A stretch of 64,000 nucleotides of DNA, taken from positions 17,482 to 81,481 of the forward strand of contig JAJYGF010000015.1 in assembly GCA_021785125.1 (NCBI GenBank), read 5' to 3'. Source of the stretch: a bacterium. Lineage in GTDB: Bacteria; Patescibacteriota; Minisyncoccia; Moranbacterales; UBA2206. Numbering within the stretch: the first letter of the stretch is position 1; every line of letters begins with the position of its first letter. Below, piece after piece: positions 1 through 64,000 of this stretch. The notes under the pieces were generated by a model. The model did not search any database. It was given only the letters and a program-made list of their open reading frames with translations, and was not told where the DNA came from. The position numbers and the translations under genes were made by a program.

Positions 1-800
1 ATCCGCTGAATCGCGCCGGTCGCATCTTTTTCAATGATCATGGCTGTGATTTCCTGTGAAAATTTCCGATCAGTCGTGCCTAAGATCTCCTCGACTTCTT
101 TTTTGGTGATATTCTTGTCTTCCAAGGTGATGACCTGTCCCAAAAGGCTTTCGGCATCGCGCATGCCGCCTTCAGCCGCTATGGCGATCATTTCCAAAGA
201 ATCGCTGTCAATCTTTATTTTCTCTGCTTTGGCTATGAGGGATAATTTTGCAACGATGTTTTCGATCGGCAGGCGAGTAAAATCAAATCGTTGACAGCGG
301 GATAGGATGGTGTCCGGCACTTTGTGGATCTCGGTTGTCGCCAGGATGAAGACGACATGAGTCGGCGGCTCTTCCAGAGTTTTCAGGAGCGCGTTGAAAG
401 CGCCGGTCGAAAGCATGTGCACTTCATCGATGATATAGACTTTGTATTTAAGACTGGTCGGCGGCAGAGCGACGGTTTCGCGAAGTTCGCGCATGTTATC
501 CACGCCGGTATTGGAAGCGGCGTCGATCTCGATGATGTCCAGCGATCTGTTTTCATTGATCAATCGGCAATTTTCGCATTTTTCACAAGTGACAGCGCTT
601 TTCAGATGCGCACAGTTGATGGTTTTGGCAAAGATGCGAGCAATGGATGTCTTGCCGGTTCCGCGCGGGCCGGTGAAGAGATAGGCTTGTCCGACGCGGC
701 CGTTTTTGACGGCATTGGAAAGAGTCTGGACGATGTGCTTCTGTCCGATGATTTCCGAGAAGTTTTTGGGTCTGTATTTTCGATAAAGCGTATTAGACAT
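1..800 (-). CDS. dnaX: DNA polymerase III subunit gamma/tau, N-terminal clamp-loader ATPase part (gene continues beyond window start)
   Basis: rc translation from ATG (rc of 798-800) reads MSNTLYRKYRPKNFSEIIGQKHIVQTLSNAVKNGRVGQAYLFTGPRGTGKTS...; Walker A GPRGTGKTS, DEVHML Walker B, Cys cluster; ORF runs off 5' edge of window. Confidence 0.9.
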   Translation of the reverse strand, partial: MSNTLYRKYRPKNFSEIIGQKHIVQTLSNAVKNGRVGQAYLFTGPRGTGKTSIARIFAKTINCAHLKSAVTCEKCENCRLINENRSLDIIEIDAASNTGVDNMRELRETVALPPTSLKYKVYIIDEVHMLSTGAFNALLKTLEEPPTHVVFILATTEIHKVPDTILSRCQRFDFTRLPIENIVAKLSLIAKAEKIKIDSDSLEMIAIAAEGGMRDAESLLGQVITLEDKNITKKEVEEILGTTDRKFSQEITAMIIEKDATGAIQR

Positions 801-921
801 TTTGTTTGTAATTAACCGAATCACTACATGGGGTACTAGTTGTAAGTCATTATTGCTATTTTATCACTTTCGGGTCAAAATTAAAACTTCCCAAAAAGGA
901 AGTTTTCTGTCCTATTAAAGC

Positions 922-1566
922 TTATTTCTTGAAAACTATGAATTTGTAGCCGATAAAATTCCAAACTAATGCAAGCAAGGTTCCCAGGGCGACGCCGACG
1001 TTGGCCCAGCGGGCCGGCGTGAAGACGGATGGATGAGTTACATAAGCCACAATGACGTAAGAGACCAGCTCAAGCACGCCCAGTCCGATAAGGGTGACGG
1101 CAAAAAATTGCAGGAAATTTCCGGTCGCCTTATCATTTGATCCGGATGAAAACGTCCAGTATTTGTTCCAAAAATAACTAGCAGTATTTGCAGCTAAAAA
1201 AGCGATGCCATTGAACAATATGAACATCGGTCCGGTGAAGATCTGAGTGATTGCCATCAGTAAGTTTACGACGCCCCAATTCAAAAAGGTATTGAAGGCT
1301 CCGACGGCAGCAAACTTAGCTATTTGAAAAATTACAGATATTTTTTTTCCGATCTGGGCCGCTATCCAAATGGCGATGTTTGCAAATATCAAAAAACACA
1401 ATATATAGAGCAGTATGTTTGAGATGTCGATCCTGATAAACGGAAGGTTTAGATTTTTAAGTATAGGTATTGAGAATATGACAAAACAGATACCGATAAA
1501 AGATACTGCCAAAATATCCTTTCTCGTCAAAAGGATGTCCTGTTTGAGAACGGTTTCGTTTTTCAT
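922..1566 (-). CDS. GtrA-family polysaccharide synthesis membrane protein
   Basis: 214 aa, 4 TM helices, FAAVGAFNTFLNWGVVNLL-type GtrA motif; bidirectional hairpin terminator downstream at ~878-905. Confidence 0.6.
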   Translation of the reverse strand: MKNETVLKQDILLTRKDILAVSFIGICFVIFSIPILKNLNLPFIRIDISNILLYILCFLIFANIAIWIAAQIGKKISVIFQIAKFAAVGAFNTFLNWGVVNLLMAITQIFTGPMFILFNGIAFLAANTASYFWNKYWTFSSGSNDKATGNFLQFFAVTLIGLGVLELVSYVIVAYVTHPSVFTPARWANVGVALGTLLALVWNFIGYKFIVFKK

Positions 1567-1572
1567 ACTGGT

Positions 1573-2313
1573 TTATTCAGTCAATGGTTTAGCAAGTTCG
1601 CGTCGGAGCTCTTCCAAGTCCGGAGCCCATTCGTCGATTATGGAAAGATCGGGCCTGCTTTCTTCTTTTTTCTCCGGTTCTTCTTTGGTCTGGTTGTCGC
1701 TCTCATCGTGATTTTGGCCGGTGATGATGTCATCAATGTCATGTTTTGGCTTCATGGCGGAGAAACTTCTCATGGCGCTGCCTTTCTGGATGACGTTTTC
1801 GATGGAGGCCCAATCGGAATCGATGTCGCGCGCGGTGACTAAGGTGACCTCGTCTCCCGGCTCGACTTTGAAATAGGTGACCGAAGCCAGGAGTACGCGG
1901 TAGGGTTTGCCTTCGGCGATCAAGAAATAATTTCCATCCGCGTCCTGATTGACCACGCCGATCATTCTTTTTCTCTCGACCGGTCCGATCTGCTTGTATA
2001 TGAAAGATCCCTCCGTTGTTATTGTCAGCTTCAGCATGTCTCCTTCGACCAGTTTCGATTTGGAGGCATAATTGGCCGGAACCGGATATTGCTTTCCGTC
2101 CGTTCCGATCATGAGCTGTCCGTCGAAAGTCCCTTCGATCACGCGCCCGTCGCCGTCGCTTTCCATTTTTTTCTTGCGGCCGACTTTTTTCTTGCCTTCC
2201 AGTTGGAGCAGCATGGCCTTGGCCGCTTGCAGGCTCTTTTCGGAGTTGTATATCATTTCGCGCAAAGCCTGGATCTTTTCCGCGTTATTGTCGTTTTGAT
2301 CTTTTTCTTCCAT
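1573..2313 (-). CDS. hypothetical protein with two ~40-aa internal repeats (start taken at internal Met; longer ORF to 2547 overlaps SOD gene)
   Basis: ORF track 1573..2547; N-terminal 78 codons overlap the convergent SOD gene, so start moved to MEEKDQ at 2313. Confidence 0.45.
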   Translation of the reverse strand: MEEKDQNDNNAEKIQALREMIYNSEKSLQAAKAMLLQLEGKKKVGRKKKMESDGDGRVIEGTFDGQLMIGTDGKQYPVPANYASKSKLVEGDMLKLTITTEGSFIYKQIGPVERKRMIGVVNQDADGNYFLIAEGKPYRVLLASVTYFKVEPGDEVTLVTARDIDSDWASIENVIQKGSAMRSFSAMKPKHDIDDIITGQNHDESDNQTKEEPEKKEESRPDLSIIDEWAPDLEELRRELAKPLTE

Positions 2314-2476
2314 TTTTATTTTAGATTGGTTTTTATTTTTCCCGATACATGCGTCACTGTAGAAATTATACAGGCTTATCGGCTTGTCTGCAAGACCGAC
2401 AGTGTGGATAATGCCGGTGCAATGTTTTTCGATTGCTGATGTATAATTAAAAAGGTAATTAATAAATTCCAAATAT

Positions 2477-3055
2477 ATGGCATATGCGAAAAAGGATTTT
2501 TCAAAATTGAAAGGGATGCCCGGTTTCAGCGAGAAAGCTTTGGACATCCATTTCGCTCTCTATGAGGGTTACGTGAATAATGTGAACAAAATCGGCGGAG
2601 AGGTCGGAAAGATGCATGCGGAGAAAAAGACCGATTCGCCGGAATTCGCCGAACTGCGTCGCAGATTCGGCTGGGAATTTTCCGGCATGCGTCTCCATGA
2701 GGTCTATTTCGACACCTTGGGCGGAGACGGAAAAGTCGATGAGGACGGAGAATTGTACAAATCGATCGTTGAAAATTACGGCAGTTTCGAGAATTGGAAA
2801 AAAGATTTTGTCGCAGTCGGAAAGATGCGCGGCATAGGTTGGGCGGCCTTGTATCAAGATACGGTTGACGGCGTTTTGATGAATTTCTGGATCGATGAAC
2901 ATGACACAGGACACTTGCCGGGCGGAAAGCTGATCTTGATCATGGACGTCTTCGAGCACGCTTTTTTTCCGGATTACGGTAAAGACAAAGCGGCATACGT
3001 CGATGCTTTTTTTGAGAATATCGATTGGCAGGCGGTCGAGAAAAGAATTAAATAG
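2477..3055 (+). CDS. Fe/Mn superoxide dismutase family protein
   Basis: 192 aa; metal ligands conserved (His in DIHFALYEGY, His in GMRLHEVYF, Asp/His in DVFEHAFF), GIGWAALY motif; second-shell HH replaced by LY. Confidence 0.65.
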   Translation: MAYAKKDFSKLKGMPGFSEKALDIHFALYEGYVNNVNKIGGEVGKMHAEKKTDSPEFAELRRRFGWEFSGMRLHEVYFDTLGGDGKVDEDGELYKSIVENYGSFENWKKDFVAVGKMRGIGWAALYQDTVDGVLMNFWIDEHDTGHLPGGKLILIMDVFEHAFFPDYGKDKAAYVDAFFENIDWQAVEKRIK

Positions 3056-3125
3056 ATCTAGGCTGAATGGAAATTCGGGCGCCGCGAGATTGCGGCGCCT
3101 TTGCTTTTTTATGTATAATGGGATC

Positions 3126-3791
3126 ATGCGAAACAAATTACTGCTATTGTTAATATTTTCCGGAATTTTTCTTTTTACCGGACATTCTTCCGCCCATCAG
3201 CCGGAAATCATATTGGGTCAGACAAAAATCGAAGTGGCGAATCCGGAAATTTCCAAGGCGTACTACGGAGAGCTTGTCGGCCGGCCTGACTATTTTGAAA
3301 TTCAAAGTTCCGCGCCACTCGATTTGTATGTGAATATTTTGGTGCCGGCCGTAACAGGCTCCGCCAAAGATTTTAGTGTCGAGATAGACAAGGACGGACG
3401 AACCGTCGCGAACTTGGATGGCAGCAAGTCCGCTTGGAATTGGTACTACGAGCCGTTCGGCGGAGACAACTACTGGAAGGGTCCGGAATATGACGCGCAA
3501 GTCGGAGCGGGGAATTATGAAATCAAAGTTTCCAATCCGACCGAAACGGGGAAATATGTTTTGGCAATCGGAAAAAAAGAATCTTTCACATTTGGAGAAG
3601 CTGTCAATGCTTTTGTCGCTCTGCCCAAGATTAAAAAAGATTTTTTCGGCGAATCAACTCTGGCGGCTCTGCTCAATCAGGATACCTTGCTTCTGATCCT
3701 GGCATTGGCAAGTTTGGTTATAATAATATTTCTTCTTTATTGGGCGTACCGCAGAACCAAAGTACATGGAACTGGAACTCGCAAAAAATAA
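3126..3791 (+). CDS. secreted hypothetical protein with signal peptide and C-terminal TM anchor
   Basis: MRNKLLLLLIFSGIFLFTGHSSA signal peptide; C-terminal LLLILALASLVIIIFLLYW hydrophobic anchor + RRTK. Confidence 0.5.
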   Translation: MRNKLLLLLIFSGIFLFTGHSSAHQPEIILGQTKIEVANPEISKAYYGELVGRPDYFEIQSSAPLDLYVNILVPAVTGSAKDFSVEIDKDGRTVANLDGSKSAWNWYYEPFGGDNYWKGPEYDAQVGAGNYEIKVSNPTETGKYVLAIGKKESFTFGEAVNAFVALPKIKKDFFGESTLAALLNQDTLLLILALASLVIIIFLLYWAYRRTKVHGTGTRKK

Positions 3792-4641
3792 GGAACTGCA
3801 TAGTCTTAGGCTGGTGGTCATATCCTATCTGGTGGTTTTTGTCCTGAAGATTTCCGCATATTTCGCGACGGGCGTGATGGTCATCCTGGCGGAATCATTG
3901 CACACCTTGAGCGATATTTTCATTTCCGCCTTTCTTCTGATCGCACTGATCTGGTCCAGGCGAAAGGCGGATGAGAATTATATGTTCGGCTATGGCCGTG
4001 CTCAAAATATCGCAGCCTTGGTGGCGGCGATCCTATTCATCTCCTTTACCGGATTTGAATTATATAGAGAAGCCATTTCGCATCTATTTAATCCGAGCGT
4101 GGCTAATAGTTACCAAAATCTGAGTTGGGCAATCCTGATCATTCTGATTTCTATGATTATTTCGGCCGTGCCGATGCTATCACTCATCAGGCACGGGCGG
4201 AAAGGTGCGGCCGCCAAGGCTCAACTTTCCGAACTTTTCAATGATCAGCTCGGACTTATCGCGGCTTTGGCCGGCACGGTTTTCATCGCGATGGGCAAAC
4301 CGATCGCGGATTCGATCGCGACCATGATTGTGGCGACTATGATCGTTGTGAACGGCATAAGGTTGTTCATCGAAAATTCGCGGTTACTTTTGGGAAAATC
4401 ACCGGGTAACAAATTTGCCAGGCACTTGGAAGAGCTGGCATTGTCGGTGCGGGGAGTTGTCGGTTTTCATGATTTGAAAGCGGAATACATCGGACCGGAT
4501 GCGATCCATGCCGGCTTCCATATCGAAGTAGAAAAAAATCTTTCCGTCCAAGACGCGCACACGATTTGCAAAAAAGTTGAAGAAAAGGTTTATGAATGCA
4601 CGCTTTGCAAATCTTGCACGATCCACGTGGATCCTAAATAA
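3766..4641 (+). CDS. cation diffusion facilitator (CDF) family metal efflux transporter
   Basis: 291 aa; LAESLHTLSD, 6 TM, cytoplasmic C-terminal domain typical of CzcD/FieF family. Confidence 0.8.
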   Translation: MELELAKNKELHSLRLVVISYLVVFVLKISAYFATGVMVILAESLHTLSDIFISAFLLIALIWSRRKADENYMFGYGRAQNIAALVAAILFISFTGFELYREAISHLFNPSVANSYQNLSWAILIILISMIISAVPMLSLIRHGRKGAAAKAQLSELFNDQLGLIAALAGTVFIAMGKPIADSIATMIVATMIVVNGIRLFIENSRLLLGKSPGNKFARHLEELALSVRGVVGFHDLKAEYIGPDAIHAGFHIEVEKNLSVQDAHTICKKVEEKVYECTLCKSCTIHVDPK

Positions 4642-4670
4642 TTTATTTTTATTTACCCAAGGGTCTGATA

Positions 4671-4717
4671 GTTAACAATTGTTAACTATTGACAGTTTGG
4701 TTAACATGTGTTAACCT
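4671..4717 (+). promoter_or_regulatory. promoter (TTGACA 4689-4694, -10 TAACCT ~4712-4717) overlapped by four GTTAAC half-sites (4671-76, 4681-86, 4700-05, 4710-15) forming two 16-bp palindromes; putative autoregulatory operator
   Basis: GTTAACAATTGTTAAC perfect palindrome and GTTAACATGTGTTAAC directly upstream of HTH gene ATG at 4718. Confidence 0.55.
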
Positions 4718-4981
4718 ATGGATATGGAAGAAAAAAGATTTTTATCAACTGCCGAACTGGCTGAAATTCTAGGAATCAGCCGGATTGCGATATTCAAAAA
4801 GATAAAAGAAGGGAAAATAAAGGCCATCAAAATCGGTCGTAATTTTGCTATTGATAGAAATGATCTTGAAGAAATACTTGGCAGTGTCTTAAAAAATTCT
4901 GATAAGCGAGAAATTGATGATGCTGTCAAAAAGACAGTAAGGGAATATGGTGAAACACTAAAGAAGCTTGGCAAAGAATAA
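4718..4981 (+). CDS. excisionase/MerR-type helix-turn-helix DNA-binding protein; putative antitoxin
   Basis: 87 aa, LSTAELAEILGISRIAIFKKIKEGKIKAIKIGRNFAI = HTH_17/excisionase-family motif; immediately upstream of Doc toxin. Confidence 0.7.
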   Translation: MDMEEKRFLSTAELAEILGISRIAIFKKIKEGKIKAIKIGRNFAIDRNDLEEILGSVLKNSDKREIDDAVKKTVREYGETLKKLGKE

Positions 4982-4985
4982 TTTT

Positions 4986-5408
4986 ATGCGATTAAAGAAA
5001 ATCACGATCGCTGAAGTTGAATATCTCGCCCATAGGCTGGCAAACGAAATAATGGCGTGGGATGAACCCATTCCTGATTTTGGCACTCGCTTTCCAAACG
5101 TATTGGAAAGTTGTTTGGCAACGCCGTTCCAATCTTTTTCCAGGAGAGCATTATACAGAGGTCTGATCGGTAAGTCAGCCATACTTTTTTATTTGATGGT
5201 TAAGAATCATCCGTTTGAAAACGGAAACAAAAGGATTGCGGTAACCACGTTATTCGTGTTTTTGTATAAGAACGGCAAATGGTTGAGGGTTGATGATCAG
5301 GAGTTATATAATTTTGCCGTCTGGGTCGCGCAAAGCAATCCGAAGCTGAAAGATGAAACTGTTTTAGCGATTGAAAAATTTATAAAAACTTATATTGCGG
5401 ATTTATAA
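4986..5408 (+). CDS. Fic/Doc family death-on-curing-like toxin
   Basis: HPFENGNKRIAVT matches Doc motif HxFx(D/N)xNKR; 141 aa; alternative TTG start at 4968 overlaps antitoxin stop. Confidence 0.75.
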   Translation: MRLKKITIAEVEYLAHRLANEIMAWDEPIPDFGTRFPNVLESCLATPFQSFSRRALYRGLIGKSAILFYLMVKNHPFENGNKRIAVTTLFVFLYKNGKWLRVDDQELYNFAVWVAQSNPKLKDETVLAIEKFIKTYIADL

Positions 5409-5422
5409 GTTAAAATAAAGAA

Positions 5423-6267
5423 ATGAAAAACAATCTTAACGAATTCATCTTCGCCACATTTCAAGAAGCTTTTGAATTTATGCGGCCGTATCTTTCCAAC
5501 TACGAAGAATTTTCCAAGGCGCTGGCCAAAGAGACGCAGGTCAAAGAAGGCGCAACATCCAATACAATTTTGATGTGGAATTGGATAAGATCTTCAAAAA
5601 GAAAATCGCAGGATTCAAAATTGACGGAAAAATATTTTCCGAAGAAAGCGGCTGGGTTGAAATGGGCGAGAAAAAATATCGCGTCGTTTATGATCCGTTC
5701 TGCAACAGCTCGCTGGCTTCCAGAACATTCCTGGATGCGGCGGTCGGAATTTCCATCTTTGATTATAATTACAAATTCATCACTTCCGCGATCATGGATT
5801 ATCAGTTGGGAATCGTGGGCATAGTTGAAGACGGCGTGACAAATTTCTATCAGATCCAAACAAGAAATAGGTTGGAGTTTGAAAGGGATGTAGTTGAAAA
5901 GATCGAGAACGCGACGGTGATCATAACTTTGGAAACCAGAGAGGAAAGAAAAGGTCTGGATAAGGCTAGACATATTTTGGACAATGCCAAAAGAATAATC
6001 ATCAGCAGCGGACATATCTATTGGTTGCGCTTGGCAACCGGAAAGATTGAAGCGTATCTTGATCCGTTCGGGGGAGAGAAACTTTATGAGATGTTTGCTT
6101 GCACCGTGGCGCAAAACGCAGGTTGCGTGGTTACGGATCTCTCCGGCGAAAAATTTGATCCATCGAAGTTCCTCAAAACTTTTGAAGAAAACAAAGACTT
6201 CATATATTATCCGGTGGCAGCAGCGAATGAAAGGCTGCATCAAGAAGTTCTCTCCAGATTGGGATAA
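5423..6267 (+). CDS. inositol monophosphatase family protein, apparent frameshift near 5568-5575 (N-terminus 5423.. in frame A, remainder in frame of GTG 5575)
   Basis: frame A gives IMPase-like N-terminus ending ...KEGATSNT; other frame continues DVELDKIFKKKI...VYDPFCNSSLASR (DPIDGT-like)...; T4 run at 5568-5571. Confidence 0.6.
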
Positions 6268-6318
6268 GTCTGTGGATATAGTGTGTATATATCACCAAAA
6301 AACAACAATAATATCCCC

Positions 6319-6347
6319 TTGACGAATTTTGATTATTCAATTATTAT
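6319..6347 (+). promoter_or_regulatory. sigma70-like promoter TTGACG-17-TATTAT
   Basis: TTGACG 6319-6324, 17-nt spacer, TATTAT 6342-6347; ~290-nt leader to DUF3892 ATG. Confidence 0.4.
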
Positions 6348-6637
6348 AAATATAAGCTAAAGCGAAATTTAAGGCTGAAAGGAAAATCAGGAACCTCGGG
6401 CAAGTCCGACATCCTTTGATATCCTTATTCCCAAAACAAATAAGATAATTTTGAAAAAGAAAATCTAGTTTATTTTGAGAAGGAAATCAAATGTATGTAG
6501 CCTGATTTGGCAGTATTCATCTGGTTTCCTTTTTATTTTGGCAAAACTATGGAAAAAATCAGTGATGATTTGTTCCTAAGGTTTAAATATAATAATTTAA
6601 TTCCAGTTTCGAAAGGAGCTGGCTAGAAAGAAAAAAT

Positions 6638-6922
6638 ATGTCAGTAAGAATTACTTGTATTAACAAGGATAATGGGGATCATTATGACCAGCATCTGGCA
6701 ATAACTCATTTTGGATGGGTTGCTGATAATGGAAATAGTGGTAAGGCGAGTCTCGCCGAAATGATTGATTTCCTTGAAAAAGGAAACACGGCTTATGTAA
6801 AAGATAGCAGCGGGAAAGTTGCGGTTTTGGTTGTGCGAATTTCTGTTTATGGAAATAAATACGTCAAAACTGTTTCTGATGGAAGGGAGACTGATAATCT
6901 TCTAAATCTTTCAGAATGTTAA
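6638..6922 (+). CDS. DUF3892-family small protein
   Basis: 94 aa; ITCINKD...HxxITHFGW...GKVAVLVV...GNKYVKTVSDG...LLNLSEC pattern recalled for DUF3892. Confidence 0.55.
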   Translation: MSVRITCINKDNGDHYDQHLAITHFGWVADNGNSGKASLAEMIDFLEKGNTAYVKDSSGKVAVLVVRISVYGNKYVKTVSDGRETDNLLNLSEC

Positions 6923-6937
6923 TAAAGAGGCGAAAGT

Positions 6938-6972
6938 ATCTAAAAAATACTTTCGCCCTCTTCCCAAAAAAA
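6938..6972 (+). terminator. hairpin (AGAGGCGAAAGTA / TACTTTCGCCCTCT) after DUF3892 gene
   Basis: 13-bp inverted repeat with one bulge; no U-tract. Confidence 0.45.
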
Positions 6973-7013
6973 TTATATCACAGAATAATTAATAAAAAAA
7001 TAATTAAAACAAT

Positions 7014-7148
7014 ATGGGAAACTTTAATCCATACGATCAAGAAAATACAAACCGACAAATAATTGAGGCTCTAGAAAATATTGCTAAACAACTCCAGCAG
7101 TTAAATCATGAAATACGAAATATAAATCAAAGTATAAGAAGTAAATAA
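7014..7148 (+). CDS. 44-aa coiled-coil micro-protein (not in ORF track, below length cutoff)
   Basis: ATG 7014, MGNFNPYDQENTNRQIIEALENIAKQLQQLNHEIRNINQSIRSK*, followed by intrinsic terminator. Confidence 0.35.
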   Translation: MGNFNPYDQENTNRQIIEALENIAKQLQQLNHEIRNINQSIRSK

Positions 7149-7170
7149 TTTTAAGAATTCTAATGAAAAA

Positions 7171-7193
7171 CAGCTCTTAAGGGCTGTTTTTTT
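7171..7193 (+). terminator. intrinsic terminator CAGCTC-TTAA-GGGCTG + T7
   Basis: hairpin followed by TTTTTTT 7187-7193. Confidence 0.6.
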
Positions 7194-7265
7194 GTTTGCT
7201 CTCCTGTGGATAACTTAGCTTTGACAATGGCTGCTGGTGGAGTAAAATAGGGATAAGGTAATAAA

Positions 7266-7284
7266 AAGTGGGGGGAAGTGGTAA
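7266..7284 (+). promoter_or_regulatory. candidate MraZ box (GTGGG / GTGGT direct repeats 10 bp apart)
   Basis: AGTGGGGGGAAGTGGTA ~35 nt upstream of mraZ ATG. Confidence 0.3.
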
Positions 7285-7318
7285 ATTTAAAGCTTAATAT
7301 CCTCGCGCTTTTTCTTCT

Positions 7319-7753
7319 ATGTTTATCGGCGAATACTCACATTCCGTAGATGAGAAAAAAAGATTGGCCGTGCCAAGCAAATTTCGCGCTGAACTCAAGA
7401 ATAAAGTTGTGGTAACTCGCGGCTTGGATAAATGTTTGTTCATCTATCCAATGAAAGTTTGGGAAGAACTGGCGAACAAATTGGGAACGTTGCCGGTCGG
7501 AGAATCCGGCACACGAAGTTTCATTCGTCTGATGTTGGCCGGAGCGGTGGATGTGGATGTGGACAAGCAGGGAAGAATTTTGATTCCGGATTATTTGAAA
7601 GAATATGCAGGTCTTGCGAAAAATGTTGTGATCGCGGGCCTCTATAATCGCTTGGAAATCTGGGATGAAAAGAAGTGGGAGGAATATAAGAAAGGCGCTG
7701 AAAAAAATTCTGATGAAATCGCAGAACAGCTTGGAAAAATCGGAGTCTATTAA
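7319..7753 (+). CDS. mraZ: transcriptional regulator MraZ
   Basis: MFIGEYSHSVDEKKRLAVPSKFR... two SpoVT/AbrB-like halves, 144 aa. Confidence 0.9.
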   Translation: MFIGEYSHSVDEKKRLAVPSKFRAELKNKVVVTRGLDKCLFIYPMKVWEELANKLGTLPVGESGTRSFIRLMLAGAVDVDVDKQGRILIPDYLKEYAGLAKNVVIAGLYNRLEIWDEKKWEEYKKGAEKNSDEIAEQLGKIGVY

Positions 7754-7868
7754 AATTTTTAATTTTGTAATTTTTAATTTTTAAATAAATCTTAATTTTT
7801 AATGTTTAAAATTGGCATTAGAAATTATTTATAAAATTGAAAAATTAAGAATTAAAAATTGATCTGCT

Positions 7869-8801
7869 ATGACTATCCATAAACCTGTTCTACTGCATGA
7901 ATCTATTGAAGGATTAAAACTTAAAAAGGGAGATACTGTTGTGGACGCCACCTTGGGGGGAGGCGGACACTCGAGCGAGATTTTTAAGATAATCGGCAAG
8001 AGCGGCAAGCTCATCGCCATAGATCAAGATTCTGCGGCAATTGAAAATTTCAAAAAACAATTGTCGTCAGAAGTTGATAATGTATTTCTGGTCAAAGATA
8101 ATTTCGCAAATCTGCAAAACATTCTGGGGGGAGTGCGGATTTTGGCTGTTGATGCGATTCTGGCGGATCTGGGATATTCATCCATCCAGCTTGAGGATGA
8201 GGCGCGCGGGATGAGTTTCTTGCAAAATAGCATCCTTGATATGCGGCTGGACCGCGAACAGGAACTGACTGCCGGAAAAATTGTGAACGAATATGGAGTT
8301 GCGGAGTTGGAGAGGATATTCAAGGATTACGGCGAAGAAAGATTTGCGCGTGCGATTGCCAGAAAAATTTATCAACAGAGAAGCCTGAAGCCGATCGAGA
8401 CGACGAAAGAACTGGCCGAAATTATAAACGCATCCGTGCCTGAGAGATATAAACATGGAAGAATAAATCCGGCGACCAGGACTTTCCAGGCGCTCCGGAT
8501 CGAGACGAACAGGGAGCTGGAAGTTTTGGAAAAATTCATACCGCAAGCGATAGAAGCGCTGAAACCGGGAGGGAGATTGGCCATCATATCGTTCCATTCG
8601 CTGGAAGATCGGATAGTTAAAGATATATTTCGGGAGAATGCCAGGGGATGCATTTGCCCGCCGGACTTTCCAAAATGCGTTTGTGACCGGAAAGAAAAAA
8701 TCAGAATCATCACGCAGAAGCCGATTGTGCCGAATGCGCTTGAGATTCGAGAAAATCCGAGGTCGCGAAGCGCGAAATTGAGAATTGCGGAGAAAATTTA
8801 A
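7869..8801 (+). CDS. rsmH: 16S rRNA (cytosine1402-N4)-methyltransferase RsmH (MraW)
   Basis: HKPVLLHESIEGL, DATLGGGGHS SAM motif, 310 aa. Confidence 0.9.
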   Translation: MTIHKPVLLHESIEGLKLKKGDTVVDATLGGGGHSSEIFKIIGKSGKLIAIDQDSAAIENFKKQLSSEVDNVFLVKDNFANLQNILGGVRILAVDAILADLGYSSIQLEDEARGMSFLQNSILDMRLDREQELTAGKIVNEYGVAELERIFKDYGEERFARAIARKIYQQRSLKPIETTKELAEIINASVPERYKHGRINPATRTFQALRIETNRELEVLEKFIPQAIEALKPGGRLAIISFHSLEDRIVKDIFRENARGCICPPDFPKCVCDRKEKIRIITQKPIVPNALEIRENPRSRSAKLRIAEKI

Positions 8802-8844
8802 ACAAAAATAAACAAACAATTCATTTTTCAGGGGGCTGAAATAA

Positions 8845-9252
8845 ATGTCGCGAGTTTTGATTTTAAACAAATCCGTGGCCGGCGATGCCGGCAATCGGAT
8901 ACGTCGAAGATCTGCAATTTCAGGCAGCCGATTTTCATTCGGAAAGGTATCCGCTTCATCCGGCAGTGCGCGGATAAATTTGGTTTCGCTGACTTTCACG
9001 CTGATTGTCGGCATGGTAGTCGGCTCCGGTTTTTATTTGTATCAAGTAAACGACATCGCGACCAAAAATTACGAAATTCGCGATATTGAAAATAAGATTC
9101 ACGATCTTAATAAAGAGAGCAAAAAAATGGAAATTCAGGAAGTTGGGCTACAATCCATGGACAACATAGAAAAGGCGTCGCAAAGCTTGAACTTGGTAAG
9201 TTCAACCGATATTTCGTATGTCCAAGTGAATGGACCGATGGCGATGAGATAG
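8845..9252 (+). CDS. ftsL: FtsL-like cell division protein (bitopic, coiled coil)
   Basis: position between rsmH and ftsI; single TM LVSLTFTLIVGMVVGSGFYLY followed by coiled-coil. Confidence 0.5.
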   Translation: MSRVLILNKSVAGDAGNRIRRRSAISGSRFSFGKVSASSGSARINLVSLTFTLIVGMVVGSGFYLYQVNDIATKNYEIRDIENKIHDLNKESKKMEIQEVGLQSMDNIEKASQSLNLVSSTDISYVQVNGPMAMR

Positions 9253-9265
9253 TTTCTTAATATCT

Positions 9266-9309
9266 TTGCTAAGGCTAAACCTTAGCGCGCTAAGGTTTAG
9301 CCTTAGCAA
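9266..9309. repeat. 44-bp perfect palindrome TTGCTAAGGCTAAACCTTAGCG|CGCTAAGGTTTAGCCTTAGCAA
   Basis: read directly; each arm is itself a near-palindrome (CTAAGG..CCTTAG). Confidence 0.85.
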
Positions 9310-9323
9310 ATTTAGTTATCTTA

Positions 9324-11204
9324 ATGCCAGCAGTTATAAAAAAACATCTGAAAGAAATTAAGGATTGGAGAATACGCGTTCTGTTTTTTTTATTTTTGGT
9401 GATCGTGCTGGCGGTTGTATCGCGTCTTTTCGTCCTGCAAGTTTCAGAACATGATGAATATCGCGCTCTGGCGTATGGAGAGCATTCTTTTTTTCAAAAT
9501 TTGATACCCAAACGCGGCGAGATATATATGCAAGACAAAGACGGCCCGTATCTGGTAGCGGTAAATCGAGATACCCAGATGGTTTACGCGGTGCCTAAAG
9601 AGGTGACGGATGCTGATGCTGACGCGCTGGCCTTGGCACCGGTTTTGCAGATGGATGCCAATGATCTGAAGGTGAAATTATCCAAGCCCGATGACATGTA
9701 TGAACCACTCGAGCATCGCTTGAGCGATGATCAAATCGGTCGGATAAAAAATCTGAATTTAAAAGGCATTCATCTGGTGGACGAATCATATCGATATTAT
9801 CCCTCGAACGAATTGGGCTCCAATTTGTTGGGATTTGTTGGTTGGAAGGGCAATACGTTGGAAGGGCGCTACGGATTCGAAGCTTATTACGATTCGAAAT
9901 TAAGCGGTCAAGCCGGAACGGTATTTGGTCAGCGTGATGCGGCGGGAAAATTGCTGGATATGGGCGGCAAACAAGATATCACTCAAGCCAAAGACGGAGA
10001 TTCGTTTATTTTGTCCGTGGATCACATCGTTCAGTATCAGGCCGAAAAGATCCTTAAAAACGCGATTAGCAAGTACGCGGCTGAAAGCGGAAATATAACT
10101 GTGATGGATCCGAATACCGGAAAAATCCTGGCGATGGCCAGTTACCCGACGTTCGATCCGAATAACTATTCAAAAGTGTCGGATATAAGCGTATTTCGCA
10201 ACCAGCCGGTAAATGAGACGTATGAGCCCGGCAGCGTTTTTAAGGCCATAACAATGGCGGCGGGATTGGATGAAGGCAAAATCACGCCTGATTCGACTTA
10301 TATAGACACCGGCGAGGTTAAAGATGCTGGCTATACTATCCATAATGCTTTGTTGAAAGCCTATGGATTGCAGACGATGACCAATGTTTTGGAGAAATCT
10401 TTGAATACCGGAGTGATCCACGTTGAACAGCTGATCGGCAATAAAAATTTTGCCGATTATGTCAGAAGATTCGGTTTTGGCCAGCCGACCGGCATAGATC
10501 TCATGGGGGAAGCGCCCGGCAATATCGGAAATCTGAATAATTTGAACAGCGACATCCAATTTTATACGGCTGCGTTCGGACAAGGCATTACGGTTACGCC
10601 GATTCAGCTAGCTGCGGCGTATAGCGCTATTGCTAACGGTGGAACCTTGATGAAGCCGGAAATGGTTGATAAAATCAAGCATCCTGACGGTACGGAAGAA
10701 TCAGTCGAGCCTGAAATTATCCGGCGCGTCATTTCGCAACAATCCGCGGCTGAAGACGCCCAGATGTTGCACAGCGTTGTGGTAAACGGAGAAGGCAAAC
10801 AAGCAGGCGTGCCGGGCTATCTGGTGGCGGGAAAAACTGGAACGGCGCAGGTGGCCAGCGCCGATTCGCGCGGTTACTCGCAAAATCAAACGATCGGTTC
10901 TTTTGCCGGTTTTGCTCCATTGAATAATCCTAAGTTCACAATGGTGGTAAGTTTGACAGATCCCAAGAATGTGGTGTGGGCGGAATCGAGCGCCGCTCCC
11001 GTCTTTGGAGAAATGATGAAATTTTTGCTAGACTATTATGACGTAGGACCGACGGAAGCTTATACGCAAAAAGACATGGATGTTTTTAATCAGAATCACG
11101 ATCTGGCGCAATATCAGTCGACCGGCCAGAATCTGGACGTGACTGCCGGCAGCACCTCGGCATCGGCTTTAAATTCCGCCGGCAACAGCGGACAAAATCA
11201 ATGA
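9324..11204 (+). CDS. ftsI: peptidoglycan D,D-transpeptidase FtsI / class B penicillin-binding protein
   Basis: 626 aa; N-terminal TM, SVFK (SxxK), SLN, KTGT motifs. Confidence 0.85.
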   Translation: MPAVIKKHLKEIKDWRIRVLFFLFLVIVLAVVSRLFVLQVSEHDEYRALAYGEHSFFQNLIPKRGEIYMQDKDGPYLVAVNRDTQMVYAVPKEVTDADADALALAPVLQMDANDLKVKLSKPDDMYEPLEHRLSDDQIGRIKNLNLKGIHLVDESYRYYPSNELGSNLLGFVGWKGNTLEGRYGFEAYYDSKLSGQAGTVFGQRDAAGKLLDMGGKQDITQAKDGDSFILSVDHIVQYQAEKILKNAISKYAAESGNITVMDPNTGKILAMASYPTFDPNNYSKVSDISVFRNQPVNETYEPGSVFKAITMAAGLDEGKITPDSTYIDTGEVKDAGYTIHNALLKAYGLQTMTNVLEKSLNTGVIHVEQLIGNKNFADYVRRFGFGQPTGIDLMGEAPGNIGNLNNLNSDIQFYTAAFGQGITVTPIQLAAAYSAIANGGTLMKPEMVDKIKHPDGTEESVEPEIIRRVISQQSAAEDAQMLHSVVVNGEGKQAGVPGYLVAGKTGTAQVASADSRGYSQNQTIGSFAGFAPLNNPKFTMVVSLTDPKNVVWAESSAAPVFGEMMKFLLDYYDVGPTEAYTQKDMDVFNQNHDLAQYQSTGQNLDVTAGSTSASALNSAGNSGQNQ

Positions 11205-12511
11205 AAGACGACAAGAGTAAAAAAATATTGATATTGCAGAAAGTTCTCAAGCTGATGGCAGGCTTGGTGTTGAAGAAATATAATCCGAAAATTGTCGGCA
11301 TAACCGGTTCGGTCGGAAAAACTTCCGCTAAAGAGGCGATATTTATTGTTTTGGCCAGCAAGTTCCGCGTCCGCCGCAACGAAAAGAACTATAACAATGA
11401 AATTGGGCTGCCTCTGACGATCATCGGGGCTGATAGTGGAGAAAATTCGCTGTGGAGATGGTTTTTGGTATTTTTGAAATGGCTGTGGATCATGCTCATG
11501 CCTATGGAATATCCGGAGATCCTGGTCTTGGAGATGGGAGCTGATCGGCCGGGAGATATAAGATATCTGACTAGCTTAATCAAATCTGACGCCGGTGTGA
11601 TTACCGAAATTTCTTCCAGCCATGTTGAATTTTTTAAAGATGTGGAAGGCGTGGCCAAGGAGAAAGGAGTACTGGTCAAGGAATTGGGCAGGAAAAGTCT
11701 GGCGATTCTGAATGCCGACAATCCATATACTTTCAGAATGAAGGATCAGGCGAAGGGCAATGTGATTACTTTCGGATTTTCTGAAAATGCTGATATGCGC
11801 GCGACGGACATTTCTTTCAGTTACGCTTCGAACCATGATTTGCGCGGATTGAGTTTCAAATTGAATTATAAAGGCACTACTATTCCGGTCAGGTTGAACA
11901 ATGTGTTGGCCCGGCATCAGATCTATTCTGCTTTGGCCGGAGCGGCTGTGGGCGTCGGCTTCGGAATAAATTTGGTTGAGGCCGCGTCTGCGCTGGAAAA
12001 CTTTTCATTGCCTTGCGGCCGTATGAATCTGATTGAAGGAATTGGAGGCGCTTTTATCATAGATGATACGTATAACTCTTCTCCGGCCGCGATTTTGGCC
12101 GCGTTAGAAACATTGGGGGAGATAAAAGCCGCCAGAAAAATCGCGGTGCTGGGGGATATGTTGGAGTTGGGAGCCGAGACGGAAGAAAAGCATAGGGTGG
12201 CCGGAAAAAAATTTCTGGAAACTGGTGGAGATATATTTTTCGCCGTGGGCAAAAGGATGCGATTTGCCGGCAAAGAATTGGAAAGAAACAATTTTCCGAA
12301 AGGGCGGATATTTTATTTCTCCGATCCGATGGAAGCCGGAGAAAAACTGAAATCTATTGTCCGCGAGAGAGACCTTGTTTTGGTGAAAGGTTCGCAAGGC
12401 ATGCGTATGGAAAAGGTGGTTGAAGAAATTATGGCCAGGCCGGAAAAGGCAAGCGAGTTATTATGTCGGCAAAGCCGAAATTGGAAGAGCATACCGTTCA
12501 AGTCTGTGTGA
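11201..12511 (+). CDS. murF: UDP-N-acetylmuramoyl-tripeptide--D-alanyl-D-alanine ligase
   Basis: VGITGSVGKTSAKE Mur-ligase P-loop, 436 aa, overlaps ftsI stop (ATGA). Confidence 0.8.
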   Translation: MKDDKSKKILILQKVLKLMAGLVLKKYNPKIVGITGSVGKTSAKEAIFIVLASKFRVRRNEKNYNNEIGLPLTIIGADSGENSLWRWFLVFLKWLWIMLMPMEYPEILVLEMGADRPGDIRYLTSLIKSDAGVITEISSSHVEFFKDVEGVAKEKGVLVKELGRKSLAILNADNPYTFRMKDQAKGNVITFGFSENADMRATDISFSYASNHDLRGLSFKLNYKGTTIPVRLNNVLARHQIYSALAGAAVGVGFGINLVEAASALENFSLPCGRMNLIEGIGGAFIIDDTYNSSPAAILAALETLGEIKAARKIAVLGDMLELGAETEEKHRVAGKKFLETGGDIFFAVGKRMRFAGKELERNNFPKGRIFYFSDPMEAGEKLKSIVRERDLVLVKGSQGMRMEKVVEEIMARPEKASELLCRQSRNWKSIPFKSV

Positions 12512-12666
12512 TCGGGCGGCTGTCCGTTTATCCACATTTACAAATTCCAGAGTAGTGCTATAGTTTGACTATGAAGTTTTGCATATGATAGCCGTCTGTC
12601 AAACAAAAATAAAACAGGGGAGAAATAGGGTAACTGTTTCGAATTGTGAAAATTTTGATAATGACT

Positions 12667-12693
12667 AACAGCTCTTCGGAGTTGTTTTTTTTG
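12667..12693 (+). terminator. intrinsic terminator AACAGCTC-TTCG-GAGTTGTT + T8
   Basis: hairpin with one G-U pair then TTTTTTTT. Confidence 0.5.
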
Positions 12694-12741
12694 TTGCAAA
12701 GTTCCTTAAAATTAAAACGACAACTTGATTGGAGGTGCTCC

Positions 12742-12987
12742 ATGATTGAAAGCATCCGGCAGAAGTTTTTTTCGCGCTTCCGCGAGGAGCGCGTCATCGC
12801 TTTTATCCAGCGGGTAAATTTTATTCCCGCTAAGATGAAATATTGTCCGGAATTTATCCAGGGAGTTTCCGATTTTATCTGTTGGCACATTCTTACTCCT
12901 GTCGCCCGGCTGATTTTTTTCCTGCCGAGAAGGAGTAGGACCCGATCGTTCGGAGGTATTTGTGTCAGAACCAACGCGAAAAGCTGA
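12742..12987 (+). CDS. 81-aa Arg-rich hypothetical protein (coding status uncertain)
   Basis: GGAGGT RBS 7 nt upstream of ATG; region unusually GC-rich with several hairpins; overlaps GTG-initiated ORF 12962..13156 that also has GGAGGT RBS. Confidence 0.3.
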   Translation: MIESIRQKFFSRFREERVIAFIQRVNFIPAKMKYCPEFIQGVSDFICWHILTPVARLIFFLPRRSRTRSFGGICVRTNAKS

Positions 12988-13145
12988 CCCGGGGCCGGCA
13001 AAGGAATGTCCAAAAGGCTATGGAAACCTATGTTCTTCTCATTTCATAGGTATTTGTATCATTGACTACATTGCCGGCTTGTCGGAAGAGCAGCTGCTCC
13101 AACTTATTTCGGGAGATCCATCTGGACCCGAGGAACTGTCGTATG

Positions 13146-13178
13146 AACCCTGTTAGCAACTGCTCGCAGGGTTTTTTG
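13146..13178 (+). terminator. intrinsic terminator ACCCTG..CAGGGT + T6
   Basis: AACCCTGTTAGCAACTGCTCGCAGGGTTTTTTG. Confidence 0.55.
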
Positions 13179-13223
13179 TTGATTTTTTTCTTAATTTCTG
13201 TAAAATACGATTATTGCCAATTT

Positions 13224-13299
13224 GCCGCGTTCGTCTAGTCCGGTCCAGGACGCCAGGTTCTCATCCTGGAAATCATGGGTTCGAATCCCATACGCGGTA
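13224..13299 (+). tRNA. tRNA-Glu (anticodon CUC)
   Basis: cloverleaf folded by hand: acceptor GCCGCGU/ACGCGGU (G1-U72 wobble), D-stem GUCU/GGAC, anticodon stem CCAGG/CCUGG loop UUCUCAU, T-arm AUGGG-UUCGAAU-CCCAU. Confidence 0.85.
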
Positions 13300-13325
13300 C
13301 GGAAAGCGGTTTAAGAATTATTTTT

Positions 13326-14396
13326 ATGAATGCCAAAAAAACTCTTGATAAATTCAAGAAAAAAATCGATCCGCGCCTGGAGAAATATTTTCGGAAAAAG
13401 CTGAAAGAAGCGGGCAAGATCGATCTGATCGCCGAAGAGACGGTCCGTATGATCAAAGACTATACGATGGCGGGGGGGAAGAGGATTCGGCCGGCTTTTT
13501 TGTATTTCGCATACCTGGCTGCCGGCGGCAAAGACGTTGAAAAAATTCTGGAAGCATCCATGAGCATCGAACTGTTGCACTCGTTCCTTCTCATTCATGA
13601 CGACATTATCGATCGGGATCCTAGCCGTCATGGGGTGGACACCATTCATGAAAGGTTCAAAAAAGTCGGCAAAAAATACAGGGTCGGCAAAGATCACGAA
13701 CATTTCGGAAACTCGATGGCTATGATGACCGGAGACATGACCGCGGCTATGGCGAGCGAAATTATTTTTAATTCCAAATTTTCCGCTGACGATATAATCC
13801 GAGCCTTAGATAAGCTGCAGGATATCGTTTTTGTGACCGTGCCAGGTGAAATGCTAGACGTCATCATGCAATATTCCGGAGCGGCGACCGAAGAGTCGAT
13901 CTTGAAAATGTACGAAGGCAAGACCGCCAGGTACACTTTCGAAGGGCCGTTGCACCTGGGTTGTTTATTGGCTGGAGGCGACATAAGAATGCTGGAGCAT
14001 TTTTCCGATTACGCTTTGCCGCTGGGAAAGGCTTTCCAAATCCAGGATGATATTCTGGGAGTTTTCGGTTCGGAAAAAAAGATCGGCAAACCGGTCGGTT
14101 CCGACATCATCGAAGGCAAACAGACCATCATTATCGTCAAAGCGCTGGAAATCGGTTCGTCCGAACAGAAAGCGATTATCAGAAAATATTTCAAAAAGAC
14201 CAATTTGAGTCGTAAGGAATTGGAAACGCTGCGCGAAATCATCGCCAAGACCGGTTCATTGAAATATTCTCAAGATCTGGCGGCCGGACTTATAAACGAA
14301 GCGAAGAACGCGCTGGACAGGATGGAATTTAAGAGCGAGAACGCCAAGGCGTTTTTTTATGGCATAGCCGATTATATGCTCGAACGGGAAATATGA
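13326..14396 (+). CDS. polyprenyl diphosphate synthase (trans-IPPS, GGPP/FPP synthase family)
   Basis: FARM LIHDDIIDRD and SARM FQIQDDILG motifs; longer ORF from 13275 overlaps tRNA so ATG 13326 chosen. Confidence 0.85.
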   Translation: MNAKKTLDKFKKKIDPRLEKYFRKKLKEAGKIDLIAEETVRMIKDYTMAGGKRIRPAFLYFAYLAAGGKDVEKILEASMSIELLHSFLLIHDDIIDRDPSRHGVDTIHERFKKVGKKYRVGKDHEHFGNSMAMMTGDMTAAMASEIIFNSKFSADDIIRALDKLQDIVFVTVPGEMLDVIMQYSGAATEESILKMYEGKTARYTFEGPLHLGCLLAGGDIRMLEHFSDYALPLGKAFQIQDDILGVFGSEKKIGKPVGSDIIEGKQTIIIVKALEIGSSEQKAIIRKYFKKTNLSRKELETLREIIAKTGSLKYSQDLAAGLINEAKNALDRMEFKSENAKAFFYGIADYMLEREI

Positions 14397-14412
14397 TTTA
14401 TGACATATCTAT

Positions 14413-15468
14413 ATGATTAAAAGAAGAAAGACCAAAAAAATAAAAGTAGGCGACATTTTTATCGGAGGAAACGCTCCGGTTGTCGTCCAGTCCATGTGCA
14501 ATGTTGATACGCGCGACGTGGAAAAAACGGTGACGCAGATCAAGGCGCTGATGGCGGCTGGATGCGAGATGGTGAGGTTGGCCGTACCGGACATGGAAGC
14601 GGCCGGAGCGATCGGCAAGATAAGAAAAAAAGTCAGAATTCCGATCGTGGCGGATATTCATTTTTCACATCAGCTGGCCTTGGAAGCGATACGACAAGGC
14701 GTAGATAAATTACGCATCAATCCGGGAAACATAGGCAACGAAGATAAGATCAAGGAGGTGGTGCTAGCGGCCAAAAAGAAAAAAATACCCATCCGTATCG
14801 GTATCAACGGCGGATCTCTGGAAAAAGATATCCTGGAAAAGTATAATGGCCGGGTGACTGCCGAGGCGATGGTCGAATCGGCCATGCGCCATATCAAGAT
14901 CCTGGAGAAATATAAATTCAAAAATATTTTGGTTTCGCTCAAAGCGTCGGACATAGAAAGAACCGTCGAAGCTTATGAGCTTTTGGCCAAAAAAGTCGAT
15001 TATCCGTTCCATATAGGAGTGACGGAGGCCGGCACTTCTTTTCGCGGGACGATTATGTCTTCGATCGGCTTGGGACATCTTCTCTACGAAGGCATAGGTG
15101 ACACTTTGCGCGTTTCTTTGACGGCCGATCCGGTGGAAGAAGTGAAGGTGGCTTGGGAAATTCTAAAATCGTTGAAAATCAGAAAAAGAGGCATAACCGT
15201 GACAAGTTGTCCGACATGCGGCCGTACCCAGATCGATCTGGTCGGCTTAGCTAAAAAAGTGGAAGATGCCATGCAATCGATCGATAAAGACATCCATGTG
15301 GCGGTCATGGGCTGCGTGGTAAACGGGCCGGGAGAATCGCGTGAAGCGGATTTGGCCATCATTGGCGGAAAGAGCGTGGGACTTATTACTAAAAAGGGGC
15401 GGATAATTAAAAAAGTTGATGAGTCGGACCTGTTGGAAGAATTTGTTGAGGAAGTGAAAAGATTTTAG
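14413..15468 (+). CDS. ispG: 4-hydroxy-3-methylbut-2-enyl diphosphate synthase (MEP pathway)
   Basis: KVGDIFIGGNAPVVVQSMCNVDT..., CPTCGR, C-terminal Cys cluster; 351 aa. Confidence 0.9.
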   Translation: MIKRRKTKKIKVGDIFIGGNAPVVVQSMCNVDTRDVEKTVTQIKALMAAGCEMVRLAVPDMEAAGAIGKIRKKVRIPIVADIHFSHQLALEAIRQGVDKLRINPGNIGNEDKIKEVVLAAKKKKIPIRIGINGGSLEKDILEKYNGRVTAEAMVESAMRHIKILEKYKFKNILVSLKASDIERTVEAYELLAKKVDYPFHIGVTEAGTSFRGTIMSSIGLGHLLYEGIGDTLRVSLTADPVEEVKVAWEILKSLKIRKRGITVTSCPTCGRTQIDLVGLAKKVEDAMQSIDKDIHVAVMGCVVNGPGESREADLAIIGGKSVGLITKKGRIIKKVDESDLLEEFVEEVKRF

Positions 15469-15576
15469 TTTTATTCGAAATTTCCCTAAAATTGTAAATT
15501 TTTTTGGATTTTTATTTCTGTGCTTTGCATTTTTCAGACTTTTGCCTATTTTTTGGTTTTAAGGTAGAATCCATTT

Positions 15577-16293
15577 ATGAATAAGGAAAAACTTGAAATG
15601 TTGCCGCATCATCTGGCCATTATTCCGGATGGCAACCGGCGATGGGCTAAAGCAAAAGGAATGAAACCCTGGGAGGGGCATGAAGCCGGCGCGGAAAATA
15701 CGGAAAACCTCATCCGGTGGACTCTTGGCAAAGGCGTGGCTTGCATTACTTTCTGGGGTTCTTCACTGGATAATCTGACCAGAAGGCCGCTGGCCGAAAA
15801 AAAAGCGTTACTCGATATTTACAAAAGATATTTCGACAAACTTTTGGAAAGCGAGGAAATTCATCAGCAGGAAGCGAAGGTGAACATCTTGGGCCGCTGG
15901 GAAGAACAATTTCCGGAATCGTTGAAGAACACCATATACAAGCTGATTGACAGGACGAAAAATTATAAGAAAAAAGCTTTGAATTTCATGCTGGCTTATA
16001 GCGGGGAGGACGACATGCTCTATGCCGTTCAAAAAATCGTAGATACTTATGGCAAAAATGTAAAAATTACGGGAAAGATTCTGAAGGAAAATCTGATGAC
16101 CGCGCAGTTGCCGGCAGTGGATTATCTGATCAGGACGGGCGGAGAGCCTCATTTTTCCTCCGGTTTCATGATGTGGGATGTCGCCAACGTGCAATTATTT
16201 TTTTCCGACGAAAAATACCCCGATTTTAACGAAGAAAAATTGGAAGAAGCGTTGGCGGAATTTGCTAAAAGACAAAGAAGGTTGGGGAAATAG
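15577..16293 (+). CDS. uppS: undecaprenyl diphosphate synthase (cis-prenyltransferase)
   Basis: HLAIIPDGNRRWAKAKG, 238 aa. Confidence 0.9.
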   Translation: MNKEKLEMLPHHLAIIPDGNRRWAKAKGMKPWEGHEAGAENTENLIRWTLGKGVACITFWGSSLDNLTRRPLAEKKALLDIYKRYFDKLLESEEIHQQEAKVNILGRWEEQFPESLKNTIYKLIDRTKNYKKKALNFMLAYSGEDDMLYAVQKIVDTYGKNVKITGKILKENLMTAQLPAVDYLIRTGGEPHFSSGFMMWDVANVQLFFSDEKYPDFNEEKLEEALAEFAKRQRRLGK

Positions 16294-16323
16294 TGCAAAA
16301 ATTTTTTTGAATCCAATTTAAAT

Positions 16324-17445
16324 ATGCGCAGACTCGTCTTACTTTTCATATTATTACTCTTTCCGGTTTCCGTTTGGGCGCAAACTTCGGTTTCGACCGA
16401 TCGGTCGGCCGAAAAGAAGGCCGTTTACTTCTATCAGGAAACGTGCGAGCATTGCCAGAAAGTGAATGCCTATTTCGAATCCCAAGGCATCTATGGGAAA
16501 TACGATATCGAAAAAATCGAGACATCGGGAGCCGTCAATATCGCCCTTCTCAATAAATTTTTCGACGCTTTCAACATTCCGGCCGATAAGCGCGGTTTTC
16601 CGGTCATTTTTTTCGGTGACAAGGTCATTATCGGAGACCAGCCGATCATCAATGGTTTTGTCAAAGGAATAGATCAAACTGATGCTTCGCAATTTCCCAC
16701 GCCGGATTCGATCCGGAACGATCTGAAAAACGAAAATGTTGCAGCTCAGTCGAAAAAGGCGCCAGTGCCGACATCCTTGATCATCAGCGCGATCGGGGCG
16801 GCTTTGGTCGATGCGATTAATCCTTGCGCTTTAGCTGTCCTGATATTGCTTCTGGCGACGGTCATTGCGGCCAAAGGCAAGAATCAAGCGCTAATGTCCG
16901 GCTTGTTGTTCGCTTTTGCCGTCTTTCTTTCTTACTTTATGATGGGCTTGGGGGTGTATCGGGCCATAACGGTTTTCCGTCTTCCAACCTACATCTCTTT
17001 GGCCGTTGCGGTACTGGCGATTATGGTTGGATTGGCTAATCTTAAAGACGTGTTTTGGTATGGCAAAGGTTTTATTATGGAAGTTCCGCTTAGCTGGCGG
17101 CCGAAGATGCAAGCAGTCCTGAAAAGTGTAGCCAATCCGATCGGAGCTTTCGGAGCAGGATTCTTGATCAGTCTTTTTTTGGTGCCATGCGCCAGCGGTC
17201 CCTATGTCGTGATACTCGGCCTTCTGGCCGACAAAGTCAGTCCCGCCAAAACCATACTGTTGCTCATTTTGTATAACTTGGTTTTTGTACTGCCGATGAT
17301 AGTTATTACCGTAGCGATGTATTTCGGATCGCGCATGGGAACAATGGAGACTTGGCGCAAAAAAAATATCAAGATACTGCATGCTATTACTGGAACGGTC
17401 ATGCTTTTCATGGGCGTCTATCTTATTTACGGATGGTTAAAATAA
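16324..17445 (+). CDS. thioredoxin-domain-fused CcdA/DsbD-family thiol:disulfide interchange membrane protein
   Basis: signal peptide, periplasmic CEHC thioredoxin-like motif, then TM domain with INPCALAVL and LVPCASGPY cysteine motifs. Confidence 0.8.
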   Translation: MRRLVLLFILLLFPVSVWAQTSVSTDRSAEKKAVYFYQETCEHCQKVNAYFESQGIYGKYDIEKIETSGAVNIALLNKFFDAFNIPADKRGFPVIFFGDKVIIGDQPIINGFVKGIDQTDASQFPTPDSIRNDLKNENVAAQSKKAPVPTSLIISAIGAALVDAINPCALAVLILLLATVIAAKGKNQALMSGLLFAFAVFLSYFMMGLGVYRAITVFRLPTYISLAVAVLAIMVGLANLKDVFWYGKGFIMEVPLSWRPKMQAVLKSVANPIGAFGAGFLISLFLVPCASGPYVVILGLLADKVSPAKTILLLILYNLVFVLPMIVITVAMYFGSRMGTMETWRKKNIKILHAITGTVMLFMGVYLIYGWLK

Positions 17446-17501
17446 TAAGTAACAGGGTTGGGCGGGCCCAAACGGATAGGCTCGGACGACTTGAAAAAAT
17501 T

Positions 17502-17816
17502 ATGGCATATGAATTTACCGATCAAAATTTTGAAGCCGAGGTTTTAAAGAGCGGCCAGCCGGTGCTGGTCGATTTTTGGGCGCCTTGGTGCGGGCCTTGC
17601 CAGATGATGGGGCCGATAATCGAAAAGCTGGCGGGAGAGATCCGTGATAAAGCGAAAGTCGGCAAACTTAACGTGGATGAGAATCCGGAAACGGCATCTG
17701 CATATGGTGTGATGTCCATCCCGACCCTGAAAATTTTTAAGGATGGGAAAATCGTAAAAGAATTTATCGGAGTGCAGAACAAGGACGTGTTGAAAGAAGA
17801 GCTGAATAAAGTATAA
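17502..17816 (+). CDS. trxA: thioredoxin
   Basis: WAPWCGPCQMM active site; ORF track start 17352 is upstream extension, ATG 17502 MAYEFTDQNF chosen. Confidence 0.9.
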   Translation: MAYEFTDQNFEAEVLKSGQPVLVDFWAPWCGPCQMMGPIIEKLAGEIRDKAKVGKLNVDENPETASAYGVMSIPTLKIFKDGKIVKEFIGVQNKDVLKEELNKV

Positions 17817-17842
17817 TTCAAAATTATAAATTAAGTCTTTTT

Positions 17843-18838
17843 ATGACGGACGAAATACGTATCGATATAAAAAACATCGGATTGGATCAAGAATTTAAAT
17901 CTGAAACGCGAGCACTGGATGAGAAAGTTCACGATTTGATAATTATCGGCGCCGGACCAGCCGGCTTGTCCGCTTCGATTTACGCTTCGCGATATAAATT
18001 GAGCCATCTTTTGTTTGGAGTGGAACCTGGCGGGCAGATGAATGAGATCAAAAGCATCGAGAATTGGCCGGGCACGGTAATGATTTCCGGAGCCGATCTG
18101 ATCGGCAACATGGTCGGACATGTCAAAAATTTCGGGATGGAAATCAAAAACCTGTCCATAAGCTTGATACGCAAAAATAATGACGGTACTTTTTCCGTGT
18201 TGGCAGGAAGGGAAGAGTATGTGTCCAGGGCGGTCATTTTGGCTATGGGTGCCAAGTATAGGACGATGAATATTCCGGGTGAAAGAGAATTTACCGGTAA
18301 AGGCGTTTCGTATTGTGCGACCTGCGATGCCATGTTTTTCCGCGACAAAGTCGTGAGCGTGATCGGCGGAGGAAATTCGGCGGCCGTGGTGGCCTTGGAG
18401 TTGACTGATTTCGCTTCGAAAGTTTTTCTGATCTGTCGTGGAGAAAAATTGTCGGCGGATCCTGTGTGGATCGAAAAAATTGCGGCCGATTCGAAAATCG
18501 AAGTGATCAAGGAAACAAACGTCATCGAGATAAAAGGAGGGGAAAAAGTCGAGCGGATCATTTTAGATAAGCCTCGCGATGACAAGACTTTTTTGGAAGT
18601 GGATGGAGTTTTCATCGAAGTTGGCAGTGAGCCGGGCGTAGAATTAGCGAGGAAACTTGGGGTTGAGACCGACGAACAAAATTATATCAAGGTGGATGCC
18701 GGCCAAAGTACGAACGTCGAAGGAATTTATGCGGCTGGCGACATCACGACCGGATCGAACAAATTCCGCCAAATTCTGATGGGCGCGGCCGAAGGCGCTT
18801 TGGCCGCCAACAGCGTTTACAAAAAATTGAAATTATAA
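17843..18838 (+). CDS. trxB: thioredoxin-disulfide reductase
   Basis: IIIGAGPAG FAD motif, CATCD redox-active disulfide, GGGNSA NADPH motif. Confidence 0.9.
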   Translation: MTDEIRIDIKNIGLDQEFKSETRALDEKVHDLIIIGAGPAGLSASIYASRYKLSHLLFGVEPGGQMNEIKSIENWPGTVMISGADLIGNMVGHVKNFGMEIKNLSISLIRKNNDGTFSVLAGREEYVSRAVILAMGAKYRTMNIPGEREFTGKGVSYCATCDAMFFRDKVVSVIGGGNSAAVVALELTDFASKVFLICRGEKLSADPVWIEKIAADSKIEVIKETNVIEIKGGEKVERIILDKPRDDKTFLEVDGVFIEVGSEPGVELARKLGVETDEQNYIKVDAGQSTNVEGIYAAGDITTGSNKFRQILMGAAEGALAANSVYKKLKL

Positions 18839-18842
18839 TCCA

Positions 18843-18863
18843 CTTAGACATCCAATGTCTAAG
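18843..18863 (+). terminator. perfect 9-bp hairpin CTTAGACAT-CCA-ATGTCTAAG after trxB (no U-tract)
   Basis: read directly. Confidence 0.4.
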
Positions 18864-18883
18864 TAAAAAATGAAATTATAAAT

Positions 18884-20008
18884 ATGAAATCGATTGCATT
18901 ATCCAAAAAAATCGGCGGGAAGATTGAAGTCAAATCCAAGAAGAAATTAACCAAGCAGAATCTGCCGATTTTGTACACACCGGGCGTGGCTTCGGTTTGC
19001 AAGGAAATCGCCAAGGACAAAAAACTTTCTTTTAAATACACGATCCGAAAAAATTCCGTAGCGGTGATTTCCGACGGTTCGGCCGTTTTGGGTCTGGGGA
19101 ACATCGGACCGGAAGCCGGACTGCCGGTCATGGAAGGCAAAGCCTTGCTTTTTAAAGAACTGACCGGCGTGGATGCTTTTCCGATCGTTCTGGATACGCA
19201 GGACACGGAAGAAATCATCAAAACGGTCAAATATCTGGCACCGACTTTTGGCGGGATCAATCTGGAGGATATCAGCGCGCCGCGTTGCTTTGAAATCGAA
19301 GAAAGATTGAAAAAAGAATTGGATATCCCGGTCTTTCATGATGACCAGCACGGCACGGCCATCGTGGTTCTGGCTGGGCTCATCAATGCTCTGAAGGTCG
19401 TTAAAAAAGACATCAAGAAGATCAAAATCGTCATTTCCGGTTCGGGAGCGGCAGGCGTGGCGATTGCGAAATTGCTTTTGAAATATGGTGCGAAGCATAT
19501 CGTGATGGTCGATAGCCAAGGCATAATTTTCAAGGAAAGGTCTGCCGGCATGAATAGTTCCAAGATGGAGATCGCCGACATCACCAATCCGCACAATCTG
19601 AAAGGGACGGTCGAAGACGCCTTGGATCACGCGGATGTCTTCATCGGAGTCTCGGCGCCGAATATTCTGAGGCATGTGCATATCAGCAAGATGCGGCAAG
19701 ATGCGATCGTGTTCGCGATGTCGAATCCCGTGCCGGAAATTATGCCGGAAGAAGCGAAGAAGGGCGGAGCCAGGATCGTGGCGACCGGCAGATCGGATTA
19801 TGCCAACCAGTTGAATAATGTTCTGGCTTTTCCGGGAATCTTCCGCGGAGCTCTGGATAACGGCGTGAAAAAAATTACGGATGAGCACAAGTTGAAAGTC
19901 GCGAAGGCTATTTCCGGTTTGATAAAAAATCCGACTGCTGATAAAATAATACCAAGCGCGCTTGATCCGCGAGTGGCCAAGGCCGTTTCCAAAGTATTTA
20001 AAAAATAA
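18884..20008 (+). CDS. NAD(P)-dependent malic enzyme (short form)
   Basis: YTPGVA, FHDDQHGTA, GSGAAGVA, NQLNNVLAFPG motifs; 374 aa. Confidence 0.85.
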   Translation: MKSIALSKKIGGKIEVKSKKKLTKQNLPILYTPGVASVCKEIAKDKKLSFKYTIRKNSVAVISDGSAVLGLGNIGPEAGLPVMEGKALLFKELTGVDAFPIVLDTQDTEEIIKTVKYLAPTFGGINLEDISAPRCFEIEERLKKELDIPVFHDDQHGTAIVVLAGLINALKVVKKDIKKIKIVISGSGAAGVAIAKLLLKYGAKHIVMVDSQGIIFKERSAGMNSSKMEIADITNPHNLKGTVEDALDHADVFIGVSAPNILRHVHISKMRQDAIVFAMSNPVPEIMPEEAKKGGARIVATGRSDYANQLNNVLAFPGIFRGALDNGVKKITDEHKLKVAKAISGLIKNPTADKIIPSALDPRVAKAVSKVFKK

Positions 20009-20015
20009 AAATGAA

Positions 20016-20144
20016 CCCCGCACTAACTTTCTGATCTTGATTGCTTTGGTGTAATAATTATTTTTTTGCGGGAAAAAATAAATATAAACATTAATGTGCT
20101 TTCTTTATTGCTGCGTGCGGCAATATCAGAAAGTTAGTGCGGGG
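20016..20144. repeat. 20-bp perfect inverted repeats (CCCCGCACTAACTTTCTGAT 20016-20035 / ATCAGAAAGTTAGTGCGGGG 20125-20144) flanking an 89-bp AT-rich segment
   Basis: read directly; second arm ends on the GTG start of yjbQ. Confidence 0.85.
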
Positions 20145-20584
20145 TGAAAATACATAAAAAAACCATTGAAATAAAAAGTTCTAGTCAGATCGAGTTTATA
20201 GATATTACGGATCGCGTTGAAGAGGTGGTGGATGATTCCGGAGTGAGAGAGGGGCAAGTCCTGGTCTATTCTCCGCACACTTCGGCCAGCATAGTCATAA
20301 ATCATAATGAAGCGATGCTGCTTCAGGATTTCATGCGGGTCCTGTACAGACTGGTTCCGATCAGCGACAGGTATTCACATGATATTTTTGAATTGAACCG
20401 GTCAAATTCTTCCGATGGGAGGAGTAATGGCCATTCGCATTGCAAGAGCATGCTTCTGGGCGTCAGCCAAACTGTCCCGATTGAAAAAGGCAAGATGTTG
20501 CTGACGGAGAAGCAGAACATATTTTTGGCGGAAATGGATGGTTCCCGCACGAGAGATATAATTATACAAGTAATCGGATTGTAA
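20144..20584 (+). CDS. YjbQ/UPF0047 family (secondary thiamine-phosphate synthase-like) protein
   Basis: VLVYSPHTSASIVINHNE...LQDFMRVLYRLVP motif; GTG start. Confidence 0.7.
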   Translation: MKIHKKTIEIKSSSQIEFIDITDRVEEVVDDSGVREGQVLVYSPHTSASIVINHNEAMLLQDFMRVLYRLVPISDRYSHDIFELNRSNSSDGRSNGHSHCKSMLLGVSQTVPIEKGKMLLTEKQNIFLAEMDGSRTRDIIIQVIGL

Positions 20585-20588
20585 TTCA

Positions 20589-21212
20589 ATGAGCAAGCTT
20601 GTCAATAGTTTAATCGAGGAGGGTTATCTCAAGACCGATGTTATTATCGAGGCTTTTGACGCTGTTAGTCGTATCGAATTTCTACCCAAAGAACTTGAGC
20701 TTGAGTCGGAAGCAAATGTTGCTCTGCCGATCGGCTATGGTCAAACCATATCGCAACCAATGGTAGTGGCTTTCATGCTGGAACTTCTCGATCCTAAGGA
20801 GGGACACAATATTTTGGATGTCGGAAGCGGTTCCGGTTGGACGACGGCTTTGTTGTCTCATATAGTCGGCAAAAAAGGGAAGGTAGTTGCGCTGGAGAGG
20901 ATCAAAGAATTGGTCGAATTTGGAAAAAATAATGTCGACAAGCACGGCTTTGTGAAAGAAGGTATCGCCGAATTTTATCAAGGCGACGGCAGCAAGGGTT
21001 TTTCTGATAAAGCGCCGTATGACCGCATATTGGTTTCCGCGTCGATTGCGGAGGAAGTTCCGAAAGAATTGAAAGATCAGCTGAAATTGGGAGGCAAAAT
21101 AGTCATTCCGGTCCGCAATAGCATCGTTTATCTGGAAAAAGAGAATGAAGACGATTTCTATCGGGAAGAATTTCCCGGCTTTACGTTTGTACCACTGGTT
21201 GTAAATCGCTAA
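20589..21212 (+). CDS. pcm: protein-L-isoaspartate O-methyltransferase
   Basis: LPIGYGQTISQPMVVAFMLELL and ILDVGSGSGW SAM motif. Confidence 0.85.
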   Translation: MSKLVNSLIEEGYLKTDVIIEAFDAVSRIEFLPKELELESEANVALPIGYGQTISQPMVVAFMLELLDPKEGHNILDVGSGSGWTTALLSHIVGKKGKVVALERIKELVEFGKNNVDKHGFVKEGIAEFYQGDGSKGFSDKAPYDRILVSASIAEEVPKELKDQLKLGGKIVIPVRNSIVYLEKENEDDFYREEFPGFTFVPLVVNR

Positions 21213-21216
21213 TCTT

Positions 21217-22242
21217 TTGATTTTGAGCATGAAAAAGAGGCTCTGGATATCCTTCTCGATCGTTATTGCTGTCGCTTTGATCGGCGGATTTTTTTATGTG
21301 CGCGATCAGGCCTATTTTTCACATGGCCGGGAACAGAACAATGTCGTCTTCAATATTCAGAAGGGCGAGGGAAGCCTTCGGATCGCGGCGGACCTGGAAT
21401 CCAAAAGTCTCATTTCCAGCAGGTTTTACTTCTGGGGATATCTTAAAGCTCGCGGACTGTCTGATAAAATTTATCCGGGCCGATATCTATTGAGCGGCAA
21501 GATGACCATACCTGAAATTGCGGCGATTGTTACCAATCCGCAGAAAGTTTATGAACAAGTTCTGTTTAAAGAAGGCTGGACAGCCAAGCAAATGGCGGAT
21601 GAATTGGATGTTCACGGCTTTGATGGCGCGGCTTTCATTTCACTGGTGAAAAATCCGCCGGAAGATATGGTCTCGCAATTTTCAGTTTTATCCGATAAGC
21701 CGGCTGGCGCCTCGTTGGAAGGCTATCTTTTTCCCGATACTTATTATTTTTCACGCGAAGCCACGCCGAAAGGAATATTGGAAAAAATTCTTGACAATAC
21801 GCAGAATAAAATAACTTCTGATATGCTTGACAGCATTAACTTGCAACACAAGACCGTGTTTAAAATCTTAACTATGGCCAGCATCATCGAAAAGGAAGTC
21901 AACAAGGATACTGATCGTACCTTGGTGAGCGGCTTGTTTTGGAATCGTATCAAAATCGGACAGCCGCTACAAAGCGACGCGACCCTGACCTACATCTTGG
22001 GAGACAACCGAAGTCGTCATTCGATCGAAGAAACCAAAGTCAATTCCGCGTATAACACGTATGTCAACAAGGGCTTGCCGCCCGGTCCGATTTCCAATCC
22101 GGGATTGTCTTCGATTTTGGCGGCAATATATCCGAAAGATTCGGATTATAATTATTTCTTGAGCGATCCGGCCACCGGCAACACTGTTTTTGCCAAGACG
22201 TATGCGGAACATCTGGCCAATAAAGCCAGATATGGTCTATAA
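21217..22242 (+). CDS. mltG: endolytic murein transglycosylase MltG (YceG family)
   Basis: N-terminal TM, YceG-like domain, 341 aa. Confidence 0.75.
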   Translation: MILSMKKRLWISFSIVIAVALIGGFFYVRDQAYFSHGREQNNVVFNIQKGEGSLRIAADLESKSLISSRFYFWGYLKARGLSDKIYPGRYLLSGKMTIPEIAAIVTNPQKVYEQVLFKEGWTAKQMADELDVHGFDGAAFISLVKNPPEDMVSQFSVLSDKPAGASLEGYLFPDTYYFSREATPKGILEKILDNTQNKITSDMLDSINLQHKTVFKILTMASIIEKEVNKDTDRTLVSGLFWNRIKIGQPLQSDATLTYILGDNRSRHSIEETKVNSAYNTYVNKGLPPGPISNPGLSSILAAIYPKDSDYNYFLSDPATGNTVFAKTYAEHLANKARYGL

Positions 22243-22311
22243 AAACATATAATCATGCGGATAATCCGGAGACGCGCTCTGGATTTTTTTGGCGCTGAAT
22301 TTCCAACAGGG

Positions 22312-22340
22312 TTGACAAAAATATGCTATGTGTGATAATA
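22312..22340 (+). promoter_or_regulatory. sigma70-like promoter TTGACA-17-(TG)ATAATA
   Basis: TTGACA 22312-22317, 17-nt spacer ending TGTG, ATAATA 22335-22340. Confidence 0.5.
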
Positions 22341-22369
22341 TTGCTTGAATTTAAAAATAACTCAATTCA

Positions 22370-23422
22370 ATGCAAAAAAACGATAATTTAAATGAGAATA
22401 AAGCTAATGGAAAAAATTCGAGCTTCTTTGATCTGGCGGTGCTTTTATTGAATAATTTGCCTGAAAGATCGCGGGAAATAATCAAGAAAAGATACGGACT
22501 TTCCAATTCCAAGCCGGAAACCTTGGAAAAAATCGGCAAAGATTACGGCATAACCAGAGAACGGGTGCGCCAGATCATTGCCGATTCCGTAAGGAAAATT
22601 TCCAAACTTGCCGCTCTGCAAGAATTTAATATTGCAGAGGAGAAAATAATTTTGGAAATAGACGGAAGAAATGGTATAATTAGCGATAAGGAGCTGGCGG
22701 AAATTTTTGGCTCAAGTCAGAAAGAGTCCAATGCCGTGCGTTTTTTTGCCACATGCTCGGCTAAGATTTTCGAGACTGAAGAAAAAGGGCTGATCGCGCT
22801 TTCGTGGACAACCTCAGAAGACGTCGTGAAGAAAATTAAAGAATTCGCCGGCATAGTCAAAGAAGTCTTGATCGCAGCCGGCAAGCCGTTGACCGAAAAG
22901 GAATTGATGGGCAGTATAAGCGTCGATAAAGGCTATTCGGAAAGCCAAATTGTAAATTATTTGAAAGTGCTGGCTGAAATCGCCAAAAATCGGTTTGAAA
23001 AGTGGGGTTTTGCCGGTTGGATGGAAATTAATCCGAAAGGGACGCGCGAGAAGATTTATTTGATCTTAAAGGAAAAGAAAGTGCCGTTGCATTTTACGGA
23101 AATTGCGGTTCTGATCGATAAATCGGGAATAAGCAAGAAAAAATCTCATCCTCAAACTGTGCATAATGAATTGATAAAAGACGAGAGATTCATCTTGATC
23201 GGACGGGGAATATATGCGTTGAAGGAGTGGGGCTATGCTTCCGGCACCATCAAAGATGTTTTGGAGGACATTCTGACAAAGAGCGGCAAGCCGATGACCA
23301 AAGAAGAGATCTTGGAAGAAGTGACCAAGGCGAGGCGGGTCAAGCGCGCTACGGTCATGATCAATTTGAATAACAATCGGAAATTTATCAAGAAGGATAA
23401 CAAATATTCGTTGAAAAGATAA
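22370..23422 (+). CDS. DNA-binding protein with sigma-70 region-4-like HTH followed by HARE-HTH-like (RNAP delta N-domain-like) winged-helix repeats
   Basis: ETLEKIGKDYGITRERVRQIIADSVRKI resembles sigma r4; C-terminal segments ...HFTEIAVLIDKSG...DERFILIGRGIYALKEWG resemble HARE-HTH. Confidence 0.5.
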   Translation: MQKNDNLNENKANGKNSSFFDLAVLLLNNLPERSREIIKKRYGLSNSKPETLEKIGKDYGITRERVRQIIADSVRKISKLAALQEFNIAEEKIILEIDGRNGIISDKELAEIFGSSQKESNAVRFFATCSAKIFETEEKGLIALSWTTSEDVVKKIKEFAGIVKEVLIAAGKPLTEKELMGSISVDKGYSESQIVNYLKVLAEIAKNRFEKWGFAGWMEINPKGTREKIYLILKEKKVPLHFTEIAVLIDKSGISKKKSHPQTVHNELIKDERFILIGRGIYALKEWGYASGTIKDVLEDILTKSGKPMTKEEILEEVTKARRVKRATVMINLNNNRKFIKKDNKYSLKR

Positions 23423-23449
23423 GCGATAGGCGCAAAAAACAAAAAACAA

Positions 23450-24694
23450 ATGGATCAAAACAATTTCATGGGCATATTGGGAAGCTTCGCGCAGCCGTTC
23501 TATCAGGTTTGGTGGATGGTTATGCCGGTGCTTCTTTTTTATTTGTTCGCGTTTCTTTGGGACGACTATGTCAAGGGCGAATGGAGCGGCAAGATGGAAT
23601 GGACGATGATTGAGATCATTCCGCCCAAAGATCTGGAAAAGGGGCCGAAATTGATGGAATCGATATACCAGGGATTATGCGGAGTCGTCGTCAGCTACAA
23701 CGCGTTCGATGAATATGTCATGGGAATGTTCACGGACAAGTTCAGTTTCGAACTGGTCGGTTTGGGCGGAGAGGTGCATTTTTATGTGCGTGTCCAGAAA
23801 AAATTTAGAAATTTGCTGGAAGCGCAAATATACGCTCAATACCCGGATGCCGAAATTTTGGAAGTGGACGACTATGTCAACAATTTTCCCCGCGTTGTGC
23901 CGAATAGCGGTTGGAATTTATGGGGTTCTGACATGGTTTTGATTAAGCCGGACGCGTATCCATTGAGGACGTACGACAAGTTCGAAGAAGACATCACTGG
24001 CACCATGATCGATCCTATCGCTGGATTTGTGGAGCTTTTCGCTTCGACACCGCCAGGCCAGAATATGTGGCTGCAGATCATAGTTCAGCCGCTGGAAGAA
24101 GTCTGGAGGAAAAAATCTGGCGCGGAAAAAGAAATTCAGAAGCTGGCCGGCCGGGCGAAAGAATCCAGGGGGCTGTGGTCGGACGTGACGGATGTGTTTA
24201 CCAATCTCTTTAAAGCGCTTTGGCAGCCGGTGGAATTTCCATCGACCAAGAAAGAAGAGCAGCCATTGGAATTCAGATTGACGCCTGTAGAAAAAGACGT
24301 TCTCAAGGCAGTGGAAGAAAATCTCGGCAAGAACCAGTATAAGATAAAGATGAGGTTTATCTATGTAGGCAAGCGTGAAGGTTTCGATATGGGCTACGTG
24401 ACCGGATTTTTCGGCGTCACCCGGCAGTTCAATGATTTGAATCTCAATGGAATCAAGCCAGATGATTCCAAGACGACCGCGCATTTCGTGGCGATAGATA
24501 CGCGCCTTGACACGATGAAGCGCCGCATATATGAACGCTATCGCAAAAGAAATACGGATGGCAAAACCTTTGTTTTTTCGACTTCCGAACTGGCTACCAT
24601 CTATCATTTCCCGGATATGGCAGTCCGTACGCCGGCGTTGTCAAGAGTGGAATCCAAGCGGGGAACGGCGCCATCCAATCTGCCCACCGCGTAA
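23450..24694 (+). CDS. hypothetical N-terminally membrane-anchored protein; partner of downstream coupling-ATPase
   Basis: 414 aa; one N-terminal TM (FYQVWWMVMPVLLFYLFAFLW); no recognisable catalytic motifs. Confidence 0.5.
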   Translation: MDQNNFMGILGSFAQPFYQVWWMVMPVLLFYLFAFLWDDYVKGEWSGKMEWTMIEIIPPKDLEKGPKLMESIYQGLCGVVVSYNAFDEYVMGMFTDKFSFELVGLGGEVHFYVRVQKKFRNLLEAQIYAQYPDAEILEVDDYVNNFPRVVPNSGWNLWGSDMVLIKPDAYPLRTYDKFEEDITGTMIDPIAGFVELFASTPPGQNMWLQIIVQPLEEVWRKKSGAEKEIQKLAGRAKESRGLWSDVTDVFTNLFKALWQPVEFPSTKKEEQPLEFRLTPVEKDVLKAVEENLGKNQYKIKMRFIYVGKREGFDMGYVTGFFGVTRQFNDLNLNGIKPDDSKTTAHFVAIDTRLDTMKRRIYERYRKRNTDGKTFVFSTSELATIYHFPDMAVRTPALSRVESKRGTAPSNLPTA

Positions 24695-24696
24695 TA

Positions 24697-24725
24697 TTGA
24701 AAATTATCGATTTTTTCAATATAAT
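24697..24725 (+). promoter_or_regulatory. sigma70-like promoter TTGAAA-17-TATAAT
   Basis: TTGAAA 24697-24702, TATAAT 24720-24725, flanked by TTGAAAA/TTTTCAA inverted repeat. Confidence 0.5.
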
Positions 24726-24776
24726 TAGGAATCTAATATGTCATAGCTGAAAGCTCAAGCTGTCGGCTGATCAAAA

Positions 24777-26654
24777 ATGTCGGAAATAAATTTTTTTGCA
24801 AAAACCAATTTCAGGAATAAGGAGCAGATTTTTGGCATCAAGCGCGATGATCGGCGCCGCCATATGTATATCATCGGAAAGACCGGCATGGGAAAGTCCA
24901 ATTTGCTGGAAAATATGGCCATCCAGGATATCCGCAACGGCGAAGGTGTTTGCGTGGTCGATCCGCATGGGGAATTCGCGGAAAAAATGCTGAAAGCCGT
25001 GCCAGCCAGCCGCGTCAATGATGTCATCTATTTCAATCCGGCGGATGCGGATTTTCCGATCGCTTTCAACATTCTGGAATCAGTCGAAGAAGACAAAAAA
25101 AATCTGGTGGCTTCCGGTATGATGGGCGTGTTCAAGAAAATTTGGCCGGACGTATGGAGTCCGAGAATGGAATACATCTTGAACAATACCATTCTGGCGC
25201 TTTTGGATTATCCCGGTTCGACCATGCTTGGTGTGAATCGCATGATGGCCGATTCGGCATATCGCAAAAGGATCTATCCGAAAATCAAGGATCCAGTGGT
25301 TAAGTCGTTCTGGATTAATGAATTCGACAAATGGGATGACAAATTCAGAAAAGAGGCGGTGGCGGCTATCCAGAACAAAGTCGGACAGTTTTTGTCGTCT
25401 TCTGTCATCCGGCATATCGTCGGACAGCCTAAATCCACCATAGACATGCGTGAGATCATGGATAATCAGAAGATCCTGATTGTCAATCTGTCCAAAGGAA
25501 GGATTGGAGAAGATTCCATGCGCCTCTTGGGCGGTATGATCGTCACTAAAATCCAATTGGCGGCCATGGGGCGCGTCGCAATTTCCGAACTGGAAAGGAA
25601 AGATTTCTATCTGTATGTGGACGAGTTCCAAAATTTTGCCACGGAAGCGTTTGCCAATATCCTTTCCGAAGCCAGAAAGTATCGCTTAAATCTGATTTTA
25701 GCGCACCAATATATTAACCAGCTCATTTTTGACGGGAACACGACCGTACGCGATGCCGTTTTTGGCAACGTGGGGACCATAGTATCGTTCCGGGTCGGAG
25801 CGGAAGACGCGGAGCATCTGGAAAAGGAATTTGATCCGGTGTTTTTGATGAATGACATCGTCAATCTGTCCAAATATCACGTCTACCTGAAGCTTATGAT
25901 CGACGGTGTGGCGGGAGATGCGTTTTCGGCCACGACCTTGCCGCCGTTCAATTTGGATGAAACGGTGGACAATGAGGAAAAGATCATACGGGTGTCGCGA
26001 GAGAGATATAGCCGGCCGAAGGCGGAAGTGGAAGATCGGATCGCCCGCTGGAGCGGCATGGAAGTTTTCAAAGAGAATCCCTTGGGCGGCAAGGAAGAAT
26101 CGGATAATGCGGGCGAAAATTACGATTCGGAATTGTATGAAGAAAAACCTCATTTGTCGTCGAAAAGAAGCCGTTTGTCCGAAAATTACATCAAAAACGC
26201 GGTCAATAATTCAGCCATCCAGCTGTCGATGCCGGTGCGAGAAACTTATTCTGCCGAATGTGCCAGCTGTGGTGCCGGTATCACGGTGCCGTTTAAGCCG
26301 GATCCGAATCGGCCGACTTTTTGCCGTGAGTGTCTGAAGGATTATCAACGGTCAATGGCCAGGAAAAGATTGGTGGCTGAAAAGAGAGAGAGCGCTTCCG
26401 CTACTGTCCATGCTGACAATACGATCGTGAAAAAAGTTTTGCCGAAAGAGAACAACCAGCCGGAAGCTCAAGCCAAGAGAACTTCCGAACATGTCGTATA
26501 CGCGCCGCAGGACCGGCCGATGAGTCTGTCGCAGATGTCGCATATCGCGCCGAAAAAATTCAAGCCGCAACGGCCGAAGCCGAATGTGAATCTTGAAGAA
26601 GTCAGAGAGCTTCTGGATAAAACCAGGAAGCCGAAAGAAAATGGAGGACAATAA
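24777..26654 (+). CDS. type IV coupling protein-like ATPase (VirD4/TraG/TrwB family, FtsK-HerA superfamily) with C-terminal zinc ribbon and basic tail
   Basis: Walker A IIGKTGMGKS, Walker B YLYVDEFQNF, LILAHQYINQL (TraG-D_C-like), CASCG...CRECL zinc ribbon, K/R/P-rich C-terminus; 625 aa. Confidence 0.7.
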   Translation: MSEINFFAKTNFRNKEQIFGIKRDDRRRHMYIIGKTGMGKSNLLENMAIQDIRNGEGVCVVDPHGEFAEKMLKAVPASRVNDVIYFNPADADFPIAFNILESVEEDKKNLVASGMMGVFKKIWPDVWSPRMEYILNNTILALLDYPGSTMLGVNRMMADSAYRKRIYPKIKDPVVKSFWINEFDKWDDKFRKEAVAAIQNKVGQFLSSSVIRHIVGQPKSTIDMREIMDNQKILIVNLSKGRIGEDSMRLLGGMIVTKIQLAAMGRVAISELERKDFYLYVDEFQNFATEAFANILSEARKYRLNLILAHQYINQLIFDGNTTVRDAVFGNVGTIVSFRVGAEDAEHLEKEFDPVFLMNDIVNLSKYHVYLKLMIDGVAGDAFSATTLPPFNLDETVDNEEKIIRVSRERYSRPKAEVEDRIARWSGMEVFKENPLGGKEESDNAGENYDSELYEEKPHLSSKRSRLSENYIKNAVNNSAIQLSMPVRETYSAECASCGAGITVPFKPDPNRPTFCRECLKDYQRSMARKRLVAEKRESASATVHADNTIVKKVLPKENNQPEAQAKRTSEHVVYAPQDRPMSLSQMSHIAPKKFKPQRPKPNVNLEEVRELLDKTRKPKENGGQ

Positions 26655-26832
26655 GAATATTTTTATCCGGCAAATTCCGCCTTACGGCGGAATAATCATA
26701 CTCGTTCTTGCTTCGCTTTTCGTGGCTTGGTTTACGATCAGTATCGGCGAGAAAATCATAAAAGATACGCCGCAGTCAAATATTTACGCTTCGCAGAGGT
26801 CGGCGCAAAAAATGATCGACAACCTGCACTAG
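26641..26832 (+). CDS. 63-aa single-TM micro-protein
   Basis: ATGGAGG start overlapping end of ATPase gene; IPPYGGIIILVLASLFVAWFTI TM helix. Confidence 0.4.
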   Translation: MEDNKNIFIRQIPPYGGIIILVLASLFVAWFTISIGEKIIKDTPQSNIYASQRSAQKMIDNLH

Positions 26833-26869
26833 AGCGAATGGTGCAACCAGGTGGCCGAAAGGCTGCCTT

Positions 26870-26898
26870 TTGATTTTTGTTGGCCAAAAAGTTATAAT
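26870..26898 (+). promoter_or_regulatory. sigma70-like promoter TTGATT-17-TATAAT
   Basis: 10 nt upstream of mnmA ATG; preceded by weak hairpin + T-tract. Confidence 0.5.
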
Positions 26899-26907
26899 TA
26901 GTTCAAT

Positions 26908-28050
26908 ATGGCTGTAAAAAAACGCAAAAAAAGAGTGATTGTCGGCATGTCGAGCGGAGTGGATTCTTCGGTAGCCGCCGCGCTCTTGAAAGAACAGGGC
27001 TATGATGTCGCGGGAGTTTTTATGCATTTTTGGAAAGAGCCGACCCAGAATAGCTTGGTTGAAAATAAGTGCTGTTCTTTGGAATCACTGGAGGACGCCC
27101 GCAAAGTCTGTCGCATTTTGGACATTCCGCTTTATACGGCGAATGCGGAAAAAGAATTCAAGCGCGAAGTCGTGGATTATTTTTTGACAGAATATGCGGC
27201 CGGCCGCACGCCCAATCCGTGCGTGGCTTGCAATGAGCACATCAAATTCAACGTGCTTTTCAAGAAGATGCTGGAGATGGACGGAGATTACGTTGCTTCT
27301 GGCCACTATGCCCAGAAGCAACAATTTCCAATTTCCAATTTCCAATTTCCAAACAAATCCCAATTTTCAAATTTCAAAAACGAAAAATATATTTATAAAC
27401 TTTATCAGGGAGTTGATAAAGACAAGGATCAATCATATTTCTTGTATAATTTCAGTCAAAAGCAGCTATCAAAAATATTATTTCCGGTCGGCGGATATGA
27501 AAAAAAAGAAATAAGAAAGATTGCGGAAAAATTGAAGCTGCCCGTTTTCAATAAAGATGATTCTCAGGGACTTTGCTTCACGCCGGAAAAATATCCGGAA
27601 AATTTCCTGCGCCGCAATCTGAAACTCAAAAAGGGAGAGATAATCAACACGCAGGGCAAGGTGGTGGGCGAGCATGAGGGCTTGCCGCTCTATACGATCG
27701 GTCAAAGGCGTGGCATCAACATCGGCGGCGACGGACCGTATTATGTGGTGGATAAGGACATTAAAAAAAACATCCTGGTCGTGACGAATGATGAGAAAGA
27801 TCCGGCCTTGGTCAGAAAAGACATGGAGGTGGAAAAAGTGAATTGGATCGTGGCAGAGCCGGCATTACCTTGTAAGGTCTTGATCAAAAATCGATATCGC
27901 CATCCGGCTGTTTCTGCTATAATTAAGAGTGTCAAAGCCGGTATTTATGAGGTTGAATTTGAAGAACCGCAGCGAGCTATCTCACCCGGCCAATCCGCGG
28001 TTTTCTATACCGAAGAAGGCGAGATGATCGGGGGAGGAAGGATAGTATAA
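26908..28050 (+). CDS. mnmA: tRNA-specific 2-thiouridylase MnmA
   Basis: VIVGMSSGVDSSVAA PP-loop, CCSLE, DKDQSYFL; carries an unusual (AATTTCC)4-encoded insertion. Confidence 0.9.
   Translation: MAVKKRKKRVIVGMSSGVDSSVAAALLKEQGYDVAGVFMHFWKEPTQNSLVENKCCSLESLEDARKVCRILDIPLYTANAEKEFKREVVDYFLTEYAAGRTPNPCVACNEHIKFNVLFKKMLEMDGDYVASGHYAQKQQFPISNFQFPNKSQFSNFKNEKYIYKLYQGVDKDKDQSYFLYNFSQKQLSKILFPVGGYEKKEIRKIAEKLKLPVFNKDDSQGLCFTPEKYPENFLRRNLKLKKGEIINTQGKVVGEHEGLPLYTIGQRRGINIGGDGPYYVVDKDIKKNILVVTNDEKDPALVRKDMEVEKVNWIVAEPALPCKVLIKNRYRHPAVSAIIKSVKAGIYEVEFEEPQRAISPGQSAVFYTEEGEMIGGGRIV
27323..27350 (+). repeat. (AATTTCC)x4 heptanucleotide tandem repeat inside mnmA coding sequence
   Basis: read directly; encodes FPISNFQFP insertion. 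Confidence 0.9.
28018..28044 (+). repeat. 27-bp direct repeat copy 1 (GGCGAGATGATCGGGGGAGGAAGGATA) = 3' end of mnmA
   Basis: 26/27 identical to copy at 29554-29580. Confidence 0.85.
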
Positions 28051-28185
28051 TATAAAATATTAAATTTTAGCTTAAATAAAGCAAATTATAGCGAATTTCT
28101 GAATGTATTATACTGGCATTGTAATATTTAATGGAATATATTATAATGACAATGTAAACAAGTGTAAATCATTAGACTCAGCAAA

Positions 28186-29502
28186 ATGATAAATGCCAAT
28201 TTATTAAAAGAAATCATTACTGAACAACGAGGATTGTTTTCGAATACCGTCGGCTCTATTGATCGGGATATTTTGCATACTGAAAATTTTTCCAAAATTT
28301 GTCGTCTGAAAGAAGCGGTAATTGTTACTGGTATCAGGCGAAGCGGGAAATCATATCTTTTGAGGCTTGTTTGGGAAAAAATAAAAAAAGAAGAAAAGGC
28401 AGTTGAAAATAATTTTTTGTATTTTAATTTTGAAGACGAGAAACTCCTTCGGTTTCGAGCTGATGATTTTGATTTGATGATGGAAAGTTATTTTGAATTG
28501 TTTGATGTAAGGAGAGATAAAAAAGTCTATTTGTTTTTTGATGAGATTCAGAATATTCCTGGATGGGAAAAGTTTATTAATCGCTTATTAGAAAAAGATG
28601 AATATAAGATATTTATTACCGGCTCAAACGCAACCTTGCTTTCGAAAGAAATAAGTAGTTCGCTTACGGGGAGGAATTATTCGATAATCGTATATCCGCT
28701 GTCTTTTAGGGAATTTGCGCGCTATAAACTTGGCAGAGAATTGAAATCTGCGGAAATGCACGAACAAAAGAGCAGGATCGCTGTGAAAAAAGTTTTTAAG
28801 GAATATGTTGATAATGGAGGCTTCCCGGAAATAGCCATCAATAATTTTCGTCCTCTTCTTCAAGAATATTTGAAAAATATAATTTATCGGGATATAGTTC
28901 TGCGCTATAAAATAAAAAATGAAGCAAATCTGCGGGAAATTTCCGCATTTATCATTTCCAATATTGGAACAATATTGAGTCTTGAAAAAATACGCAAAAT
29001 GACAAAGGTGAGAAATTTGATGACAATCAAAAATTATCTTTCTCATCTCGAAGACTCATTTCTATTTTTTCTCGTGCCTAAACACAGCTATTCTATTAAA
29101 AAGCAGATATACAATCCGGATAAAATATATGTTATTGATACGGGAATGTATAATGAAGTGGCATTTCTAAATAGCCCCAATGACGGGCGCCTGTTAGAAA
29201 ATCTGGTTTTTCTAGAACTTCGGCGGTTAAATAGGGGCGTATATTATTTTGAAGATAAAAAAGAATGCGATTTTGTTATCCAAGAGAAAAATAAAATAAA
29301 GCAAGCTATTCAAGTTTCCAAATTGTTGTCGGTTGAAAATAAAGAAAGAGAGATTGCGGGATTGGTTGAGGCTATGGAGAAATATAGTTTGGAAGAAGGA
29401 CTTATCTTAACGGAAGACGGAGAGGATGATATAAAAGTTGGGGATAAAAAGATTCTAGTCAGGCCAATATATAAATGGCTCTTATTCGGTTTGGAAAAAT
29501 AA
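28186..29502 (+). CDS. AAA+ ATPase of the COG1373 / DUF4143 family
   Basis: GIRRSGKSYLL Walker A variant and LFFDEIQ Walker B typical of COG1373; 438 aa. Confidence 0.8.
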   Translation: MINANLLKEIITEQRGLFSNTVGSIDRDILHTENFSKICRLKEAVIVTGIRRSGKSYLLRLVWEKIKKEEKAVENNFLYFNFEDEKLLRFRADDFDLMMESYFELFDVRRDKKVYLFFDEIQNIPGWEKFINRLLEKDEYKIFITGSNATLLSKEISSSLTGRNYSIIVYPLSFREFARYKLGRELKSAEMHEQKSRIAVKKVFKEYVDNGGFPEIAINNFRPLLQEYLKNIIYRDIVLRYKIKNEANLREISAFIISNIGTILSLEKIRKMTKVRNLMTIKNYLSHLEDSFLFFLVPKHSYSIKKQIYNPDKIYVIDTGMYNEVAFLNSPNDGRLLENLVFLELRRLNRGVYYFEDKKECDFVIQEKNKIKQAIQVSKLLSVENKEREIAGLVEAMEKYSLEEGLILTEDGEDDIKVGDKKILVRPIYKWLLFGLEK

Positions 29503-29553
29503 CCGTAAAAGGCAATCTCGCCCGGCTAATCAGCAGTTTTCTACATGAAAAGC

Positions 29554-29580
29554 GGCGAGATGATCGGGGGAGGGAGGATA
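29554..29580 (+). repeat. 27-bp direct repeat copy 2; encodes remnant MnmA C-terminus (..SGEMIGGGRIK*)
   Basis: GGCGAGATGATCGGGGGAGGGAGGATA; frame gives GEMIGGGRIK vs authentic GEMIGGGRIV. Confidence 0.85.
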
Positions 29581-29590
29581 AAATAAAAAT

Positions 29591-30232
29591 TATGAAAGAT
29601 GATATAAAAATTCAAGCTGACAAGATTGAGCAGGTATATAAAGAATATTCTGACAAGATGGCAGAGTTAACAAAGGAACCGATGAAGAAAAAAATAATTT
29701 GCGTAAATTATTTGAAAGCCAATTTCTTTCATATTCTGATAATGCAAAGCATATTGCTTTAGAAAATTATGATTTTCTGGAACGGGCTATGGAAAACGCT
29801 GATGATTTAGCACGAGCCAAGAATATGAATGAAAAAGAAAGGGCGAAAATACTTTCTGACATAAGGAAGTATACGTATCCGGCAGAAAAAGCCCTACGTC
29901 AGGAGCAGATGTTTTATAAAAAGCCAAAACAAGTCATCACAAGCGAAGAATATTGGAAAATTTATTTCTCTCAACATCCAGCAAAGAAGCCTAATAAAAT
30001 AATTTATTATGAAGGAAGTGACCCAACAGCTGCTTTGAATGAATGGCAAGAGAAGAATGGCATCAAAAGGTTTTCTAAAAATAATGAAAGTTTCCATCTA
30101 GGGTTTGAGGAAAGGAGAATGGAAGAAAAAGGCAAAATTCCTGAATCTGTAAACAAATATCGGAATAGATTTAGGAGTTTGGCTGGAAAAGTCGTAGAAG
30201 ATTATTATGAAAATAAAAGTGTAGCAGTTTAA
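29591..30232 (+). CDS. hypothetical protein, apparent frameshift in A7 run (29688-29694); alternatively TTG start at 29699
   Basis: ORFs 29475..29762 and 29699..30232 overlap in different frames around AAAAAAA. Confidence 0.4.
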
Positions 30233-30253
30233 TTTTTTATTTTTATTAAAACT

Positions 30254-30532
30254 ATGATCAAAGTCGAAGGGCGCAATCTTTGGCGCGGGGGAACAAAAAT
30301 AGGATATGTCGGGCATGACTATATTCTCGACCATGCCGGCGAAAAGGTCGGTTTCTTTGCTGGCAATCATATCATGGACCGTACCGGCCACAAAATCGCC
30401 GAAATTTCCGGCGATTATATCTTAGTGTATGGAGGCCAGAAAATCAGGATTGAGGACAATAACCGTGACGTGATCGACGGCGAACTTTCGAATGTCGAAA
30501 GGGCAGCGGTCAGACTTACATTGGGTGAATAA
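30254..30532 (+). CDS. small protein built of ~16-aa tandem repeats (hGxhxGxHIhDxxGxK)
   Basis: IGYVGHDYILDHAGEK / VGFFAGNHIMDRTGHK / IAEISGDYILVYGGQK. Confidence 0.5.
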   Translation: MIKVEGRNLWRGGTKIGYVGHDYILDHAGEKVGFFAGNHIMDRTGHKIAEISGDYILVYGGQKIRIEDNNRDVIDGELSNVERAAVRLTLGE

Positions 30533-30540
30533 ACAAATAA

Positions 30541-31599
30541 ATGGGAAACAAAATTTTTCTCGGATTACTAGTTTTTATTCCGATCACACTGATCTCGCAT
30601 TATATGAATGCTTCGCCGATGCTGACTTTTTTTCTTTCGGCATTGGCGATCGTGCCGTTGGCGCGCTACATCGGCGAAGCCACGGAAGTCTTGTCGGAAT
30701 ACACCGGGCCGGCTTTGGGCGGACTTCTTAATGCGACGTTCGGCAACGCGACCGAACTCATCATAGGCATTTTTGCTATCCGTGCCGGACTGGTCGAAGT
30801 GGTGAAAGCATCGATCACCGGATCAATAATCGGAAATCTCCTCCTGGTTCTCGGCATGGCTATGTTCTTCGGCGGGATGAAGCATAAGAAACAGGAATTC
30901 AACAAGACCGCGGCGATGGCCAGCTCTTCAACATTGCTCCTGGCGGTGGCGGCACTGGTCATGCCGGCCGTTTTCAGACTCACCTCGCCGGCCATTGGTT
31001 CGCAAATCATCGAGGAATTAAGCGTGTTTGTGGCAGTCATCATGATGATAATTTATTTCTCCAGCCTGTGGTTCATGCTTTATACGCACAAGCATCTGTA
31101 TGCCGAAGAAGTTGGAGAAATCGAAGAAAAGGAAGCCAAATGGAGCAAGGCCAAAACACTTTCAGTCCTGTTAGTTGCGACGGTCGCCGTCGCCTGGATG
31201 AGTGAAATTCTGGTCGGATCCATTGAGCCGCTTGTGACGAGTTTCGGCTGGACGGAACTTTTCATCGGTGTGATTTTCGTGGCGGTTGTCGGAAACGCGG
31301 CCGAGCACACCTCAGCCCTTATCATGGCCAGAAAAAACAGGATGGATCTGACGCTCCAGATCTCGATCGGCAGCGGCACGCAGATCGTCATGTTTGTGGC
31401 TCCTTTTTTGGTGCTTATCAGCTTGCTTTTCAAAGAACAGATGAGCTTGATTTTCAACAGCTTTGAATTGGCGGCTATCGTTCTGGCGGTCATGATAGCC
31501 AATCTTGTCGTCGAAGACGGGGAAAGCAATTGGTTCGAGGGCCTGCAGCTTATGATGGCCTATGCCATAATGGGCGTCGCTTTCTTCTTTCATCCTTAA
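30541..31599 (+). CDS. Ca2+/H+ antiporter (CaCA family, ChaA/CAX-like)
   Basis: GNATELIIGIFA and GNAAEHTSAL alpha-repeat motifs, 11 TM. Confidence 0.85.
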   Translation: MGNKIFLGLLVFIPITLISHYMNASPMLTFFLSALAIVPLARYIGEATEVLSEYTGPALGGLLNATFGNATELIIGIFAIRAGLVEVVKASITGSIIGNLLLVLGMAMFFGGMKHKKQEFNKTAAMASSSTLLLAVAALVMPAVFRLTSPAIGSQIIEELSVFVAVIMMIIYFSSLWFMLYTHKHLYAEEVGEIEEKEAKWSKAKTLSVLLVATVAVAWMSEILVGSIEPLVTSFGWTELFIGVIFVAVVGNAAEHTSALIMARKNRMDLTLQISIGSGTQIVMFVAPFLVLISLLFKEQMSLIFNSFELAAIVLAVMIANLVVEDGESNWFEGLQLMMAYAIMGVAFFFHP

Positions 31600-31616
31600 T
31601 AAACCAAATAATATCT

Positions 31617-31892
31617 ATGGACGAATTTAATCAAAACACGGGACAGGATCAGGACAATCATCGCAAAAAAAATGATCTCCAGCGCGAGATAATCATGTCA
31701 GAAGGAGATTTGCACAAAATTTCCAATGAAAAGATTGCGATCGAGGCGGAAATCCGGCGGCTGAAAAAAGAAAGCGACCAAATAAAAATAAATATGCAGC
31801 AACATCAGGAGAGGTTGAAAAAATTAGACCAGGATATTATGATGAAAGAATCGGAGATAGCCCATCTCAAGAAGCAATTAAATCTGCTGTAA
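31617..31892 (+). CDS. coiled-coil hypothetical protein
   Basis: 91 aa; ATG 31617 chosen (ORF track start 31530 overlaps chaA). Confidence 0.4.
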   Translation: MDEFNQNTGQDQDNHRKKNDLQREIIMSEGDLHKISNEKIAIEAEIRRLKKESDQIKINMQQHQERLKKLDQDIMMKESEIAHLKKQLNLL

Positions 31893-31911
31893 TCATTATC
31901 GCAAAAAATAT

Positions 31912-32133
31912 ATGCCGGCGTATAAATTCAAAGAAACCGTGGAAGAAATCGCGATCGAAAGAGATTTGCATCTTGTCGAATCGCAAAACAGGCTGATCTG
32001 GGAAATTGCGAAAAGTCTGGAAAGCAGAAAAATCAACGCGGAAGGGGCGGTTGAAATGTTGAAAGCTAATAAAGATTTTCGCTTGCATTTCAAATTTGAC
32101 GATTTTGAAAAAATCAGGCGGGCGACTGAATAA
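31912..32133 (+). CDS. hypothetical small protein
   Basis: 73 aa ORF directly upstream of alaS. Confidence 0.35.
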   Translation: MPAYKFKETVEEIAIERDLHLVESQNRLIWEIAKSLESRKINAEGAVEMLKANKDFRLHFKFDDFEKIRRATE

Positions 32134-32138
32134 CCATT

Positions 32139-33992
32139 ATGACAGCACAAGAATTACGGGAAAAATATCTGAAATTTTTTGAATCCAAGGGGCACACCAT
32201 CATCCCTTCGGCTTCTTTGGTGCCGCGCGAAACCGACGCATCCGTGCTTTTCACGACCGCCGGCATGCATCCATTGGTGCCGTATCTTCTGGGCGAAGAG
32301 CATCCGGGCGGCAAACGCGTGGCCAATGTCCAAAAATGCGTCCGGACCGGCGACATTGATGATGTTGGCGACAATCGACATCTGACTTTTTTCGAAATGA
32401 TGGGCAATTGGAGCTTCGGAGATTATTTCAAAAAAGAAGCCATCGAATGGAGCTTTGAATTTCTTACCGATCCGAAATGGCTGGGGCTGGATAAGAACAG
32501 ATTGTATGTGACGGTTTTCAAGGGCGAGGGAAATATCCCGCGCGATGAAACGGCGATTGAAATTTGGAAAGAAGTTTTTACCAAATCCGGCATGGACGTG
32601 GCGGTGGCCGGAGAAGATGAAATCATTAAAGACAACGTGCGCATCATTCCGCTTGGGACGGACGATAATTTTTGGATTGCCGGCGCGACCGGACCATGCG
32701 GAGGCGATACTGAAATGTTTTATGATACGCGACCCGAAGAGGGAGTTGTTGAGGGAAAATTTTCTGATTTGGTGGATTCTTTCCGATTGATCGAAATCTG
32801 GAATGACGTGTTCATGGAATTTGAAAAGAAAGCGGATGGATCAGTGGAAAAACTTTCTCAGCAGAACGTGGACACGGGAATGGGAGTGGAAAGAACATTG
32901 GCTGTGCTCAATGGCAAAGAAAATGTTTTTGAAACGGAATTATTTCAGCCGATTTTTGTCAAAATCGAAGAATTATCAGGAAAGAAATATGACGATTATA
33001 AAAAAGAGTTTAGGATAATTGCTGATCACATAAAAGCAGCAACTTTTATGATTGCTGATGGTGTGACGCCGCTCAATGTTGGGCGAGGGTATGTTCTTAG
33101 ACGATTAATACGAAGGGCGATAAGGTATGCATATAGTATAGATTTAAAAGAGGGTGGTTTTAGCTGGGGTCTTTCAAGAGTTGTTATAGAAATGTATGGA
33201 AATTTTTACACTGGATTGAAAGAGAAAGAAAATGATATCCGTGCTGTCTTGTTTGAGGAAGAGGAAAAATTTAGGCAAACTTTAGAAAATGGCTTGAGAG
33301 AGCTGGATAAGGCTATAGAAGAGTATCGGATAAGGTGGGAAGATTCAGAAGTATTTGGTGGATTTAAAGTAATGCCAGGAAATATTGTGTTTAAGCTATT
33401 TTCCACTTATGGATTCCCTATTGAATTAATAAAAGAAATAGCTGACGAGAAAAAAATATTTATTGATGAGGAAGGATTTAAGGGGGAATTCAAAAAGCAT
33501 CAAGATCTTTCCCGCACCGCTTCGGCCGGTGCGTTCAAAGGTGGCTTGCAGGGAACAGGCGAGATGGAAACCAAATACCACACCGCAACTCATCTTTTGC
33601 TGGCCGCGCTGCGTGAAATTTTGGGACCGGAAACATATCAGAAAGGGTCAAATATTACGGCCGAGAGGATGCGTTTTGATTTCAATTATCCGGCCAAACT
33701 CACGCCGGAACAATTGAAGCAGATTGAAGATCTGGTTAATCAAAAAATACAGGAAAATATTCCGGTGGAAATGAGAGAAATGCCGAAAGATGAGGCGCTC
33801 AAATCAGTGAAAGTTTCCTTTGATCCGTCCAGATATCCGGATGTGGTCAAAGTTTATTCCATCGGCGATTTCAGCGTGGAAGTCTGCGGCGGCCCGCACA
33901 TCCAAAACACCGGCGAGCTCGGTAGCTTTAGGATAACCAAAGAAGAGGCATCTTCCGCGGGAGTGAGAAGAATAAAGGCAATACTTGAATAA
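32139..33992 (+). CDS. alaS: alanine--tRNA ligase (short form lacking C-Ala domain)
   Basis: class II catalytic core FTTAGMHPLVPY, editing-domain HTATHLL; only 617 aa. Confidence 0.9.
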   Translation: MTAQELREKYLKFFESKGHTIIPSASLVPRETDASVLFTTAGMHPLVPYLLGEEHPGGKRVANVQKCVRTGDIDDVGDNRHLTFFEMMGNWSFGDYFKKEAIEWSFEFLTDPKWLGLDKNRLYVTVFKGEGNIPRDETAIEIWKEVFTKSGMDVAVAGEDEIIKDNVRIIPLGTDDNFWIAGATGPCGGDTEMFYDTRPEEGVVEGKFSDLVDSFRLIEIWNDVFMEFEKKADGSVEKLSQQNVDTGMGVERTLAVLNGKENVFETELFQPIFVKIEELSGKKYDDYKKEFRIIADHIKAATFMIADGVTPLNVGRGYVLRRLIRRAIRYAYSIDLKEGGFSWGLSRVVIEMYGNFYTGLKEKENDIRAVLFEEEEKFRQTLENGLRELDKAIEEYRIRWEDSEVFGGFKVMPGNIVFKLFSTYGFPIELIKEIADEKKIFIDEEGFKGEFKKHQDLSRTASAGAFKGGLQGTGEMETKYHTATHLLLAALREILGPETYQKGSNITAERMRFDFNYPAKLTPEQLKQIEDLVNQKIQENIPVEMREMPKDEALKSVKVSFDPSRYPDVVKVYSIGDFSVEVCGGPHIQNTGELGSFRITKEEASSAGVRRIKAILE

Positions 33993-34480
33993 TGGAAGAG
34001 TCTCTTGAAATAATCAAAAAATTCTACGATAAGCTTCCGCATTTTCCGGACGGGCGGATCAATTACGCTGATTCGGATTCCGCTCCGGTTTTGAACGTTT
34101 TCGTGAAATGCGACCGGGAAATCCTGCTTTTGAAAAGAAGCGATAAGGTTGGAAATTATAAAGGTTATTGGAATACCGTCGCCGGATATTTGGATGAGTT
34201 GAAACCGATCGGAGAAAAAGCCCTGGAAGAATTCCAAGAAGAGCTCGGATTGCCCAAAAGCATGATTTCAAATATGCGGTTGGGCGGCCATCATAAATAT
34301 TTTGACGAAGCCATCAGCAAGACCTGGATAATCTTTCCGGTCATGATCGAGCTCAAAGAGAAGCCGGAAATAAAACTTGATTGGGAACACGATGAATATA
34401 AATGGATTTTGCCCGACGAATTGAAAAATTTCCAAATCGTTACCGGCTTGGATATCGGATTAGGCAAGGTTTTGCAATGA
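33992..34480 (+). CDS. NUDIX-family hydrolase (tentative)
   Basis: GYLDELKPIGEKALEEFQEELGL approximates Nudix box; 162 aa. Confidence 0.5.
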   Translation: MEESLEIIKKFYDKLPHFPDGRINYADSDSAPVLNVFVKCDREILLLKRSDKVGNYKGYWNTVAGYLDELKPIGEKALEEFQEELGLPKSMISNMRLGGHHKYFDEAISKTWIIFPVMIELKEKPEIKLDWEHDEYKWILPDELKNFQIVTGLDIGLGKVLQ

Positions 34481-34552
34481 AATGAAAGAAGCTTTTCGAA
34501 AAACAGCAGATGTTCAAAATTTTTTGAGAATTGCAATATTTACGGTAACTTT

Positions 34553-34636
34553 ATGGAAAAATACGACGTCATTATCGTAGGGACCGGACCGGCCGGATCC
34601 ACTTTGTCCATGGCGGGACAACAAGACCTTCCTTGA
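34553..34636 (+). pseudogene. 27-codon remnant of an FAD-dependent oxidoreductase (geranylgeranyl reductase-like) N-terminus
   Basis: MEKYDVIIVGTGPAGSTLSMAGQQDLP* = Rossmann GxGxxG N-terminus truncated by stop; followed by terminator. Confidence 0.45.
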
Positions 34637-34681
34637 TGTCAAAAATAAGTTCAATCCGTTCGCATAGTTTGGTTGCGGACC

Positions 34682-34710
34682 AAGCGCCGGTCATTCAGCC
34701 GGCGCTTTTG
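34682..34710 (+). terminator. intrinsic terminator AAGCGCCGG-TCATTCA-GCCGGCGCTT + TTTG
   Basis: read directly. Confidence 0.55.
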
Positions 34711-34762
34711 CTATCAAAGCCGTTTTATTTTATAATATCGATAGTTAAACAAAAACAAGCTT

Positions 34763-36031
34763 GTGGGAATTTTTTCCAAAATTTTAGGCACGCGCGGCAT
34801 ATCTTCCGATCATATCCTTTCTCTTGATATCGGAACCGAAGTGGTGAAAGCTTTGGTTTTCAAGATTGACAAGGAAACCGGCAACGGTATTGTTATCGGT
34901 GTCGGGCGAGCCAGGCAGAAATTGGGCGACATGCAGAGCGGCGCGGTTTCCGATATCGCCGGTGTGATTGAAAATTCCAGGCGCGCCATCGCGATGGCCA
35001 AGCAGATGGCGGGAATTAAAAAAGTCGAGAAGGCCATCATCGGAATCGCGGGCGAGCTGGTCAAGGGGACCACGACGACCGTTCACTATGAAAGAATTAA
35101 GCCGGAAATCAGGATCGATTTGCCGGAACTCAAAAATATAATCCAAAAAGTCCAATGGAAAGCTTTTGATCGGATCCGCCAACAGCTGGCTTGGGAGACG
35201 GGACATAGCGAAATTGAAGTGAAGCTCATCAACGCGGCCATCGTGGACGTGCGGATCGACGGTTATCGCGTGACCAATCCGATCGGATTCCAGGGGCGCG
35301 ATGTCTCCATCTCGGTTTTCAACGCGTATGCGCCGATGGTGCATCTGGGCGCGCTGCAATCCATCGCGGAAGAATTGAAACTGGAGCTTTTGAGCATCGC
35401 GGCCGAACCATATGCCGTGGCCAGATCAATGGGCATTGAAGACGTTTTGGATTTCAATGCGGTTTTCATCGATATCGGCGGCGGCACGACAGACATTGCC
35501 GTGGTGAGAAATGGCGGACTGGAAGGTACCAAAATGTTCGCTTTGGGCGGCCGAGCTTTCACGAAAAGGTTGGCCCGGGAACTAGGAATAACATTTGATG
35601 AAGCGGAAGTTTTGAAGATAAAATATGCCGAAGGGAAACTGGGCCGTGATGTTTCAGCAAAAATCGAAAAGATGCTTGAATCAGATTGCGGCGTGTGGTT
35701 GAGCGGAGTCGAGCTGTCCCTGGGAGAGTTTGCCGAGTCCGACACTTTGCCTTCCAGATTTTTTCTGTGCGGAGGAGGCTCCGGTCTGCCGGGAATAAAA
35801 AAAGCGCTGATCAATTCGAAATGGACCAAGAATTTGCCGTTCGCCAAATTGCCGCAAGTAAGCTTTCTGCAACCGAAAGACGTGGTAAATATCTTTGATT
35901 CGACCGGAGATCTGCGGGATCCCCAGGATATTACTCCGATGGGGCTGGCTAATTTGGCATTGGATCTAGCCGGTGAGGAAAAAGTGATGGCCGGCATCTT
36001 GCGCCGCGCGGTAAAAATGATCCAGAAGTAA
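34763..36031 (+). CDS. ftsA: actin-like ATPase, FtsA family (PilM not excluded)
   Basis: LSLDIGTEVVKALVF and FIDIGGGTTDIAV phosphate motifs; C-terminal amphipathic GILRRAVKMIQK; GTG start. Confidence 0.6.
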   Translation: MGIFSKILGTRGISSDHILSLDIGTEVVKALVFKIDKETGNGIVIGVGRARQKLGDMQSGAVSDIAGVIENSRRAIAMAKQMAGIKKVEKAIIGIAGELVKGTTTTVHYERIKPEIRIDLPELKNIIQKVQWKAFDRIRQQLAWETGHSEIEVKLINAAIVDVRIDGYRVTNPIGFQGRDVSISVFNAYAPMVHLGALQSIAEELKLELLSIAAEPYAVARSMGIEDVLDFNAVFIDIGGGTTDIAVVRNGGLEGTKMFALGGRAFTKRLARELGITFDEAEVLKIKYAEGKLGRDVSAKIEKMLESDCGVWLSGVELSLGEFAESDTLPSRFFLCGGGSGLPGIKKALINSKWTKNLPFAKLPQVSFLQPKDVVNIFDSTGDLRDPQDITPMGLANLALDLAGEEKVMAGILRRAVKMIQK

Positions 36032-36153
36032 GTCTGAACCACAGATTATCGCTGATTTTCCTGATTACACTGAATTTTTATAAATAAAATTTTTTATATA
36101 CTAATCATGTGTTATCACGTGTATTCAGGTGATAATCAGTGGTTCTGATATTT

Positions 36154-38130
36154 ATGCACCAGACATTCTATATCGACATAGACGAAGAGATAACCTCCAT
36201 AGTGGACAGATTGAGGAAGGCTAGAACCAAAGAGGCGGTTATTGTTGTTCCGAAAAGAGCCATGCTTATCCAAAGCATAGTCAATTTGAAATTGCTCAAA
36301 AAAGAAGCGGACGAACTTAAGAAAGAATTGATCATCGTGACGCAAGATAAGTTTGGCAAGCTCTTGATTGAAAAAGCGGGAATAACCGTGGAGCAGAATT
36401 TGGATGATATCGGAAGCGCGGAGATTTCCGCGGCGGAGACAAGAGAGGATGAAGGCGTGAAAGCTTTTATGGATATGCCGGAAAATTCTCGTGAGGAAAA
36501 AAATAAAAAACGCATGAGCGGCATAGGTTCGGACGGCTACTATCAAACTGACATTCCTGAAAATGTTGCGGGACACGGCGAATATATGGAAGAAGCGGCA
36601 CTCCGCAAGAAAGGCGCGACGGAAGAGAAGATCATCAACAAGGAATTGGTAACTGACGTATCGGAAGGCCTGAAAAAGCAGAAAGCGATTCTTGGTGGAA
36701 AATTCTTCCGTAAGGCTTCGATGGACATGATCCGCAATCTGGAAATCACGGAAAGTGACAATGTCGCAAAAGATCATCAAAACGAAGGATATTTGAAACC
36801 TAAAAAGAAACCTTCCAAGAGCAAAAGTTTTACGCGGGATAACTTTGAAGATCAAAAGGACATGGAAAAATCCATTGATCGCAAGAAGGTAAAAAATTTT
36901 TTCGAGAATAAGAAAAAAAATGATTATGGTGACGAGTATAAAAGCATCAACATAGGCAGGCGGGCGCGAAAATATTTCTTCATTTTCAGCTTGGTGGCCA
37001 GCATGGCTATTCTTGGCGCTCTGGCTTATCTTTTCTTGCCGAAAGCGACAGTGACCATTTTTGCCAAAAATGACATTCAGACTGTCGATGCTCAAATTCA
37101 AGGAGATGTGAATGAGCAGGCGGTGGATGCTGAAAAGAATATCATTCCGGCCAAGATTGTCACAGTTAGTCAGGAACTTTCCGAAACATACGCTACGACC
37201 GGAAAAAAAAGCGTCTCCAACCAAAAAGCCAGAGGAACCGTAACTTTGTATAACGAATTCAGTTCAAGCCCGCAAATATTGGTAGCTACGACGCGCATCC
37301 AGAGCAGTGGTGGGAAAATTTTCCGCCTGGTGAGCGGGGTTTCTGTTCCCGGGTATCAGGCGGACGGTGCCGGTGCCGTCAAGCCTGGCATTATCGAAGC
37401 CGAAGTGGTGGCTGACGAATCCGGCAGTGCGTACAATATCGGACCTGACAGTTTTACCATTCCCGGTTTTCAGGCTGACGGAACGCAAAAATATTCCAAA
37501 ATTTATGCCAAATCATCCAAGGCGATGTCCGGCGGCGGAGATGGCGATCAGGCCGCCAGTTCGGTGACGGATTCCGATATAAATGCGGCCAAGACCAAAA
37601 TAATGTCCGAGCTGATTCCTAAAGCGGAACAAAAATTGAAAGATATCGCCGGATCGAATTATATAATTCTGGACGATGCCGTAAATACGGATGATTCTAC
37701 TTTTACTCTTTCGAATTCTTCAGGCGATATCGCGAACAATTTGACTGTAGATGTCAAGACTAACGCTAAAGCCATCGCTTTTAAGAAAGACGATGTAAAT
37801 GGAATTTTGATGAATATGATAGCGCAAAAGAGCGGCAGAAAATTAAACATGTCGCAAAATTCTCTAAATGTGGAATTTGGAAAATCGGATGTGGATTTCA
37901 ATTCGGGCACGATCATCATCCGCGCCCATGGTTCGATAAACATGCTGCCGAATATCAATCTTACTGACTTGAAGAATGCTGTAGTCGGCAAGAGTGAGGA
38001 TGATTTAAAGGCTTATTTAAGCGCATATTCCGATATTGATCATATCGCGATTTCTTATTGGCCGTCTTTTCTGACCGGAAAAATGCCGACTTATGCCGAT
38101 AGAATAACGATTGTGCTTGACAATAATTGA
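36154..38130 (+). CDS. large bitopic hypothetical protein (cytoplasmic N-domain, one TM, ~380-aa extracytoplasmic domain)
   Basis: 659 aa from ATG 36154; TM YFFIFSLVASMAILGALAYLFL; long antisense ORF 36136..37224 rejected. Confidence 0.55.
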   Translation: MHQTFYIDIDEEITSIVDRLRKARTKEAVIVVPKRAMLIQSIVNLKLLKKEADELKKELIIVTQDKFGKLLIEKAGITVEQNLDDIGSAEISAAETREDEGVKAFMDMPENSREEKNKKRMSGIGSDGYYQTDIPENVAGHGEYMEEAALRKKGATEEKIINKELVTDVSEGLKKQKAILGGKFFRKASMDMIRNLEITESDNVAKDHQNEGYLKPKKKPSKSKSFTRDNFEDQKDMEKSIDRKKVKNFFENKKKNDYGDEYKSINIGRRARKYFFIFSLVASMAILGALAYLFLPKATVTIFAKNDIQTVDAQIQGDVNEQAVDAEKNIIPAKIVTVSQELSETYATTGKKSVSNQKARGTVTLYNEFSSSPQILVATTRIQSSGGKIFRLVSGVSVPGYQADGAGAVKPGIIEAEVVADESGSAYNIGPDSFTIPGFQADGTQKYSKIYAKSSKAMSGGGDGDQAASSVTDSDINAAKTKIMSELIPKAEQKLKDIAGSNYIILDDAVNTDDSTFTLSNSSGDIANNLTVDVKTNAKAIAFKKDDVNGILMNMIAQKSGRKLNMSQNSLNVEFGKSDVDFNSGTIIIRAHGSINMLPNINLTDLKNAVVGKSEDDLKAYLSAYSDIDHIAISYWPSFLTGKMPTYADRITIVLDNN

Positions 38131-38299
38131 ATATCCGGTTAGTATGGATAAAGATATTGGAAAACATACAAATTTTTCGAATAGAGGGAATGTCGGCCGT
38201 GAAGCATGAACTTGGATTGATTTCTATTCCTGAGGCAGTTTCATTGTCCTCGGAATGATCTCCGTCTATTTTTTTGTTTGTGCGTTTCAAAATGTTCAT

Positions 38300-38524
38300 A
38301 TGGAAAAAAACAATAAAGAATTGGTCAAGCTCGAAGGCATAGTCGAAGAAACATTGCCCAGCACGACTTTCAAGGTCAAGCTGGACAATGGCCATGTAGT
38401 GTTAGCGCATATTTCGGGTAGGATGAGGGTAAATTATATACGTCTTCTTCCGGGAGACAGGGTGCTTATCGAGATGAGTCCGTATGATTTGACCAAGGGA
38501 AGAATAATTCAAAGATTAAAATAA
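38300..38524 (+). CDS. infA: translation initiation factor IF-1
   Basis: [41 protein letters not shown]... Confidence 0.9.
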
Positions 38525-38637
38525 TGAAAGTAAGAGCGTCAGTTAAAAAAATTTGCGATAAATGCAAACTTGTCAAGCGAAACGGAAAACTTTTCGTGAT
38601 TTGTGTCGTTCCAAAGCACAAACAGAGACAAGGATGA
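38524..38637 (+). CDS. rpmJ: 50S ribosomal protein L36 (not in ORF track, 37 aa)
   Basis: [37 protein letters not shown]; TAATG overlap with infA stop. Confidence 0.9.
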
Positions 38638-38680
38638 TTCAAATGATTTAAAATTTCAGGATTAAAATTTTACAAATCGT

Positions 38681-39067
38681 ATGTTGAGAATAGCCGGGGT
38701 AAATCTGCCCGATGAAAAGAGAATAGAAGTTGCCTTAACCTATATTTATGGCATAGGATCCGGCACTGCGTCCGAAATTTTGGAAGAGCTGTCTATTTCC
38801 AAACAGGTCAGGACCAAAGATCTGTCCGATATCGAAGGAAACAAGATACGCGATTATGTGGAAAAAAAGGTGCGAGTCGAGGGAGAACTCAAGCATGAGA
38901 TAAGATCCAATATCAAGCGGTTGAAAGAAATCGGATGCTATCGCGGAATCAGACATCAAAAAGGCTTGCCGGTTCGCGGCCAAAGGACCAAGACCAACAA
39001 TCGTACGGTTCGCGGCAATGTCAGAAGGACAATGGGAAGCGGACGTGTCAAGACTGAAAAAACTTAA
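38681..39067 (+). CDS. rpsM: 30S ribosomal protein S13
   Basis: [26 protein letters not shown]... Confidence 0.95.
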
Positions 39068-39171
39068 AGATGATGTATTTGCGGATCAACACCGATTTTA
39101 CGATGTCCGGGATGCGGGGATGCGGATGCTGAAGAATAAATCAAGGGTTAATTTAGGGATTTATAACAATC

Positions 39172-39657
39172 ATGACTGAAGAAAAAGTTACAACAAATTC
39201 AGAGGAGTCGGGAAAGGCTGAAGGAGCCGTTGTTTTGGAAACCGGGGTTGCCGAAGTGAAAGCTGAAACCGTTTCTGAAGCCAAGAAGAAAACCAAAAAG
39301 CCAAAAAGACAGATCATAAAAGGGCGCGCAACGGTGAAATGCACATATAACAATACGATTGTCAGCATCGCCGATACTAACGGCGCGGTTCTTGGCTGGG
39401 CTTCATCCGGAATGATGGGCTTTAAAGGCGCGAAAAAGGCCACTCCTTATGCGGCCACTCAAGTTGTGTCCAGTGTCGCGGAAAAAGTGAAGAAATTCGG
39501 ACTACAGGAATTGGATGTTTTTATGAAGGGCGTGGGAAGCGGCAGAGAGGCTTCTATTCGCGCTTTATCAAATAATGGTTTTGAATTACTTTCAATCAAA
39601 GACATAACTCCAATTCCGCATAACGGATGCCGTCCTAAAAAACCGAGAAGGGTATAA
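39172..39657 (+). CDS. rpsK: 30S ribosomal protein S11 (with N-terminal extension)
   Basis: ATVKCTYNNTIVSIADTNGAVLGWASSG... Confidence 0.95.
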   Translation: MTEEKVTTNSEESGKAEGAVVLETGVAEVKAETVSEAKKKTKKPKRQIIKGRATVKCTYNNTIVSIADTNGAVLGWASSGMMGFKGAKKATPYAATQVVSSVAEKVKKFGLQELDVFMKGVGSGREASIRALSNNGFELLSIKDITPIPHNGCRPKKPRRV

Positions 39658-39696
39658 CATTAATTTATAATTTTAAATTTAATTCTTTGGAATATT

Positions 39697-40323
39697 ATGG
39701 CTAGAGATACCGAGGCAAAATGTAGAAAGTGCAGAAGAGCCGGAGAAAAGCTTTTTCTCAAGGGCGATCGTTGCGGCTCCGCAAAATGCGGCATTGTTAA
39801 ACGCGCTTACGCTCCCGGAGCACATGGCAAAAAGATGTCTCGCGGCCAAAGCGAATATGGAATCCAGTTGTCTGCCAAGCAGAAGATCAAAAGGATTTAT
39901 GGAATTTTGGAGAAGCAGTTCAGGAGACATTTCGAAGAAATCGCCCACAAGCACGGAATTGCTGGCGATCTGCTTTTGGGCAGATTGGAAATGAGATTGG
40001 ACAATGTTGTTTATCGGGCCGGATTCGCAAGTTCCCGCAATCAAGCGAGACAATTGACAAATCATGGGTTGATAAAGGTTAATGGGCGGAAGGTGACTAT
40101 TCCTTCGTGTGAGATCAAGTTGGGGGATGTCGTGTCTATAAATAAGGCCGATAAGAGATATTTCAAGAATATAGAGCAAACGATAAAGAATAAAAAAGAT
40201 TTTCCGAGCTGGATCAGTTTTGATGCCGGCAAGATGGAAGCCAAGATAACCAACATTCCGTCCAGGGATGAGATCGGAATCAATGTGGACGCGCAAGTGG
40301 TAGTTGAATATTATTCGCGATAA
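39697..40323 (+). CDS. rpsD: 30S ribosomal protein S4
   Basis: CRKCRRAGEKLFLKGDRCGSAKC zinc-binding N-terminus, S4 domain. Confidence 0.95.
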   Translation: MARDTEAKCRKCRRAGEKLFLKGDRCGSAKCGIVKRAYAPGAHGKKMSRGQSEYGIQLSAKQKIKRIYGILEKQFRRHFEEIAHKHGIAGDLLLGRLEMRLDNVVYRAGFASSRNQARQLTNHGLIKVNGRKVTIPSCEIKLGDVVSINKADKRYFKNIEQTIKNKKDFPSWISFDAGKMEAKITNIPSRDEIGINVDAQVVVEYYSR

Positions 40324-40385
40324 TGATTTTCTTATTTAAATAATAACTAATCCTCCGCCCACGCGGAGAAGATAAGTCAAAAACT

Positions 40386-41366
40386 ATGCAGTCAATAACG
40401 CTCCCTCAAAAGCCGAAATTTACCGCTATCGATGGCAAGAACGGCAAATTTGAAATCGAAGGATGTTATCCGGGATACGGAACCACCTTGGGCAATGCCT
40501 TAAGAAGGGTCTTGCTGTCTTCATTGTCCGGTTCCGCAGTTACGGCGGTCAAAATCAAAGGAGTTACGCATGAATTTTCAACTATTCCAAATGTGCTGGA
40601 AGATGCCATTCAGATCATCTTGAACTTGAAACAGGTCAGATTCAAATCATATAAAGACGAGCCCGTGAAAGTCATATTGAAAGCCAAAGGCGAGAAGATC
40701 ATTACAGCCGGCATGATAGAATGTCCGGCAGATGTGGAAGTGGTCACTAAAGACGCCCATATCGCAACTATCACTAACGCCAAGGGCGAGCTCGAGATGG
40801 AACTGGAAATTCGAAACGGCATAGGATATGTCCCTGTCGAGCAGCAGGAGAGAGATGAGAAGGAAATCGGCATAATTGCCGTGGATGCGATTTATACGCC
40901 TGTCAGAAGAGTGAATTATAACGTGGAAAACATGCGTGTCGGAAAGAAAACCGATTATGAAAGAATAACTTTGGAAATTTCGACCGATGGAAGCATCGCT
41001 CCGAAAGACGCTTTCGGCAAAGCGGTGAGCATCTTAATCGATCAATTCTCGACTTTATCGACTTTCGAAGTTGCCAAGACTGAAGAAGAGACAGTGGTGG
41101 CCGAACCGGAAATCGATGAAGCGGAAAAGGAGGAAAAGACGAAAGAAATGAAGGAAGACCCGAAAAAGATCGAAGTGATTTCGTTGAAAGGACTTTCTAC
41201 CAGGACATTGAACGTGTTGGAAAAAAATAATATTGTCAACGTAGGACAAATCATGAAAATGACTGAAGGCGGCTTGTCGGAGCTGGAGGGCATGGGAGCC
41301 AAGGGCGTAAAGGAAGTGAAAAAGGCGATCGGCGAATATGGGGTTAATCTGAAACAAGAAAAATAA
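40386..41366 (+). CDS. rpoA: DNA-directed RNA polymerase subunit alpha
   Basis: GYGTTLGNALRRVLLSSL, 326 aa with alpha-CTD. Confidence 0.95.
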   Translation: MQSITLPQKPKFTAIDGKNGKFEIEGCYPGYGTTLGNALRRVLLSSLSGSAVTAVKIKGVTHEFSTIPNVLEDAIQIILNLKQVRFKSYKDEPVKVILKAKGEKIITAGMIECPADVEVVTKDAHIATITNAKGELEMELEIRNGIGYVPVEQQERDEKEIGIIAVDAIYTPVRRVNYNVENMRVGKKTDYERITLEISTDGSIAPKDAFGKAVSILIDQFSTLSTFEVAKTEEETVVAEPEIDEAEKEEKTKEMKEDPKKIEVISLKGLSTRTLNVLEKNNIVNVGQIMKMTEGGLSELEGMGAKGVKEVKKAIGEYGVNLKQEK

Positions 41367-41375
41367 AGAATATTT

Positions 41376-41741
41376 ATGAAGCATTTGCAACAAGGCAGAA
41401 AATTAGGCCGGACTAGGAATCAAAGGAAGGCATTGAAAAAAACTCTTTTAGGCAGTTTGATCATGCATGAAAAAATAAAGACAACGGAGGCTAAAGCCAA
41501 AGAAATCAAGCCATTGATCGACAAGATCATCAATAAGGCCAAGCGGTCCGCAATCGAGACTAAGAAGGCGGCTGTCATAAGGGATTTGATGGCTGAAATT
41601 CCAGCTATGGCCGTAAAAAAGATTACCGGAGGTTTTTTGGATAAATTTTCCGGTCGAAAGAGCGGATATGCCAGAATAATCAAGTTGGCTCCGAGAAAAG
41701 GGGACGCGGCTAAAATCGTAATTATAGAATTCGTAGACTAA
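41376..41741 (+). CDS. rplQ: 50S ribosomal protein L17
   Basis: MKHLQQGRKLGRTRNQRKAL... Confidence 0.9.
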   Translation: MKHLQQGRKLGRTRNQRKALKKTLLGSLIMHEKIKTTEAKAKEIKPLIDKIINKAKRSAIETKKAAVIRDLMAEIPAMAVKKITGGFLDKFSGRKSGYARIIKLAPRKGDAAKIVIIEFVD

Positions 41742-41832
41742 AACCCCACACAATTGTGGGAATTAAGAATAATAAAGAAAGCCTATATCAGTTCAAGATT
41801 TAATTAGAGAGAATTGGTGTGGGGGTAAAACT

Positions 41833-42240
41833 ATGGCAAAAGGAAAGCAATCAATCCAGAGAAAATATCACCTATTCGACGCGCAAGGTAAAATCTTGGG
41901 AAGGATGGCGACTGAAATCGCTTTTATCCTGCGCGGAAAAGGCAAAGTTGATTTTGCTCCGAACATTGATGCGGGAGATTTCGTCGTGGTTGTCAACGCT
42001 GATCTTGTTGAAGTGACCGGGAACAAAAAAGATGGAAAGATCTACAATCATTTCAGCGGTTATCCGGGAGGCGTCAGTTCAATCTCTTTCAAAGATCAGA
42101 TTAAAAAAGATTCGCGCAAGGTCGTTTCATCGGCGGTTTTCGGGATGCTCGGCAAAAACAAACTGCGGGACAAGATGATGGGAAGGCTCCTTGTCTATAA
42201 AAATGTTGAACATAAACATAAGATAGACGTAACACATTAA
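41833..42240 (+). CDS. rplM: 50S ribosomal protein L13
   Basis: KYHLFDAQGKILGRMATEIAFILRGK... Confidence 0.9.
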   Translation: MAKGKQSIQRKYHLFDAQGKILGRMATEIAFILRGKGKVDFAPNIDAGDFVVVVNADLVEVTGNKKDGKIYNHFSGYPGGVSSISFKDQIKKDSRKVVSSAVFGMLGKNKLRDKMMGRLLVYKNVEHKHKIDVTH

Positions 42241-42272
42241 TTTTAAAATTTAGAATTTTAAATTTCCATAAT

Positions 42273-42776
42273 ATGGCGATTAAAAGTACAACTAAAACAA
42301 CAAAGGCAAAAATTCCTGCCAAGGGAGCGAAGCCTGCAAAAGAGACGAAGGCTAAAGAAACGAAAGTCAAAGAAATTTCTGGAAAATATTTTTATGCTGT
42401 CGGCAAAAGAAAGACCTCCGTGGCTCAAATCCGGCTTTATGAAGCCGGAAAAGCCAGCCAAGGAATAATTGTGAACGGCAAGCCGAGCAATGAATACTTT
42501 ACTATCGAACGGATGAATAATGATGTTAAATCTCCTTTGGCCGGAACCGGCCTGGAAGAAAAATTCGATGTCATGATCAAGGTAAGTGGCGGAGGAATCA
42601 CTGGACAAGCCGAAGCTGCGAGATTGGGCGTAGCTAGAGCGTTGGTGCTGTTCGATGAGACCCTGAAAAAAGCTTTGAAAGATCTTGGGTATCTGACTCG
42701 TGATGCGAGAGTGGTGGAAAGAAAGAAGCCTGGATTTCGCAAAGCGCGCCGCAGTCCGCAGTGGGCGAAGCGCTAG
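42273..42776 (+). CDS. rpsI: 30S ribosomal protein S9 (Lys/Ala-rich N-terminal extension)
   Basis: YFYAVGKRKTSVAQIRL...ARRSPQWAKR. Confidence 0.9.
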   Translation: MAIKSTTKTTKAKIPAKGAKPAKETKAKETKVKEISGKYFYAVGKRKTSVAQIRLYEAGKASQGIIVNGKPSNEYFTIERMNNDVKSPLAGTGLEEKFDVMIKVSGGGITGQAEAARLGVARALVLFDETLKKALKDLGYLTRDARVVERKKPGFRKARRSPQWAKR

Positions 42777-42817
42777 ACTTGCTCCACAGCCCAGTTTCAA
42801 TATTAGGCTTACAAAGG

Positions 42818-42852
42818 AAGCGCTCACAATATGTGGGTGCTTTTTTTAATTT
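42818..42852 (+). terminator. candidate terminator (AGCGCTCAC..GTGGGTGCT with G-U pairs + T7)
   Basis: hairpin followed by TTTTTTT at ~42844-42850. Confidence 0.4.
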
Positions 42853-43168
42853 TGACACAGAAGCGAAGGGACGACGCTGCGATCCTATGTCGGGGTGAAT
42901 GTCGAGCAGGCGAAAGTCAGCCATCAGAAGATCTTCGGAAGTGTGCAGTAGTCGGTTTCTGTTATTAGTTGAATTAAAGCAGAAAAATGGCTTGTTTCAG
43001 GCAAATTTTACTTATTACGTTTAATATATAATATAATTCCTAAAAAGGCTAAAAATAGCATTTTTACGATATATATGCAATATCTGGAATTAAAGCAATA
43101 ATTAAAGGATTTTTTTGGTGATTTCTTTGGATGATATTAAAAAGATTGACCCTTAGACGGCAGGATAG

Positions 43169-43197
43169 AAACCACCAGCGGACCAGCTGGTGGTTTT
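43169..43197. terminator. bidirectional terminator AAACCACCAGC-GGACCA-GCTGGTGGTTT flanked by A- and T-tracts
   Basis: 11-bp perfect stem; lies 32 nt beyond stop of minus-strand gene 43229..44734. Confidence 0.55.
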
Positions 43198-43228
43198 CAT
43201 TCATTTCTGAAGTAAGATATACTTATCT

Positions 43229-44734
43229 CTATCCTCCTGGAGGCGTGTAGATCCCCAAGATCGGAGTTGGCTCCGGAAAGACGATTGAATACAGGCTGGC
43301 GGAAGAATTTTTGTTGTCTGTAAAGTACAATCTTCCTTGTGCCGAATCATATACGGCAAATGGAGCACTTACGGCTGTCTGAATAAGATTCATGCAGTTC
43401 CGGTGGTCGCGAGGATCAAGTTCTATGATTTTCATCTGGGAACCTGTTGAAAAGATAATATGCTCGTAATCTTTGAACCACTGGACGTTTTTGATCCGAT
43501 CCGAGTATCTTGTGATATCTTCAATTGAATTTTCCGTTCGCGTCGGAGCAACGTTCCAATCGCGCAAATAGTAGACACTGATTTCATTGTCGGTCCAAAA
43601 GAGCAGTTTTTTGCCGTCATTGGAAAATTGCATGCCGTCGATGTCGGAGGCTAGTTTTTTGAAATATGTTCCGTGCTCGCCTAAATTATAAATATAAAGA
43701 TTCTTATTCTGATTCAAGAAAGCTATGCGCGAATCGTCGTATACAACCAGGCGAGAATTGGGAGAAGTCAGGTTCTCCGGAAAGTTAGCGGTTAATTGGG
43801 TCGGCGTGCCGGATCCGTCCAGATTTGCCTTAAACACCAATTCGTTGGGCATCTGGGAATAATAGACATTCGTCCTTGAAAGATCGAAGCTGGATACATT
43901 TTGGGCGATTTCTTTTATGTCGGAAGCGTTATTTATGTCGGCTCGGAAAAGATTGTTCTGGCTTAGAAAAAAAAGATAGTTTTTGTTTTGCGGGTCCCAG
44001 CGCACATAGCGAATGTCGTCTTTTTGAAGGAAGTCATTCAGATTGAAGCTGGTATTGGCAGATGGATTTAGGATGAAATAGGCGTATTGGACCGTCTTGG
44101 CGACAATCTGCTTGGAACCGGTATTTGACACGGTTTTTTCAACCGGCACGGAAACATAATCTTCGTTTGGCGACCATTCTATGTTTTCTTTGCGCGCCTC
44201 ATCAATGAAATTCCATCCATTGAAATTGAAGCTGTTCGCGATTTGTTTATTCCCGATGTTTAAAATGCTGACGGATAATCCTGAATCTGAATTCCGGGTA
44301 TAAATGATGTAGCGATTCTTCGGGGAGATGTAAAATTTATCTATGCCGTCCGCATTGTAATCCGTCCTGGCATAGTTGTTCTTGACCAAAAGAACGTTCC
44401 AAAATTCGCTTGCCAATCCGCTATGCACTTCGGTTTTTTTGGTCCAGGTCTGATATCCGTCCGCGCTGACGGACAGATCATAATTGCCCGGCATCAGACC
44501 CGACAGGTTATAAGAATTGTTGATATGATTCAGCGATCCGGATTTGTTTAGTTTTCCATTCAGAGTTATGTCGATGTTTTGCGGATTGGACTTGATCGAT
44601 ATTGTTCCGCTATGCACGAGAATGCCCCGCTGGAAATCAAAACGATAGCCTTGGGCGTATAGGACCATTGCCGGTGCTGCAAATATGAATATTATCACCA
44701 TGGTCCAAAAAAATAGGACCCTTCCTTGCTTCAT
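43229..44734 (-). CDS. membrane-anchored PEGA-domain + beta-propeller (TolB/WD40-like) protein
   Basis: N-terminal TM, PEGA-like ISIKSNPQNIDITLNGK...GNYDLSVSADGYQTW, then repetitive beta-strand-rich segments. Confidence 0.55.
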   Translation of the reverse strand: MKQGRVLFFWTMVIIFIFAAPAMVLYAQGYRFDFQRGILVHSGTISIKSNPQNIDITLNGKLNKSGSLNHINNSYNLSGLMPGNYDLSVSADGYQTWTKKTEVHSGLASEFWNVLLVKNNYARTDYNADGIDKFYISPKNRYIIYTRNSDSGLSVSILNIGNKQIANSFNFNGWNFIDEARKENIEWSPNEDYVSVPVEKTVSNTGSKQIVAKTVQYAYFILNPSANTSFNLNDFLQKDDIRYVRWDPQNKNYLFFLSQNNLFRADINNASDIKEIAQNVSSFDLSRTNVYYSQMPNELVFKANLDGSGTPTQLTANFPENLTSPNSRLVVYDDSRIAFLNQNKNLYIYNLGEHGTYFKKLASDIDGMQFSNDGKKLLFWTDNEISVYYLRDWNVAPTRTENSIEDITRYSDRIKNVQWFKDYEHIIFSTGSQMKIIELDPRDHRNCMNLIQTAVSAPFAVYDSAQGRLYFTDNKNSSASLYSIVFPEPTPILGIYTPPGG

Positions 44735-44824
44735 TATTGAATTTTTTCGTTTTTAATCAGGAAATCCCGAAATGCGGATGCCAGTTTATATAGTAGACTT
44801 TTTACCTTGAATTGTCCAGCCGCA

Positions 44825-44853
44825 TTGACATAAAACGCGCCAGACTGTATACT
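44825..44853 (+). promoter_or_regulatory. sigma70-like promoter TTGACA-17-TATACT
   Basis: 30 nt upstream of rplU ATG. Confidence 0.6.
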
Positions 44854-44882
44854 GATTCAAGTAATAATTCAGTCATTTATTT

Positions 44883-45191
44883 ATGTTAGCGATCATAAAA
44901 ACAGGCGGGAAACAGTATAAGGTGAAAACCGGAGACAAAATCAAGGTGGAAAAATTGGAAGGTGAGGCCGGCGATATCGTGAAATTCGACGAAGTTTTTT
45001 TCATCGGTGATGAAAAAGATGTGAAGATCGGCGATCCGGTCGTGAAAGGCGCGACGGTCGAAGGCAAGATCGTCAAGACCGGAAAAGGCGACAAAGTGGT
45101 CGGCATCAAGCACAAGCCTAAAAAGAGATATTTGGTCAAATTCGGACACAGGCAGACTATGACCGAAGTGGAAATTACCAGGATTGCATAA
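44883..45191 (+). CDS. rplU: 50S ribosomal protein L21
   Basis: MLAIIKTGGKQYKVKTGDKIKVEKL... Confidence 0.9.
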   Translation: MLAIIKTGGKQYKVKTGDKIKVEKLEGEAGDIVKFDEVFFIGDEKDVKIGDPVVKGATVEGKIVKTGKGDKVVGIKHKPKKRYLVKFGHRQTMTEVEITRIA

Positions 45192-45244
45192 CTCAAAAAT
45201 ATTCTTAAAATATTCCTGTATGGGAGTATTTTATTTTGTCTGAA

Positions 45245-45826
45245 CTACTTTCTGTTTAAAATCGCTGATCCCAATGTCAGCTCGTCGGCGTATTCGATAT
45301 CTCCTCCAGTCGATAATCCGCGAGCTAATCGGGTCACGTTGGCCTGGTATGGCTTCAGGGCTCTGGCGACATATAACGCTGTCGCATCGCCTTCGGTGGT
45401 CGGATTGGTGGCCAGGATCACTTCTGAAATGCCATCATTCTTCACGCGGGTTTCCAGCTCGCTTATTTTCAGTTTGTCATTGCTTGAAACCGGCTCGATC
45501 ACTCCGCCCAAAACATGGTAAAGGCCGTTGAATTTTCTGGTCTTTTCAATAGCGAAAATATCCAGTGGCTCTTCGACGACGCAGACGGTTTTTTGGTCGC
45601 GGGACGGATCGGAACAGATCGAACAGATTTCGCCCTCGCTGATATTGAAACATTTCTTGCAGTATTTCAAATTTGTTTTCAGTTCTCCCAAAGTTTGCGC
45701 AAAATCCTGGATCTTTTCCGAATTCTGCTTGAAAAGATATATGACCAGGCGCTCGGCCATCTTGGGTCCGACCGATGGCAGGGAAGCGAAATGATCGATC
45801 AATTTTTTGAAAGTTTTGGGATACAT
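45245..45826 (-). CDS. recR: recombination protein RecR
   Basis: HhH SLPSVGPKMAERL, C4 zinc finger CKKCFNISEGEICSIC, Toprim domain. Confidence 0.9.
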   Translation of the reverse strand: MYPKTFKKLIDHFASLPSVGPKMAERLVIYLFKQNSEKIQDFAQTLGELKTNLKYCKKCFNISEGEICSICSDPSRDQKTVCVVEEPLDIFAIEKTRKFNGLYHVLGGVIEPVSSNDKLKISELETRVKNDGISEVILATNPTTEGDATALYVARALKPYQANVTRLARGLSTGGDIEYADELTLGSAILNRK

Positions 45827-45893
45827 CGATTAGAATTTTTAATTTCCAATTTTTAATTTTTAAATAATTTCTAATGTTTAAAAATTATAAAAT

Positions 45894-47246
45894 TTACTGT
45901 TCAGTGTGGACGCGTTCAAGCGATTTGAAAGTCGTGGAACTTTCCTGGAAATAGAGGGAGATTTTTCCGATTGGTCCGTTTCTGTGCTTGGCAATGTGGA
46001 TTTCCACGATATTTTTGTTCGGCGTGTCCGGCTTTTCGCGGTCTTCACGATAGAGGAACATGACGACATCAGCATCTTGCTCGATGGATCCGGATTCGCG
46101 AAGATCGGACAGTTTCGGAATCTGCGGACTTCTGGCTTCGACGGCGCGGGACAGCTGGGACAAGGCTATGATCGGAATGTTGAGTTCGCGCGCCAGCTGT
46201 TTCAAGGCGCGGGAAATTTCGGAGATTTCATTGACGCGGTTGTCCCCGCCGGCCGAGCGTCCCTCCATAAGTTGCAGGTAGTCGATGATTATCACGCCGA
46301 CATTATGTTCCGATTGCAATCTTCTGGCCATCGTACGCATTTCCATAACATTGGCACTGCCGGCGTCGTCGATGTAGATAGGCGCTTCGCTTAAAATTCC
46401 CATGGCCTCGTTGATTTTCAAAAAATCCTCGTCTTTCATGTTGCCCGTACGTAATCGCCAAAGATCCACGTTTCCCTGCGCGGCCAGCATCCTATCGATC
46501 AATTGGTCGGAGCCCATTTCCAATGAGAATATTCCAACCGCTATTTTCTGTTGCACGGCGATTTGTCTGGCCAGATCCAGTGCCAGAGTGGTTTTTCCGA
46601 TAGACGGTCTGGCGGCCAGGATAATAAGATCCGATTTTTGGAAACCGGCCAAGATTTTATCCAGATCCGGATAGCCGGTCGGTACACCGCGCAATTTGTG
46701 GTCGCCTTTGTGCAATTCGTCGATACGGTTGAACGCTTCAGAAAGTATCGATCTGATAGGTATGAAATCCTGCTTGATATATTTCTGCGAAACGGAAAAA
46801 AGTTTCTGTTCGGCGGAGTCCAGAAGTTTTTCCACATCTTCTTCTTCTTTGTATCCCAATTCGACGATTTCGCTGGCGGCAATGATCAATTTTCGGAGCG
46901 TCGATTTTTTTTGGACCACTTTGGCATAGTGGGTGATGTTGGAACTGGAAGGCACGGAATTGACCAGCGATGTGAGATAGCTCGAGCCGCCGATCTGGTC
47001 CAATTGGTTCTTTTCTTCCAAGCGGTTGGAAAGCGACAACACGTCGATCGGTTCGCGCTTCTCATAGAGCTCGATCATGGCCTCATAGATCAGGTTGTGG
47101 TCATCTTTGTAGAAATCTCCCAAGCGGATCAAGTTGGCAACTTTGATGACGGCATCTTTGTCCAGCATCAAAGCGCCGAGAACGGATCTTTCGGCGTCGA
47201 TATTCTGCGGTGGAACCCGTAAATTTTCATTGGAAGATTTGCTCAT
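45894..47246 (-). CDS. dnaB: replicative DNA helicase
   Basis: 450 aa; N-terminal DnaB domain, Walker A ARPSIGKTTLAL, RecA-like core. Confidence 0.9.
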   Translation of the reverse strand: MSKSSNENLRVPPQNIDAERSVLGALMLDKDAVIKVANLIRLGDFYKDDHNLIYEAMIELYEKREPIDVLSLSNRLEEKNQLDQIGGSSYLTSLVNSVPSSSNITHYAKVVQKKSTLRKLIIAASEIVELGYKEEEDVEKLLDSAEQKLFSVSQKYIKQDFIPIRSILSEAFNRIDELHKGDHKLRGVPTGYPDLDKILAGFQKSDLIILAARPSIGKTTLALDLARQIAVQQKIAVGIFSLEMGSDQLIDRMLAAQGNVDLWRLRTGNMKDEDFLKINEAMGILSEAPIYIDDAGSANVMEMRTMARRLQSEHNVGVIIIDYLQLMEGRSAGGDNRVNEISEISRALKQLARELNIPIIALSQLSRAVEARSPQIPKLSDLRESGSIEQDADVVMFLYREDREKPDTPNKNIVEIHIAKHRNGPIGKISLYFQESSTTFKSLERVHTEQ

Positions 47247-47342
47247 AGTTATTCCATTATATCAGTCAAAAATAAATAAAGGCAACTGCAAGTACACCTT
47301 TAGTTATGCAGTCTTTATGAACATATTGACGAAAGTATTAAT

Positions 47343-48350
47343 TTATTTCAAAATATTTTTTATTTCCGCAACGCTTTTAGCTTGGACGAGCTGTTGGCGG
47401 AGAGCTGAAGCATTGGGGAAACCTTTGAAATACCAGGCTAGATGTTTTCTGATTTCGAACATGCCGAGATCACCTTTTGATTTATATAATAATTTTGCGT
47501 GTTGGATAGCGATTTTTTTGATAAATTTAAAATCGTATTTTGTAGGGACAAACCTCGTGTTTGTCCTTTTTTCGGATGTATTTTTTTGGACCGACACAAG
47601 GTCGGTCCCTACGGACAGCAATTCTTTTATCTCATCAAAAATCCACGGCCGGCCCCAAGTGCCACGAGCGATACCAAGTCCATCGATTGCTGGATGCTTT
47701 TTCAAAATTTCCACGGCCTGTTCCGGCGTGTTGATTCCGCCGTTGGCCAAGACGATTTTGTCCGGAATTATTTCTTTGATTTTTTCAACTATTTCAAAAT
47801 TAACTTCGCCATGGAAACTGCCTTCATAAGTGCGGCCATGCACCATGACAGCGGAGAAGGGAAGATCGTTGATGTTTTCGATGAAATGGATGGCAGTCGT
47901 GTCGCGGAGGCCAGCCCTGATTTTTATCGAGACAGGAAGATCTGTGTTTTCGCACACGGCGGAAATAATTTCGCGCGCCAATTCTTTCTGCGGCATCAAG
48001 GCGCAGCCCGAGCCGTGGCCGAAAACCTTCTTGGCCGGGCAGCCGAAATTGATGTCAATCCCGTCTGGCTTTATTTCCTTGGTTATAATCTGAGCGGCTT
48101 TGGCAAAATGCTTTGGATCCTTGCCGAAAAGTTGCACCACGTAAAAACCTTCCCTTTTTCGAGAAAAGGCGACCAGCTCCAGCGTTTTTTGAGGCTTGAA
48201 AAACAGCGCGCTGACACTGGACATTTCACTATAAGTCACGTCAGCCCCGTATTCGTGACAGATCTGCCGGAAAGCGCTGTCAGTGATGCCCGCCATCGGC
48301 GCCAATGCGAGGATTGGTTTTTTTAGTTTTGACCAAAAGTTTTGTTGCAT
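47343..48350 (-). CDS. dus: tRNA-dihydrouridine synthase
   Basis: LAPMAGITDSAFRQICHEYGADVTYSEM TIM-barrel FMN motif. Confidence 0.85.
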   Translation of the reverse strand: MQQNFWSKLKKPILALAPMAGITDSAFRQICHEYGADVTYSEMSSVSALFFKPQKTLELVAFSRKREGFYVVQLFGKDPKHFAKAAQIITKEIKPDGIDINFGCPAKKVFGHGSGCALMPQKELAREIISAVCENTDLPVSIKIRAGLRDTTAIHFIENINDLPFSAVMVHGRTYEGSFHGEVNFEIVEKIKEIIPDKIVLANGGINTPEQAVEILKKHPAIDGLGIARGTWGRPWIFDEIKELLSVGTDLVSVQKNTSEKRTNTRFVPTKYDFKFIKKIAIQHAKLLYKSKGDLGMFEIRKHLAWYFKGFPNASALRQQLVQAKSVAEIKNILK

Positions 48351-48488
48351 ATATTAAAATCCCCGAAGGGATTTTTCAAATTTTATAATTTTTTAATTTT
48401 GTAATTTTATAAATAAATCTAAATTTTCAATGATTAAACATTAGATATTTAGAAAATTATTTAAAAATTAAAAATTGGAAATTAAAAA

Positions 48489-48698
48489 TTAATTTTCCAG
48501 TATCCTGATATCTCCCTCCGGCGTCTCTTCAATTTGGTATCCGGCATCCAAGATGGCCTGTTTCAATTTTTCCATATCTTCATGGGAGATTTCGTGTCCG
48601 CTCGCGCTATGGTTATGTCCGCATCCACAGGCATGTTTTTCTGCGGTTTCATCTTCATTGTGATGGCAATGTCCGCAGCCGCAAGAATCGTGTGTCAT
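48489..48698 (-). CDS. 69-aa Cys/His-rich putative metal-binding micro-protein, translationally coupled to cysS
   Basis: [39 protein letters not shown]...; start codon overlaps cysS stop (shared coordinate 48698). Confidence 0.5.
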   Translation of the reverse strand: MTHDSCGCGHCHHNEDETAEKHACGCGHNHSASGHEISHEDMEKLKQAILDAGYQIEETPEGDIRILEN

Positions 48699-50158
48699 TA
48701 TTTTTTCCCACCACGTCGGGCGGGCTTGATTATATAATTATTATTTCTTGTATCTTCTATGATATAGCCCAATTTGTCAATCGCGTCGCGCAGCTCGTCC
48801 GATTTCCGGAAGTCCTTATTTTCTCGGGCGACCTTTCTTTCTTCGGCCAGAGCCTTGATTTCTTTCGGAATTTCAATGACTTCCAATTTTAATCCTAAAA
48901 TCCTGGCAAAAATTTCAAGCAGTTTTTTGGCTTTACCCGGATTGCCGAGCAGATTTTCATCCATCAGCTTGTTGGCGTCGCTTGCGAATTCAAAAACGAC
49001 AGACAGAGCTTTGGGCGTATTGAGATCGTCATCTATGGCTTTTTCGAAATCTTTCCTGTACTTGCCCGTTGTCATGTTGGAAAGTTTGTCGCTTCCGGTG
49101 ATTTTGTGGTCGAGCAATCGTGCATAAAAATTATTTAAAGCTGTCAGATTGGCTTCAGCTTGATCCATGGCGGTCCAGGTGAAATTCATCTGGCTGCGAT
49201 AATGGGCGGACAGGATTGCCATGCGCAGATCCATCGGGGAATAACCCTTTTCTTTAATATCGGACAAGGTATAGAAGTTACCTTTGGATTTCGACATCTT
49301 TTCGCCATCCGCCAAAAGATGTCGCGTGTGGATCCAGTAATTGACGAATTTGGCTCCGCTGTAGCATTCTGACTGGGCGATTTCCGCTTCATGGTGAGGA
49401 AATATGTTATCTTCGCCGCCGGTGTGGATATCGATCGTGTCGCCGAGGTATTGCATGCTCATGGCGGAACACTCGATGTGCCAGCCCGGATAACCCACGG
49501 ACCACGGCGAATCCCATTTCATGATGTGATTGGCGGGAGCTTTCAGCCATAAAGCGAAGTCCCAAGGATTTTTTTTGTCCGGATGCTCTTCCAATCGGGC
49601 GCCGACTTTCAAGTTTTCCAGCGTGTTGCCGGAAAGTTTTCCGTATTCCGGAAATTTGGTCACGTCAAAGAATACGTTGCCATTCTTTTCGTATGCATAA
49701 CCTTTTTCCAAAAGGCCTTGGATCAATTTGATCATTTCTTGGATGTGGGCGGAAGCGCGCGGAAAATAATTCGCCGGCAAAATATTCATCTCCTTTTCTG
49801 TCTCTTTGAAAATTCCTTCGTAAAAACGCGCGATTTCTTCCGGAGTCTTATGCTCCTTTTTGGCTTTTTTCTCGATTTTGTCTTCGCCGGTGTCGCCCTG
49901 ATCCAGATCGTCGTTGGTCAGGTGTCCGACGTCGGTGACGTTTTTGATCTGGCGGACTTCATAACCCAGATATTCCAGATAGCGGCGCAAGACGTCGGGC
50001 GTGACAAAAGTGCGGATGTTGCCGATATGGATGAAATCATAAACCGTCGGCCCGCAAGTGTACATGCTTGCTTTGCCCGGATTAATCGGAGCAAATTCTT
50101 CTTTGGTTTTGGAAAGGGTATTGTAGAGCTTAAGCATTATAGGATTTATAATTTTCAA
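48698..50158 (-). CDS. cysS: cysteine--tRNA ligase
   Basis: HIGN ([10 protein letters not shown]) and KMSKS motifs, zinc-binding Cys; 486 aa. Confidence 0.9.
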
Positions 50159-50245
50159 TTATTAATTTTTAAACAATTTCTAATTTAAAAATTTTATAAA
50201 TTATTAATTGTTTGAAAATTGAAAATTAATACTTGAAAATTTTAT

Positions 50246-51154
50246 TTAGAGCCATTTTTTGATCTTGAAAACTATCACGGTAATCGTTCCGATTACGAAC
50301 ATTATGCTCAAATGGATCCAGAAAGCGTACGGATTGTCGCCGAAAGGGATATGGGCGCTCATGGCCAAAATGTTGGAATATACGGTCAATGGCAGCAATA
50401 CGGCCGAAAAGATCGTCAAAACTTTCATTATCATGTTAAGCTTGTTTGAAAGCAGGGAATTGTTGGTGTCTTCCAATGATTCGATTGTTTCTTTGGCGCT
50501 TTCCAATGAGTTCCAGACTCTGATATTGGTGCCGATGAGGTCTTGGAAATATGGCCTCAGCTCCTGGTCGATCAATCTGTAGCCGCCCTGGGCCAATGAC
50601 TCGATGACTGATCTTTGCGGCTTCAGGGTTCTTCTGAAATTCAAAATGTCCCGTTTGACTATGGAAATTTCCAGAACCATCTCTTTCTCGTGTCCGGCGA
50701 AGATTTCCGTTTCGATGCGGTCTATTTTTTTGGAAATATGGTCCAATTTCGGAAAACAGGACTCCAAAAGCATTTCGATGACATGACGCAGTAGCGTGGC
50801 TGGCGTGGCATTCATATATTGCCCCCGTTTTTTCTTGTCGTTTTTCAGGTCATTGAGAAATTCCGTCAATTGCCAAATATCTTCATCATGGGCGGTGATC
50901 AGGGCGTCTGCGGTTATTACTATGTCCAATTCGCCCGGATAGGTGGTTTTCAGGTTCGTATCGAACAGCGGCACATGGATCGTCAAAAAAAGACAACCGT
51001 CAAATTCAATAGCCTTGGGCCGCAGGGTCGGCGTGGAAAACTCTTCCACGACCAGAGGATGCAGGTTGAATTTTTTCTGTATCTTAAGCACGTCGTCCGC
51101 ATCCGGTTCGCGGATGTCGATCCAGGAAAATTTGTCCGATTTTATCTGTTGCAT
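50246..51154 (-). CDS. CorA-family divalent cation transporter with non-canonical signature (GMN position reads AMS)
   Basis: large cytoplasmic N-domain + two C-terminal TM; LTIFSAVLLPLTVYSNILAMSAH aligns to CorA LTxxTxxFxPLTxxxGIYGMNF. Confidence 0.6.
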   Translation of the reverse strand: MQQIKSDKFSWIDIREPDADDVLKIQKKFNLHPLVVEEFSTPTLRPKAIEFDGCLFLTIHVPLFDTNLKTTYPGELDIVITADALITAHDEDIWQLTEFLNDLKNDKKKRGQYMNATPATLLRHVIEMLLESCFPKLDHISKKIDRIETEIFAGHEKEMVLEISIVKRDILNFRRTLKPQRSVIESLAQGGYRLIDQELRPYFQDLIGTNIRVWNSLESAKETIESLEDTNNSLLSNKLNMIMKVLTIFSAVLLPLTVYSNILAMSAHIPFGDNPYAFWIHLSIMFVIGTITVIVFKIKKWL

Positions 51155-51246
51155 AGGGTTGCTATTTTTTATTTTGCTATGCCGTTAATTATATTGTAAA
51201 AACGGTCGATTGACAAAAAATTTTGCAAATGGTTTAATTTATTCTA

Positions 51247-51492
51247 ATGAAAAAGGCTTTCTTGTTTCTGATAAGAATCTATCAGAAAACAATTTCAATC
51301 GACCATGGAGTGCCCAGTATGTTTTTGCATACGACTGGTTGTCGGTTTCATCCGACTTGTTCGGAATATACGTACCAGGCGATCGAAAGATTCGGAATTT
51401 TGAAAGGAATTCAGCTGGGATCGAAAAGGGTGATCCGGTGCCATCCGTGGAACGACGGCGGATATGATCCAGTGCCGGAGAAGAAAAAATAA
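51247..51492 (+). CDS. yidD: membrane protein insertion efficiency factor YidD
   Basis: [23 protein letters not shown]...[14 protein letters not shown]. Confidence 0.85.
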
Positions 51493-51522
51493 TTTTTTGT
51501 ATCGGAGACTAAGATAATCAAA

Positions 51523-51556
51523 CCCGCTGGGAGTATTATCCCGGCGGGTTTTTTGC
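51523..51556 (+). terminator. intrinsic terminator CCCGCTGGGA..TCCCGGCGGG + T6
   Basis: read directly. Confidence 0.6.
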
Positions 51557-51571
51557 TTTTTTAAGCGGCAT

Positions 51572-51599
51572 TTGACAGTTTGGAAATAGGCGCTAAAAT
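51572..51599 (+). promoter_or_regulatory. sigma70-like promoter TTGACA-16-TAAAAT for hrcA operon
   Basis: immediately upstream of CIRCE. Confidence 0.55.
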
Positions 51600-51604
51600 A
51601 CTAA

Positions 51605-51631
51605 TTAGCACTCGGACTTGACGAGTGCTAA
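51605..51631 (+). promoter_or_regulatory. CIRCE operator TTAGCACTC-N9-GAGTGCTAA (HrcA binding site)
   Basis: perfect match to CIRCE consensus, 21 nt upstream of hrcA ATG. Confidence 0.9.
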
Positions 51632-51652
51632 GGAGCAATATATAATATATTT

Positions 51653-52393
51653 ATGAACAAAAGACAACAAGAAATTCTGGCCGCCGTTATTGAAGAATAT
51701 ACTAATTCCGCCGTGCCGGTCGGCTCCAAAATTTTAGTGGAAAAATATAAATTTGAGATGAGCCCGGCTACCATGCGCAGCGATATGGCCAAGCTGGAAA
51801 ATGAAGGGTATCTGCATCAACCGCACATCAGTGCCGGAAGGATTCCGACCGACAAGGGCTACAAATTTTTTGTTGAAGAGATCATGGGCGATCAAGAGTT
51901 GAGCCTGTCCGAACAGAAAAGATTGCAAGCCGAACTTCTGAAATTGAAGGCCCAACATCAGAGACTTTCCAGAACGACTGCCAAACTGCTTTCTTCACTT
52001 TCCGGCAATCTGGCTATCAGCACCATCGAGAAGGATTTTGCCGACTTCGGTATCCGGGAGCTTTTGGACAAGCCGGAATTCCAAGAGATAGACGAGTTTT
52101 GCAAAGTGGCCGAAGCCTTGGACTATATCGATGAAAATGTCGATTCAATACTGGCGAACGTGAAAGAAAATGAAACCAGGATTTTTATCGGCAAAGATAA
52201 TCCGATCAAAGGTATCTCGAACTGTTCCATGATCGTTTCTCCTTACAAGACCAAGGCTGGTGAAAAGGGAGTGCTGGCTATCATCGGTCCGAAACGCATG
52301 AGATACGCCAAGAACAAATCTTTGGTGGATTATGTCAAGAAACTCCTGAGCGCGTCTGCTGTATTAATAATATTAATAAATCTATATAGATAA
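51653..52393 (+). CDS. hrcA: heat-inducible transcription repressor HrcA (short form)
   Basis: MNKRQQEILAAVIEEYTNSAVPVGSKIL... winged-helix N-domain; 246 aa. Confidence 0.85.
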   Translation: MNKRQQEILAAVIEEYTNSAVPVGSKILVEKYKFEMSPATMRSDMAKLENEGYLHQPHISAGRIPTDKGYKFFVEEIMGDQELSLSEQKRLQAELLKLKAQHQRLSRTTAKLLSSLSGNLAISTIEKDFADFGIRELLDKPEFQEIDEFCKVAEALDYIDENVDSILANVKENETRIFIGKDNPIKGISNCSMIVSPYKTKAGEKGVLAIIGPKRMRYAKNKSLVDYVKKLLSASAVLIILINLYR

Positions 52394-52399
52394 ATTAAA

Positions 52400-52990
52400 A
52401 TGATCACCAATAAAGACAAAAAAGAAATGAGCGAAAAAATGGAACAAGAGAAAAAATTTAAAGAAAAAGAAGCTGCCGATGAGGCCGTGGAAAGCGCGGA
52501 AGAAATAGAAGAGGCGGAGACGAAACCTGAGCCGGAAGATGTTGAAACAAAGGCGGCCGAGTATCTGGATGGTTGGAAGAGATGTCAGGCGGATTTTGAA
52601 AACTACAAAAAACGTCAAGCTGATTCACAGAAAGATTTGTTGCGGTATTCGACGCAGAATGTGATCATGCAGATTCTTCCAGTGGTGGATAATTTCCATG
52701 CTTCGACCGACCATATTCCCGAGGCGCAGAAAAATGATCCATGGGTAGTCGGCATCATGCATATCCAGAAACAGTTGGAACAGGTTTTGTCCGACAATGG
52801 CGTGGAAGAGATCGATGTGAAAGTGGGAGATAATTTCGATCCGGGCATGCATGAGGCGGTGGAAGACATGGAATGCAAGTCGTGCAAGAGCAAAGATTAC
52901 AAATTCCAGAATAAGATCAAGCGCGTGGCAGTGAAAGGATACAAAATGGGAGACAGAGTGATCCGCGCGGCCAGAGTGATTGTTGAATAA
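52400..52990 (+). CDS. grpE: nucleotide exchange factor GrpE
   Basis: acidic N-terminus, WKRCQADFENYKKR, C-terminal beta domain. Confidence 0.85.
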   Translation: MITNKDKKEMSEKMEQEKKFKEKEAADEAVESAEEIEEAETKPEPEDVETKAAEYLDGWKRCQADFENYKKRQADSQKDLLRYSTQNVIMQILPVVDNFHASTDHIPEAQKNDPWVVGIMHIQKQLEQVLSDNGVEEIDVKVGDNFDPGMHEAVEDMECKSCKSKDYKFQNKIKRVAVKGYKMGDRVIRAARVIVE

Positions 52991-52995
52991 GGTGG

Positions 52996-53071
52996 TAGCT
53001 TCTTTAGCTGCATTAGCTTCATTAGGAAATCAATCTAACGAAGCTAAATAGCTGATGAAGCTAATAAGCTA
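52996..53071. repeat. long imperfect inverted repeat (arms ~30 nt, GCTTC/TTAGCT-rich) right after grpE stop
   Basis: TAGCTTCTTTAGCTGCATTAGCTTCATTAGG ... CTAACGAAGCTAAATAGCTGATGAAGCTAATAAGCTA. Confidence 0.5.
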
Positions 53072-53153
53072 AAATGTACTTTGAAATAGAAAAGAGCCAA
53101 TCTTGATAGATCAGCTCTTGAAGATGATGGGCGCGATTGTATCGTTAGCTGGC

Positions 53154-53381
53154 TTATATGCCGGCGAGGATGTCGTCAGGAATAAGCTTGGACTTGCGTA
53201 AAGTCTCGAGCTCTTCTTTGAAGACGTGGATGCTGTCGGTAAGGGTTTTCTTCAGTCTTGTTTCCAGGTTATTGATAATGCCTCTTAATTTCTTCCGTTT
53301 CGGATGATCCTTGGTGAGGTTGCTGTTTATGGCTTCGATGATGCTTGTGGCAGTTGTTGCGGGAACCGATTTCTTGGACAT
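53154..53381 (-). CDS. hypothetical 75-aa protein
   Basis: ORF in grpE-dnaK spacer on opposite strand. Confidence 0.35.
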   Translation of the reverse strand: MSKKSVPATTATSIIEAINSNLTKDHPKRKKLRGIINNLETRLKKTLTDSIHVFKEELETLRKSKLIPDDILAGI

Positions 53382-53520
53382 ACATGTCTCCCTGTTTTGA
53401 TTTGTTTATAAAAGTGCGCCCATTGAAAAAGAATGTAGCATAAACAAAGGTTAAAGTCAAGGCAAAGAAAAAAAAGGCACCTGGGGGTGCCTTATAAAGA
53501 AAATGGGAGTAACCATTAAA

Positions 53521-53853
53521 TTATGGCTCTCCGCGAGTTCCGCGAAGATAAGCCTCTATGCTTGGAATGTTAAATCCGCATTGCATTATGGCTTCTTCGA
53601 GCCTACTGGGATCTTCATTGCGAAATTTCTCTTTGATTTCATTTTTGACTTTTTCTATTGCCGGATCAGCCATCTTAATTTCACCTCCTCTAAATTCTGG
53701 AAACCAGTCGTTTACTATTTCATCAGGTATATGTATGTAGGGAGGAAGGCCATTATAGAAAAACACGCATTTTGAAGATGTGTCCCCACATCTGTAAGAA
53801 AAGAAACGCAATTTATTCTCATGATGCCCTCCTTTCAAAGTTAAAAGTGCCAA
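53521..53853 (-). CDS. hypothetical protein (start uncertain)
   Basis: 110-aa ORF; no recognisable motif. Confidence 0.3.
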   Translation of the reverse strand: MALLTLKGGHHENKLRFFSYRCGDTSSKCVFFYNGLPPYIHIPDEIVNDWFPEFRGGEIKMADPAIEKVKNEIKEKFRNEDPSRLEEAIMQCGFNIPSIEAYLRGTRGEP

Positions 53854-53958
53854 TAAAAGTATATTCCAAACAAAAAAACTGTCAAATTATTCTTCCAGTT
53901 TTCTAGAGACGTTTAGAAAATTGGAATAAATAATTTGTTAATAATAACCAAAAAACAT

Positions 53959-55860
53959 ATGGGAAAAGTATTAGGAATCGACCTGGGAACTACCAACTCC
54001 GCGATGGCGGTGGTTGAAGGCGGTTCTCCTGTCATCATCGAGAACAAGGAAGGTATGCGAACCACTCCTTCGATGGTGGCAACTTCCAAAACCGGTGAAA
54101 GACTGGTCGGACTTTTGGCCAAGCGCCAAGCGGTGACCAATCCGGAAAACACATTGTTTTCGATCAAGCGTCTGATCGGACGTCATTTCGATGACGCGGA
54201 AGTTCAACGCGACATGAAAACCATGCCGTACAAGATCGTGAAAGGTAATGGCGGTTCGAAAGTTTTGATGGGCGGCAAAGAATACACTCCGCAGGAAATT
54301 TCCGCGATGATTCTTTCCAAACTGAAAGCTGATGCGGAAGAAAAACTGGGACAGAAGATCGACGAAGCGGTCATCACCGTTCCGGCCTATTTCGACGACT
54401 CACAGAGAAAGGCGACCAAGGAGGCTGGTGAAATTGCGGGCTTGAAAGTTCTGCGAATCATCAATGAACCGACTGCGGCCGCTTTGGCATACGGATTCAA
54501 CAAGAAGAAAGATGAAAAGATCGCGGTCTATGACCTTGGTGGAGGAACTTTCGACATTTCAATCTTGGAAGTTTCCGAAGACACGGTTGAAGTGAAATCA
54601 ACCAACGGTGACACGCACCTTGGAGGAGATGACTTCGACCAAGTGATCATCCATTGGATCATCGATGAATTCAAAAAACAGGAAGGCGTCGATCTGTCGA
54701 AAGATCCTTTGGCATTGCAACGTATCAAGGAATCGGCGGAAAAAGCCAAGATCGAACTTTCAACCGCGATGGAAACTGAAATCAACCAACCTTTCATCAC
54801 GGCTGATGCGACCGGTCCGAAACACTTGGTGATGAAACTGACTCGCGCCAAGATGGAAGAATTGGTTGGAGATTTGGTGCAAAAGACTTTGGAACCGACC
54901 AAGAAAGCTTTGGCGGATGCGAAACTGGCAGTAGCTGACATCAATGAAGTCGTTCTGGTCGGAGGTATGACCAGAATGCCATTGGTGATCCAAACTGTTG
55001 AAAAATTCTTCGGCAAAAAACCGAACATTTCTGTGAACCCGGATGAAGTTGTGGCGCTCGGTGCCGCGATCCAAGGCGGAGTTTTACAAGGCGATGTGAA
55101 GGACGTTCTTCTTTTGGATGTCACTCCGTTGACTTTGGGAATTGAAACTTTGGGAGGAGTGAGAACGCCGCTCATCGAAAGAAACACGACTGTGCCGACT
55201 GCCAAATCTCAAACATTCTCAACTGCAGTGGACAATCAGCCGTCTGTCGAGATCCATGTCTTGCAAGGTGAGCGTGAAATGGCCGCTGACAACAAGACTT
55301 TGGGAAGATTCATTTTGGACGGAATCCCACCGGCTCCACGCGGCATCCCACAGATCGAAGTCACATTCGACATTGATGCCAACGGAATCTTGTCCGTCAA
55401 AGCCAAAGACAAAGCGACCGGCAAAGAGCAATCAATTCGTATCGAAGCTTCCACCGGACTTTCCAAGGATGAGATTGAACGGATGAAGAAAGACGCGGAA
55501 GCGCACGCCGAAGAGGACAAGAAGAAGAAAGAAGCAGTGGAAACCAAGAATATGGCGGACACGCTGATCTTCACCACGGAAAAAGCTTTGCGCGAAGCTG
55601 GCGACAAGATTTCGGCTGACAAGAAAAAACCGGTTGAAGAAAAGATTGAAGCTTTGAAAAAAGTGAAGGATTCTGATGATATTGAAGCGATCAAGAAAGC
55701 TACAGAAGAGCTTTCACAAGAAGCGCAAAAGATCGGCCAGGAATTGTATCAGGCCGCTCAAGCCGCCCAAGGCGGAGCTCAGCCAGGAGGTGAACAACCA
55801 AAAGAAGGTGAAGCACCGAAAGATGCTGAAACTGAGAAGCCGGAAGACAAAAAAGAATAA
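53959..55860 (+). CDS. dnaK: molecular chaperone DnaK (Hsp70)
   Basis: [18 protein letters not shown]..., all Hsp70 signatures; ORF track TTG start 53935 is upstream extension. Confidence 0.95.
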
Positions 55861-55867
55861 CAAACTT

Positions 55868-55898
55868 TAAAAAGAGCGGGGCACTTAGCCTCGCTCTT
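55868..55898 (+). terminator. intrinsic terminator AAGAGCGG..CCTCGCTCTT + TTGTG
   Basis: read directly after dnaK stop. Confidence 0.5.
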
Positions 55899-55908
55899 TG
55901 TGAAAATT

Positions 55909-56196
55909 ATGGAAGAAAACAAAGAAAAAGAAGATGTGTATAAAAGTGGTGACAAAAATTTCAGTATTAGTGCAGGAGATGGTCAATTGGGTGAAAGGAT
56001 AAATGGTTTGGAGAAAATCTTATTAGAAAAGGAAAAAAGAATTGATATTGAAGTAGGTGGTTTAAAAGAAAAAATGAAGAATATAGAAAACAGAGTAGAG
56101 AAGGTTGAGGATAGGAAGTATGATATAATAAAAACGATTATTCTTGCAGTAGTAACATTTTTTATGGGGTATTTTCTTAATTCATTAAAAAAATAA
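55909..56196 (+). CDS. coiled-coil protein with C-terminal TM anchor
   Basis: MEENKEKEDVYK...; C-terminal IIKTIILAVVTFFMGYFL. Confidence 0.45.
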   Translation: MEENKEKEDVYKSGDKNFSISAGDGQLGERINGLEKILLEKEKRIDIEVGGLKEKMKNIENRVEKVEDRKYDIIKTIILAVVTFFMGYFLNSLKK

Positions 56197-56202
56197 AATT
56201 AT

Positions 56203-56487
56203 ATGGAACAAATACAACAGCAAATTCAAATCAAGGCGAGCGATGAAAAGTTAAAGGGAGAGTATTCAAATGTAATGCAGATTCTTCACACAAAAGAAGA
56301 ATTTGTGTTGGATTTTATGAATGTGTTTCCGCCAACCGGAACTTTAAACTCAAGGGTTATTCTTTCCCCAGGACACTTCAAAAGAATGGTTAGTGCAATG
56401 GAAGAAAATCTAAAAAAGTATGAGGAAGTCAATGGGCCGATAGAAGTTGCAGAGGCACCAAAAAGCGGAATAGGATTTCAAGGGTAA
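56203..56487 (+). CDS. DUF3467-family protein
   Basis: YSNVMQILHTKEEFVLDFMNVFPP...SRVILSPGHFKRMVSAMEENLKKYEE pattern recalled for DUF3467; terminator AGCGGGG-ATTGA-CCCCGCTTTT follows. Confidence 0.55.
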   Translation: MEQIQQQIQIKASDEKLKGEYSNVMQILHTKEEFVLDFMNVFPPTGTLNSRVILSPGHFKRMVSAMEENLKKYEEVNGPIEVAEAPKSGIGFQG

Positions 56488-56552
56488 TTTATGAGCGGGG
56501 ATTGACCCCGCTTTTAAGTAGAAATTTTAAAAATAAATAAGCTATATTTATT

Positions 56553-57161
56553 ATGGACACAAAAGAAATACTTGCTTACGAAGAGAAAAATATTAAAAGT
56601 GATCAAATGTGGGATGCTGATACTGTAGGCCCGGTATTTTTTTGTATTTATTGTTTTCATAAAATGACAGATTATCCCGCATACTGTTCGCATTGCGGAC
56701 ATACTAATACAATATATAAAGCTCCTAAGAATGTAAGAGATCAAAAATATTGCAATGTACATTCTCAAAAGCTGGCTGTGGGTTGGTGCGCTCTATGTGC
56801 TAAACCTATTTGTGAGTTGTGTGATAGTCAAGGTAAAAATCCTTCGGAGTATTTTGATTATACTGTAAATTTAAAATGCAAAAGCTGTCTGGATAAAAGT
56901 GAGAAATTAGCTCAAGATCACGAAGGTCATCTAAAAAACGGAGTGTGTTGTAGGCATGAAGATGTAAAAGCGGTAAATAATTGCATTACTTGTAATAGTC
57001 CTATTTGTGAAAATTGTTCATATTCTTTGGAAACAAGCAATGGAATATTTTTTAAAAAAATTGAAAATTATGGTCCTTATTGTCTCACATGCTTAAGGCG
57101 AGCTAGAATAGAAAAAGCCTTCAAAAGTAAGGTCAGCTGGAAACCATATAAAAAAATTTAG
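56553..57161 (+). CDS. Cys-rich protein with two B-box-like zinc-finger motifs
   Basis: CNVHSQKLAVGWCALCAKPICELCD and CCRHEDVKAVNNCITCNSPICENC (C-x2-H-x7-C-x2-C-x4-C-x2-C pattern) plus N-terminal CxxC..CxxC. Confidence 0.55.
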   Translation: MDTKEILAYEEKNIKSDQMWDADTVGPVFFCIYCFHKMTDYPAYCSHCGHTNTIYKAPKNVRDQKYCNVHSQKLAVGWCALCAKPICELCDSQGKNPSEYFDYTVNLKCKSCLDKSEKLAQDHEGHLKNGVCCRHEDVKAVNNCITCNSPICENCSYSLETSNGIFFKKIENYGPYCLTCLRRARIEKAFKSKVSWKPYKKI

Positions 57162-57168
57162 ATAGTAT

Positions 57169-57483
57169 ATGAAATTCATCCTCATCTACATAACTCATAA
57201 AAATCTGAGAGAGGCCAAAAAAGTGGCCGGGCATTTGCTTGCCAAAAGATTGATAGCTTGCGTGAACTATTTCCCGATCCAAAGTTCCTATTGGTGGAAA
57301 GGCAAGATTGAAAGCGGAAAGGAAATCGTGACTTTTGTGAAAACTCGGAAAGAAAATTGGAAAAAGGTTCGCGATGAGGTAAAAAAGATTCATCCATACG
57401 AAACCCCTTGCATAATGAAGCTGGAAGTTGAGGCGAATGAGGATTATGCGGAGTGGGTACTGGCGGAAACCGCGACGCATTGA
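57169..57483 (+). CDS. cutA: divalent-cation tolerance protein CutA
   Basis: IYITHKNLREAKKVAGHLLAKRLIACVNYFPIQSSYWWKGKIE... Confidence 0.8.
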   Translation: MKFILIYITHKNLREAKKVAGHLLAKRLIACVNYFPIQSSYWWKGKIESGKEIVTFVKTRKENWKKVRDEVKKIHPYETPCIMKLEVEANEDYAEWVLAETATH

Positions 57484-57551
57484 CAAATCGATTATTTTTT
57501 GATATAGTAACTTGCTGAATAGTCAGCTAAAAACCAAAGGAGGAAACAAGC

Positions 57552-58010
57552 ATGAAAAGCTTGGTCAAATTGTTCTTTACAGGTTGGGGACTGTTCTTCG
57601 GAATCCTGTCCTTCATAGCCACGATGGCTTTTCCGGGTGCGATAGTGCTTGCCGGAAACGAGGTGGTGATCAATTGGCGGTTCATCGCCATTGGCCTTGT
57701 GCTGGGGATATTCACCTCAGCCATGACAAACAAGGTGCTGGTCAATAACCCGCGGTATCTGAAAAAGCTGGAAAAGACTTGGAAGACTTTCTGGTTCATA
57801 TTCGGGTGGGCGATTGCCGGAGCATTTTTCATTAGCCTCGGACCCTTGGGAAATCCCTCGGCCATGCTGGCATCCGATCGGGAGCTTACAAACGCTTATC
57901 ACAACGCTTTTCTGATAGCGTCGGCAACATTTGTACTGATTGCTGGCTATCGCGCAATGGTGGCATGGAAGCATCCTGAAGAAATCGGCAAGGTATATGA
58001 TATATTCTGA
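57552..58010 (+). CDS. hypothetical 4-TM membrane protein
   Basis: AAAGGAGG RBS; 152 aa. Confidence 0.5.
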   Translation: MKSLVKLFFTGWGLFFGILSFIATMAFPGAIVLAGNEVVINWRFIAIGLVLGIFTSAMTNKVLVNNPRYLKKLEKTWKTFWFIFGWAIAGAFFISLGPLGNPSAMLASDRELTNAYHNAFLIASATFVLIAGYRAMVAWKHPEEIGKVYDIF

Positions 58011-58212
58011 CCCTTCCAACCTAAACTCTCAAACAAAGGCACATAAGTCGGGCGGCTCTTTTCTAGAGACCGCCTTTTTCTTTTCCAAATTTGCCAGGTT
58101 AGAGATGGTCAGATGGAAGATTCCTGTCAGTTAAATTGACATTCTGCTGACTTTTGTATTAATATGGGTAAAATTTCAACGTAAATTTCTCTACCTTAAC
58201 AAGGAGGCGCAG

Positions 58213-58512
58213 ATGAACACATATGTTCTAGCTGGAATAATATATTCCGTACTCATGTCGATTTCTTGGCTGATGCTGGTCATTTCCCCTGGTCCAAGTT
58301 TTAAAGACCTCTATGTATCAGGAAGAATGCTGTCATACTTTGTGGTTTTGATAGTTTTGCAGTTTTTAATCCCACTCTCAATGCTTATAAGGATGCTTTC
58401 TGGCAAAATAAAAATACAGCTGAAAGAAATTGTTTTCTGTATTTTTATAACATTGACTTGGCCGATTTCTTCATTGTATATGTTGAAATCCCATGATAGT
58501 AAATATAGTTAG
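58213..58512 (+). CDS. hypothetical 3-TM membrane protein
   Basis: AAGGAGG RBS; 99 aa. Confidence 0.45.
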   Translation: MNTYVLAGIIYSVLMSISWLMLVISPGPSFKDLYVSGRMLSYFVVLIVLQFLIPLSMLIRMLSGKIKIQLKEIVFCIFITLTWPISSLYMLKSHDSKYS

Positions 58513-58683
58513 GCAGGACGAAAACCCTCTCTTTTTAATAAGGCACTGGAAAACCAGTGTCTTTTTCTTTTCCAAATTTGCCAGCGATTTTGCGGCGGGA
58601 TCACCCACAAAAACATAACAGAAGCGGAGAAGATCGCTCACAGCTGAATTGACGTTAAGGGGCAAATTAAGTACAATTATTCC

Positions 58684-58986
58684 ATGGAAGAAAATAAAAA
58701 AACTTATTCCGAAGACCATGTGCTGGCGATGTTTGAGGAAATCAAAGGCCAAGGCAAAATTGCCATTGAGCTATATTCCAGCTTGTCAGAAAAATTTGAT
58801 CTAGTATTGGAAGATATTGATGAATTAAAATCTGATAATGTTGATATGAAAAGAGATATTAAAGAAATAAAGGAGGAATTAGTTGGAATGAATATGAAAC
58901 TGGACAATAAAGCTGAAAAAACTGTGATTGAAGATCATGAAGATCGCTTGCTGAAACTGGAAAAATCCGCCGTGGCGGCTGGCTAA
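58684..58986 (+). CDS. acidic coiled-coil hypothetical protein
   Basis: 100 aa; terminator AAAAAGCCC..GGGGCTTTTT at ~59012-59035. Confidence 0.4.
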   Translation: MEENKKTYSEDHVLAMFEEIKGQGKIAIELYSSLSEKFDLVLEDIDELKSDNVDMKRDIKEIKEELVGMNMKLDNKAEKTVIEDHEDRLLKLEKSAVAAG

Positions 58987-59083
58987 AGAACAATACAATT
59001 TTCCATATCCCAAAAAGCCCTATCCGAGGGGCTTTTTAGCTATGGCATGTACAGTCAACATCTAATGGTGACTGTACGAATAT

Positions 59084-59112
59084 TTGACAATAAATTTAAG
59101 CTGTGTTAAAAT
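59084..59112 (+). promoter_or_regulatory. sigma70-like promoter TTGACA-17-TAAAAT (TGn extended) preceded by 10-bp hairpin 59048-59076
   Basis: read directly. Confidence 0.5.
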
Positions 59113-59155
59113 AAAAAATTACAGTACCTTAAACAAAGAGAAATGGGAGGTAAAA

Positions 59156-59200
59156 ATGGAAACAAGCATTATTCTGTTTTTGAATTTAATTTTTTATTAA
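59156..59200 (+). CDS. 14-codon hydrophobic micro-ORF (METSIILFLNLIFY) with GGGAGG RBS; possible leader peptide
   Basis: RBS 59144-59149, ATG 59156, TAA 59198-59200. Confidence 0.3.
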   Translation: METSIILFLNLIFY

Positions 59201-59300
59201 TCATCCGTCGCATATTCTTAAAGAATAATAAAGCGAATATTTTGTATCATAAAAATATAAGCCATTGTACCTTTTATCTTAAGTAAAAAGGAGGAGCAAA

Positions 59301-59606
59301 TTGGAAAACGGGGACGAATCCTTTGCGGACCTGGTTGGGCAATTCGTAACAAGTGTTTCGAATTGCATGAGTTGCGCCGGGCGTTTCGACAGTGACAAGG
59401 TTGATGAGATTTTGTCAAAGATACATTCTCAAAGGCCTCAAAAATGCTTGGTCTTTGCCAAGCAGGCGGTCAGGATGTTTTGCCAGCGCGGATGCCGGAA
59501 AGAAGAAAGGGTCGCGCTGGACCTGATTGTGGAGAAAAGCAAGAAATATCTCTCTGAAACCGACAAAAGGGAATTGGAGAGGTTTTTGGAGCAAGAATGC
59601 GGCTGA
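59301..59606 (+). CDS. hypothetical 101-aa protein (TTG start after GGAGGAG RBS)
   Basis: ORF track; four Cys (CMSCAG...CLVF...CQRGC). Confidence 0.4.
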   Translation: MENGDESFADLVGQFVTSVSNCMSCAGRFDSDKVDEILSKIHSQRPQKCLVFAKQAVRMFCQRGCRKEERVALDLIVEKSKKYLSETDKRELERFLEQECG

Positions 59607-59694
59607 TCGGAGTTTTGCCGCATAGCCTCATGTCTTGTTGCAGGGGATTTGTCTCCTGCTTTTTTATTTTCCGATTTCTGCTAGAATTAAACCG

Positions 59695-60645
59695 ATGATT
59701 ATAAAAATAAAAATTCTGAAATATGTTCTGGCGCTTCTCACATTATTGTCCGCCTTTTTCGCCTGGCAAAGCGTCGAACGGGCGATCAACATTTCCGGTT
59801 CCGGCGCATGGACGGTTCCGACGCTTTGGTTTTCCTTGTTGATCATGCTTCTGTATGTGGATATTCTAACCATCAAAAGGATTTTGATGTTGCAATCGAT
59901 GCTTGCGGCGGTTTTTCTGCTTAGCCTATTTTTCGCTTCCGGCTTCTGGTATCTCATTGCTTTAGCGCTGGCCTATCTTTTTTCGTCATGGGCGCTTCTG
60001 AAAATAAAAAAAGATCTGCGGCTGAATGTGAAATTGAGTTTGTGGAAATCCGTCCGGACAGGCAGTACGCTGCTGATTCTGGCCGTTTCGATCGTCATTT
60101 CCAGCCAATATTATTTCGAAATAAAAAATCTTGGCAGGGAACATATCGTTCCCCATTTCCAATTCAGCGGCCTGACGAGCGGATTGACTTCCCGGATTTT
60201 GTCCGCTTTCAATCCGAATTTCAAAAACATGGACCAGCAAGGCTTGACGGTCGATCAGTTTGTTTTGGAAATTGCCAAACAGCAGAATGCCGGCGCGTTG
60301 CCGAACAACGGCCAAGAGGGGATGATTTTGGAGGAAGGAAGGAAACAGCTGTCCGAAATGGTCGGAACTCCCTTGGCCGGACAGGAAAAAGTCTCCGATG
60401 TTTTTTCAAATCTGATCAATGACAAGATAAACCAATATTTGGCCGGATCCGGCCTGTCCGACTCAAACAATTCTTCCGTGCTGCCATATATAATGGCAAT
60501 CGTGCTGTTCATAACGACATTGTCGCTGGGATCGTTTCTTAATACTTTCTGGATCCTTGTCGCGGAACTGGCCTTCTTTGTCCTGGTCAGGCTGAAATTC
60601 ATAAAGGTTTCCAAGGTGTCAGTCGAGATGGAAGTGATAGAATAG
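59695..60645 (+). CDS. hypothetical polytopic membrane protein
   Basis: MIIKIKILKYVLALLTLLSAFFAW..., ~6 TM; ORF track start 59635. Confidence 0.5.
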   Translation: MIIKIKILKYVLALLTLLSAFFAWQSVERAINISGSGAWTVPTLWFSLLIMLLYVDILTIKRILMLQSMLAAVFLLSLFFASGFWYLIALALAYLFSSWALLKIKKDLRLNVKLSLWKSVRTGSTLLILAVSIVISSQYYFEIKNLGREHIVPHFQFSGLTSGLTSRILSAFNPNFKNMDQQGLTVDQFVLEIAKQQNAGALPNNGQEGMILEEGRKQLSEMVGTPLAGQEKVSDVFSNLINDKINQYLAGSGLSDSNNSSVLPYIMAIVLFITTLSLGSFLNTFWILVAELAFFVLVRLKFIKVSKVSVEMEVIE

Positions 60646-60732
60646 TGATGGCCGATTAGCACTCCTGGCTTGGGATTGCTAATTTTTTATTTTCATGATA
60701 GAGTTATAAAAGGAGTAAATTGTATTTAAGAT

Positions 60733-61830
60733 ATGGCAAATAAAGATTATTATGATGTTTTGGGCGTGTCGCGCGGCGCTTCCGACGATGAGATAAAAAA
60801 AGCTTATCGGAAACTGGCCCACAAATATCATCCGGACAAAGCCGGCGGATCCGAAGCGAAATTCAAAGAGATCAACGAGGCATACCAGGTTTTATCCGAC
60901 AAGACCAAGCGCCAGCAATATGACCAATTCGGACAGACATTTCAAGGTGGAGCAGCCGGTGGCGGGTTCGGCGGTTTTGATTTTTCAGGCTTCCAGCAAG
61001 GATTCGGCCAAGGCGGATTCGAAGGTTTTGAATTCGGCGGCGAGGGTTTTGAAGATATTTTTTCGAATATATTCGGAGGATCTTCAAGAGCCAAAAGGCG
61101 TTCGTATGGTGCGGATATTCAAGTTGACGTGGAAATTATATTTTCTGAAATGGTGCATGGGACTGAAAAAGAAATAAAATTATACAAGCGCGCCACATGC
61201 GACAGATGCAATGGCTCGGGCGGAGAGCCGGGCGCCGATCTCAAAACGTGTCCAACCTGTAAAGGTTCTGGACGGATCCAAACAACCAGGAGAAGTTTGT
61301 TTGGCAGTTTCTCGCAGGTCAGCGAATGTCCGGAATGCCATGGTTCGGGACAGATATATGAAAAGAAATGTTCCAAGTGCGGCGGAGACGGACGGGTGCG
61401 CGAAGAGCAGACTGTCGAACTCAAAATTCCGGCCGGCATTTCGGACGGCCAGACGATTTCCGTCAAAGGTCAAGGCGAGGCGGGCGAACGCGGAGCTCAA
61501 GCCGGAGATCTGTATGTGAATGTGCATGTCTTGCCGCACAAAAAATTCACACGCAAAGGCAATGATATTTTGAGTACTGAATACGTTCCGTTTTCGGTGG
61601 CCACACTGGGTGGCAAAATTGAAATCGATACGATCGAAGGTAAATTAATATTGAAAATTCCAGCCGGCACGCCATCGGGCGAGGTTTTCCGAGTGAAAGG
61701 CAAGGGCATTCCGGAACTTCATGGCCGGGGAGTCGGCAATCAATTGGTGACAGTTGTCGTCCAGGTGCCGAAAAGCTTGAGTCGCGATCAAAAAGCGTTG
61801 CTTGAAAAATTGAAAGATCAAGGAATTTGA
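60733..61830 (+). CDS. dnaJ: molecular chaperone DnaJ
   Basis: J-domain HPD, G/F region, four CxxCxGxG repeats. Confidence 0.95.
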
Positions 61831-61858
61831 AAAAGGCGCGCCATTGCGCCTTTTATTT
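61831..61858 (+). terminator. intrinsic terminator AAAAGGCGC-GCCATT-GCGCCTTTT
   Basis: perfect 9-bp stem + T-tract. Confidence 0.6.
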
Positions 61859-61899
61859 TCTTGCGGATAGCGTATAATAAAAAAGTAAAAACAAATCCG

Positions 61900-62400
61900 A
61901 TGGATATCACACATTTATTCGCCCAGTTCGGAATAGATCCCAAGACGGCCCAGGACATCACGCTGTTTCTGATCATCGCGCTTTTGAGCTTCGTGTTCGG
62001 CATGTTCATCGGTCGTTACAAACTGATCACCATTCTCATCAACATCTACGTGGCTTTCGCGATCATGATGGCCGTGCCGGCGCAATACTTTGCCGATTAT
62101 ACGATGAAGCTGATTTTTTTTGCGGCCGGTGTCATAATTCTGACTCTGATAAGCAAGAGATTATTTGAAATTTACATCTCCGGCTCCGGCTCCGGATTTT
62201 TGTGGCGAGTGTTTGTGATGAGCTTTTTGGAAGTGGTATTCTTGATCAGCATCATCATTTCGATCATTCCGAAAAAAGTGGCGTTGGGTTATGTTTCTAA
62301 AACGGCGTACGGTTATCTGGCATCCGACAATGCGCGCCTCATCTGGATGATTATGCCGCTGGCATTCATGTTTTTCATACATAAGAAATTGAATCGCTAA
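61900..62400 (+). CDS. hypothetical 4-TM membrane protein
   Basis: ATG 61900 MDITHLF...; ORF track TTG start 61861. Confidence 0.45.
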   Translation: MDITHLFAQFGIDPKTAQDITLFLIIALLSFVFGMFIGRYKLITILINIYVAFAIMMAVPAQYFADYTMKLIFFAAGVIILTLISKRLFEIYISGSGSGFLWRVFVMSFLEVVFLISIIISIIPKKVALGYVSKTAYGYLASDNARLIWMIMPLAFMFFIHKKLNR

Positions 62401-62465
62401 TATTGACTGGCGAGAAATAAGTGCTATAATGGCAAAAGGTTATTTCTAATAACTTTATTTTATTT

Positions 62466-62539
62466 GGGTCGTTAGCTCAGCCTGGTAGAGCAGTTGCCTT
62501 TTAAGCAAACGGTCGGAGGTCCGAATCCTCCACGACCCA
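62466..62539 (+). tRNA. tRNA-Lys (anticodon UUU)
   Basis: acceptor GGGUCGU/ACGACCC, D GCUC/GAGC, anticodon loop CUUUUAA, T-arm GGAGG-UCCGAAU-CCUCC. Confidence 0.9.
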
Positions 62540-62566
62540 CATCAATGGAGTTGAAACTGACTTTAC

Positions 62567-62640
62567 GGGCGATTAGCTCAGCTGGCTAGAGCGCGTCACT
62601 GATAATGACGAGGTCCGAGGTTCGAGTCCCCGATCGCCCA
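62567..62640 (+). tRNA. tRNA-Ile (anticodon GAU)
   Basis: acceptor GGGCGAU/AUCGCCC, anticodon stem CGUCA/UGACG loop CUGAUAA, T-loop UUCGAGU (one A-C mismatch in T-stem). Confidence 0.9.
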
Positions 62641-62825
62641 CAATGAAAAAACCCATTACGGTTTTTCTTTATAAAAAGCCGTTTTTTTATCAGGTGGGCG
62701 CCTTCCTCCGGTCCGCCACCGATGTTCACTTGGATTAATGGCTGGCCGATGCTGACAAGCCCGTGCCGCCCATTTCAATGGTTCTTCCATATTTCATTCC
62801 CGAACAAAGACGATCCTCGATTATT

Positions 62826-63086
62826 TTATTTCGCTTCGCCATTGAAGCAGAAATATCCGCCCGCCAATTTATAATTTTGAAAGATCGGACAATTTCCGCA
62901 GACACAGCCCTTGTCCGTAAGTCGGCAAGCCGTCACGCCTTTGGCGCAATAAAGATTTTCCTTTGTGTTTTTGGCGCATGCGTCCGATTGCCAGGTAGGA
63001 CAATCGGGACAGACGCATTGTTGAGCGTTGGCTAAAGTGTCTGGAACTTTTGACATATGCGATGCTTGAAGGCTTACTTTTTTCAA
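62826..63086 (-). CDS. small Cys-rich protein (DUF2769-like?)
   Basis: 86 aa with 12 Cys: CVCPDCPTWQSDAC...YCAKGVTAC...CVCGNCPIF. Confidence 0.4.
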   Translation of the reverse strand: MKKVSLQASHMSKVPDTLANAQQCVCPDCPTWQSDACAKNTKENLYCAKGVTACRLTDKGCVCGNCPIFQNYKLAGGYFCFNGEAK

Positions 63087-63158
63087 TAGATATTACAGGC
63101 GTTATTTCGCTGATATTTCAAGCTAGGCAAGGGTCGGTTTTCCTGATATAATTGTCTT

Positions 63159-64000
63159 ATGAAAAAATTACTGTCCATTATTGCCATGTCTTTTGCGATC
63201 GTGATCCTCTCCGGCTGTTCCGCGGTTTCGAATCCTTCCACGACCAGCAGTGTTTGGAAATCGACTGACGGCGGTAAGACCTGGGTCGCCAAAAATAAAA
63301 TCGGTCAAAAGGCGAATTTGAGCTCATCTGACGTGTTGAGTATGGCAGTTAATCCGTATGACACGCAAAACGTTCTGGTTGGAACCGATAAAGACGGTAT
63401 TTTCTATACGGAAGACGGGGGAGAAAATTGGTCGCCGTTGAATTTTCAATCTCAAAAAGTATATGGTCTGGCGATCGATGCCACGGACGGACGCATCATT
63501 TACGCCAGCGGCGTTTGGCAGAACAGGGGCAAAATTTGGAGGAGCAGTGATTCCGGACTGACTTGGCGCGAAATATATACCGCGCCTGCGGCCGGCCCCA
63601 TCATCATTTCATTGACGCTGGGCAAGAATTCAAACGTGATTTATGCCACTACCAGTGACGACCAAGTCATAAAAAGTACCGATGCCGGCCAAACATGGAA
63701 AAATATATATCAATCTTCTAGTCCGGTGCTGGATGTGGCCATAGATAGTTTGAATGACAATCTGGCGTACTTCATTTTGCAGGGCGGCGGAGTCTTAAGG
63801 AGCCGTAATGGCGGAAACACAATGGAAGATATATCGCGAAATATAGCATCGGTCGCCAAAAGTCAGGACGCTTCGATTGTCATCGCCGATCCGAAAGTCG
63901 GGAATGTCGTATATGTAGCCGGCAGTTTAGGAATAGCGCGCAGTACGGACGGTGGCAATACTTGGAAAAAATTGGAGCTTTTGAGTGATGCGCAAAATTT
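63159..64000 (+). CDS. BNR/Asp-box repeat lipoprotein (3' partial, runs off window)
   Basis: lipobox LSGC; six SxDxGxTW repeats (STDGGKTW, TEDGGENW, SSDSGLTW, STDAGQTW, SRNGGNTM, STDGGNTW). Confidence 0.7.
   Translation, partial: MKKLLSIIAMSFAIVILSGCSAVSNPSTTSSVWKSTDGGKTWVAKNKIGQKANLSSSDVLSMAVNPYDTQNVLVGTDKDGIFYTEDGGENWSPLNFQSQKVYGLAIDATDGRIIYASGVWQNRGKIWRSSDSGLTWREIYTAPAAGPIIISLTLGKNSNVIYATTSDDQVIKSTDAGQTWKNIYQSSSPVLDVAIDSLNDNLAYFILQGGGVLRSRNGGNTMEDISRNIASVAKSQDASIVIADPKVGNVVYVAGSLGIARSTDGGNTWKKLELLSDAQN

Follow-up and report, generated by a model that had tools for sequence, protein, structure and literature searches.

A 129-bp non-autonomous, MITE-like transposable element with a 4-bp TGAA target-site duplication very probably lies in this Candidatus Moranbacteria chromosome, between the genes for an NAD(P)-malic enzyme and YjbQ. 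The features of this junction in the window (the whole 64-kb stretch of DNA that was analyzed) are listed below; L numbers denote the other loci used for comparison.

18884..20008, + strand: NAD(P)-malic enzyme gene, 374 aa, an open reading frame with its stop TAA at 20006-20008
20011..20034, + strand: small frame that opens on the likely relic of the ancestral yjbQ ATG (20011-20013), from its translation and the empty-site comparison
20012..20015, no strand: TGAA, left copy of the target-site duplication, present as a single TGAA at the empty sites of L004, L006, L007, and L080
20016..20035, + strand: left terminal inverted repeat CCCCGCACTAACTTTCTGAT, an exact repeat found in 0/100 shuffles
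20036..20124, + strand: interior, 89 bp, AT-rich, without an ORF, predicted to fold into two inner hairpins (A and B)
20125..20144, + strand: right terminal inverted repeat ATCAGAAAGTTAGTGCGGGG, the exact reverse complement of the left one; the new start codon begins with the final G of this arm
20145..20148, no strand: TGAA, right copy of the target-site duplication, whose TG supplies the second and third bases of the GTG start
20144..20584, + strand: yjbQ (PF01894), 146 aa, GTG start, from the ORF and the family match

Across the junction the window reads ...AAAAAATAA AAATGAA CCCCGCACTAACTTTCTGAT (89 bp) ATCAGAAAGTTAGTGCGGGG TGAAAATACAT..., and both ends of the element are of the CCCCG/CGGGG type. 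The perfect 20-bp arms are exactly where the earlier note had placed them, and the second does overlap the yjbQ start as it said, G20144 being the first base of the GTG; the frame upstream is shut by an in-frame TAG (20135-20137). Pairing grows to 21 bp with A20015/T20145 and, if one mismatch is allowed, to 25 nt on the inner side. The arm occurs at only two places in the window, even at ≤3 mismatches, and shuffles are expected to yield 0.01 matches (two or more in 0/100 shuffles), which bears out the note's judgment that a chance origin is improbable. Of the further arm copies that it had proposed to look for, no exact one exists elsewhere in the window, and similar arms were found in an element of L031 (described below). 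The malic-enzyme orthologues in L002, L004, L005, and L010 carry Pfam malic/Malic_M annotations.

All three frames of the element run into stop codons close to its left end, and the only ORF is the relic frame, ATG AAC CCC GCA CTA ACT TTC TGA (MNPALTF*; eight codons including the stop), which enters the left arm. This frame was considered as a leader peptide and rejected, as it varies among carriers (MNPALTF*, MTPH*, and a 16-aa frame in L010). Rfam at the gathering threshold detected only tRNAs in the window, and the best permissive Rfam matches of the element were plant miRNA-precursor hairpins (27 bits vs a gathering score of 80).

A direct repeat absent from the earlier note, TGAA, touches both arms from outside (20012-20015 and 20145-20148), which leads one to expect that yjbQ originally started with ATG and that 4 bp of target DNA were duplicated. 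When the element and one TGAA were removed, the sequence became ...TAAAAATGAAAATA..., with an ordinary ATG start. The in-silico excision product is TAA-AA-ATGAAAATACAT, i.e., the malic stop, two bases, and ATG AAA ATA CAT (M K I H), and the reconstructed empty site reads ...AAAAATAAAAATGAAAATACAT....

The same junction was gathered from ~70 homologous loci, in which malic enzyme, yjbQ, pcm, and yceG follow one another in conserved order and whose YjbQ homologues (75-100% identity) carry the label Candidatus Moranbacteria or Parcubacteria. Four of these, L004, L006, L007, and L080, have the empty site ATGAAAATA with a single TGAA. The malic TGA overlaps the yjbQ ATG (ATGA) in L004 (...AAAATGAAAATA...), and a plain spacer of 19-21 nt precedes the ATG in the other three. 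The element is carried by L001 and L002, which are the same strain as the window or a near-identical one (the L002 stem has one mismatch, GTGCGCGG), and by L003, with a 92% identical YjbQ. At all of the 60+ loci without a CCCCG-ended element yjbQ starts with ATG; the GTG start is confined to carriers.

From these alignments, the ancestral junction was ...TAA AA ATGAAAATA..., with the malic stop almost abutting or overlapping the yjbQ start, and the insertion point lies between ATGAA and AATA. The ATG at 20011-20013 is probably what is left of the ancestral start. The right TGAA, following the terminal G, gives GTGAAAATA, keeping a yjbQ start codon at the homologous position. Excision at the RNA level by a BHB/intron-like process, restoring AUGAAAAUA, was also considered and rejected, as the stem base does not have bulge-helix-bulge geometry.

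Related elements were found at the same site and at others. At the identical position, L010 (YjbQ 83% identical) reads ATATGAA|CCCCGTTAGAGTTTTT...AAAAACTCTAACGGGG|TGAAAATA; its element is 101 bp long and different in sequence, and it has the CCCCG/CGGGG ends, the TGAA flanks, and the GTG start in common with the window element. The close relatives L078 and L079 are without this 101-bp element. On a neighbor-joining tree of YjbQ and PCMT the empty-site loci L004, L006, and L007 stand between L010 and the window/L003 clade, indicating two independent insertions at the yjbQ start. L045 and L065 have the 101-bp type as well, within the pcm start codon (...ATGAG|CCCCGTTAGAAATTTT...AAATTTCTAACGGGG|TGAGCAAA), with TGAG on both sides and a start that is now GTG (VSKLVN...). 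The remaining genomes have ATGAG(C/T)AA at the pcm start, which in several of them (such as L042 and L013) overlaps the yjbQ stop as ATGA. Upstream of groES, a 68-bp element (L031:1641-1708) has termini, CCCGCACTAACTT, that match the window arms over 13 nt; it is flanked by a 5-bp duplication, CTAAT, and L022 and L023, close relatives, have its exact empty site (GAGTGCTAAT|TACTTTG).

By chance, 10 further bases common to two of 11 CCC...GGG repeat elements would be expected with a probability of ~5e-5, and the identities of all four flanks (4 nt in three cases, 5 nt in one) with ~9e-11. When 689 kb were scanned blindly for CCC...GGG inverted repeats abutted by a 4-nt direct repeat, seven came up vs 0-1 in shuffles, five of the seven being the CCCCG-type elements described here. 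The ends of the two types read CCCCGCACTAAC... and CCCCGTTAGA.... The interiors of the 129-bp and 101-bp types showed no detectable homology when compared (~42% identity in either orientation), and it is by their termini, duplication type, and target that the two would be kin.

Together, the small size without a transposase ORF, the perfect 20-bp terminal inverted repeats, and the target-site duplications that agree with empty sites (TGAA, and likewise TGAG at pcm and CTAAT in L031) are those of a MITE, and the third of the readings offered by the earlier note, a MITE-like insertion, is the one that these data favor. Related copies lie at other sites in other genomes, and one copy lies in the 64-kb window. 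No additional copies of any element type were detected by blastn-short in ~0.9 Mb of related Moranbacteria DNA. The exact arm of the 129-bp type had zero matches in collections of genomes, metagenomes, and viral contigs, that of the 101-bp type had zero in the viral contig collection, and, among plasmids and phages, blastn with the element gave just a short AT-rich chance match to Borreliella plasmids. By sequence, the element is assigned to no named family. An autonomous partner was sought as a pair of inverted repeats with these ends ≤3.5 kb apart in 0.9 Mb, and none was found aside from one ATPase case: the CCC...GGG search at L029:12237-13493 (also L062) had picked out a RarA/MgsA-like ATPase gene without a transposase, which was rejected as a transposon. 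On either side of that gene stands a small hairpin, CCCGAAACAAGTTCGGGATGACATAAAA, in 28-nt copies inverted relative to each other. Pfam detected no transposase or recombinase domain in the ten unannotated ORFs of the window that were tested.

The proposed route of insertion involves a transposase encoded elsewhere, which would make staggered cuts of 4-5 bp, and an element that would favor TGAR-like AT-rich targets. In a packed genome, only insertions restoring both the stop and the start would persist. TGAR occurs ~1,100 times in the window, and selection must therefore supply much of the filtering. The target is split at A|TGAA; the left copy saves the old ATG or, at ATGA overlaps (such as L045), the upstream TGA, and the right TGAR copy joined to the terminal G creates GTGAR, so that the upstream stop and the downstream start both survive. 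With operon spacers of only 0-12 nt in these genomes, this survival of stop and start explains why three independent insertions are exactly at start codons. Such insertion logic, in which the signals at ATGA junctions are restored, is apparently undescribed.

The other explanations for the inverted repeat fit these observations less well. It seems highly improbable that the 89-bp segment is an invertible promoter, flipped by a site-specific recombinase to turn yjbQ on and off, for all that 20-bp inverted repeats around a short AT-rich segment just upstream of a gene are its classic geometry. The interior had been called promoter-like in the earlier note, which had offered this reading too, and it does contain TTGATT (20037-20042) and TAATAAT (20052-20058), but these are only 9 nt apart, and a sigma-70 consensus scan of 20036-20124 gave no promoter-like site (CPR promoters may differ). 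Neither claim was supported. The interior has a single orientation in the window, L001, L002, and L003 (four assemblies from four samples), and even the L003 interior, ~26% diverged, aligns directly (70/95) and not as the reverse complement (49/108). No recombinase domain was found among the ORFs tested and the other ORFs of the window look housekeeping, while the TGAA duplication, the empty sites, and the related elements at unrelated genes would be unexpected for an inverton. It is hardly credible that the repeat is a chance palindrome or the transcription terminator of the malic-enzyme gene. A strong hairpin directly past a stop codon would suit a terminator, but GGGGTGAAAATACAT follows the stem on the + strand with no U-tract, a terminator scan of the element had no match, and the only T-rich run is on the - strand, where no gene converges. 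Chance did not reproduce the repeat in any of the shuffles, and neither version accounts for the TGAA duplication, for the empty sites, or for related copies at other loci.

Movement by another class of enzyme, with the element as a site or cassette of a tyrosine/serine recombinase or as a single-strand (IS200/IS605, REPIN, or attC-like) mobile unit rather than a DDE-type MITE, is very unlikely. The arms hold CACTAAC...GTTAGTG, which loosely resembles the core sites of integron attC (RYYYAAC/GTTRRRY), the insertions at the same sites (the yjbQ start twice, and the pcm start) suggest site selectivity, and a folded hairpin would suit single-strand mechanisms. Against this, each target has its own flanking repeat (TGAA, TGAG, CTAAT), as expected of a true target duplication, and Y1 transposases and REPINs make no target duplication. 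As an attC-like site the element was rejected separately, given a core match of 5/7 per side, a perfect stem without extrahelical bases, no cassette array, and no nearby integrase.

If the junction is transcribed from the malic-enzyme gene, the element RNA is predicted to be very stable, with a fold of -54.4 kcal/mol and a z of -9.8 (overall, MFE of -54 to -57 and z about -9). The predicted shape is a Y, with a long closing stem and two hairpins, and is common to L003, L010, L045, and L031; such a fold is typical of MITEs. The inner hairpins span ~20039-20103 (A) and ~20106-20125 (B; UUGCUGCG/UGCGGCAA), and in L003, where a G-U pair has become G-C, B is retained. Only 7 nt separate the malic stop from the stem base, and the stem finishes on the yjbQ start codon. 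In the empty-site relatives yjbQ likewise has no Shine-Dalgarno sequence, which makes coupling plausible. In a read-through mRNA the arms would pair into a 19-20 bp stem that closes the Y and buries the GTG, bringing the malic stop beside the yjbQ start. Expression of yjbQ would then rely either on ribosomes that finish at the malic stop and unwind the foot of the stem, making the start accessible, or on RNase III-type cleavage within the stem, which would part the two messages and expose the yjbQ start. No RNase III gene was found in the related sequence scanned, which is uninformative given the partial sampling.

The earlier note's long-range RNA stem over the start stands as a structure that would form on read-through (-54 to -57 kcal/mol), and we take it for a side effect of the terminal inverted repeats and not for a regulator that evolved as such. 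We read the stem as something that must affect yjbQ translation, as a consequence of the insertion and not as its origin; some later co-option as a regulator is conceivable.

Orthologous copies exceed the conservation expected from neutral decay. Between the window and L003, fourfold divergence is 35% in the malic-enzyme gene, 49% in yjbQ, and 69% in pcm, and the arms are identical at 39/40 positions (P ~7e-7; interior 70/95). Between L045 and L065, fourfold divergence is 34-35% and the element is identical at 100/101 positions (P ~2e-17), with differences restarting 10-14 nt outside its borders. Both carrier pairs are sister lineages on the neighbor-joining tree. Either the copies were acquired recently or repeatedly from a shared, near-identical source, which would imply horizontal spread and a strong site preference, or one old insertion has been under selection.

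The latter is what would be expected of a co-opted cis-acting RNA module whose structure is held by host selection, an account that is compatible with a MITE origin and that we consider rather unlikely. The module could be a bridge that joins the malic stop to the yjbQ start, so that coupling survives a 133-nt insertion, or a site of RNase III-type processing by which the two messages become uncoupled. The stability of the fold and the placement of the stem (its base 7 nt past the stop, its end on the start) speak for it, as do the frozen arms and the 101-bp element against their fourfold divergence. That the carriers in each pair are sister lineages suits a single old insertion that was then preserved, and RNase III cuts the inverted repeats of co-transcribed Correia elements in Neisseria (PMC10969869). 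On the other side, the covariation check proposed in the earlier note returned a stable fold and orthologous copies with identity only and no compensatory changes, which does not separate pairing constraint from recency. Selection on the stem leaves unexplained that the loops and the AT-rich interior of L045/L065 are conserved too, the near-identical strain L002 already has a stem mismatch, and most relatives manage without an element or with unrelated junction hairpins.

A broader and more doubtful proposal combines the two alternatives, in that an active family of CCCCG-ended elements would have spread horizontally in Moranbacteria, homed to A|TGAR junctions, and then been selected as an RNA bridge or processing hairpin. 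If true, homing with an RNA role would make the element a mobile, self-compensating intergenic module and not junk, and would account for the 99% identical copies at 34% synonymous divergence, the frozen arms beside diverging flanks, and the three independent start-codon insertions.

Other repeats were observed in these genomes. At the malic-yjbQ junction of other Moranbacteria there are 90-120 nt hairpins of heptamer-like units (TACGAAT/ATTCGTA, CATG-rich, TACAAAAATAC), and the sequence type of the hairpin changes even among close relatives (L078, L079, L005, L008, L013). Within the window, a separate AT-rich hairpin repeat family (AATTTTTAATTTTGTAATTTTTAA...) is found in at least four spacers (7754-7860, 45834-45883, 48385-48493, and 50147-50244), and a perfect 46-bp spacerless palindrome, TTTGCTAAGGCTAAACCTTAGCG|CGCTAAGGTTTAGCCTTAGCAAA (9265-9310), lies between an ftsL-like ORF (ending at 9252) and an ftsI-like ORF (starting at 9324). 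The rplQ-rplM spacer is filled by an 84-nt imperfect inverted repeat, CCCCACACAATTG...GAATTGGTGTGGGGG (41743-41826), with TAAAA on both flanks; the GGGGGT of its right arm is Shine-Dalgarno-like, 6 nt before the rplM ATG, and could be sequestered by the left arm. Arms similar to those of this repeat (CCCCCAC(A)CCAATTC) occur at L036:1923-2007, L022:775-856, L017:677-821, and L020:1446-1556. Repeats with arms like CCCCCACACCAATTC may tentatively form a superfamily with the window element; most members of that arm group are without clean duplications. The L036 copy (also in L068), palindromic ACCCCCACACCAATTC...GATTGGTGTGGGGGT, is an in-frame 27-aa insertion of RPE-like selfish DNA in MurF that neither the 77%-identical L038 nor the window MurF has, and is tentatively a looser Moranbacteria relative of the window element.

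The 68-bp element of L031 sits directly 3' of a CIRCE-type operator, TTAGCAGTCGGATGATGCGAGTGCTAA, in the groES leader (L031:1600-1720), where it could change HrcA-controlled expression. The groES-groEL spacer holds an inverted-repeat element of ~120 nt, ATCCCGCACCAATTCC...GAATTGGTGCAGGGAT (L022:639-760), which is 98-100% identical in L022, L031, L023, and L025 and missing in L029. Its right part and the next ~45 nt, up to ATGGCAAA, recur upstream of mnmA (L065:7780-7935). L022 has a second nested element downstream (775-856), and in L025 there is a 20-nt GC palindrome within the groES-groEL element.

A tRNA within a tRNA was found at L024:4177-4362 (MFSE01000023.1, Moranbacteria RIFOXYA12_FULL_35_19; the same in L060). 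A complete tRNA-Glu(CTC) (4231-4304; ARAGORN; Rfam 56.8 bits) interrupts another tRNA-like cloverleaf in its anticodon loop, and the two are linked by a 14-bp helix, ACCCCTGCACTAATTT/AAAATTGGTGCGGGGC, whose sequence resembles the arms of the window element. The whole folds at -81.3 kcal/mol (z -5.3), and the L057 orthologue is an ordinary tRNA-Glu(CTC) without interruption. A palindromic element with a replacement tRNA-Glu seems to have been inserted into the resident tRNA-Glu gene. At 23450-26654 of the window, a 414-aa ORF, which has no Pfam match there and a counterpart in L002 annotated as DUF8128, is followed by the gene of a coupling ATPase (625 aa, TrwB/VirD4/HerA-like, with a zinc finger; PF10412, PF01935); the pair may form a module for DNA translocation in the conserved neighborhood of yjbQ.

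That the ultra-small CPR genomes of Moranbacteria host MITE-like mobile DNA is unreported in the literature searched, a full-text search of which returned no report on MITEs or palindromic elements in CPR/Patescibacteria. The window element offers a sequence-level example of a transposon that enters a start codon without killing the gene, one concrete route to ATG to GTG start-codon turnover, and a route by which long structured spacers could appear suddenly in tightly coupled operons. For annotation, such elements would explain odd GTG starts and unexplained gaps of 100-130 nt in CPR operons. The high conservation of the orthologous copies makes co-option of MITEs as elements of RNA processing or translation coupling a tractable test.

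Like the prokaryotic MITEs (PMC10969869), the window element is small and non-coding, with perfect terminal inverted repeats, a short target-site duplication, an AT-rich interior, a stable hairpin if transcribed, and presence/absence among close relatives; unlike them, it has a CPR bacterium as its host and was seen as a single copy in 64 kb. It shares with the Rickettsia palindromic elements (RPE) a similar size and tolerance in streamlined genomes where gene function survives, but it is intergenic with stops in all frames, and regenerates stop and start instead of being translated. REPINs (RAYT) also combine two conserved inverted arms with a variable spacer into a long intergenic hairpin. 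They have a conserved GTAG-type head and are not known to make a target duplication, whereas the duplicated flank of the window family varies with the target, which sets it apart from REP/REPIN elements.

Elements of the IS1380 family have CC ends and duplications of 4-5 bp, and the CCCCG ends and the TGAA, TGAG, and CTAAT duplications found here are of this IS1380/piggyBac type. The piggyBac transposons have 5'-CCC termini and a 4-bp duplication, with IS1380 as their prokaryotic outgroup (PMC10813416). The piggyBac target is TTAA and that of the window family TGAR, and no transposase was seen, so that this resemblance, the closest structural signature, is a lead only. Correia elements (CREE/nemis) of Neisseria are alike in size (~100-155 bp), in their long inverted repeats, and in being gene-adjacent and co-transcribed. 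They differ in a TA duplication and unrelated 26-bp repeats, as against the TGAA/TGAG duplication and CCCCG ends of the window family, and in having hundreds of copies, in Neisseria only. Their paired repeats are RNase III substrates that alter mRNA fate (PMC10969869), and Correia elements are the best model, and the closest functional analogue, for the possible role of the window stem.

Follow-up and report, generated by a model that had tools for sequence, protein, structure and literature searches.

Three open reading frames (ORFs), all on the forward strand of the window (the whole 64-kb stretch of DNA analyzed here), were confirmed at positions 23450 to 24694 (414 amino acids [aa]), 24777 to 26654 (625 aa), and 26641 to 26832 (63 aa), and they carry all the motifs listed for them in the original prediction. 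The first encodes a DUF8128 (PF26449) protein made of a membrane anchor and a cytoplasmic α/β domain, the second a TrwB/VirD4-type ATPase, and the third a single-transmembrane (TM) protein. Only 27 nt separate the DUF8128 gene from the preceding one (22370 to 23422, same strand), whose 350-aa product is a DNA-binding protein with σ70 region 4 (Sigma70_r4, 1.2e-13) and winged-helix HARE-HTH (8.9e-13) domains by Pfam. In a consensus scan of the region, the best promoter-like match was TTGACA-16-GATAAT plus the TG of an extended -10 (22312 to 22339, 11 of 12 consensus positions), 31 nt 5′ of this σ70_r4/HARE-HTH gene. Terminator-like hairpins were located at 22263 to 22285, closing the preceding yceG/mltG-like gene, and, with a T-run, at 26849 to 26868, 3′ of the 63-aa ORF. 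These forward-strand sites are pattern matches only, and the two hairpins may represent the upstream and downstream boundaries of the unit. The TTGAAA-17-TATAAT site that had been taken as the module's own promoter does exist, but it is internal (24697 to 24725, forward strand), within the 82 nt that separate DUF8128 from the ATPase gene rather than 5′ of the module. The corresponding gap is much narrower in most other genomes (median of 23 nt), and an internal promoter is therefore not conserved.

Counted from its ATG, the third ORF has 63 aa (79 aa with a TTG start at 26593). The ORF shares its first 14 nt with the end of the ATPase gene, stop codon included, and has an AGGAAG Shine-Dalgarno-like site 11 nt 5′ and a TM segment at residues 17 to 35 (mean hydropathy of 2.5). 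It is a real gene, since the two closest relatives (L086 and L087) keep it at 51 to 55% identity with the same overlap. As a part of the module, however, it did not hold up: the protein is weakly conserved in L001 and missing from L088 and the P0137 locus, and a small hydrophobic ORF of any kind occupies this position in only 13 of 71 loci, making it an accessory of a narrow clade outside the core.

The nucleotide-binding domain of the ATPase (residues ~24 to 430) includes a helical insertion, a Walker A motif, GKTGMGKS (residues 34 to 41, positions 24876 to 24899), invariant in 71 orthologues, and a Walker B motif, YLYVDE(FQNF) (residues 278 to 283, positions 25608 to 25625), followed by the conserved R300 and AHQ311, the latter within LILAHQYINQL. 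The HMM searches proposed with the original prediction gave TrwB_AAD_bind, T4SS-DNA_transf, and TraG-D_C above their Pfam gathering cutoffs. By hhalign, TrwB aligned over 258 columns (94% probability), including the Walker B region, whereas the match to VirB4 (TrwK) was confined to the P-loop. A PDB sequence search found TrwB and DotL, and the best folds were those of TrwB (Foldseek E value of 3e-8), DotL, and Cagβ. Together, these searches favor a type IV coupling protein (T4CP), as had been proposed, over FtsK or HerA, although the scores fall far under all NCBIfam equivalog cutoffs for TraD or VirD4. No TM segment was detected in the ATPase (maximum 19-residue Kyte-Doolittle mean of 1.31), bearing out the reported lack of an N-terminal TM domain. 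Its C-terminal part carries a CxxC-x17-CxxC treble-clef zinc ribbon (residues 495 to 519, positions 26259 to 26333; zf_Tbcl_2, 2.3e-11; TIGR04272, 1.5e-12) and a disordered basic tail (residues 526 to 625, positions 26352 to 26651) with 21 K/R, 12 D/E, and 9 P and a conserved amphipathic motif at its end. The ribbon is present in 45 of the 71 orthologues from fetched loci and missing in the other 26, and therefore it is not essential to the core mechanism; orthologue tails range from 50 to 333 aa, with a net positive charge in 90%.

Precomputed Pfam annotation assigned PF26449 to all homologues of the 414-aa protein. Hydropathy locates a TM helix at residues ~19 to 37 (positions 23504 to 23560), and in the AF2 model (pLDDT of 81.5) a helix spans residues 3 to 48. 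Among 256 family members, K/R number 0.77 in the 15 residues before the TM helix and 2.14 after it, and the positive-inside rule predicts an N-out, C-in topology. The protein is thus N-terminally anchored, as had been noted, but it is not a generic TM domain, since the single helix is followed by a cytoplasmic domain of ~380 residues whose nearest solved fold is full-length VirB4. Against the PDB, the best 14 matches of the model were all TrwK (best E value of 2.8e-5), with low TM-scores (0.34 to 0.37), and VirB4 structures comprising the C-terminal domain alone were missing from the match list. The VirB4-like gp155 of phage G also matched the model (E value of 2.9e-7, Foldseek against viral models). 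The likeness is structural only, as a DUF8128 profile compared with a VirB4-NTD profile by hhalign reached 0.2% probability. The extreme C terminus, G-T-A-P-S-N-L-P-T-A (24662 to 24691), conforms to a family motif, [AP]PxNLP[IV]x-COOH, in which P408, N410, L411, and P412 are invariant in close homologues. In 237 of 256 full-length members the protein ends with LP plus at most four residues, and long forms contain the motif twice, which makes this peptide a candidate for docking.

In many Patescibacteria lineages the ATPase gene lies directly 3′ of DUF8128 (65 of 67 evaluable loci), confirming the synteny expected of the two, and the σ70_r4/HARE-HTH gene lies directly 5′ (69 of 73). Conversely, DUF8128 was directly upstream of all six ATPase homologues located by exact sequence; one locus (L074) has HARE-HTH and DUF8128 without an adjacent ATPase. 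The conserved collinear unit of Patescibacteria chromosomes is therefore σ70_r4/HARE-HTH, DUF8128, and ATPase, so that the three-gene module first described was right about the last two and had omitted the first. The unit sits in a housekeeping context, with its gene order conserved across deep lineages, and DUF8128 forms 1,939 clusters at 50% identity and is found in at least 593 GTDB species. The secD and secF genes are directly upstream in ~40 of 80 loci but absent from there in the clade of the window. No VirB4, VirB6, pilin, relaxase, or competence gene was detected in the 64-kb window, no T4SS gene within 7 kb of the unit in the 80 loci examined, and no adjoining competence gene in those loci. 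The description of the module as lacking a T4SS holds only locally, however, since ~80% of Patescibacteria genomes have a T4SS with VirB4 at some other site. Orphan VirD4 homologues were already known in this phylum, in 2,918 of 3,035 genomes (96%), with only 148 of 5,713 near virB4, and relaxases are nearly absent.

Profile comparisons indicate that the DUF8128 and ATPase genes are two halves of one protein family, split in Patescibacteria. The Bacillus phage family phrog_5156 matched DUF8128 residues 95 to 394 at profile positions 76 to 360 (E value of 1.8e-10) and ATPase residues 23 to 424 at positions 407 to 806 (8e-60), i.e., both domains in the same order. For phage G gp156, the DUF8128 profile aligned to residues 29 to 320 (hhalign, 98.3% probability, E value of 1.3e-14), the ATPase aligned to residues ~372 to 751 (26% identity, 3e-38), and the DUF8128 model matched by Foldseek against viral models (3e-17, TMq of 0.52). 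Weaker DUF8128 matches were found for SPO1 gp27.4 (77%, 1.9e-5) and for CLK_RS19280 of the Clostridium botulinum plasmid pCLK (5e-4, collinear alignment). Fused members also include D6E ORF23 and PBC5_050, the fused form occurs on C. botulinum plasmids, and proteins of phages JL and CP-51 belong to phrog_5156. By HMM score these phage and plasmid proteins appear to be the closest family (the ATPase scores 204 bits with phrog_5156 and 45 bits with Pfam TrwB_AAD_bind, values that come from different libraries). The occurrence of both genes in fused form in phages and plasmids gives the idea of a split T4CP firmer support than was available to the original prediction. Unlike the split pair, the phage and plasmid versions each consist of one polypeptide (740 to 910 aa) without an N-terminal TM helix, with small TM proteins or a VirB6-like protein encoded alongside. 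Their neighbors are VirB2-, VirB4-, or VirB6-like, Replic_Relax, or actin-like partition genes instead of σ70_r4/HARE-HTH. Next to gp156 are gp153 (TrbL/VirB6-like) and gp155; SPO1 gp27.3, a Replic_Relax nicking protein, overlaps gp27.4; and a TrbC/VirB2-family gene precedes and overlaps the pCLK gene, all of which count in favor of a T4SS and DNA-processing ancestry. In SPO1 and D6E, an actin-like (ALP) partition protein is encoded beside the fused homologue. PHROG categorizes phrog_5156 as "unknown function," and we found no literature on its proteins.

The only relative with functional data is a gene pair of Southlakia epibionticum ML1, in the same order as here. SEML1_0294, with the same σ70_r4 plus HARE-HTH architecture, is essential by Tn-seq, while the adjacent long T4CP-like gene SEML1_0293 is dispensable, and both are flagged as core and Patescibacteria enriched (Wang et al. 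2023, PMC10633639). SEML1_0293 has 921 aa, with a TrwB domain at residues 402 to 719 and an N-terminal extension of ~380 residues, as long as DUF8128; from this size and the neighboring gene, it is apparently an orthologue with DUF8128 fused. The T4SS genes of Southlakia are essential, and their cluster has no recognizable coupling protein.

The pair probably handles DNA at the membrane, and its most likely function, we infer, is that of a membrane-docked motor for nucleic acid coupling or translocation; as a split T4CP it might serve DNA uptake or export. DUF8128 would cross the membrane once, its α/β body forming a membrane-proximal tier under which the soluble ATPase would assemble as a ring, as TrwB does, held by an interface inherited from a fused ancestor and perhaps also by the C-terminal peptide. 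The ring would hydrolyze NTP, given its intact catalytic residues, and the zinc ribbon and basic tail would bind the substrate, most likely DNA or nucleoprotein. With a single TM helix per subunit, the motor cannot itself build a pore for DNA and would have to pass its substrate to a separate conduit, for which we favor the chromosomal Patescibacteria T4SS, encoded elsewhere and without a coupling protein of its own, in a DNA or nucleoprotein transfer dispensable for growth. The σ70_r4/HARE-HTH protein may serve the motor as an adaptor that binds DNA, or it may be an essential transcription factor that only shares the operon. We consider this explanation as a whole, a split two-domain motor with the T4SS as conduit, somewhat better than an even bet. 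The conduit is its weakest step. The lack of a recognizable coupling protein in the Southlakia T4SS cluster speaks for it; against it are the absence of T4SS genes near the unit and the excess of T4CP homologues over VirB4 (96% versus 80% of genomes), as well as the essentiality of the Southlakia T4SS, whose essential function must be independent of SEML1_0293, since this gene is not essential.

That same excess would suit a motor for DNA uptake independent of the T4SS, an explanation we find unlikely. The DUF8128-ATPase ring would sit on the ComEC channel of the type IV pilus competence system and, like ComFA in Firmicutes, draw the incoming single strand of DNA into the cytoplasm. ComEC is present in 86% of CPR genomes, organisms thought to scavenge DNA; natural competence in Southlakia depends on ComEC and type IV pili; and the zinc ribbon and basic tail are appropriate for nucleic acid. 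Southlakia comEC is nonessential, like SEML1_0293, but the phenotypes differ, as insertion reads over the time course stayed flat for the former and fell about 4-fold for the latter. The Southlakia annotation tables contain no entry with the string "ComFA," but a missing word is not a missing protein, which could be annotated as a DEAD-box helicase. Moreover, competence genes do not adjoin the unit in the window or the 80 loci, and the mobile-element relatives are always accompanied by T4SS-type, relaxase-like, or partition genes, never by competence genes.

The strongest and deepest synteny of the pair is with the σ70_r4/HARE-HTH gene, not with a channel gene. HARE-HTH is the fold of the RNA polymerase δ subunit, and σ70 region 4 binds the β-flap of the polymerase. 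A cytoplasmic machine that moves nothing across the membrane could thus be envisaged, in which the tethered ATPase and this protein act on the chromosome or RNA polymerase, either in positioning or segregating DNA at the membrane, as the ALP neighbors in SPO1 and D6E might suggest, or in remodeling stalled transcription complexes. We regard it as rather improbable. The two proteins do not act only together, as one is essential in Southlakia and the other is not, and the module is not a replacement for FtsK, since a canonical and essential FtsK is present there; the membrane anchor and T4SS-type relatives also fit transport better.

Many T4CPs recruit protein substrates, and the near absence of relaxases has led to the view that in Patescibacteria the T4SS took on a role other than conjugation. 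Instead, the ATPase might deliver protein effectors to that system, in the manner of many VirD4 proteins, or aid Sec-dependent export. The secD and secF genes found upstream would agree with the latter, but that adjacency is not seen in the clade of the window and may be a matter of inherited gene order only. With the ribbon, the tail, and the DNA-binding neighbor all pointing to nucleic acid, and a dispensable ATPase gene beside an essential T4SS in Southlakia, protein export seems quite improbable. Finally, a domesticated phage or plasmid remnant, or an antiphage defense built on a HerA-like ATPase, without a conserved cellular role, would accommodate the location on phages and plasmids of the nearest relatives by sequence outside Patescibacteria, as well as the PADLOC mad8 match of the ATPase (1e-18, with weak HerA matches), but it is already disfavored, and very improbable, for near-universal core genes in a housekeeping context, with ATPase identities of 65 to 80% across orders, no integrase or defense partner, no PADLOC match for DUF8128, and a single partial DUF8128 match among 2.9 million IMG/VR contigs.

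Compared with known systems, the ATPase shares its nucleotide-binding-domain family and fold, including the helical insertion between Walker A and Walker B, with T4CPs (TrwB of R388, VirD4, TraD, TraG, DotL, and Cagβ). Canonical T4CPs do not have DUF8128, whereas here the TM helix and the ~380-residue domain reside on a separate protein, the ATPase has an extra zinc ribbon and basic tail, and the unit is chromosomal and near universal in a whole phylum, with no T4SS or relaxase gene nearby. The overall plan, a large membrane-proximal N-terminal domain followed by an FtsK-HerA-type P-loop domain, is shared with VirB4 (TrwK of R388) plus VirB3, which contributes a short TM element at the N-terminal side, and full-length TrwK is the only strong solved-structure match of the DUF8128 model; the ATPase half, in contrast, is VirD4-like. 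TrsD and TrsE of pGO1 (MPF-FATA T4SS) provide an analogy only. Among T4SS components, TrsD homologues are the ones found most abundantly in Patescibacteria. TrsD is a separate small protein for which a remote similarity to the VirB4 N terminus has been reported, and its gene lies just 5′ of that of the VirB4 ATPase, but the DUF8128 profile showed no similarity to TrsD or TrsE. While TrsD lies within a T4SS cluster beside VirB4, DUF8128 lies beside a VirD4-like ATPase, far from the T4SS cluster.

The three open reading frames (ORFs) of the original prediction were all found at the positions and sizes reported: a 414-aa gene (23450 to 24694), a 625-aa ATPase gene (24777 to 26654) and a 63-aa ORF with one transmembrane (TM) segment (26641 to 26832), which has a 14-nt overlap with the ATPase stop codon and an AGGAAG site 11 nt upstream. 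The 414-aa gene lies only 27 nt after a gene (22370 to 23422) coding for a σ70 region 4 plus HARE-HTH protein and is separated from the ATPase gene by 82 nt. Pattern searches placed the best promoter-like site (22312 to 22339) upstream of this HARE-HTH gene, preceded by a terminator-like hairpin (22263 to 22285), and a second terminator-like hairpin (26849 to 26868) 3' of the 63-aa ORF. Taken together with the 27-nt spacing, the positions of these pattern matches suggest a four-gene transcription unit. The TTGAAA-17-TATAAT pattern at 24697 to 24725, previously taken for the module's own promoter, is internal to this unit, in the gap that separates the ATPase gene from the 414-aa gene, and is not conserved.

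The window carries mraZ/mraW/PBP/murF, ribosomal protein genes, dnaB, cysS and dnaK, and resembles a housekeeping region from the chromosome of a CPR-like bacterium. As anticipated, no conjugation genes were found nearby; the search for type IV secretion system (T4SS), pilin, relaxase and competence genes gave none within the 64 kb. Between mnmA and the genes that follow, an AAA_14 plus DUF4143 ATPase gene (28186 to 29502) lies in a low-GC stretch (33% versus ca. 45% for the window) and may be an inserted element. Farther downstream, a 663-aa protein without Pfam match (36139 to 38130) directly follows an FtsA/PilM-like gene (34763 to 36031), and the pair is also found in two related genomes (L001 and L003).

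As had been proposed, the 625-aa protein belongs with the VirD4/TrwB-type motors but lacks their usual N-terminal TM domain, and Pfam, hhalign and fold evidence agree on the assignment. The Walker motifs, zinc ribbon and basic tail read from the sequence are present, with Walker A (GKTGMGKS) at residues 34 to 41, Walker B (YLYVDE) at 278 to 283, an LILAHQYINQL motif, invariant R300 and Q311 at the catalytic Arg/Gln positions, a CxxC-x17-CxxC ribbon at residues 495 to 519 and a 100-residue tail containing 21 K/R, 12 D/E and 9 P. No hydrophobic segment was detected in the polypeptide (maximum, 1.31), in which Walker A begins as early as residue 34. TrwB_AAD_bind (8e-12), T4SS-DNA_transf, TraG-D_C, DUF87 and the zinc finger zf_Tbcl_2 were all matched above the Pfam gathering cutoffs (PF10412, 45.2 bits with a cutoff of 20.5; PF02534, 28.0 with 20.1; PF12696, 23.0 with 22), and NCBIfam TIGR04272, a CxxC-x17-CxxC domain, was matched as well. 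However, all TraD and VirD4 equivalogs of NCBIfam scored far under their cutoffs (e.g., 55 versus 366 and 39.6 versus 250), so the protein belongs to the superfamily but to no named orthologous group.

By sequence, the best matches among solved structures were TrwB and DotL, and an hhalign comparison based on an alignment of 71 orthologues gave TrwB a probability of 94% over 258 columns, while VirB4/TrwK matched at the P-loop only. The AlphaFold2 (AF2) model (pLDDT, 74) has a nucleotide-binding domain, which a disordered linker connects to the zinc ribbon, and the tail is disordered as well; Foldseek ranked TrwB first (E 2.9e-8; TM-score normalized to target, 0.53), ahead of DotL, Cagβ, HerA and the C-terminal domain of VirB4. 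The predicted fold is thus TrwB-like, its nucleotide-binding domain being interrupted between Walker A and Walker B by an all-α domain (helices at residues 105 to 230). Zinc-ribbon and basic tails occur in most orthologues: in those from the best 80 of at least 593 loci (see below), the ribbon is present in 45 of 71, and the tails, of 50 to 333 aa, have a net positive charge in 90%. Around 15 orthologues (including those of L055, L057, L061, L062, L066, L076, L078 and L080 to L082) end in LKPG[EQ]x[VI]KF-COOH instead of the amphipathic K.EVDL..LR..L helix seen in the window. At locus L069, the match of a separate 64-aa ORF (1733 to 1927) to the ATPase is confined to the zinc ribbon (E 7.5e-7), indicating that these genomes also encode the CxxC-x17-CxxC module as a small protein of its own.

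The 414-aa partner has one hydrophobic helix, located at the N terminus. It had no match in the copies of the Pfam and NCBIfam profiles scanned, but every homologue carries PF26449 (DUF8128), a newer Pfam family whose name is already in UniRef and which comprises 1,939 clusters at 50% identity (E ≤ 1e-3). In 256 members, the 15 residues before the TM helix contain 0.77 K/R versus 2.14 after it, from which, by the positive-inside rule, the body of the protein is cytoplasmic; this single helix supplies the anchor of the ATPase in trans. In the AF2 model (pLDDT, 81.5; pTM, 0.77), a long helix at the N terminus leads into α/β domains, and the top 14 Foldseek matches of this model in PDB were all TrwK/VirB4 of R388 (best E 2.8e-5), with TM-scores of 0.34 to 0.37. 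Structures containing only the C-terminal domain of VirB4 matched the ATPase model and were absent from the DUF8128 list, so the modeled resemblance is most likely to the VirB4 N-terminal domain, which we regard as a lead rather than a result. No sequence-level signal linked DUF8128 to VirB4, TrsD or TrsE, be it with single sequences, with a profile of the VirB4 N-terminal domain, in the Pfam scan of 67 members or in the PDB profile search.

Another, striking feature of this family is a peptide at the extreme C terminus, [AP]PxNLP[IV]x-COOH, present in 237 of the 256 full-length members (24662 to 24691 in the window). In the long forms (P0363, P0383, P0348, P0331, P0320 and P0308) the motif appears twice, separated by a low-complexity linker of 100 to 250 aa, a pattern that looks typical of a tethered docking motif and makes it a candidate docking peptide. 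These long proteins are not DUF8128-ATPase fusions, as their extensions are of low complexity and end in the second copy of the C-terminal motif.

True fusions were found in phages and plasmids, and this Rosetta-stone relationship is the strongest evidence that the two proteins of the window would act as one unit. When the DUF8128 model was compared to viral models, it matched gp156 of phage G (825 aa; E 3e-17; TMq, 0.52) far better than any PDB entry, followed by matches in phages JL (a 913-aa protein) and Slash. The sequence evidence agreed: tblastn with the ATPase retrieved 47 phage records, mostly from Bacillus phages, including G gp156, SPO1 gp27.4, CP-51, JL, SP8, D6E, TP-84 and PBC5. 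In gp156, the ATPase aligned at residues ca. 372 to 751 (E 3e-38) and the DUF8128 profile at 29 to 320 (hhalign, 98.3%; E 1.3e-14), and SPO1 gp27.4 also matched this profile (77%; E 1.9e-5). Along the 824 positions of phrog_5156, annotated as "unknown function," the DUF8128 protein of the window aligned at 76 to 360 (E 1.8e-10) and its ATPase at 407 to 806 (E 8e-60). The fused protein was found at full length on large plasmids of Clostridium botulinum and C. sporogenes and in partial form on plasmids of Bacillus, Staphylococcus, Streptomyces and haloarchaea. The fused forms have no N-terminal TM helix.

In phage G (JN638751, 87772 to 93336), the fused gene, gp156, follows the TrbL/VirB6-like gp153, then gp154 and the VirB4-like gp155 (P-loop_TraG, AAA_10). 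These four genes form a mini T4SS-like cluster. The PHROGs label of the family containing gp155 (phrog_2666, "terminase large subunit") seems to be a misannotation, since Pfam points to P-loop_TraG/AAA_10. In SPO1 (FJ230960, 91819 to 97329), the actin-like ALP gp27.9 and three mini-TM proteins precede gp27.4, which is overlapped by the Replic_Relax nicking gene gp27.3; in D6E, genes for an ALP partition protein and for an integrase accompany the fused gene; and in PBC5, inside a replication module, a gene for a 2-TM protein lies 5' of it. In plasmid pCLK (NC_010418, 108421 to 111221), an upstream TrbC/VirB2-family gene overlaps the start of the fused gene by 4 nt. The botulinum-toxin plasmids with the fused gene are typed as nonmobilizable by MOB-suite. 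These contexts trace the family back to monoderm mobile elements and their genes of T4SS type or for DNA processing or partition, which fits the published view that the T4SS of Patescibacteria derived from monoderm conjugation systems.

To evaluate the conservation of the locus, a diverse DUF8128 alignment was used to scan one genome per GTDB species, which gave at least 593 confirmed stretches, and the best 80 (those closest to the query) were analyzed. They included Moranii-, Pacei-, Yanofsky-, Terry-, Portnoy-, Lipton-, Niyogi-, Sung-, Magasanik-, Buchanan- and Spechtbacteria among others, with taxon labels that were plainly unreliable in several record titles. Within these best 80 of at least 593, the ATPase was the next gene 3' of DUF8128 in 65 of 67 evaluable loci (median gap, 23 nt) and the σ70 region 4 plus HARE-HTH gene was the next one 5' in 69 of 73 (median gap, 55 nt), revealing a conserved operon. 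DUF8128 and the ATPase were two separate ORFs in all 80, no T4SS gene recurred in them, and neither VirB4 nor a relaxase was found within 7 kb in any of them. Among the exceptions, L076 and L080 lack the HARE-HTH gene, and L074 lacks the ATPase at this position, where yceG, mnmA and alaS come right after HARE-HTH and DUF8128 (5924 to 12309). At locus L036 (3576 to 6999), the ATPase gene occurs twice in tandem after DUF8128 (583 and 478 aa). In ca. 40 of the best 80 (L004 to L083), secD and secF precede the unit, at positions -3 and -2 relative to DUF8128. This adjacency is missing in the window's own clade, and could either reflect inherited gene order or hint at a function.

The 63-aa ORF was found only in the closest relatives, with 51 to 55% identity and the same 14-nt overlap, and some Moranbacteria have an unrelated mini-TM ORF in its place. 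As it is absent from other close relatives, it can be ruled out as a core component; the conserved core consists of HARE-HTH, DUF8128 and ATPase, and the micro-protein is a clade-specific accessory. The central idea of the original prediction, a split type IV coupling protein (T4CP) forming a conserved CPR module, was right, judging from the fused relatives and synteny; its boundaries held for DUF8128 and the ATPase but left out the upstream HARE-HTH gene and took in a micro-protein of limited distribution.

Published data provide some functional context. Transposon sequencing (Tn-seq) in Southlakia epibionticum (Wang et al. 2023, PMC10633639) found SEML1_0294, a σ70_r4 plus HARE-HTH protein, to be essential. 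The adjoining SEML1_0293 (921 aa; T4CP-like; TrwB domain at 402 to 719) is nonessential, with normalized reads falling from 5817 to 2940 and 1372 over the time course, a ca. 4-fold drop; from its size and neighbor gene, we infer that it is a fused orthologue. SEML1_0142 (1019 aa; P-loop at 381 to 800), another long T4CP-like paralogue, is essential and is preceded by two small hypothetical genes, one of them essential (SEML1_0140 to SEML1_0142). The T4SS cluster is essential and has no recognizable coupling protein (PMC10633639), and SEML1_0142 may be the real T4SS coupling ATPase. The HARE-HTH protein of the window, with three winged helices, is conserved across Patescibacteria, and SEML1_0294 is essential despite a separate RpoD. 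It may be an RNA-polymerase-associated factor of this group.

As for the mechanism, DUF8128 would form a membrane-proximal tier carrying the ATPase ring, and the motor would act on nucleic acid or nucleoprotein. A single helix in each subunit is too little to form a pore, so a separate conduit would be needed, for which a T4SS would be the first choice by ancestry. However, the essentiality data, a distribution of T4CP homologues wider than that of VirB4 and zero T4SS linkage leave room for a T4SS-independent role. One possibility is a role in ComEC-coupled uptake, which would give the cytoplasmic motor a conduit; comEC is dispensable in Southlakia (PMC10633639). Another is a cytoplasmic role in DNA handling or transcription together with the HARE-HTH protein, which would draw on the conserved adjacency of the two genes and would have to accommodate the membrane anchor of DUF8128. 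The module might even represent a previously unrecognized VirB4/VirD4 branch, made of a VirB4-like N-domain and a VirD4-like motor, that was split and fixed as a T4SS-free core chromosomal machine importing or exporting nucleic acid with an essential σ70_r4/HARE-HTH protein as DNA adaptor, although we consider it rather unlikely that this holds in full. If it did, the module could supply, for example, the cytoplasmic motor that ComEC-dependent DNA scavenging is missing in organisms unable to make nucleotides.

Patescibacteria, nucleotide-dependent epibionts, account for a large share of bacterial diversity. The module is not categorically new, since both orphan T4CP homologues of Patescibacteria and DUF8128 are on record. 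Quiñonero-Coronel et al. (2025, PMC12102498) detected 5,713 VirD4 homologues in 2,918 of 3,035 Patescibacteria genomes (VirB4 in 2,417), only 148 of them near virB4, and said of these near-universal "orphan" homologues only that exaptation may have occurred (it "cannot be ruled out"). The literature searched yielded nothing relevant on DUF8128/PF26449, the phrog_5156 phage family, phage VirB4/VirD4 or the σ70_r4/HARE-HTH fusion in bacteria. Thus, the DUF8128-T4CP link, the fused phage and plasmid relatives, the VirB4-like plan, the candidate C-terminal docking motif and the operon with an essential sigma-like protein appear to be undescribed in it. The orphan VirD4 homologue now has an obligate partner domain from a family of unknown function until now, a defined architecture (split, where phages and plasmids have a single fused protein) and an operon partner that is conserved and, in the sole genetically tractable relative, essential. 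With these three features, the question becomes directly testable in Southlakia (SEML1_0293 and SEML1_0294). The results also point to an uncharacterized family of ATPases carried by SPO1-like and further Bacillus phages and by botulinum-toxin plasmids, adjoining VirB2-, VirB4-, VirB6-like, relaxase-like and actin-like partition genes.

Regarding other P-loop motors, DUF87 was over its cutoff (38.4 versus 23.2), but HerA equivalogs scored 16 versus 970, HerA folds ranked under T4CPs, and no NurA, Sir2 or DUF4297 partner or matching PADLOC system was present. FtsK/SpoIIIE is rejected by the lack of PF01580, PF17854, the γ winged helix, a 4-TM N terminus and any FtsK in the top 50 fold matches, and a replacement of FtsK by the presence in Southlakia of a separate, canonical and essential one (PMC10633639). 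A defense system (only generic ATPase matches in PADLOC, none for DUF8128, and a housekeeping context) and a viral origin of the locus (a single partial match in IMG/VR) can be discarded.

Among known systems, the VirB4 C-terminal ATPase domain failed as an assignment for the ATPase (AAA_10, 12.9 bits with a cutoff of 27.5; TIGR00929, E 0.073). With the type IV coupling proteins (VirD4/TrwB/TraD/TraG) it shares the P-loop, catalytic residues, profile matches and a TrwB-like fold, although the TM domain in the same polypeptide and the linkage to T4SS or relaxase genes are absent at this locus. The phrog_5156-type proteins carry both domains in one polypeptide, whereas the window has the same domains in the same order in two ORFs 82 nt apart and is thus a split variant of them.

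Follow-up and report, generated by a model that had tools for sequence, protein, structure and literature searches.

The window, a 64-kb stretch of a Moranbacteria (CPR) genome, carries a 1.45-kb single-gene cassette directly 3' of mnmA; beyond the cassette, the last 89 nt of this gene occur a second time as an orphan (Table 1). The mnmA gene itself is intact, and its product is 58–81% identical to MnmA of 31 Moranbacteria/Parcubacteria loci. GC content is 29–36% over positions 28050–30250 versus 44–53% in the flanking DNA; according to this profile the low-GC tract extends beyond the right repeat and takes in the frameshifted gene next to it. The arrangement of mnmA, cassette and fossil was found in at least nine contigs from several samples and assemblers, which rules out an assembly artefact. 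No strain-level empty site was met among 16 contigs looked up by exact MnmA or beta-flower protein, all of which (16/16) carry the cassette. The window also encodes recR.

Table 1. Features of the mnmA locus, in coordinates of the window.
Feature	Position	Strand	Basis
mnmA (tRNA 2-thiouridylase), intact target gene	26908..28050	+	Pfam tRNA_Me_trans HUP, PRC-barrel and C-terminal domains, E 3.7e-76
Left direct repeat, functional 3' end of mnmA (89 nt, stop codon included)	27962..28050	+	Repeat search
Near-identical repeat core (26/27), candidate exchange segment	28018..28044	+	Mismatch distribution
AT-rich spacer with the cassette's own predicted promoter/operator, 135 nt	28051..28185	+	Promoter scan
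Cargo: 438-aa ORC/Cdc6-like AAA+ ATPase with winged helix and DUF4143 (PD-(D/E)XK superfamily), PADLOC PDC-S01	28186..29502	+	Pfam, PADLOC, AlphaFold model
Right direct repeat, orphaned fossil of the mnmA 3' end, interrupted by two new stop codons	29498..29586	+	Repeat and translation comparison
Low-GC accessory gene, outside the repeat-bounded cassette, inside the low-GC tract	29592..30232	+	Translations, GC
Small repeat protein, accessory, weak beta-flower similarity	30254..30532	+	Pfam Bflower_2, 24.5 bits (cut-off 38)
Na+/Ca2+ exchanger-family gene, native-like GC	30541..31599	+	Domain search, GC
Small coiled-coil gene, conserved to the right of mnmA in relatives, far limit of the variable hotspot	31617..31892	+	tblastn synteny

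An earlier note on this DNA had reported a 27-bp direct repeat at the ends of the cassette, and this repeat is real: GGCGAGATGATCGGGGGAGGAAGGATA is exact at the end of mnmA and recurs with one mismatch (26/27) at 29554–29580. No further copy is present in the window at up to three mismatches (0 expected, 100 shuffles), and with only two copies there the 27-mer does not behave as the common Gly-codon motif that had been considered as another source of the similarity. The repeat is longer than first noted. The two copies align without gaps over 89 nt with 76% identity (local-alignment z-score 24–27 against shuffles) and both end at the stop codon; mismatches are spread unevenly, with 1/27 in the core and 20/62 in the rest of the repeat (Fisher p = 0.0027). 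The right copy begins in the stop codon region of the ATPase gene and ends 5 nt short of the next ATG. Its translation, P-stop-KAISPG-stop-SAVFYMKSGEMIGGGRIK-stop as compared with PQRAISPGQSAVFYTEEGEMIGGGRIV-stop at the end of intact MnmA, follows the register of the conserved C-terminus in MnmA of the 31 relatives. This register and the 89-nt similarity bear out the proposal that the distal repeat is a fossil of the MnmA C-terminus; insertion at the 3' end of mnmA is likewise supported, and the inserted DNA is read as foreign. The last 80 nt of the left repeat are 82.5% identical to those of the closest relative (L004), the whole gene 75.5%, a comparison over 80 nt that cannot decide which copy is the foreign one.

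Between the repeats lies a single real gene, a COG1373-type ATPase gene with its own promoter, as had been proposed. The protein contains the Pfam domains AAA_14 (E 1.8e-37) and DUF4143 (E 1.3e-22) and matches PADLOC PDC-S01 (PDLC04787) with E 5.4e-111 over residues 33–433. The Walker A (G49-x4-G54 K55 S56) and Walker B (D119 E120) motifs are invariant in 40 homologues. The AlphaFold model (pLDDT 90.6) has its best PDB fold matches in Orc1/Cdc6, CED-4/Apaf-1 and RFC, and the whole-chain fold search returned AAA+ and winged-helix matches only. DUF4143 is listed within the PD-(D/E)XK superfamily (PMC3424549). Of its nuclease motif E338 and D362 are invariant, and the (D/E)xK position is occupied by Q376-V-(S/T) in 40/40 subfamily members, which suggests a non-canonical or inactive nuclease site; the first ATPase of locus L035 and the second of L069 carry E-V-K there. 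The spacer contains the predicted elements ATTGTAATAT (28118–28127) overlapping the -35 box TTGTAA (28119–28124), the -10 box TATAAT (28142–28147) and ACAATGTAAA (28149–28158), a motif block found conserved ahead of 11 ATPase homologues in differing genomic contexts. The cargo is probably a nucleic-acid-sensing defence ATPase or a selfish one, and it can be regarded as a candidate anti-phage ATPase. AAA_14-DUF4143 (PDC-S01) genes are counted as the fourth most common prokaryotic "defence system", and to our knowledge they have never been shown to defend. In E. coli B, one PDC-S01 representative failed to protect against T4, T5 or T7 (PMC12881386), and another source speaks of validation as pending (PMC12988326). 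The route by which genes of this kind come to lie inside operons is regarded as an open question (bioRxiv 10.1101/2024.01.29.577857).

The two genes to the right of the distal repeat had been described as accessory, in agreement with the absence of tblastn matches (E ≤ 1e-5) to them in 32 related loci. The first is frameshifted in an A7 run (29688–29694), with identical split gene calls in other assemblies, and found no family match in domain and family profile searches. The next gene, the cation exchanger, directly follows mnmA in one relative only (L015). The coiled-coil gene shows synteny by tblastn in 17 loci (L001–L015, L028 and L031) and starts ~20–180 nt after mnmA in eight of them (L001, L003, L005, L006, L007, L012, L013 and L014), which represent the empty state; seven of the eight loci with this direct succession belong to the 15 closest relatives among the 31 Moranbacteria loci. 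Unrelated inserts fill the mnmA junction in at least seven further loci. The ATPase is absent from beside mnmA in all 31 Moranbacteria loci, and among them no donor with mnmA–ATPase adjacency was found. The empty site suggested for checking, with mnmA joined to the sequence from 29581 onwards, was not present either: relatives have the coiled-coil gene, or the exchanger in L015, after mnmA. The junction between mnmA and the coiled-coil gene is read as a variable hotspot.

The layout of the cassette recurs elsewhere. Among 12 related ATPase genes on CPR contigs, eight (7/11 independent loci) are flanked by direct repeats of 22–205 nt copying adjacent host sequence, usually the end of the neighbouring gene, and so is a distant phage homologue (L069, 31% identical) located at the 3' end of terL. 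The repeats are unrelated in sequence and measure 22, 81, 83, 85, 89, 118, ~161–200 and 172–205 nt; the cassettes sit at seven different genes, and the targets include mnmA, an ABC ATPase gene, SpoU, an FtsW flank and terL, the source being a 5' or a 3' gene end and the fossil lying on either side of the cassette. The homologues (55–65% identical, 65% for the closest) are spread over several CPR classes beside at least seven different genes. In six of eight junctions the fossil starts 0–7 nt past the ATPase stop codon (0, 0, 0, 3, 4 and 7 nt); L040 and L061 cease to be homologous 2 nt ahead of this codon. The repeats of L044 are 78/81 identical, with all 63 coding nt unchanged, and those of L061 22/22.

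L035 and L069 each carry a stack of unrelated family members at a single junction. In L035 two ATPase genes, 25% identical to each other, and an NYN gene precede one ABC-transporter gene, and each of these cassettes is followed by a copy of the 5' end of the transporter gene: a 33-nt remnant, then a copy 91% and then one 95% identical to the intact end, the farthest copy being the most decayed. This gradation is that of a sequential displacement with orphans stacked oldest farthest, and the presence of the NYN gene in the stack means that the process is not strictly ATPase-specific. Gene-end fossils numbered 0 in ~0.47 Mb of control Moranbacteria DNA, including the at least seven other inserts at the mnmA junction. 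In 80 related phages terL directly precedes the next gene, with neither ATPase nor fossil. Flanking repeats are absent around 5/5 plasmid homologues and 29/32 viral-contig homologues. Members of the PDC-S01 family lie between hsdR and hsdM on a Treponema plasmid and between MacA-like and ABC genes in L049, and Acinetobacter plasmids account for 169 records. No near-identical ATPase copies were found at different sites, each protein cluster looked up having a single context. The recurring integrase-less layout points to recombination-driven spread and not to a classical mobile element.

Comparison of the repeat pairs reveals what kind of copies the fossils are. The pair in the window has six synonymous codon changes, and its non-synonymous changes fall on residues that vary among orthologues (TEE/MKS, V/K, R/K); the inactivating changes are two, both C-to-T stops. 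Fossil 2 of L035 differs by 9 synonymous and 0 non-synonymous changes over 171 nt (p 5e-7), fossil 1 by 10 and 4 (p 6e-5), and L046 by 16 and 15, with no stop in 67 codons at 80% identity (p 7e-4); the corresponding counts are 6/1 in L038 (p 1e-3), 5/2 in L069 (p 0.01) and 5/4 in L049 (p 0.04). Pooled, 57 synonymous differences stand against 33 non-synonymous ones, the expected synonymous fraction being 0.20–0.26. The bias is seen in 7/8 pairs analysed, and in the eighth (L044) the 63 coding nt are identical. As the differences are mainly synonymous, the fossils are diverged alleles and not decayed target-site duplications. The simple target duplication proposed earlier is thus not borne out, the copies differing at synonymous or variable positions and the repeats of the sister loci ranging from 22 to 205 nt. 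Identity is also mosaic, with the 27-nt core in the window and long identical blocks beside diverged stretches in L038, L046 and L049, as is expected if the exchange fell in the longest identical patch.

No integrase, transposase or resolvase domain was detected in the ~60 proteins scanned, so that the absence of an integrase or transposase, claimed for the cassette, holds for the entire 64-kb window. Recombinase domains are equally absent from the genes within 4–5 kb of the repeat-bearing CPR loci (n = 7). A decayed island, one of the two origins that the earlier note had offered, is unlikely because the minimal integrase-less layout recurs at 7/11 CPR loci and in one phage with no recombinase within 4–5 kb; for the other, mobilisation in trans by a site-specific recombinase, nothing was found in support. 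One trait of an integrase-mediated element is present, namely att-like direct repeats duplicating the end of the target gene (89 nt with the 26/27 core). Other traits of such an element are missing: no tyrosine or serine recombinase is encoded between the repeats, and related cassettes occur at seven genes with unrelated repeats of 22–205 nt. Nor does the locus look like a transposon or IS, given the missing transposase, the lack of conserved cassette termini, the variable repeat length and the allelic copies. For an integron cassette, the stop codon is followed by an mnmA fragment and not by an attC palindrome, and the window holds no integrase. The cassette ends show neither conserved terminal sequences nor inverted repeats.

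We consider, with moderate confidence, that the locus arose by integrase-free, homology-anchored recombination with DNA of a related bacterium. The incoming low-GC DNA would have consisted of the cassette (promoter/operator and PDC-S01 ATPase) joined to the donor's own allele of the mnmA 3' end. The homologous exchange would have fallen inside the end of mnmA, with the near-identical 27-nt core as its likeliest place, and the other junction, between the ATPase stop codon and position -89 of mnmA, would be an illegitimate joint with patchy microhomology. The similarity at this joint is TTTGGAAAAATAA/CCG in the cassette versus TTTGAAGAA/CCG in mnmA, and the putative joints of the window and L069 both display patchy similarity of 10–13 nt. 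Two routes could give the same product: a (re)circularised fragment may integrate by a single Campbell-type crossover, or homology-facilitated illegitimate recombination (HFIR) may bring about a "gene-end displacement". After either, mnmA would remain whole, with the cassette behind it and then a stray allelic copy of its last 89 nt, in which the two stop codons would have arisen later. Two features expected of both routes are present, the duplicated segment being homologous to the adjacent resident gene with the orphan as a diverged allele, and the orphans of L035 being older the farther they lie from the intact gene. In E. coli, most integrations of non-replicating DNA that had homology on one side only came from single crossover of re-circularised molecules, and in 56/60 clones 109–950 bp of the homologous gene end had been duplicated (PMC3240628). 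For T6SS effector-immunity arrays and Rhs loci, a displacement of the HFIR type that leaves 3' gene ends behind as orphans has been put forward (PMC5361080).

Some observations run counter to this homology-anchored reading. The 31 Moranbacteria loci yielded no donor, the closest ATPase homologue is only 65% identical, and each of the 16 contigs looked up has the cassette. Random fragment ends fail to explain why the fossil starts so close to the ATPase stop codon, or the L040/L061 breakpoint; fossils at 7/11 ATPase loci against none in the control DNA are not expected of a purely cargo-agnostic process; and the route cannot account for the first arrival of the ATPase beside seven different genes. 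The unexplained junctions abutting the stop codon leave room for a self-mobilising cassette, in which the AAA+/PD-(D/E)XK-superfamily protein would insert its own gene at gene termini, for example if binding to the palindromic operator provoked a break or recombination beside the gene. PDC-S01 genes would then be new integrase-free mobile genes with the gene-end duplications as their footprint. We regard this as unlikely, although much fits it: the layout is tied to the family (8/12 CPR genes and phage L069, as opposed to the fossil-free control), the junctions abut the ORF end, unrelated members are stacked in L035 and L069, the unit always includes its own conserved promoter/operator, and homologues at the 55–65% level have reached at least seven different genes over several CPR classes. 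The lack of phage protection by a representative in E. coli (PMC12881386) and the open question of embedding (bioRxiv 10.1101/2024.01.29.577857) agree with it as well. It is weakened by the single context of each protein cluster with no near-identical copies at different sites, by the featureless cassette ends, by the Q-V-(S/T) motif in all 40 subfamily members and by the repeat-free surroundings of 5/5 plasmid and 29/32 viral-contig homologues; moreover, the NYN cassette of L035 leaves the same footprint with no ATPase, and the allelic divergence of the fossils requires an extra assumption.

A site-specific cassette mobilised in trans, a view offered in the earlier note, is quite unlikely. 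Here the repeats would be attL and attR and the mnmA-end mimic attP, and a recombinase encoded elsewhere (Xer-like or an island integrase) would act in the 27-nt core, as in CIMEs or Acinetobacter pdif modules. A near-identical core between diverged arms is indeed the classical att picture, and a circular form would give one topology in all cases (ATPase stop, gene-end mimic, promoter). Xer-mobilised modules are known on Acinetobacter plasmids, where homologues of the ATPase are common. However, a recombinase is missing both from the window and from within 4–5 kb of the seven repeat-bearing CPR loci, inspection of the boundaries disclosed no dif-like or attC-like palindrome, and the cores share no common sequence between loci while the repeats vary in length and location (5' or 3' gene end, intergenic), which makes a single trans-acting site-specific enzyme implausible. 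Very unlikely, finally, is a long target duplication made in situ by staggered breaks 22–205 nt apart or by a replication template switch, followed by allelic replacement or gene conversion of the intact copy. The near-perfect repeats of L044 and L061 speak for it, one edge of the duplicated segment always lies in a short intergenic region, and the 27-nt identical block toward the cassette side in the window fits a partial replacement of the intact copy. On the other hand, the L046 repeat is most diverged (~50%) next to the cassette and yet encodes a similar peptide, the nine differences of L035 fossil 2 (9/9 synonymous) are spread along 171 nt, and the arms in the window, 36% diverged, are too far apart for efficient homologous replacement; also, we know of no enzyme producing duplications of such variable length.

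Bacteria of the CPR/Patescibacteria have tiny genomes with few classical mobile elements. The window and its sister loci offer a sequence-level footprint of integrase-free gene gain, a gene at a gene boundary beside the orphaned allelic end of its neighbour, in a cargo family which is among the most abundant candidate defence families and whose habit of sitting between intact genes calls for a mechanism. As a marker, gene-end fossils are simple and can be searched for. If the footprint reflects general recombination-driven traffic, it would help to date and trace horizontal transfer among uncultured lineages; if it is a property of the ATPase family, a major "defence" family would be reclassified as a selfish element. 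It is doubtful, if conceivable, that the PDC-S01 genes, or some of them, form a new class of single-gene mobile cassettes that need no integrase. In that case an ORC/Cdc6-like ATPase with a nuclease-fold domain and an operator would promote copying of its own unit into gene ends of related genomes and phages, which would explain the frequent embedding of such genes inside operons and defence systems.

Several known systems resemble the locus in part. Some prophages and islands enter the 3' end of a protein gene and bring a substitute end with them. In e14 and phage 21 of E. coli, the 3' end of the target gene icd is duplicated, the intact gene is kept and the distal pseudo-copy differs mostly at synonymous sites. 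Those elements have their own integrase and span tens of kb, whereas the present cassette is a 1.45-kb single gene with no recombinase. With integron cassettes the locus shares single-ORF units, tight ORF boundaries, a variable recombination segment after the stop codon and stacking at one site; it differs in having no IntI and no attC-type palindrome, in that the segment after the stop codon is the end of a neighbouring host gene, and in carrying its own promoter. Campbell-type integration in E. coli (PMC3240628) also flanks the insertion with a gene-end duplication, one short homology and one illegitimate circle joint being sufficient, and was far commoner there than true HFIR (56/60 clones). 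That system is a laboratory construct under antibiotic selection, while the present events are natural ones in CPR bacteria and a phage, with shorter (22–205 nt) and more diverged homology and a circle joint unexpectedly close to the ORF end. The displacement arrays of Rhs and T6SS effector-immunity loci (PMC5361080) have the same order of intact gene, new cargo and orphaned old gene end, the orphans being allelic variants; there too repeated events stack the orphans with the oldest farthest, as in L035, and no recombinase is involved. In those arrays the displaced piece is a variable toxin end and the cargo an immunity gene, whereas here the end (5' or 3') of a housekeeping or structural gene is duplicated and the cargo is an unrelated self-contained ATPase unit. 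Single-gene units nested between intact neighbours are also what was described for defence genes found by guilt-by-embedding, the source of the PDC-S01 model (bioRxiv 10.1101/2024.01.29.577857); that work does not describe how embedding occurs, and the gene-end duplications flanking the present cassettes may be its mechanistic footprint.

The 27-nt direct repeat of the mnmA 3' end described in the earlier note (28018-28044, and 29554-29580 with one mismatch) is confirmed and extends to an ungapped repeat of 89 nt (76% identical, local-alignment z-score 24-27), both copies of which terminate at a TAA stop codon (see table). The right copy, read in the mnmA register, translates to P*KAISPG*SAVFYMKSGEMIGGGRIK*. 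Judged by this translation and by the strong conservation of the MnmA C-terminus in 31 relatives, it is a fossil of that C-terminus (that is, an orphaned second copy of the gene end), as had been proposed. The fossil begins within the stop-codon region of the adjacent ATPase gene (stop codon 29500-29502), and 5 nt separate its end from the ATG of the following gene. Identity along the repeat is mosaic, with 1 mismatch in the 27-nt core vs 20 in the other 62 positions (p 0.003). With up to three mismatches allowed, the window contains no further copy of the 27-mer, and shuffled sequences gave none. Thus, a chance similarity or a common low-complexity Gly-codon motif is rejected: there are two matches vs 0 expected, and the similarity covers 89 nt in the mnmA frame. 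Fossils of mnmA were not found 3' of mnmA in any of the 31 relatives.

At least nine contigs of NCBI, ENA and Logan assemblies share the identical arrangement, and because these come from different samples and assemblers an assembly artefact is ruled out. Several assemblies of the same population (L054, L055 and L060; sample ERZ27233562 and GCA_021833205.1) break in the 3' part of the ATPase gene, at about 29300-29450 of the window and not at the repeats, which may reflect low coverage or local strain variation. Apparent circular cassette contigs were discarded, as the short Logan contigs L037, L039 and L045 simply break within the repeats, and the 22 nt shared by the two ends of L039 are those of the repeat.

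The window comes from a core part of a Moranbacteria (CPR) chromosome, with genes for cell-wall, isoprenoid and replication functions, ribosomal proteins, chaperones and aminoacyl-tRNA synthetases. In agreement with the earlier note, no integrase, transposase or resolvase gene is found anywhere in its 64 kb. The gene order in the 31 related loci is a T4SS-coupling-like gene, mnmA, a small coiled-coil gene and alaS. Of these loci, 8 have the coiled-coil gene directly after mnmA (7 belong to the 15 closest relatives), and at least seven more have unrelated DNA of 0.7-5.5 kb at the junction; in L015 a cation exchanger gene directly follows mnmA. The junction in the window holds 3.5 kb: the ATPase cassette, the fossil, a frameshifted low-GC gene, a gene for a small repeat protein and a cation exchanger gene. 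The ATPase, the frameshifted gene (29592-30232) and the repeat protein are absent from all related loci compared, and the GC content is 29-36% over 28050-30250 vs 44-53% outside. Owing to this variable occupancy and low GC, the mnmA junction is a variable hotspot and the cassette is foreign, so that the insertion at mnmA claimed previously stands. A strain-level empty site was sought by exact-protein look-ups of MnmA and of the beta-flower protein and was not found.

Several other features of this region should be mentioned. A -1 frameshift in an A7 run (29688-29694) interrupts the low-GC gene that lies directly to the right of the fossil. Since the same two ORFs are called there in other assemblies of the population, the frameshift is a real pseudogene or a slippery site and not a sequencing error; its protein has no family match. 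The mnmA gene itself contains an in-frame low-GC, low-complexity insert (27317-27381, QQFPISNFQFPNKSQFSNFK), whose DNA resembles the AT-rich intergenic repeat family of the window (AATTTTTAATTTT...-type, 8-nt periodic; 7737-7851, 45831-45892, 48363-48490 and 50140-50234). The length of this linker varies in relatives, a similar insert being present in L001 and L005 and none in L006 and L013. Upstream of mnmA, a block at 22370-26654 encodes a sigma70-r4/HARE-HTH protein, a DUF8128-like protein and a TrwB/HerA-like ATPase with a treble-clef zinc finger. This block is syntenic across Moranbacteria, and a related T4SS-like gene serves as the target in the CPR contig L038, where its 3' end is duplicated.

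Coordinates of the cassette and of comparable loci (window, the stretch under study; L-numbers, related CPR and viral contigs, numbered in their own coordinates; the last column gives synonymous/non-synonymous differences between fossil and intact copy)
Locus	Feature	Coordinates	Repeat	Source of repeat or remark	Syn/non-syn
Window	mnmA	26908-28050		left repeat copy, functional gene end; Pfam tRNA_Me_trans domains
Window	direct repeat	27962-28050 / 29498-29586	89 nt	3' end of mnmA	6/7
Window	ATPase gene, sole gene between repeats	28186-29502		438 aa; AAA_14 and DUF4143 domains
Window	promoter/operator block	28105-28158		upstream of ATPase ATG
L035	promoter/operator block	4940-5000		upstream of ATPase ATG
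L038, L040, L044, L046, L049, L051, L061, L062, L063	promoter/operator block			upstream of ATPase ATG
L035	three single-gene cassettes	3240-7461	172-205 nt	5' end of a single Wzt-like ABC transporter gene, one copy after each cassette	9/0 and 10/4
L038	ATPase cassette		85 nt	3' end of T4SS-like gene; cassette also includes a 462-aa gene	6/1
L044	ATPase cassette		81 nt	3' end of SpoU methylase gene, minus strand; cassette also includes an 86-aa CopG-like gene
L046	ATPase cassette		about 161-200 nt	3' end of peptidoglycan-binding-domain gene	16/15
L049	ATPase cassette		83 nt	5' end of ABC ATPase gene; cassette within MacAB-like operon	5/4
L061	ATPase cassette		22 nt, perfect	sequence just 3' of ftsW stop codon
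L069	two DUF4143 ATPases	2179-7006		IMGVR_UViG_3300029967_000193, identical in L110; between terL and next conserved gene	5/2
L093	distant ATPase homologue	1807-6536		IMG/VR; between two 72%-identical large serine recombinase genes (paralogues)
L105	distant ATPase homologue	2216-7546	526 nt and 186 nt	IMG/VR; 526-nt gene-end duplicate and 186-nt piece
L049	palindromic elements	604-684, 2356-2443		not gene-end fossils
L025	palindromic elements	5355-5445, 7619-7709		not gene-end fossils

The cargo proves to be what the earlier note had called it, a COG1373/DUF4143 ATPase with its own promoter. It matches the PADLOC model of the candidate defence family PDC-S01 with E 5e-111. The AlphaFold model, built with 40 homologues, is confident (pLDDT 90.6), and the PDB folds that it matches best are Orc1/Cdc6, CED-4/Apaf-1 and RFC subunits; the predicted fold is an AAA+ module with a winged helix. 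No solved structure of the family is detectable by sequence. DUF4143/COG1373 is included in a listing of the PD-(D/E)XK superfamily (PMC3424549), and Glu338 and Asp362 are invariant in the subfamily (40 members). Nuclease activity is nevertheless uncertain, as 40/40 members have Q-V-(S/T) in place of the canonical (D/E)xK. PDC-S01 is described as fourth in abundance among the "defence" systems of prokaryotes, as a candidate that is not validated (PMC12988326), and one representative gave no protection against T4, T5 and T7 in E. coli (PMC12881386). The 135-nt spacer 5' of the gene contains a -35/-10 match (28119-28147) embedded in a block where ATATTAC / TTGTAATAT motifs occur as repeats and in inverted orientation, with the layout ATATTAC ... 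ATTGTAATAT, about 17 nt, TATAAT and then AATATAATAT. The block is kept upstream of 11/11 homologous genes in unrelated genomic contexts, and therefore the ATPase gene travels with its own promoter/operator. Such conservation suggests candidate autoregulation via the winged-helix domain of the ATPase.

Many homologues of 45-65% identity occur in CPR metagenome bins of several classes; a search of JGI metagenome contigs for close relatives yielded only two loci, at 41% identity. DNA context was gathered for 12 ATPase genes, representing 11 independent CPR loci with the window included, and 8 of the 12 are flanked by direct repeats copied from the adjacent host sequence. This recurrence across the ATPase family is the main new result. 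The repeat length varies tenfold between loci, the fossil can be on either side of the cassette, and no recombinase domain was detected among genes within 4-5 kb of the repeat-bearing CPR loci. The stack in L035 consists of two DUF4143 ATPase genes and a NYN-domain gene, with a fourth, 33-nt remnant of the same Wzt-like gene end upstream, and decay of the copies grows with distance from the intact gene. A diversity-generating-retroelement-like pair (bAvd and reverse transcriptase) is located at 6362-7847 of L061, 1.4 kb 3' of the ATPase gene. The orthologous L040 has a SNF2 helicase gene in place of this region, with the breakpoint at the ATPase stop codon.

The same layout is found in a phage. 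In contig L069, a distant homologue (31% identity) is followed directly after its stop codon by a repeat of the last 118 nt of terL, and then by a second DUF4143 ATPase. In 80 related phages (L111-L190; 78-88% TerL identity) terL is followed directly by the next gene, with neither ATPase nor fossil. Empty-site variants of the L069 phage itself were not found, the second contig retrieved being identical. Among 32 viral contigs with homologues L069 is the one clear flanking-repeat case; two more have long repeats (L093 and L105) and may be larger versions of gene-end duplication around the ATPase. No flanking repeats surround five plasmid-borne homologues from other phyla. Homologues also occur on 169 Acinetobacter plasmids, beside a viperin gene (L064), and on the Treponema saccharophilum plasmid pTS1 (L065; NZ_AP025289.1 297232-298467, 38% identical), where the gene separates hsdR from hsdM in a type I restriction-modification operon. 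Control Moranbacteria loci (~0.47 Mb) contain no gene-end fossils. The few direct-repeat pairs seen there belong to arrays of paralogues or to palindromic, REP-like intergenic elements (L025, L049). The latter are REP/MITE-like, measure about 85-90 nt, contain a pair of GC-rich hairpins and are present twice per locus in CPR contigs.

The differences between fossil and intact copy are mainly at synonymous sites: the pooled counts are 57 synonymous vs 33 non-synonymous, with an expected synonymous fraction of 0.20-0.26. The L046 fossil is 80% identical to the intact copy and free of stop codons over 67 codons, and the non-synonymous changes in the window are at residues variable among orthologues. 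This synonymous bias means that the two copies are alleles that evolved apart in different lineages, under coding constraint, before being joined. It rules out a classical target-site duplication followed by neutral decay, and the target duplication considered in the earlier note does not fit. The same holds for a decayed island with a lost integrase, which is unlikely since the integrase-less, minimal layout is recurrent; mobilisation in trans by a site-specific recombinase is without support. Tandem duplication of an ATPase together with a gene end is contradicted by L035, where the ATPases are 25% identical to each other vs 86-95% for the flanking fragments. Integrase-free, homology-anchored recombination with the DNA of a relative would most simply account for these findings. 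The donor would already have had the cassette adjoining the same gene, and the event would comprise one homologous exchange inside the gene end and one illegitimate joint. It could proceed by a Campbell-type single crossover of a re-circularised fragment or by homology-facilitated illegitimate recombination (HFIR). The patchy microhomology at the joint between ATPase stop and fossil in the window is consistent with an illegitimate joint, and the decay gradient in L035 is the picture expected of sequential displacement. Copy 1, the intact mnmA end, matches the closest relative (L004) at 66/80 positions vs 51/80 for the fossil. This leans towards the fossil arm as the imported copy, as a circle crossover predicts, though 80 nt at about 75% background identity are not decisive.

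The homology-anchored route does not explain why the junctions abut stop codons, as random fragment ends would not give them. At 6/8 junctions the distance between the ATPase stop codon and the fossil start is 0-7 nt, and between the 90%-identical L040 and L061 homology is lost 2 nt before this codon. Gene-end fossils are, moreover, common around the ATPase family and absent around many other inserts in the control loci, and L035 and L069 each have unrelated members of the family stacked at a single junction. On these grounds a more novel, though less probable, reading is that the ATPase cassette would promote its own insertion. However, near-identical ATPase copies at different sites were not seen, the cassette ends have no conserved terminal sequences, the nuclease motif is degenerate in this subfamily, and most distant homologues, on plasmids and viral contigs, lack repeats. 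The process is also not strictly ATPase-dependent, because the NYN cassette in L035 has the same footprint.

Both routes of homology-anchored recombination have counterparts in known systems. In E. coli, single crossover of re-circularised DNA was the dominant fate of incoming DNA with one-sided homology and duplicated 109-950 bp of the homologous gene end (PMC3240628), and HFIR was proposed for the orphaned gene ends in T6SS and Rhs arrays (PMC5361080). As far as our searches show, family-wide recurrence of such gene-end duplication has apparently no earlier description in the literature. The present locus is best filed as a variant of gene-end displacement, or Campbell-type duplication, in which a self-contained PDC-S01 cassette adjoins a housekeeping gene of a CPR bacterium.
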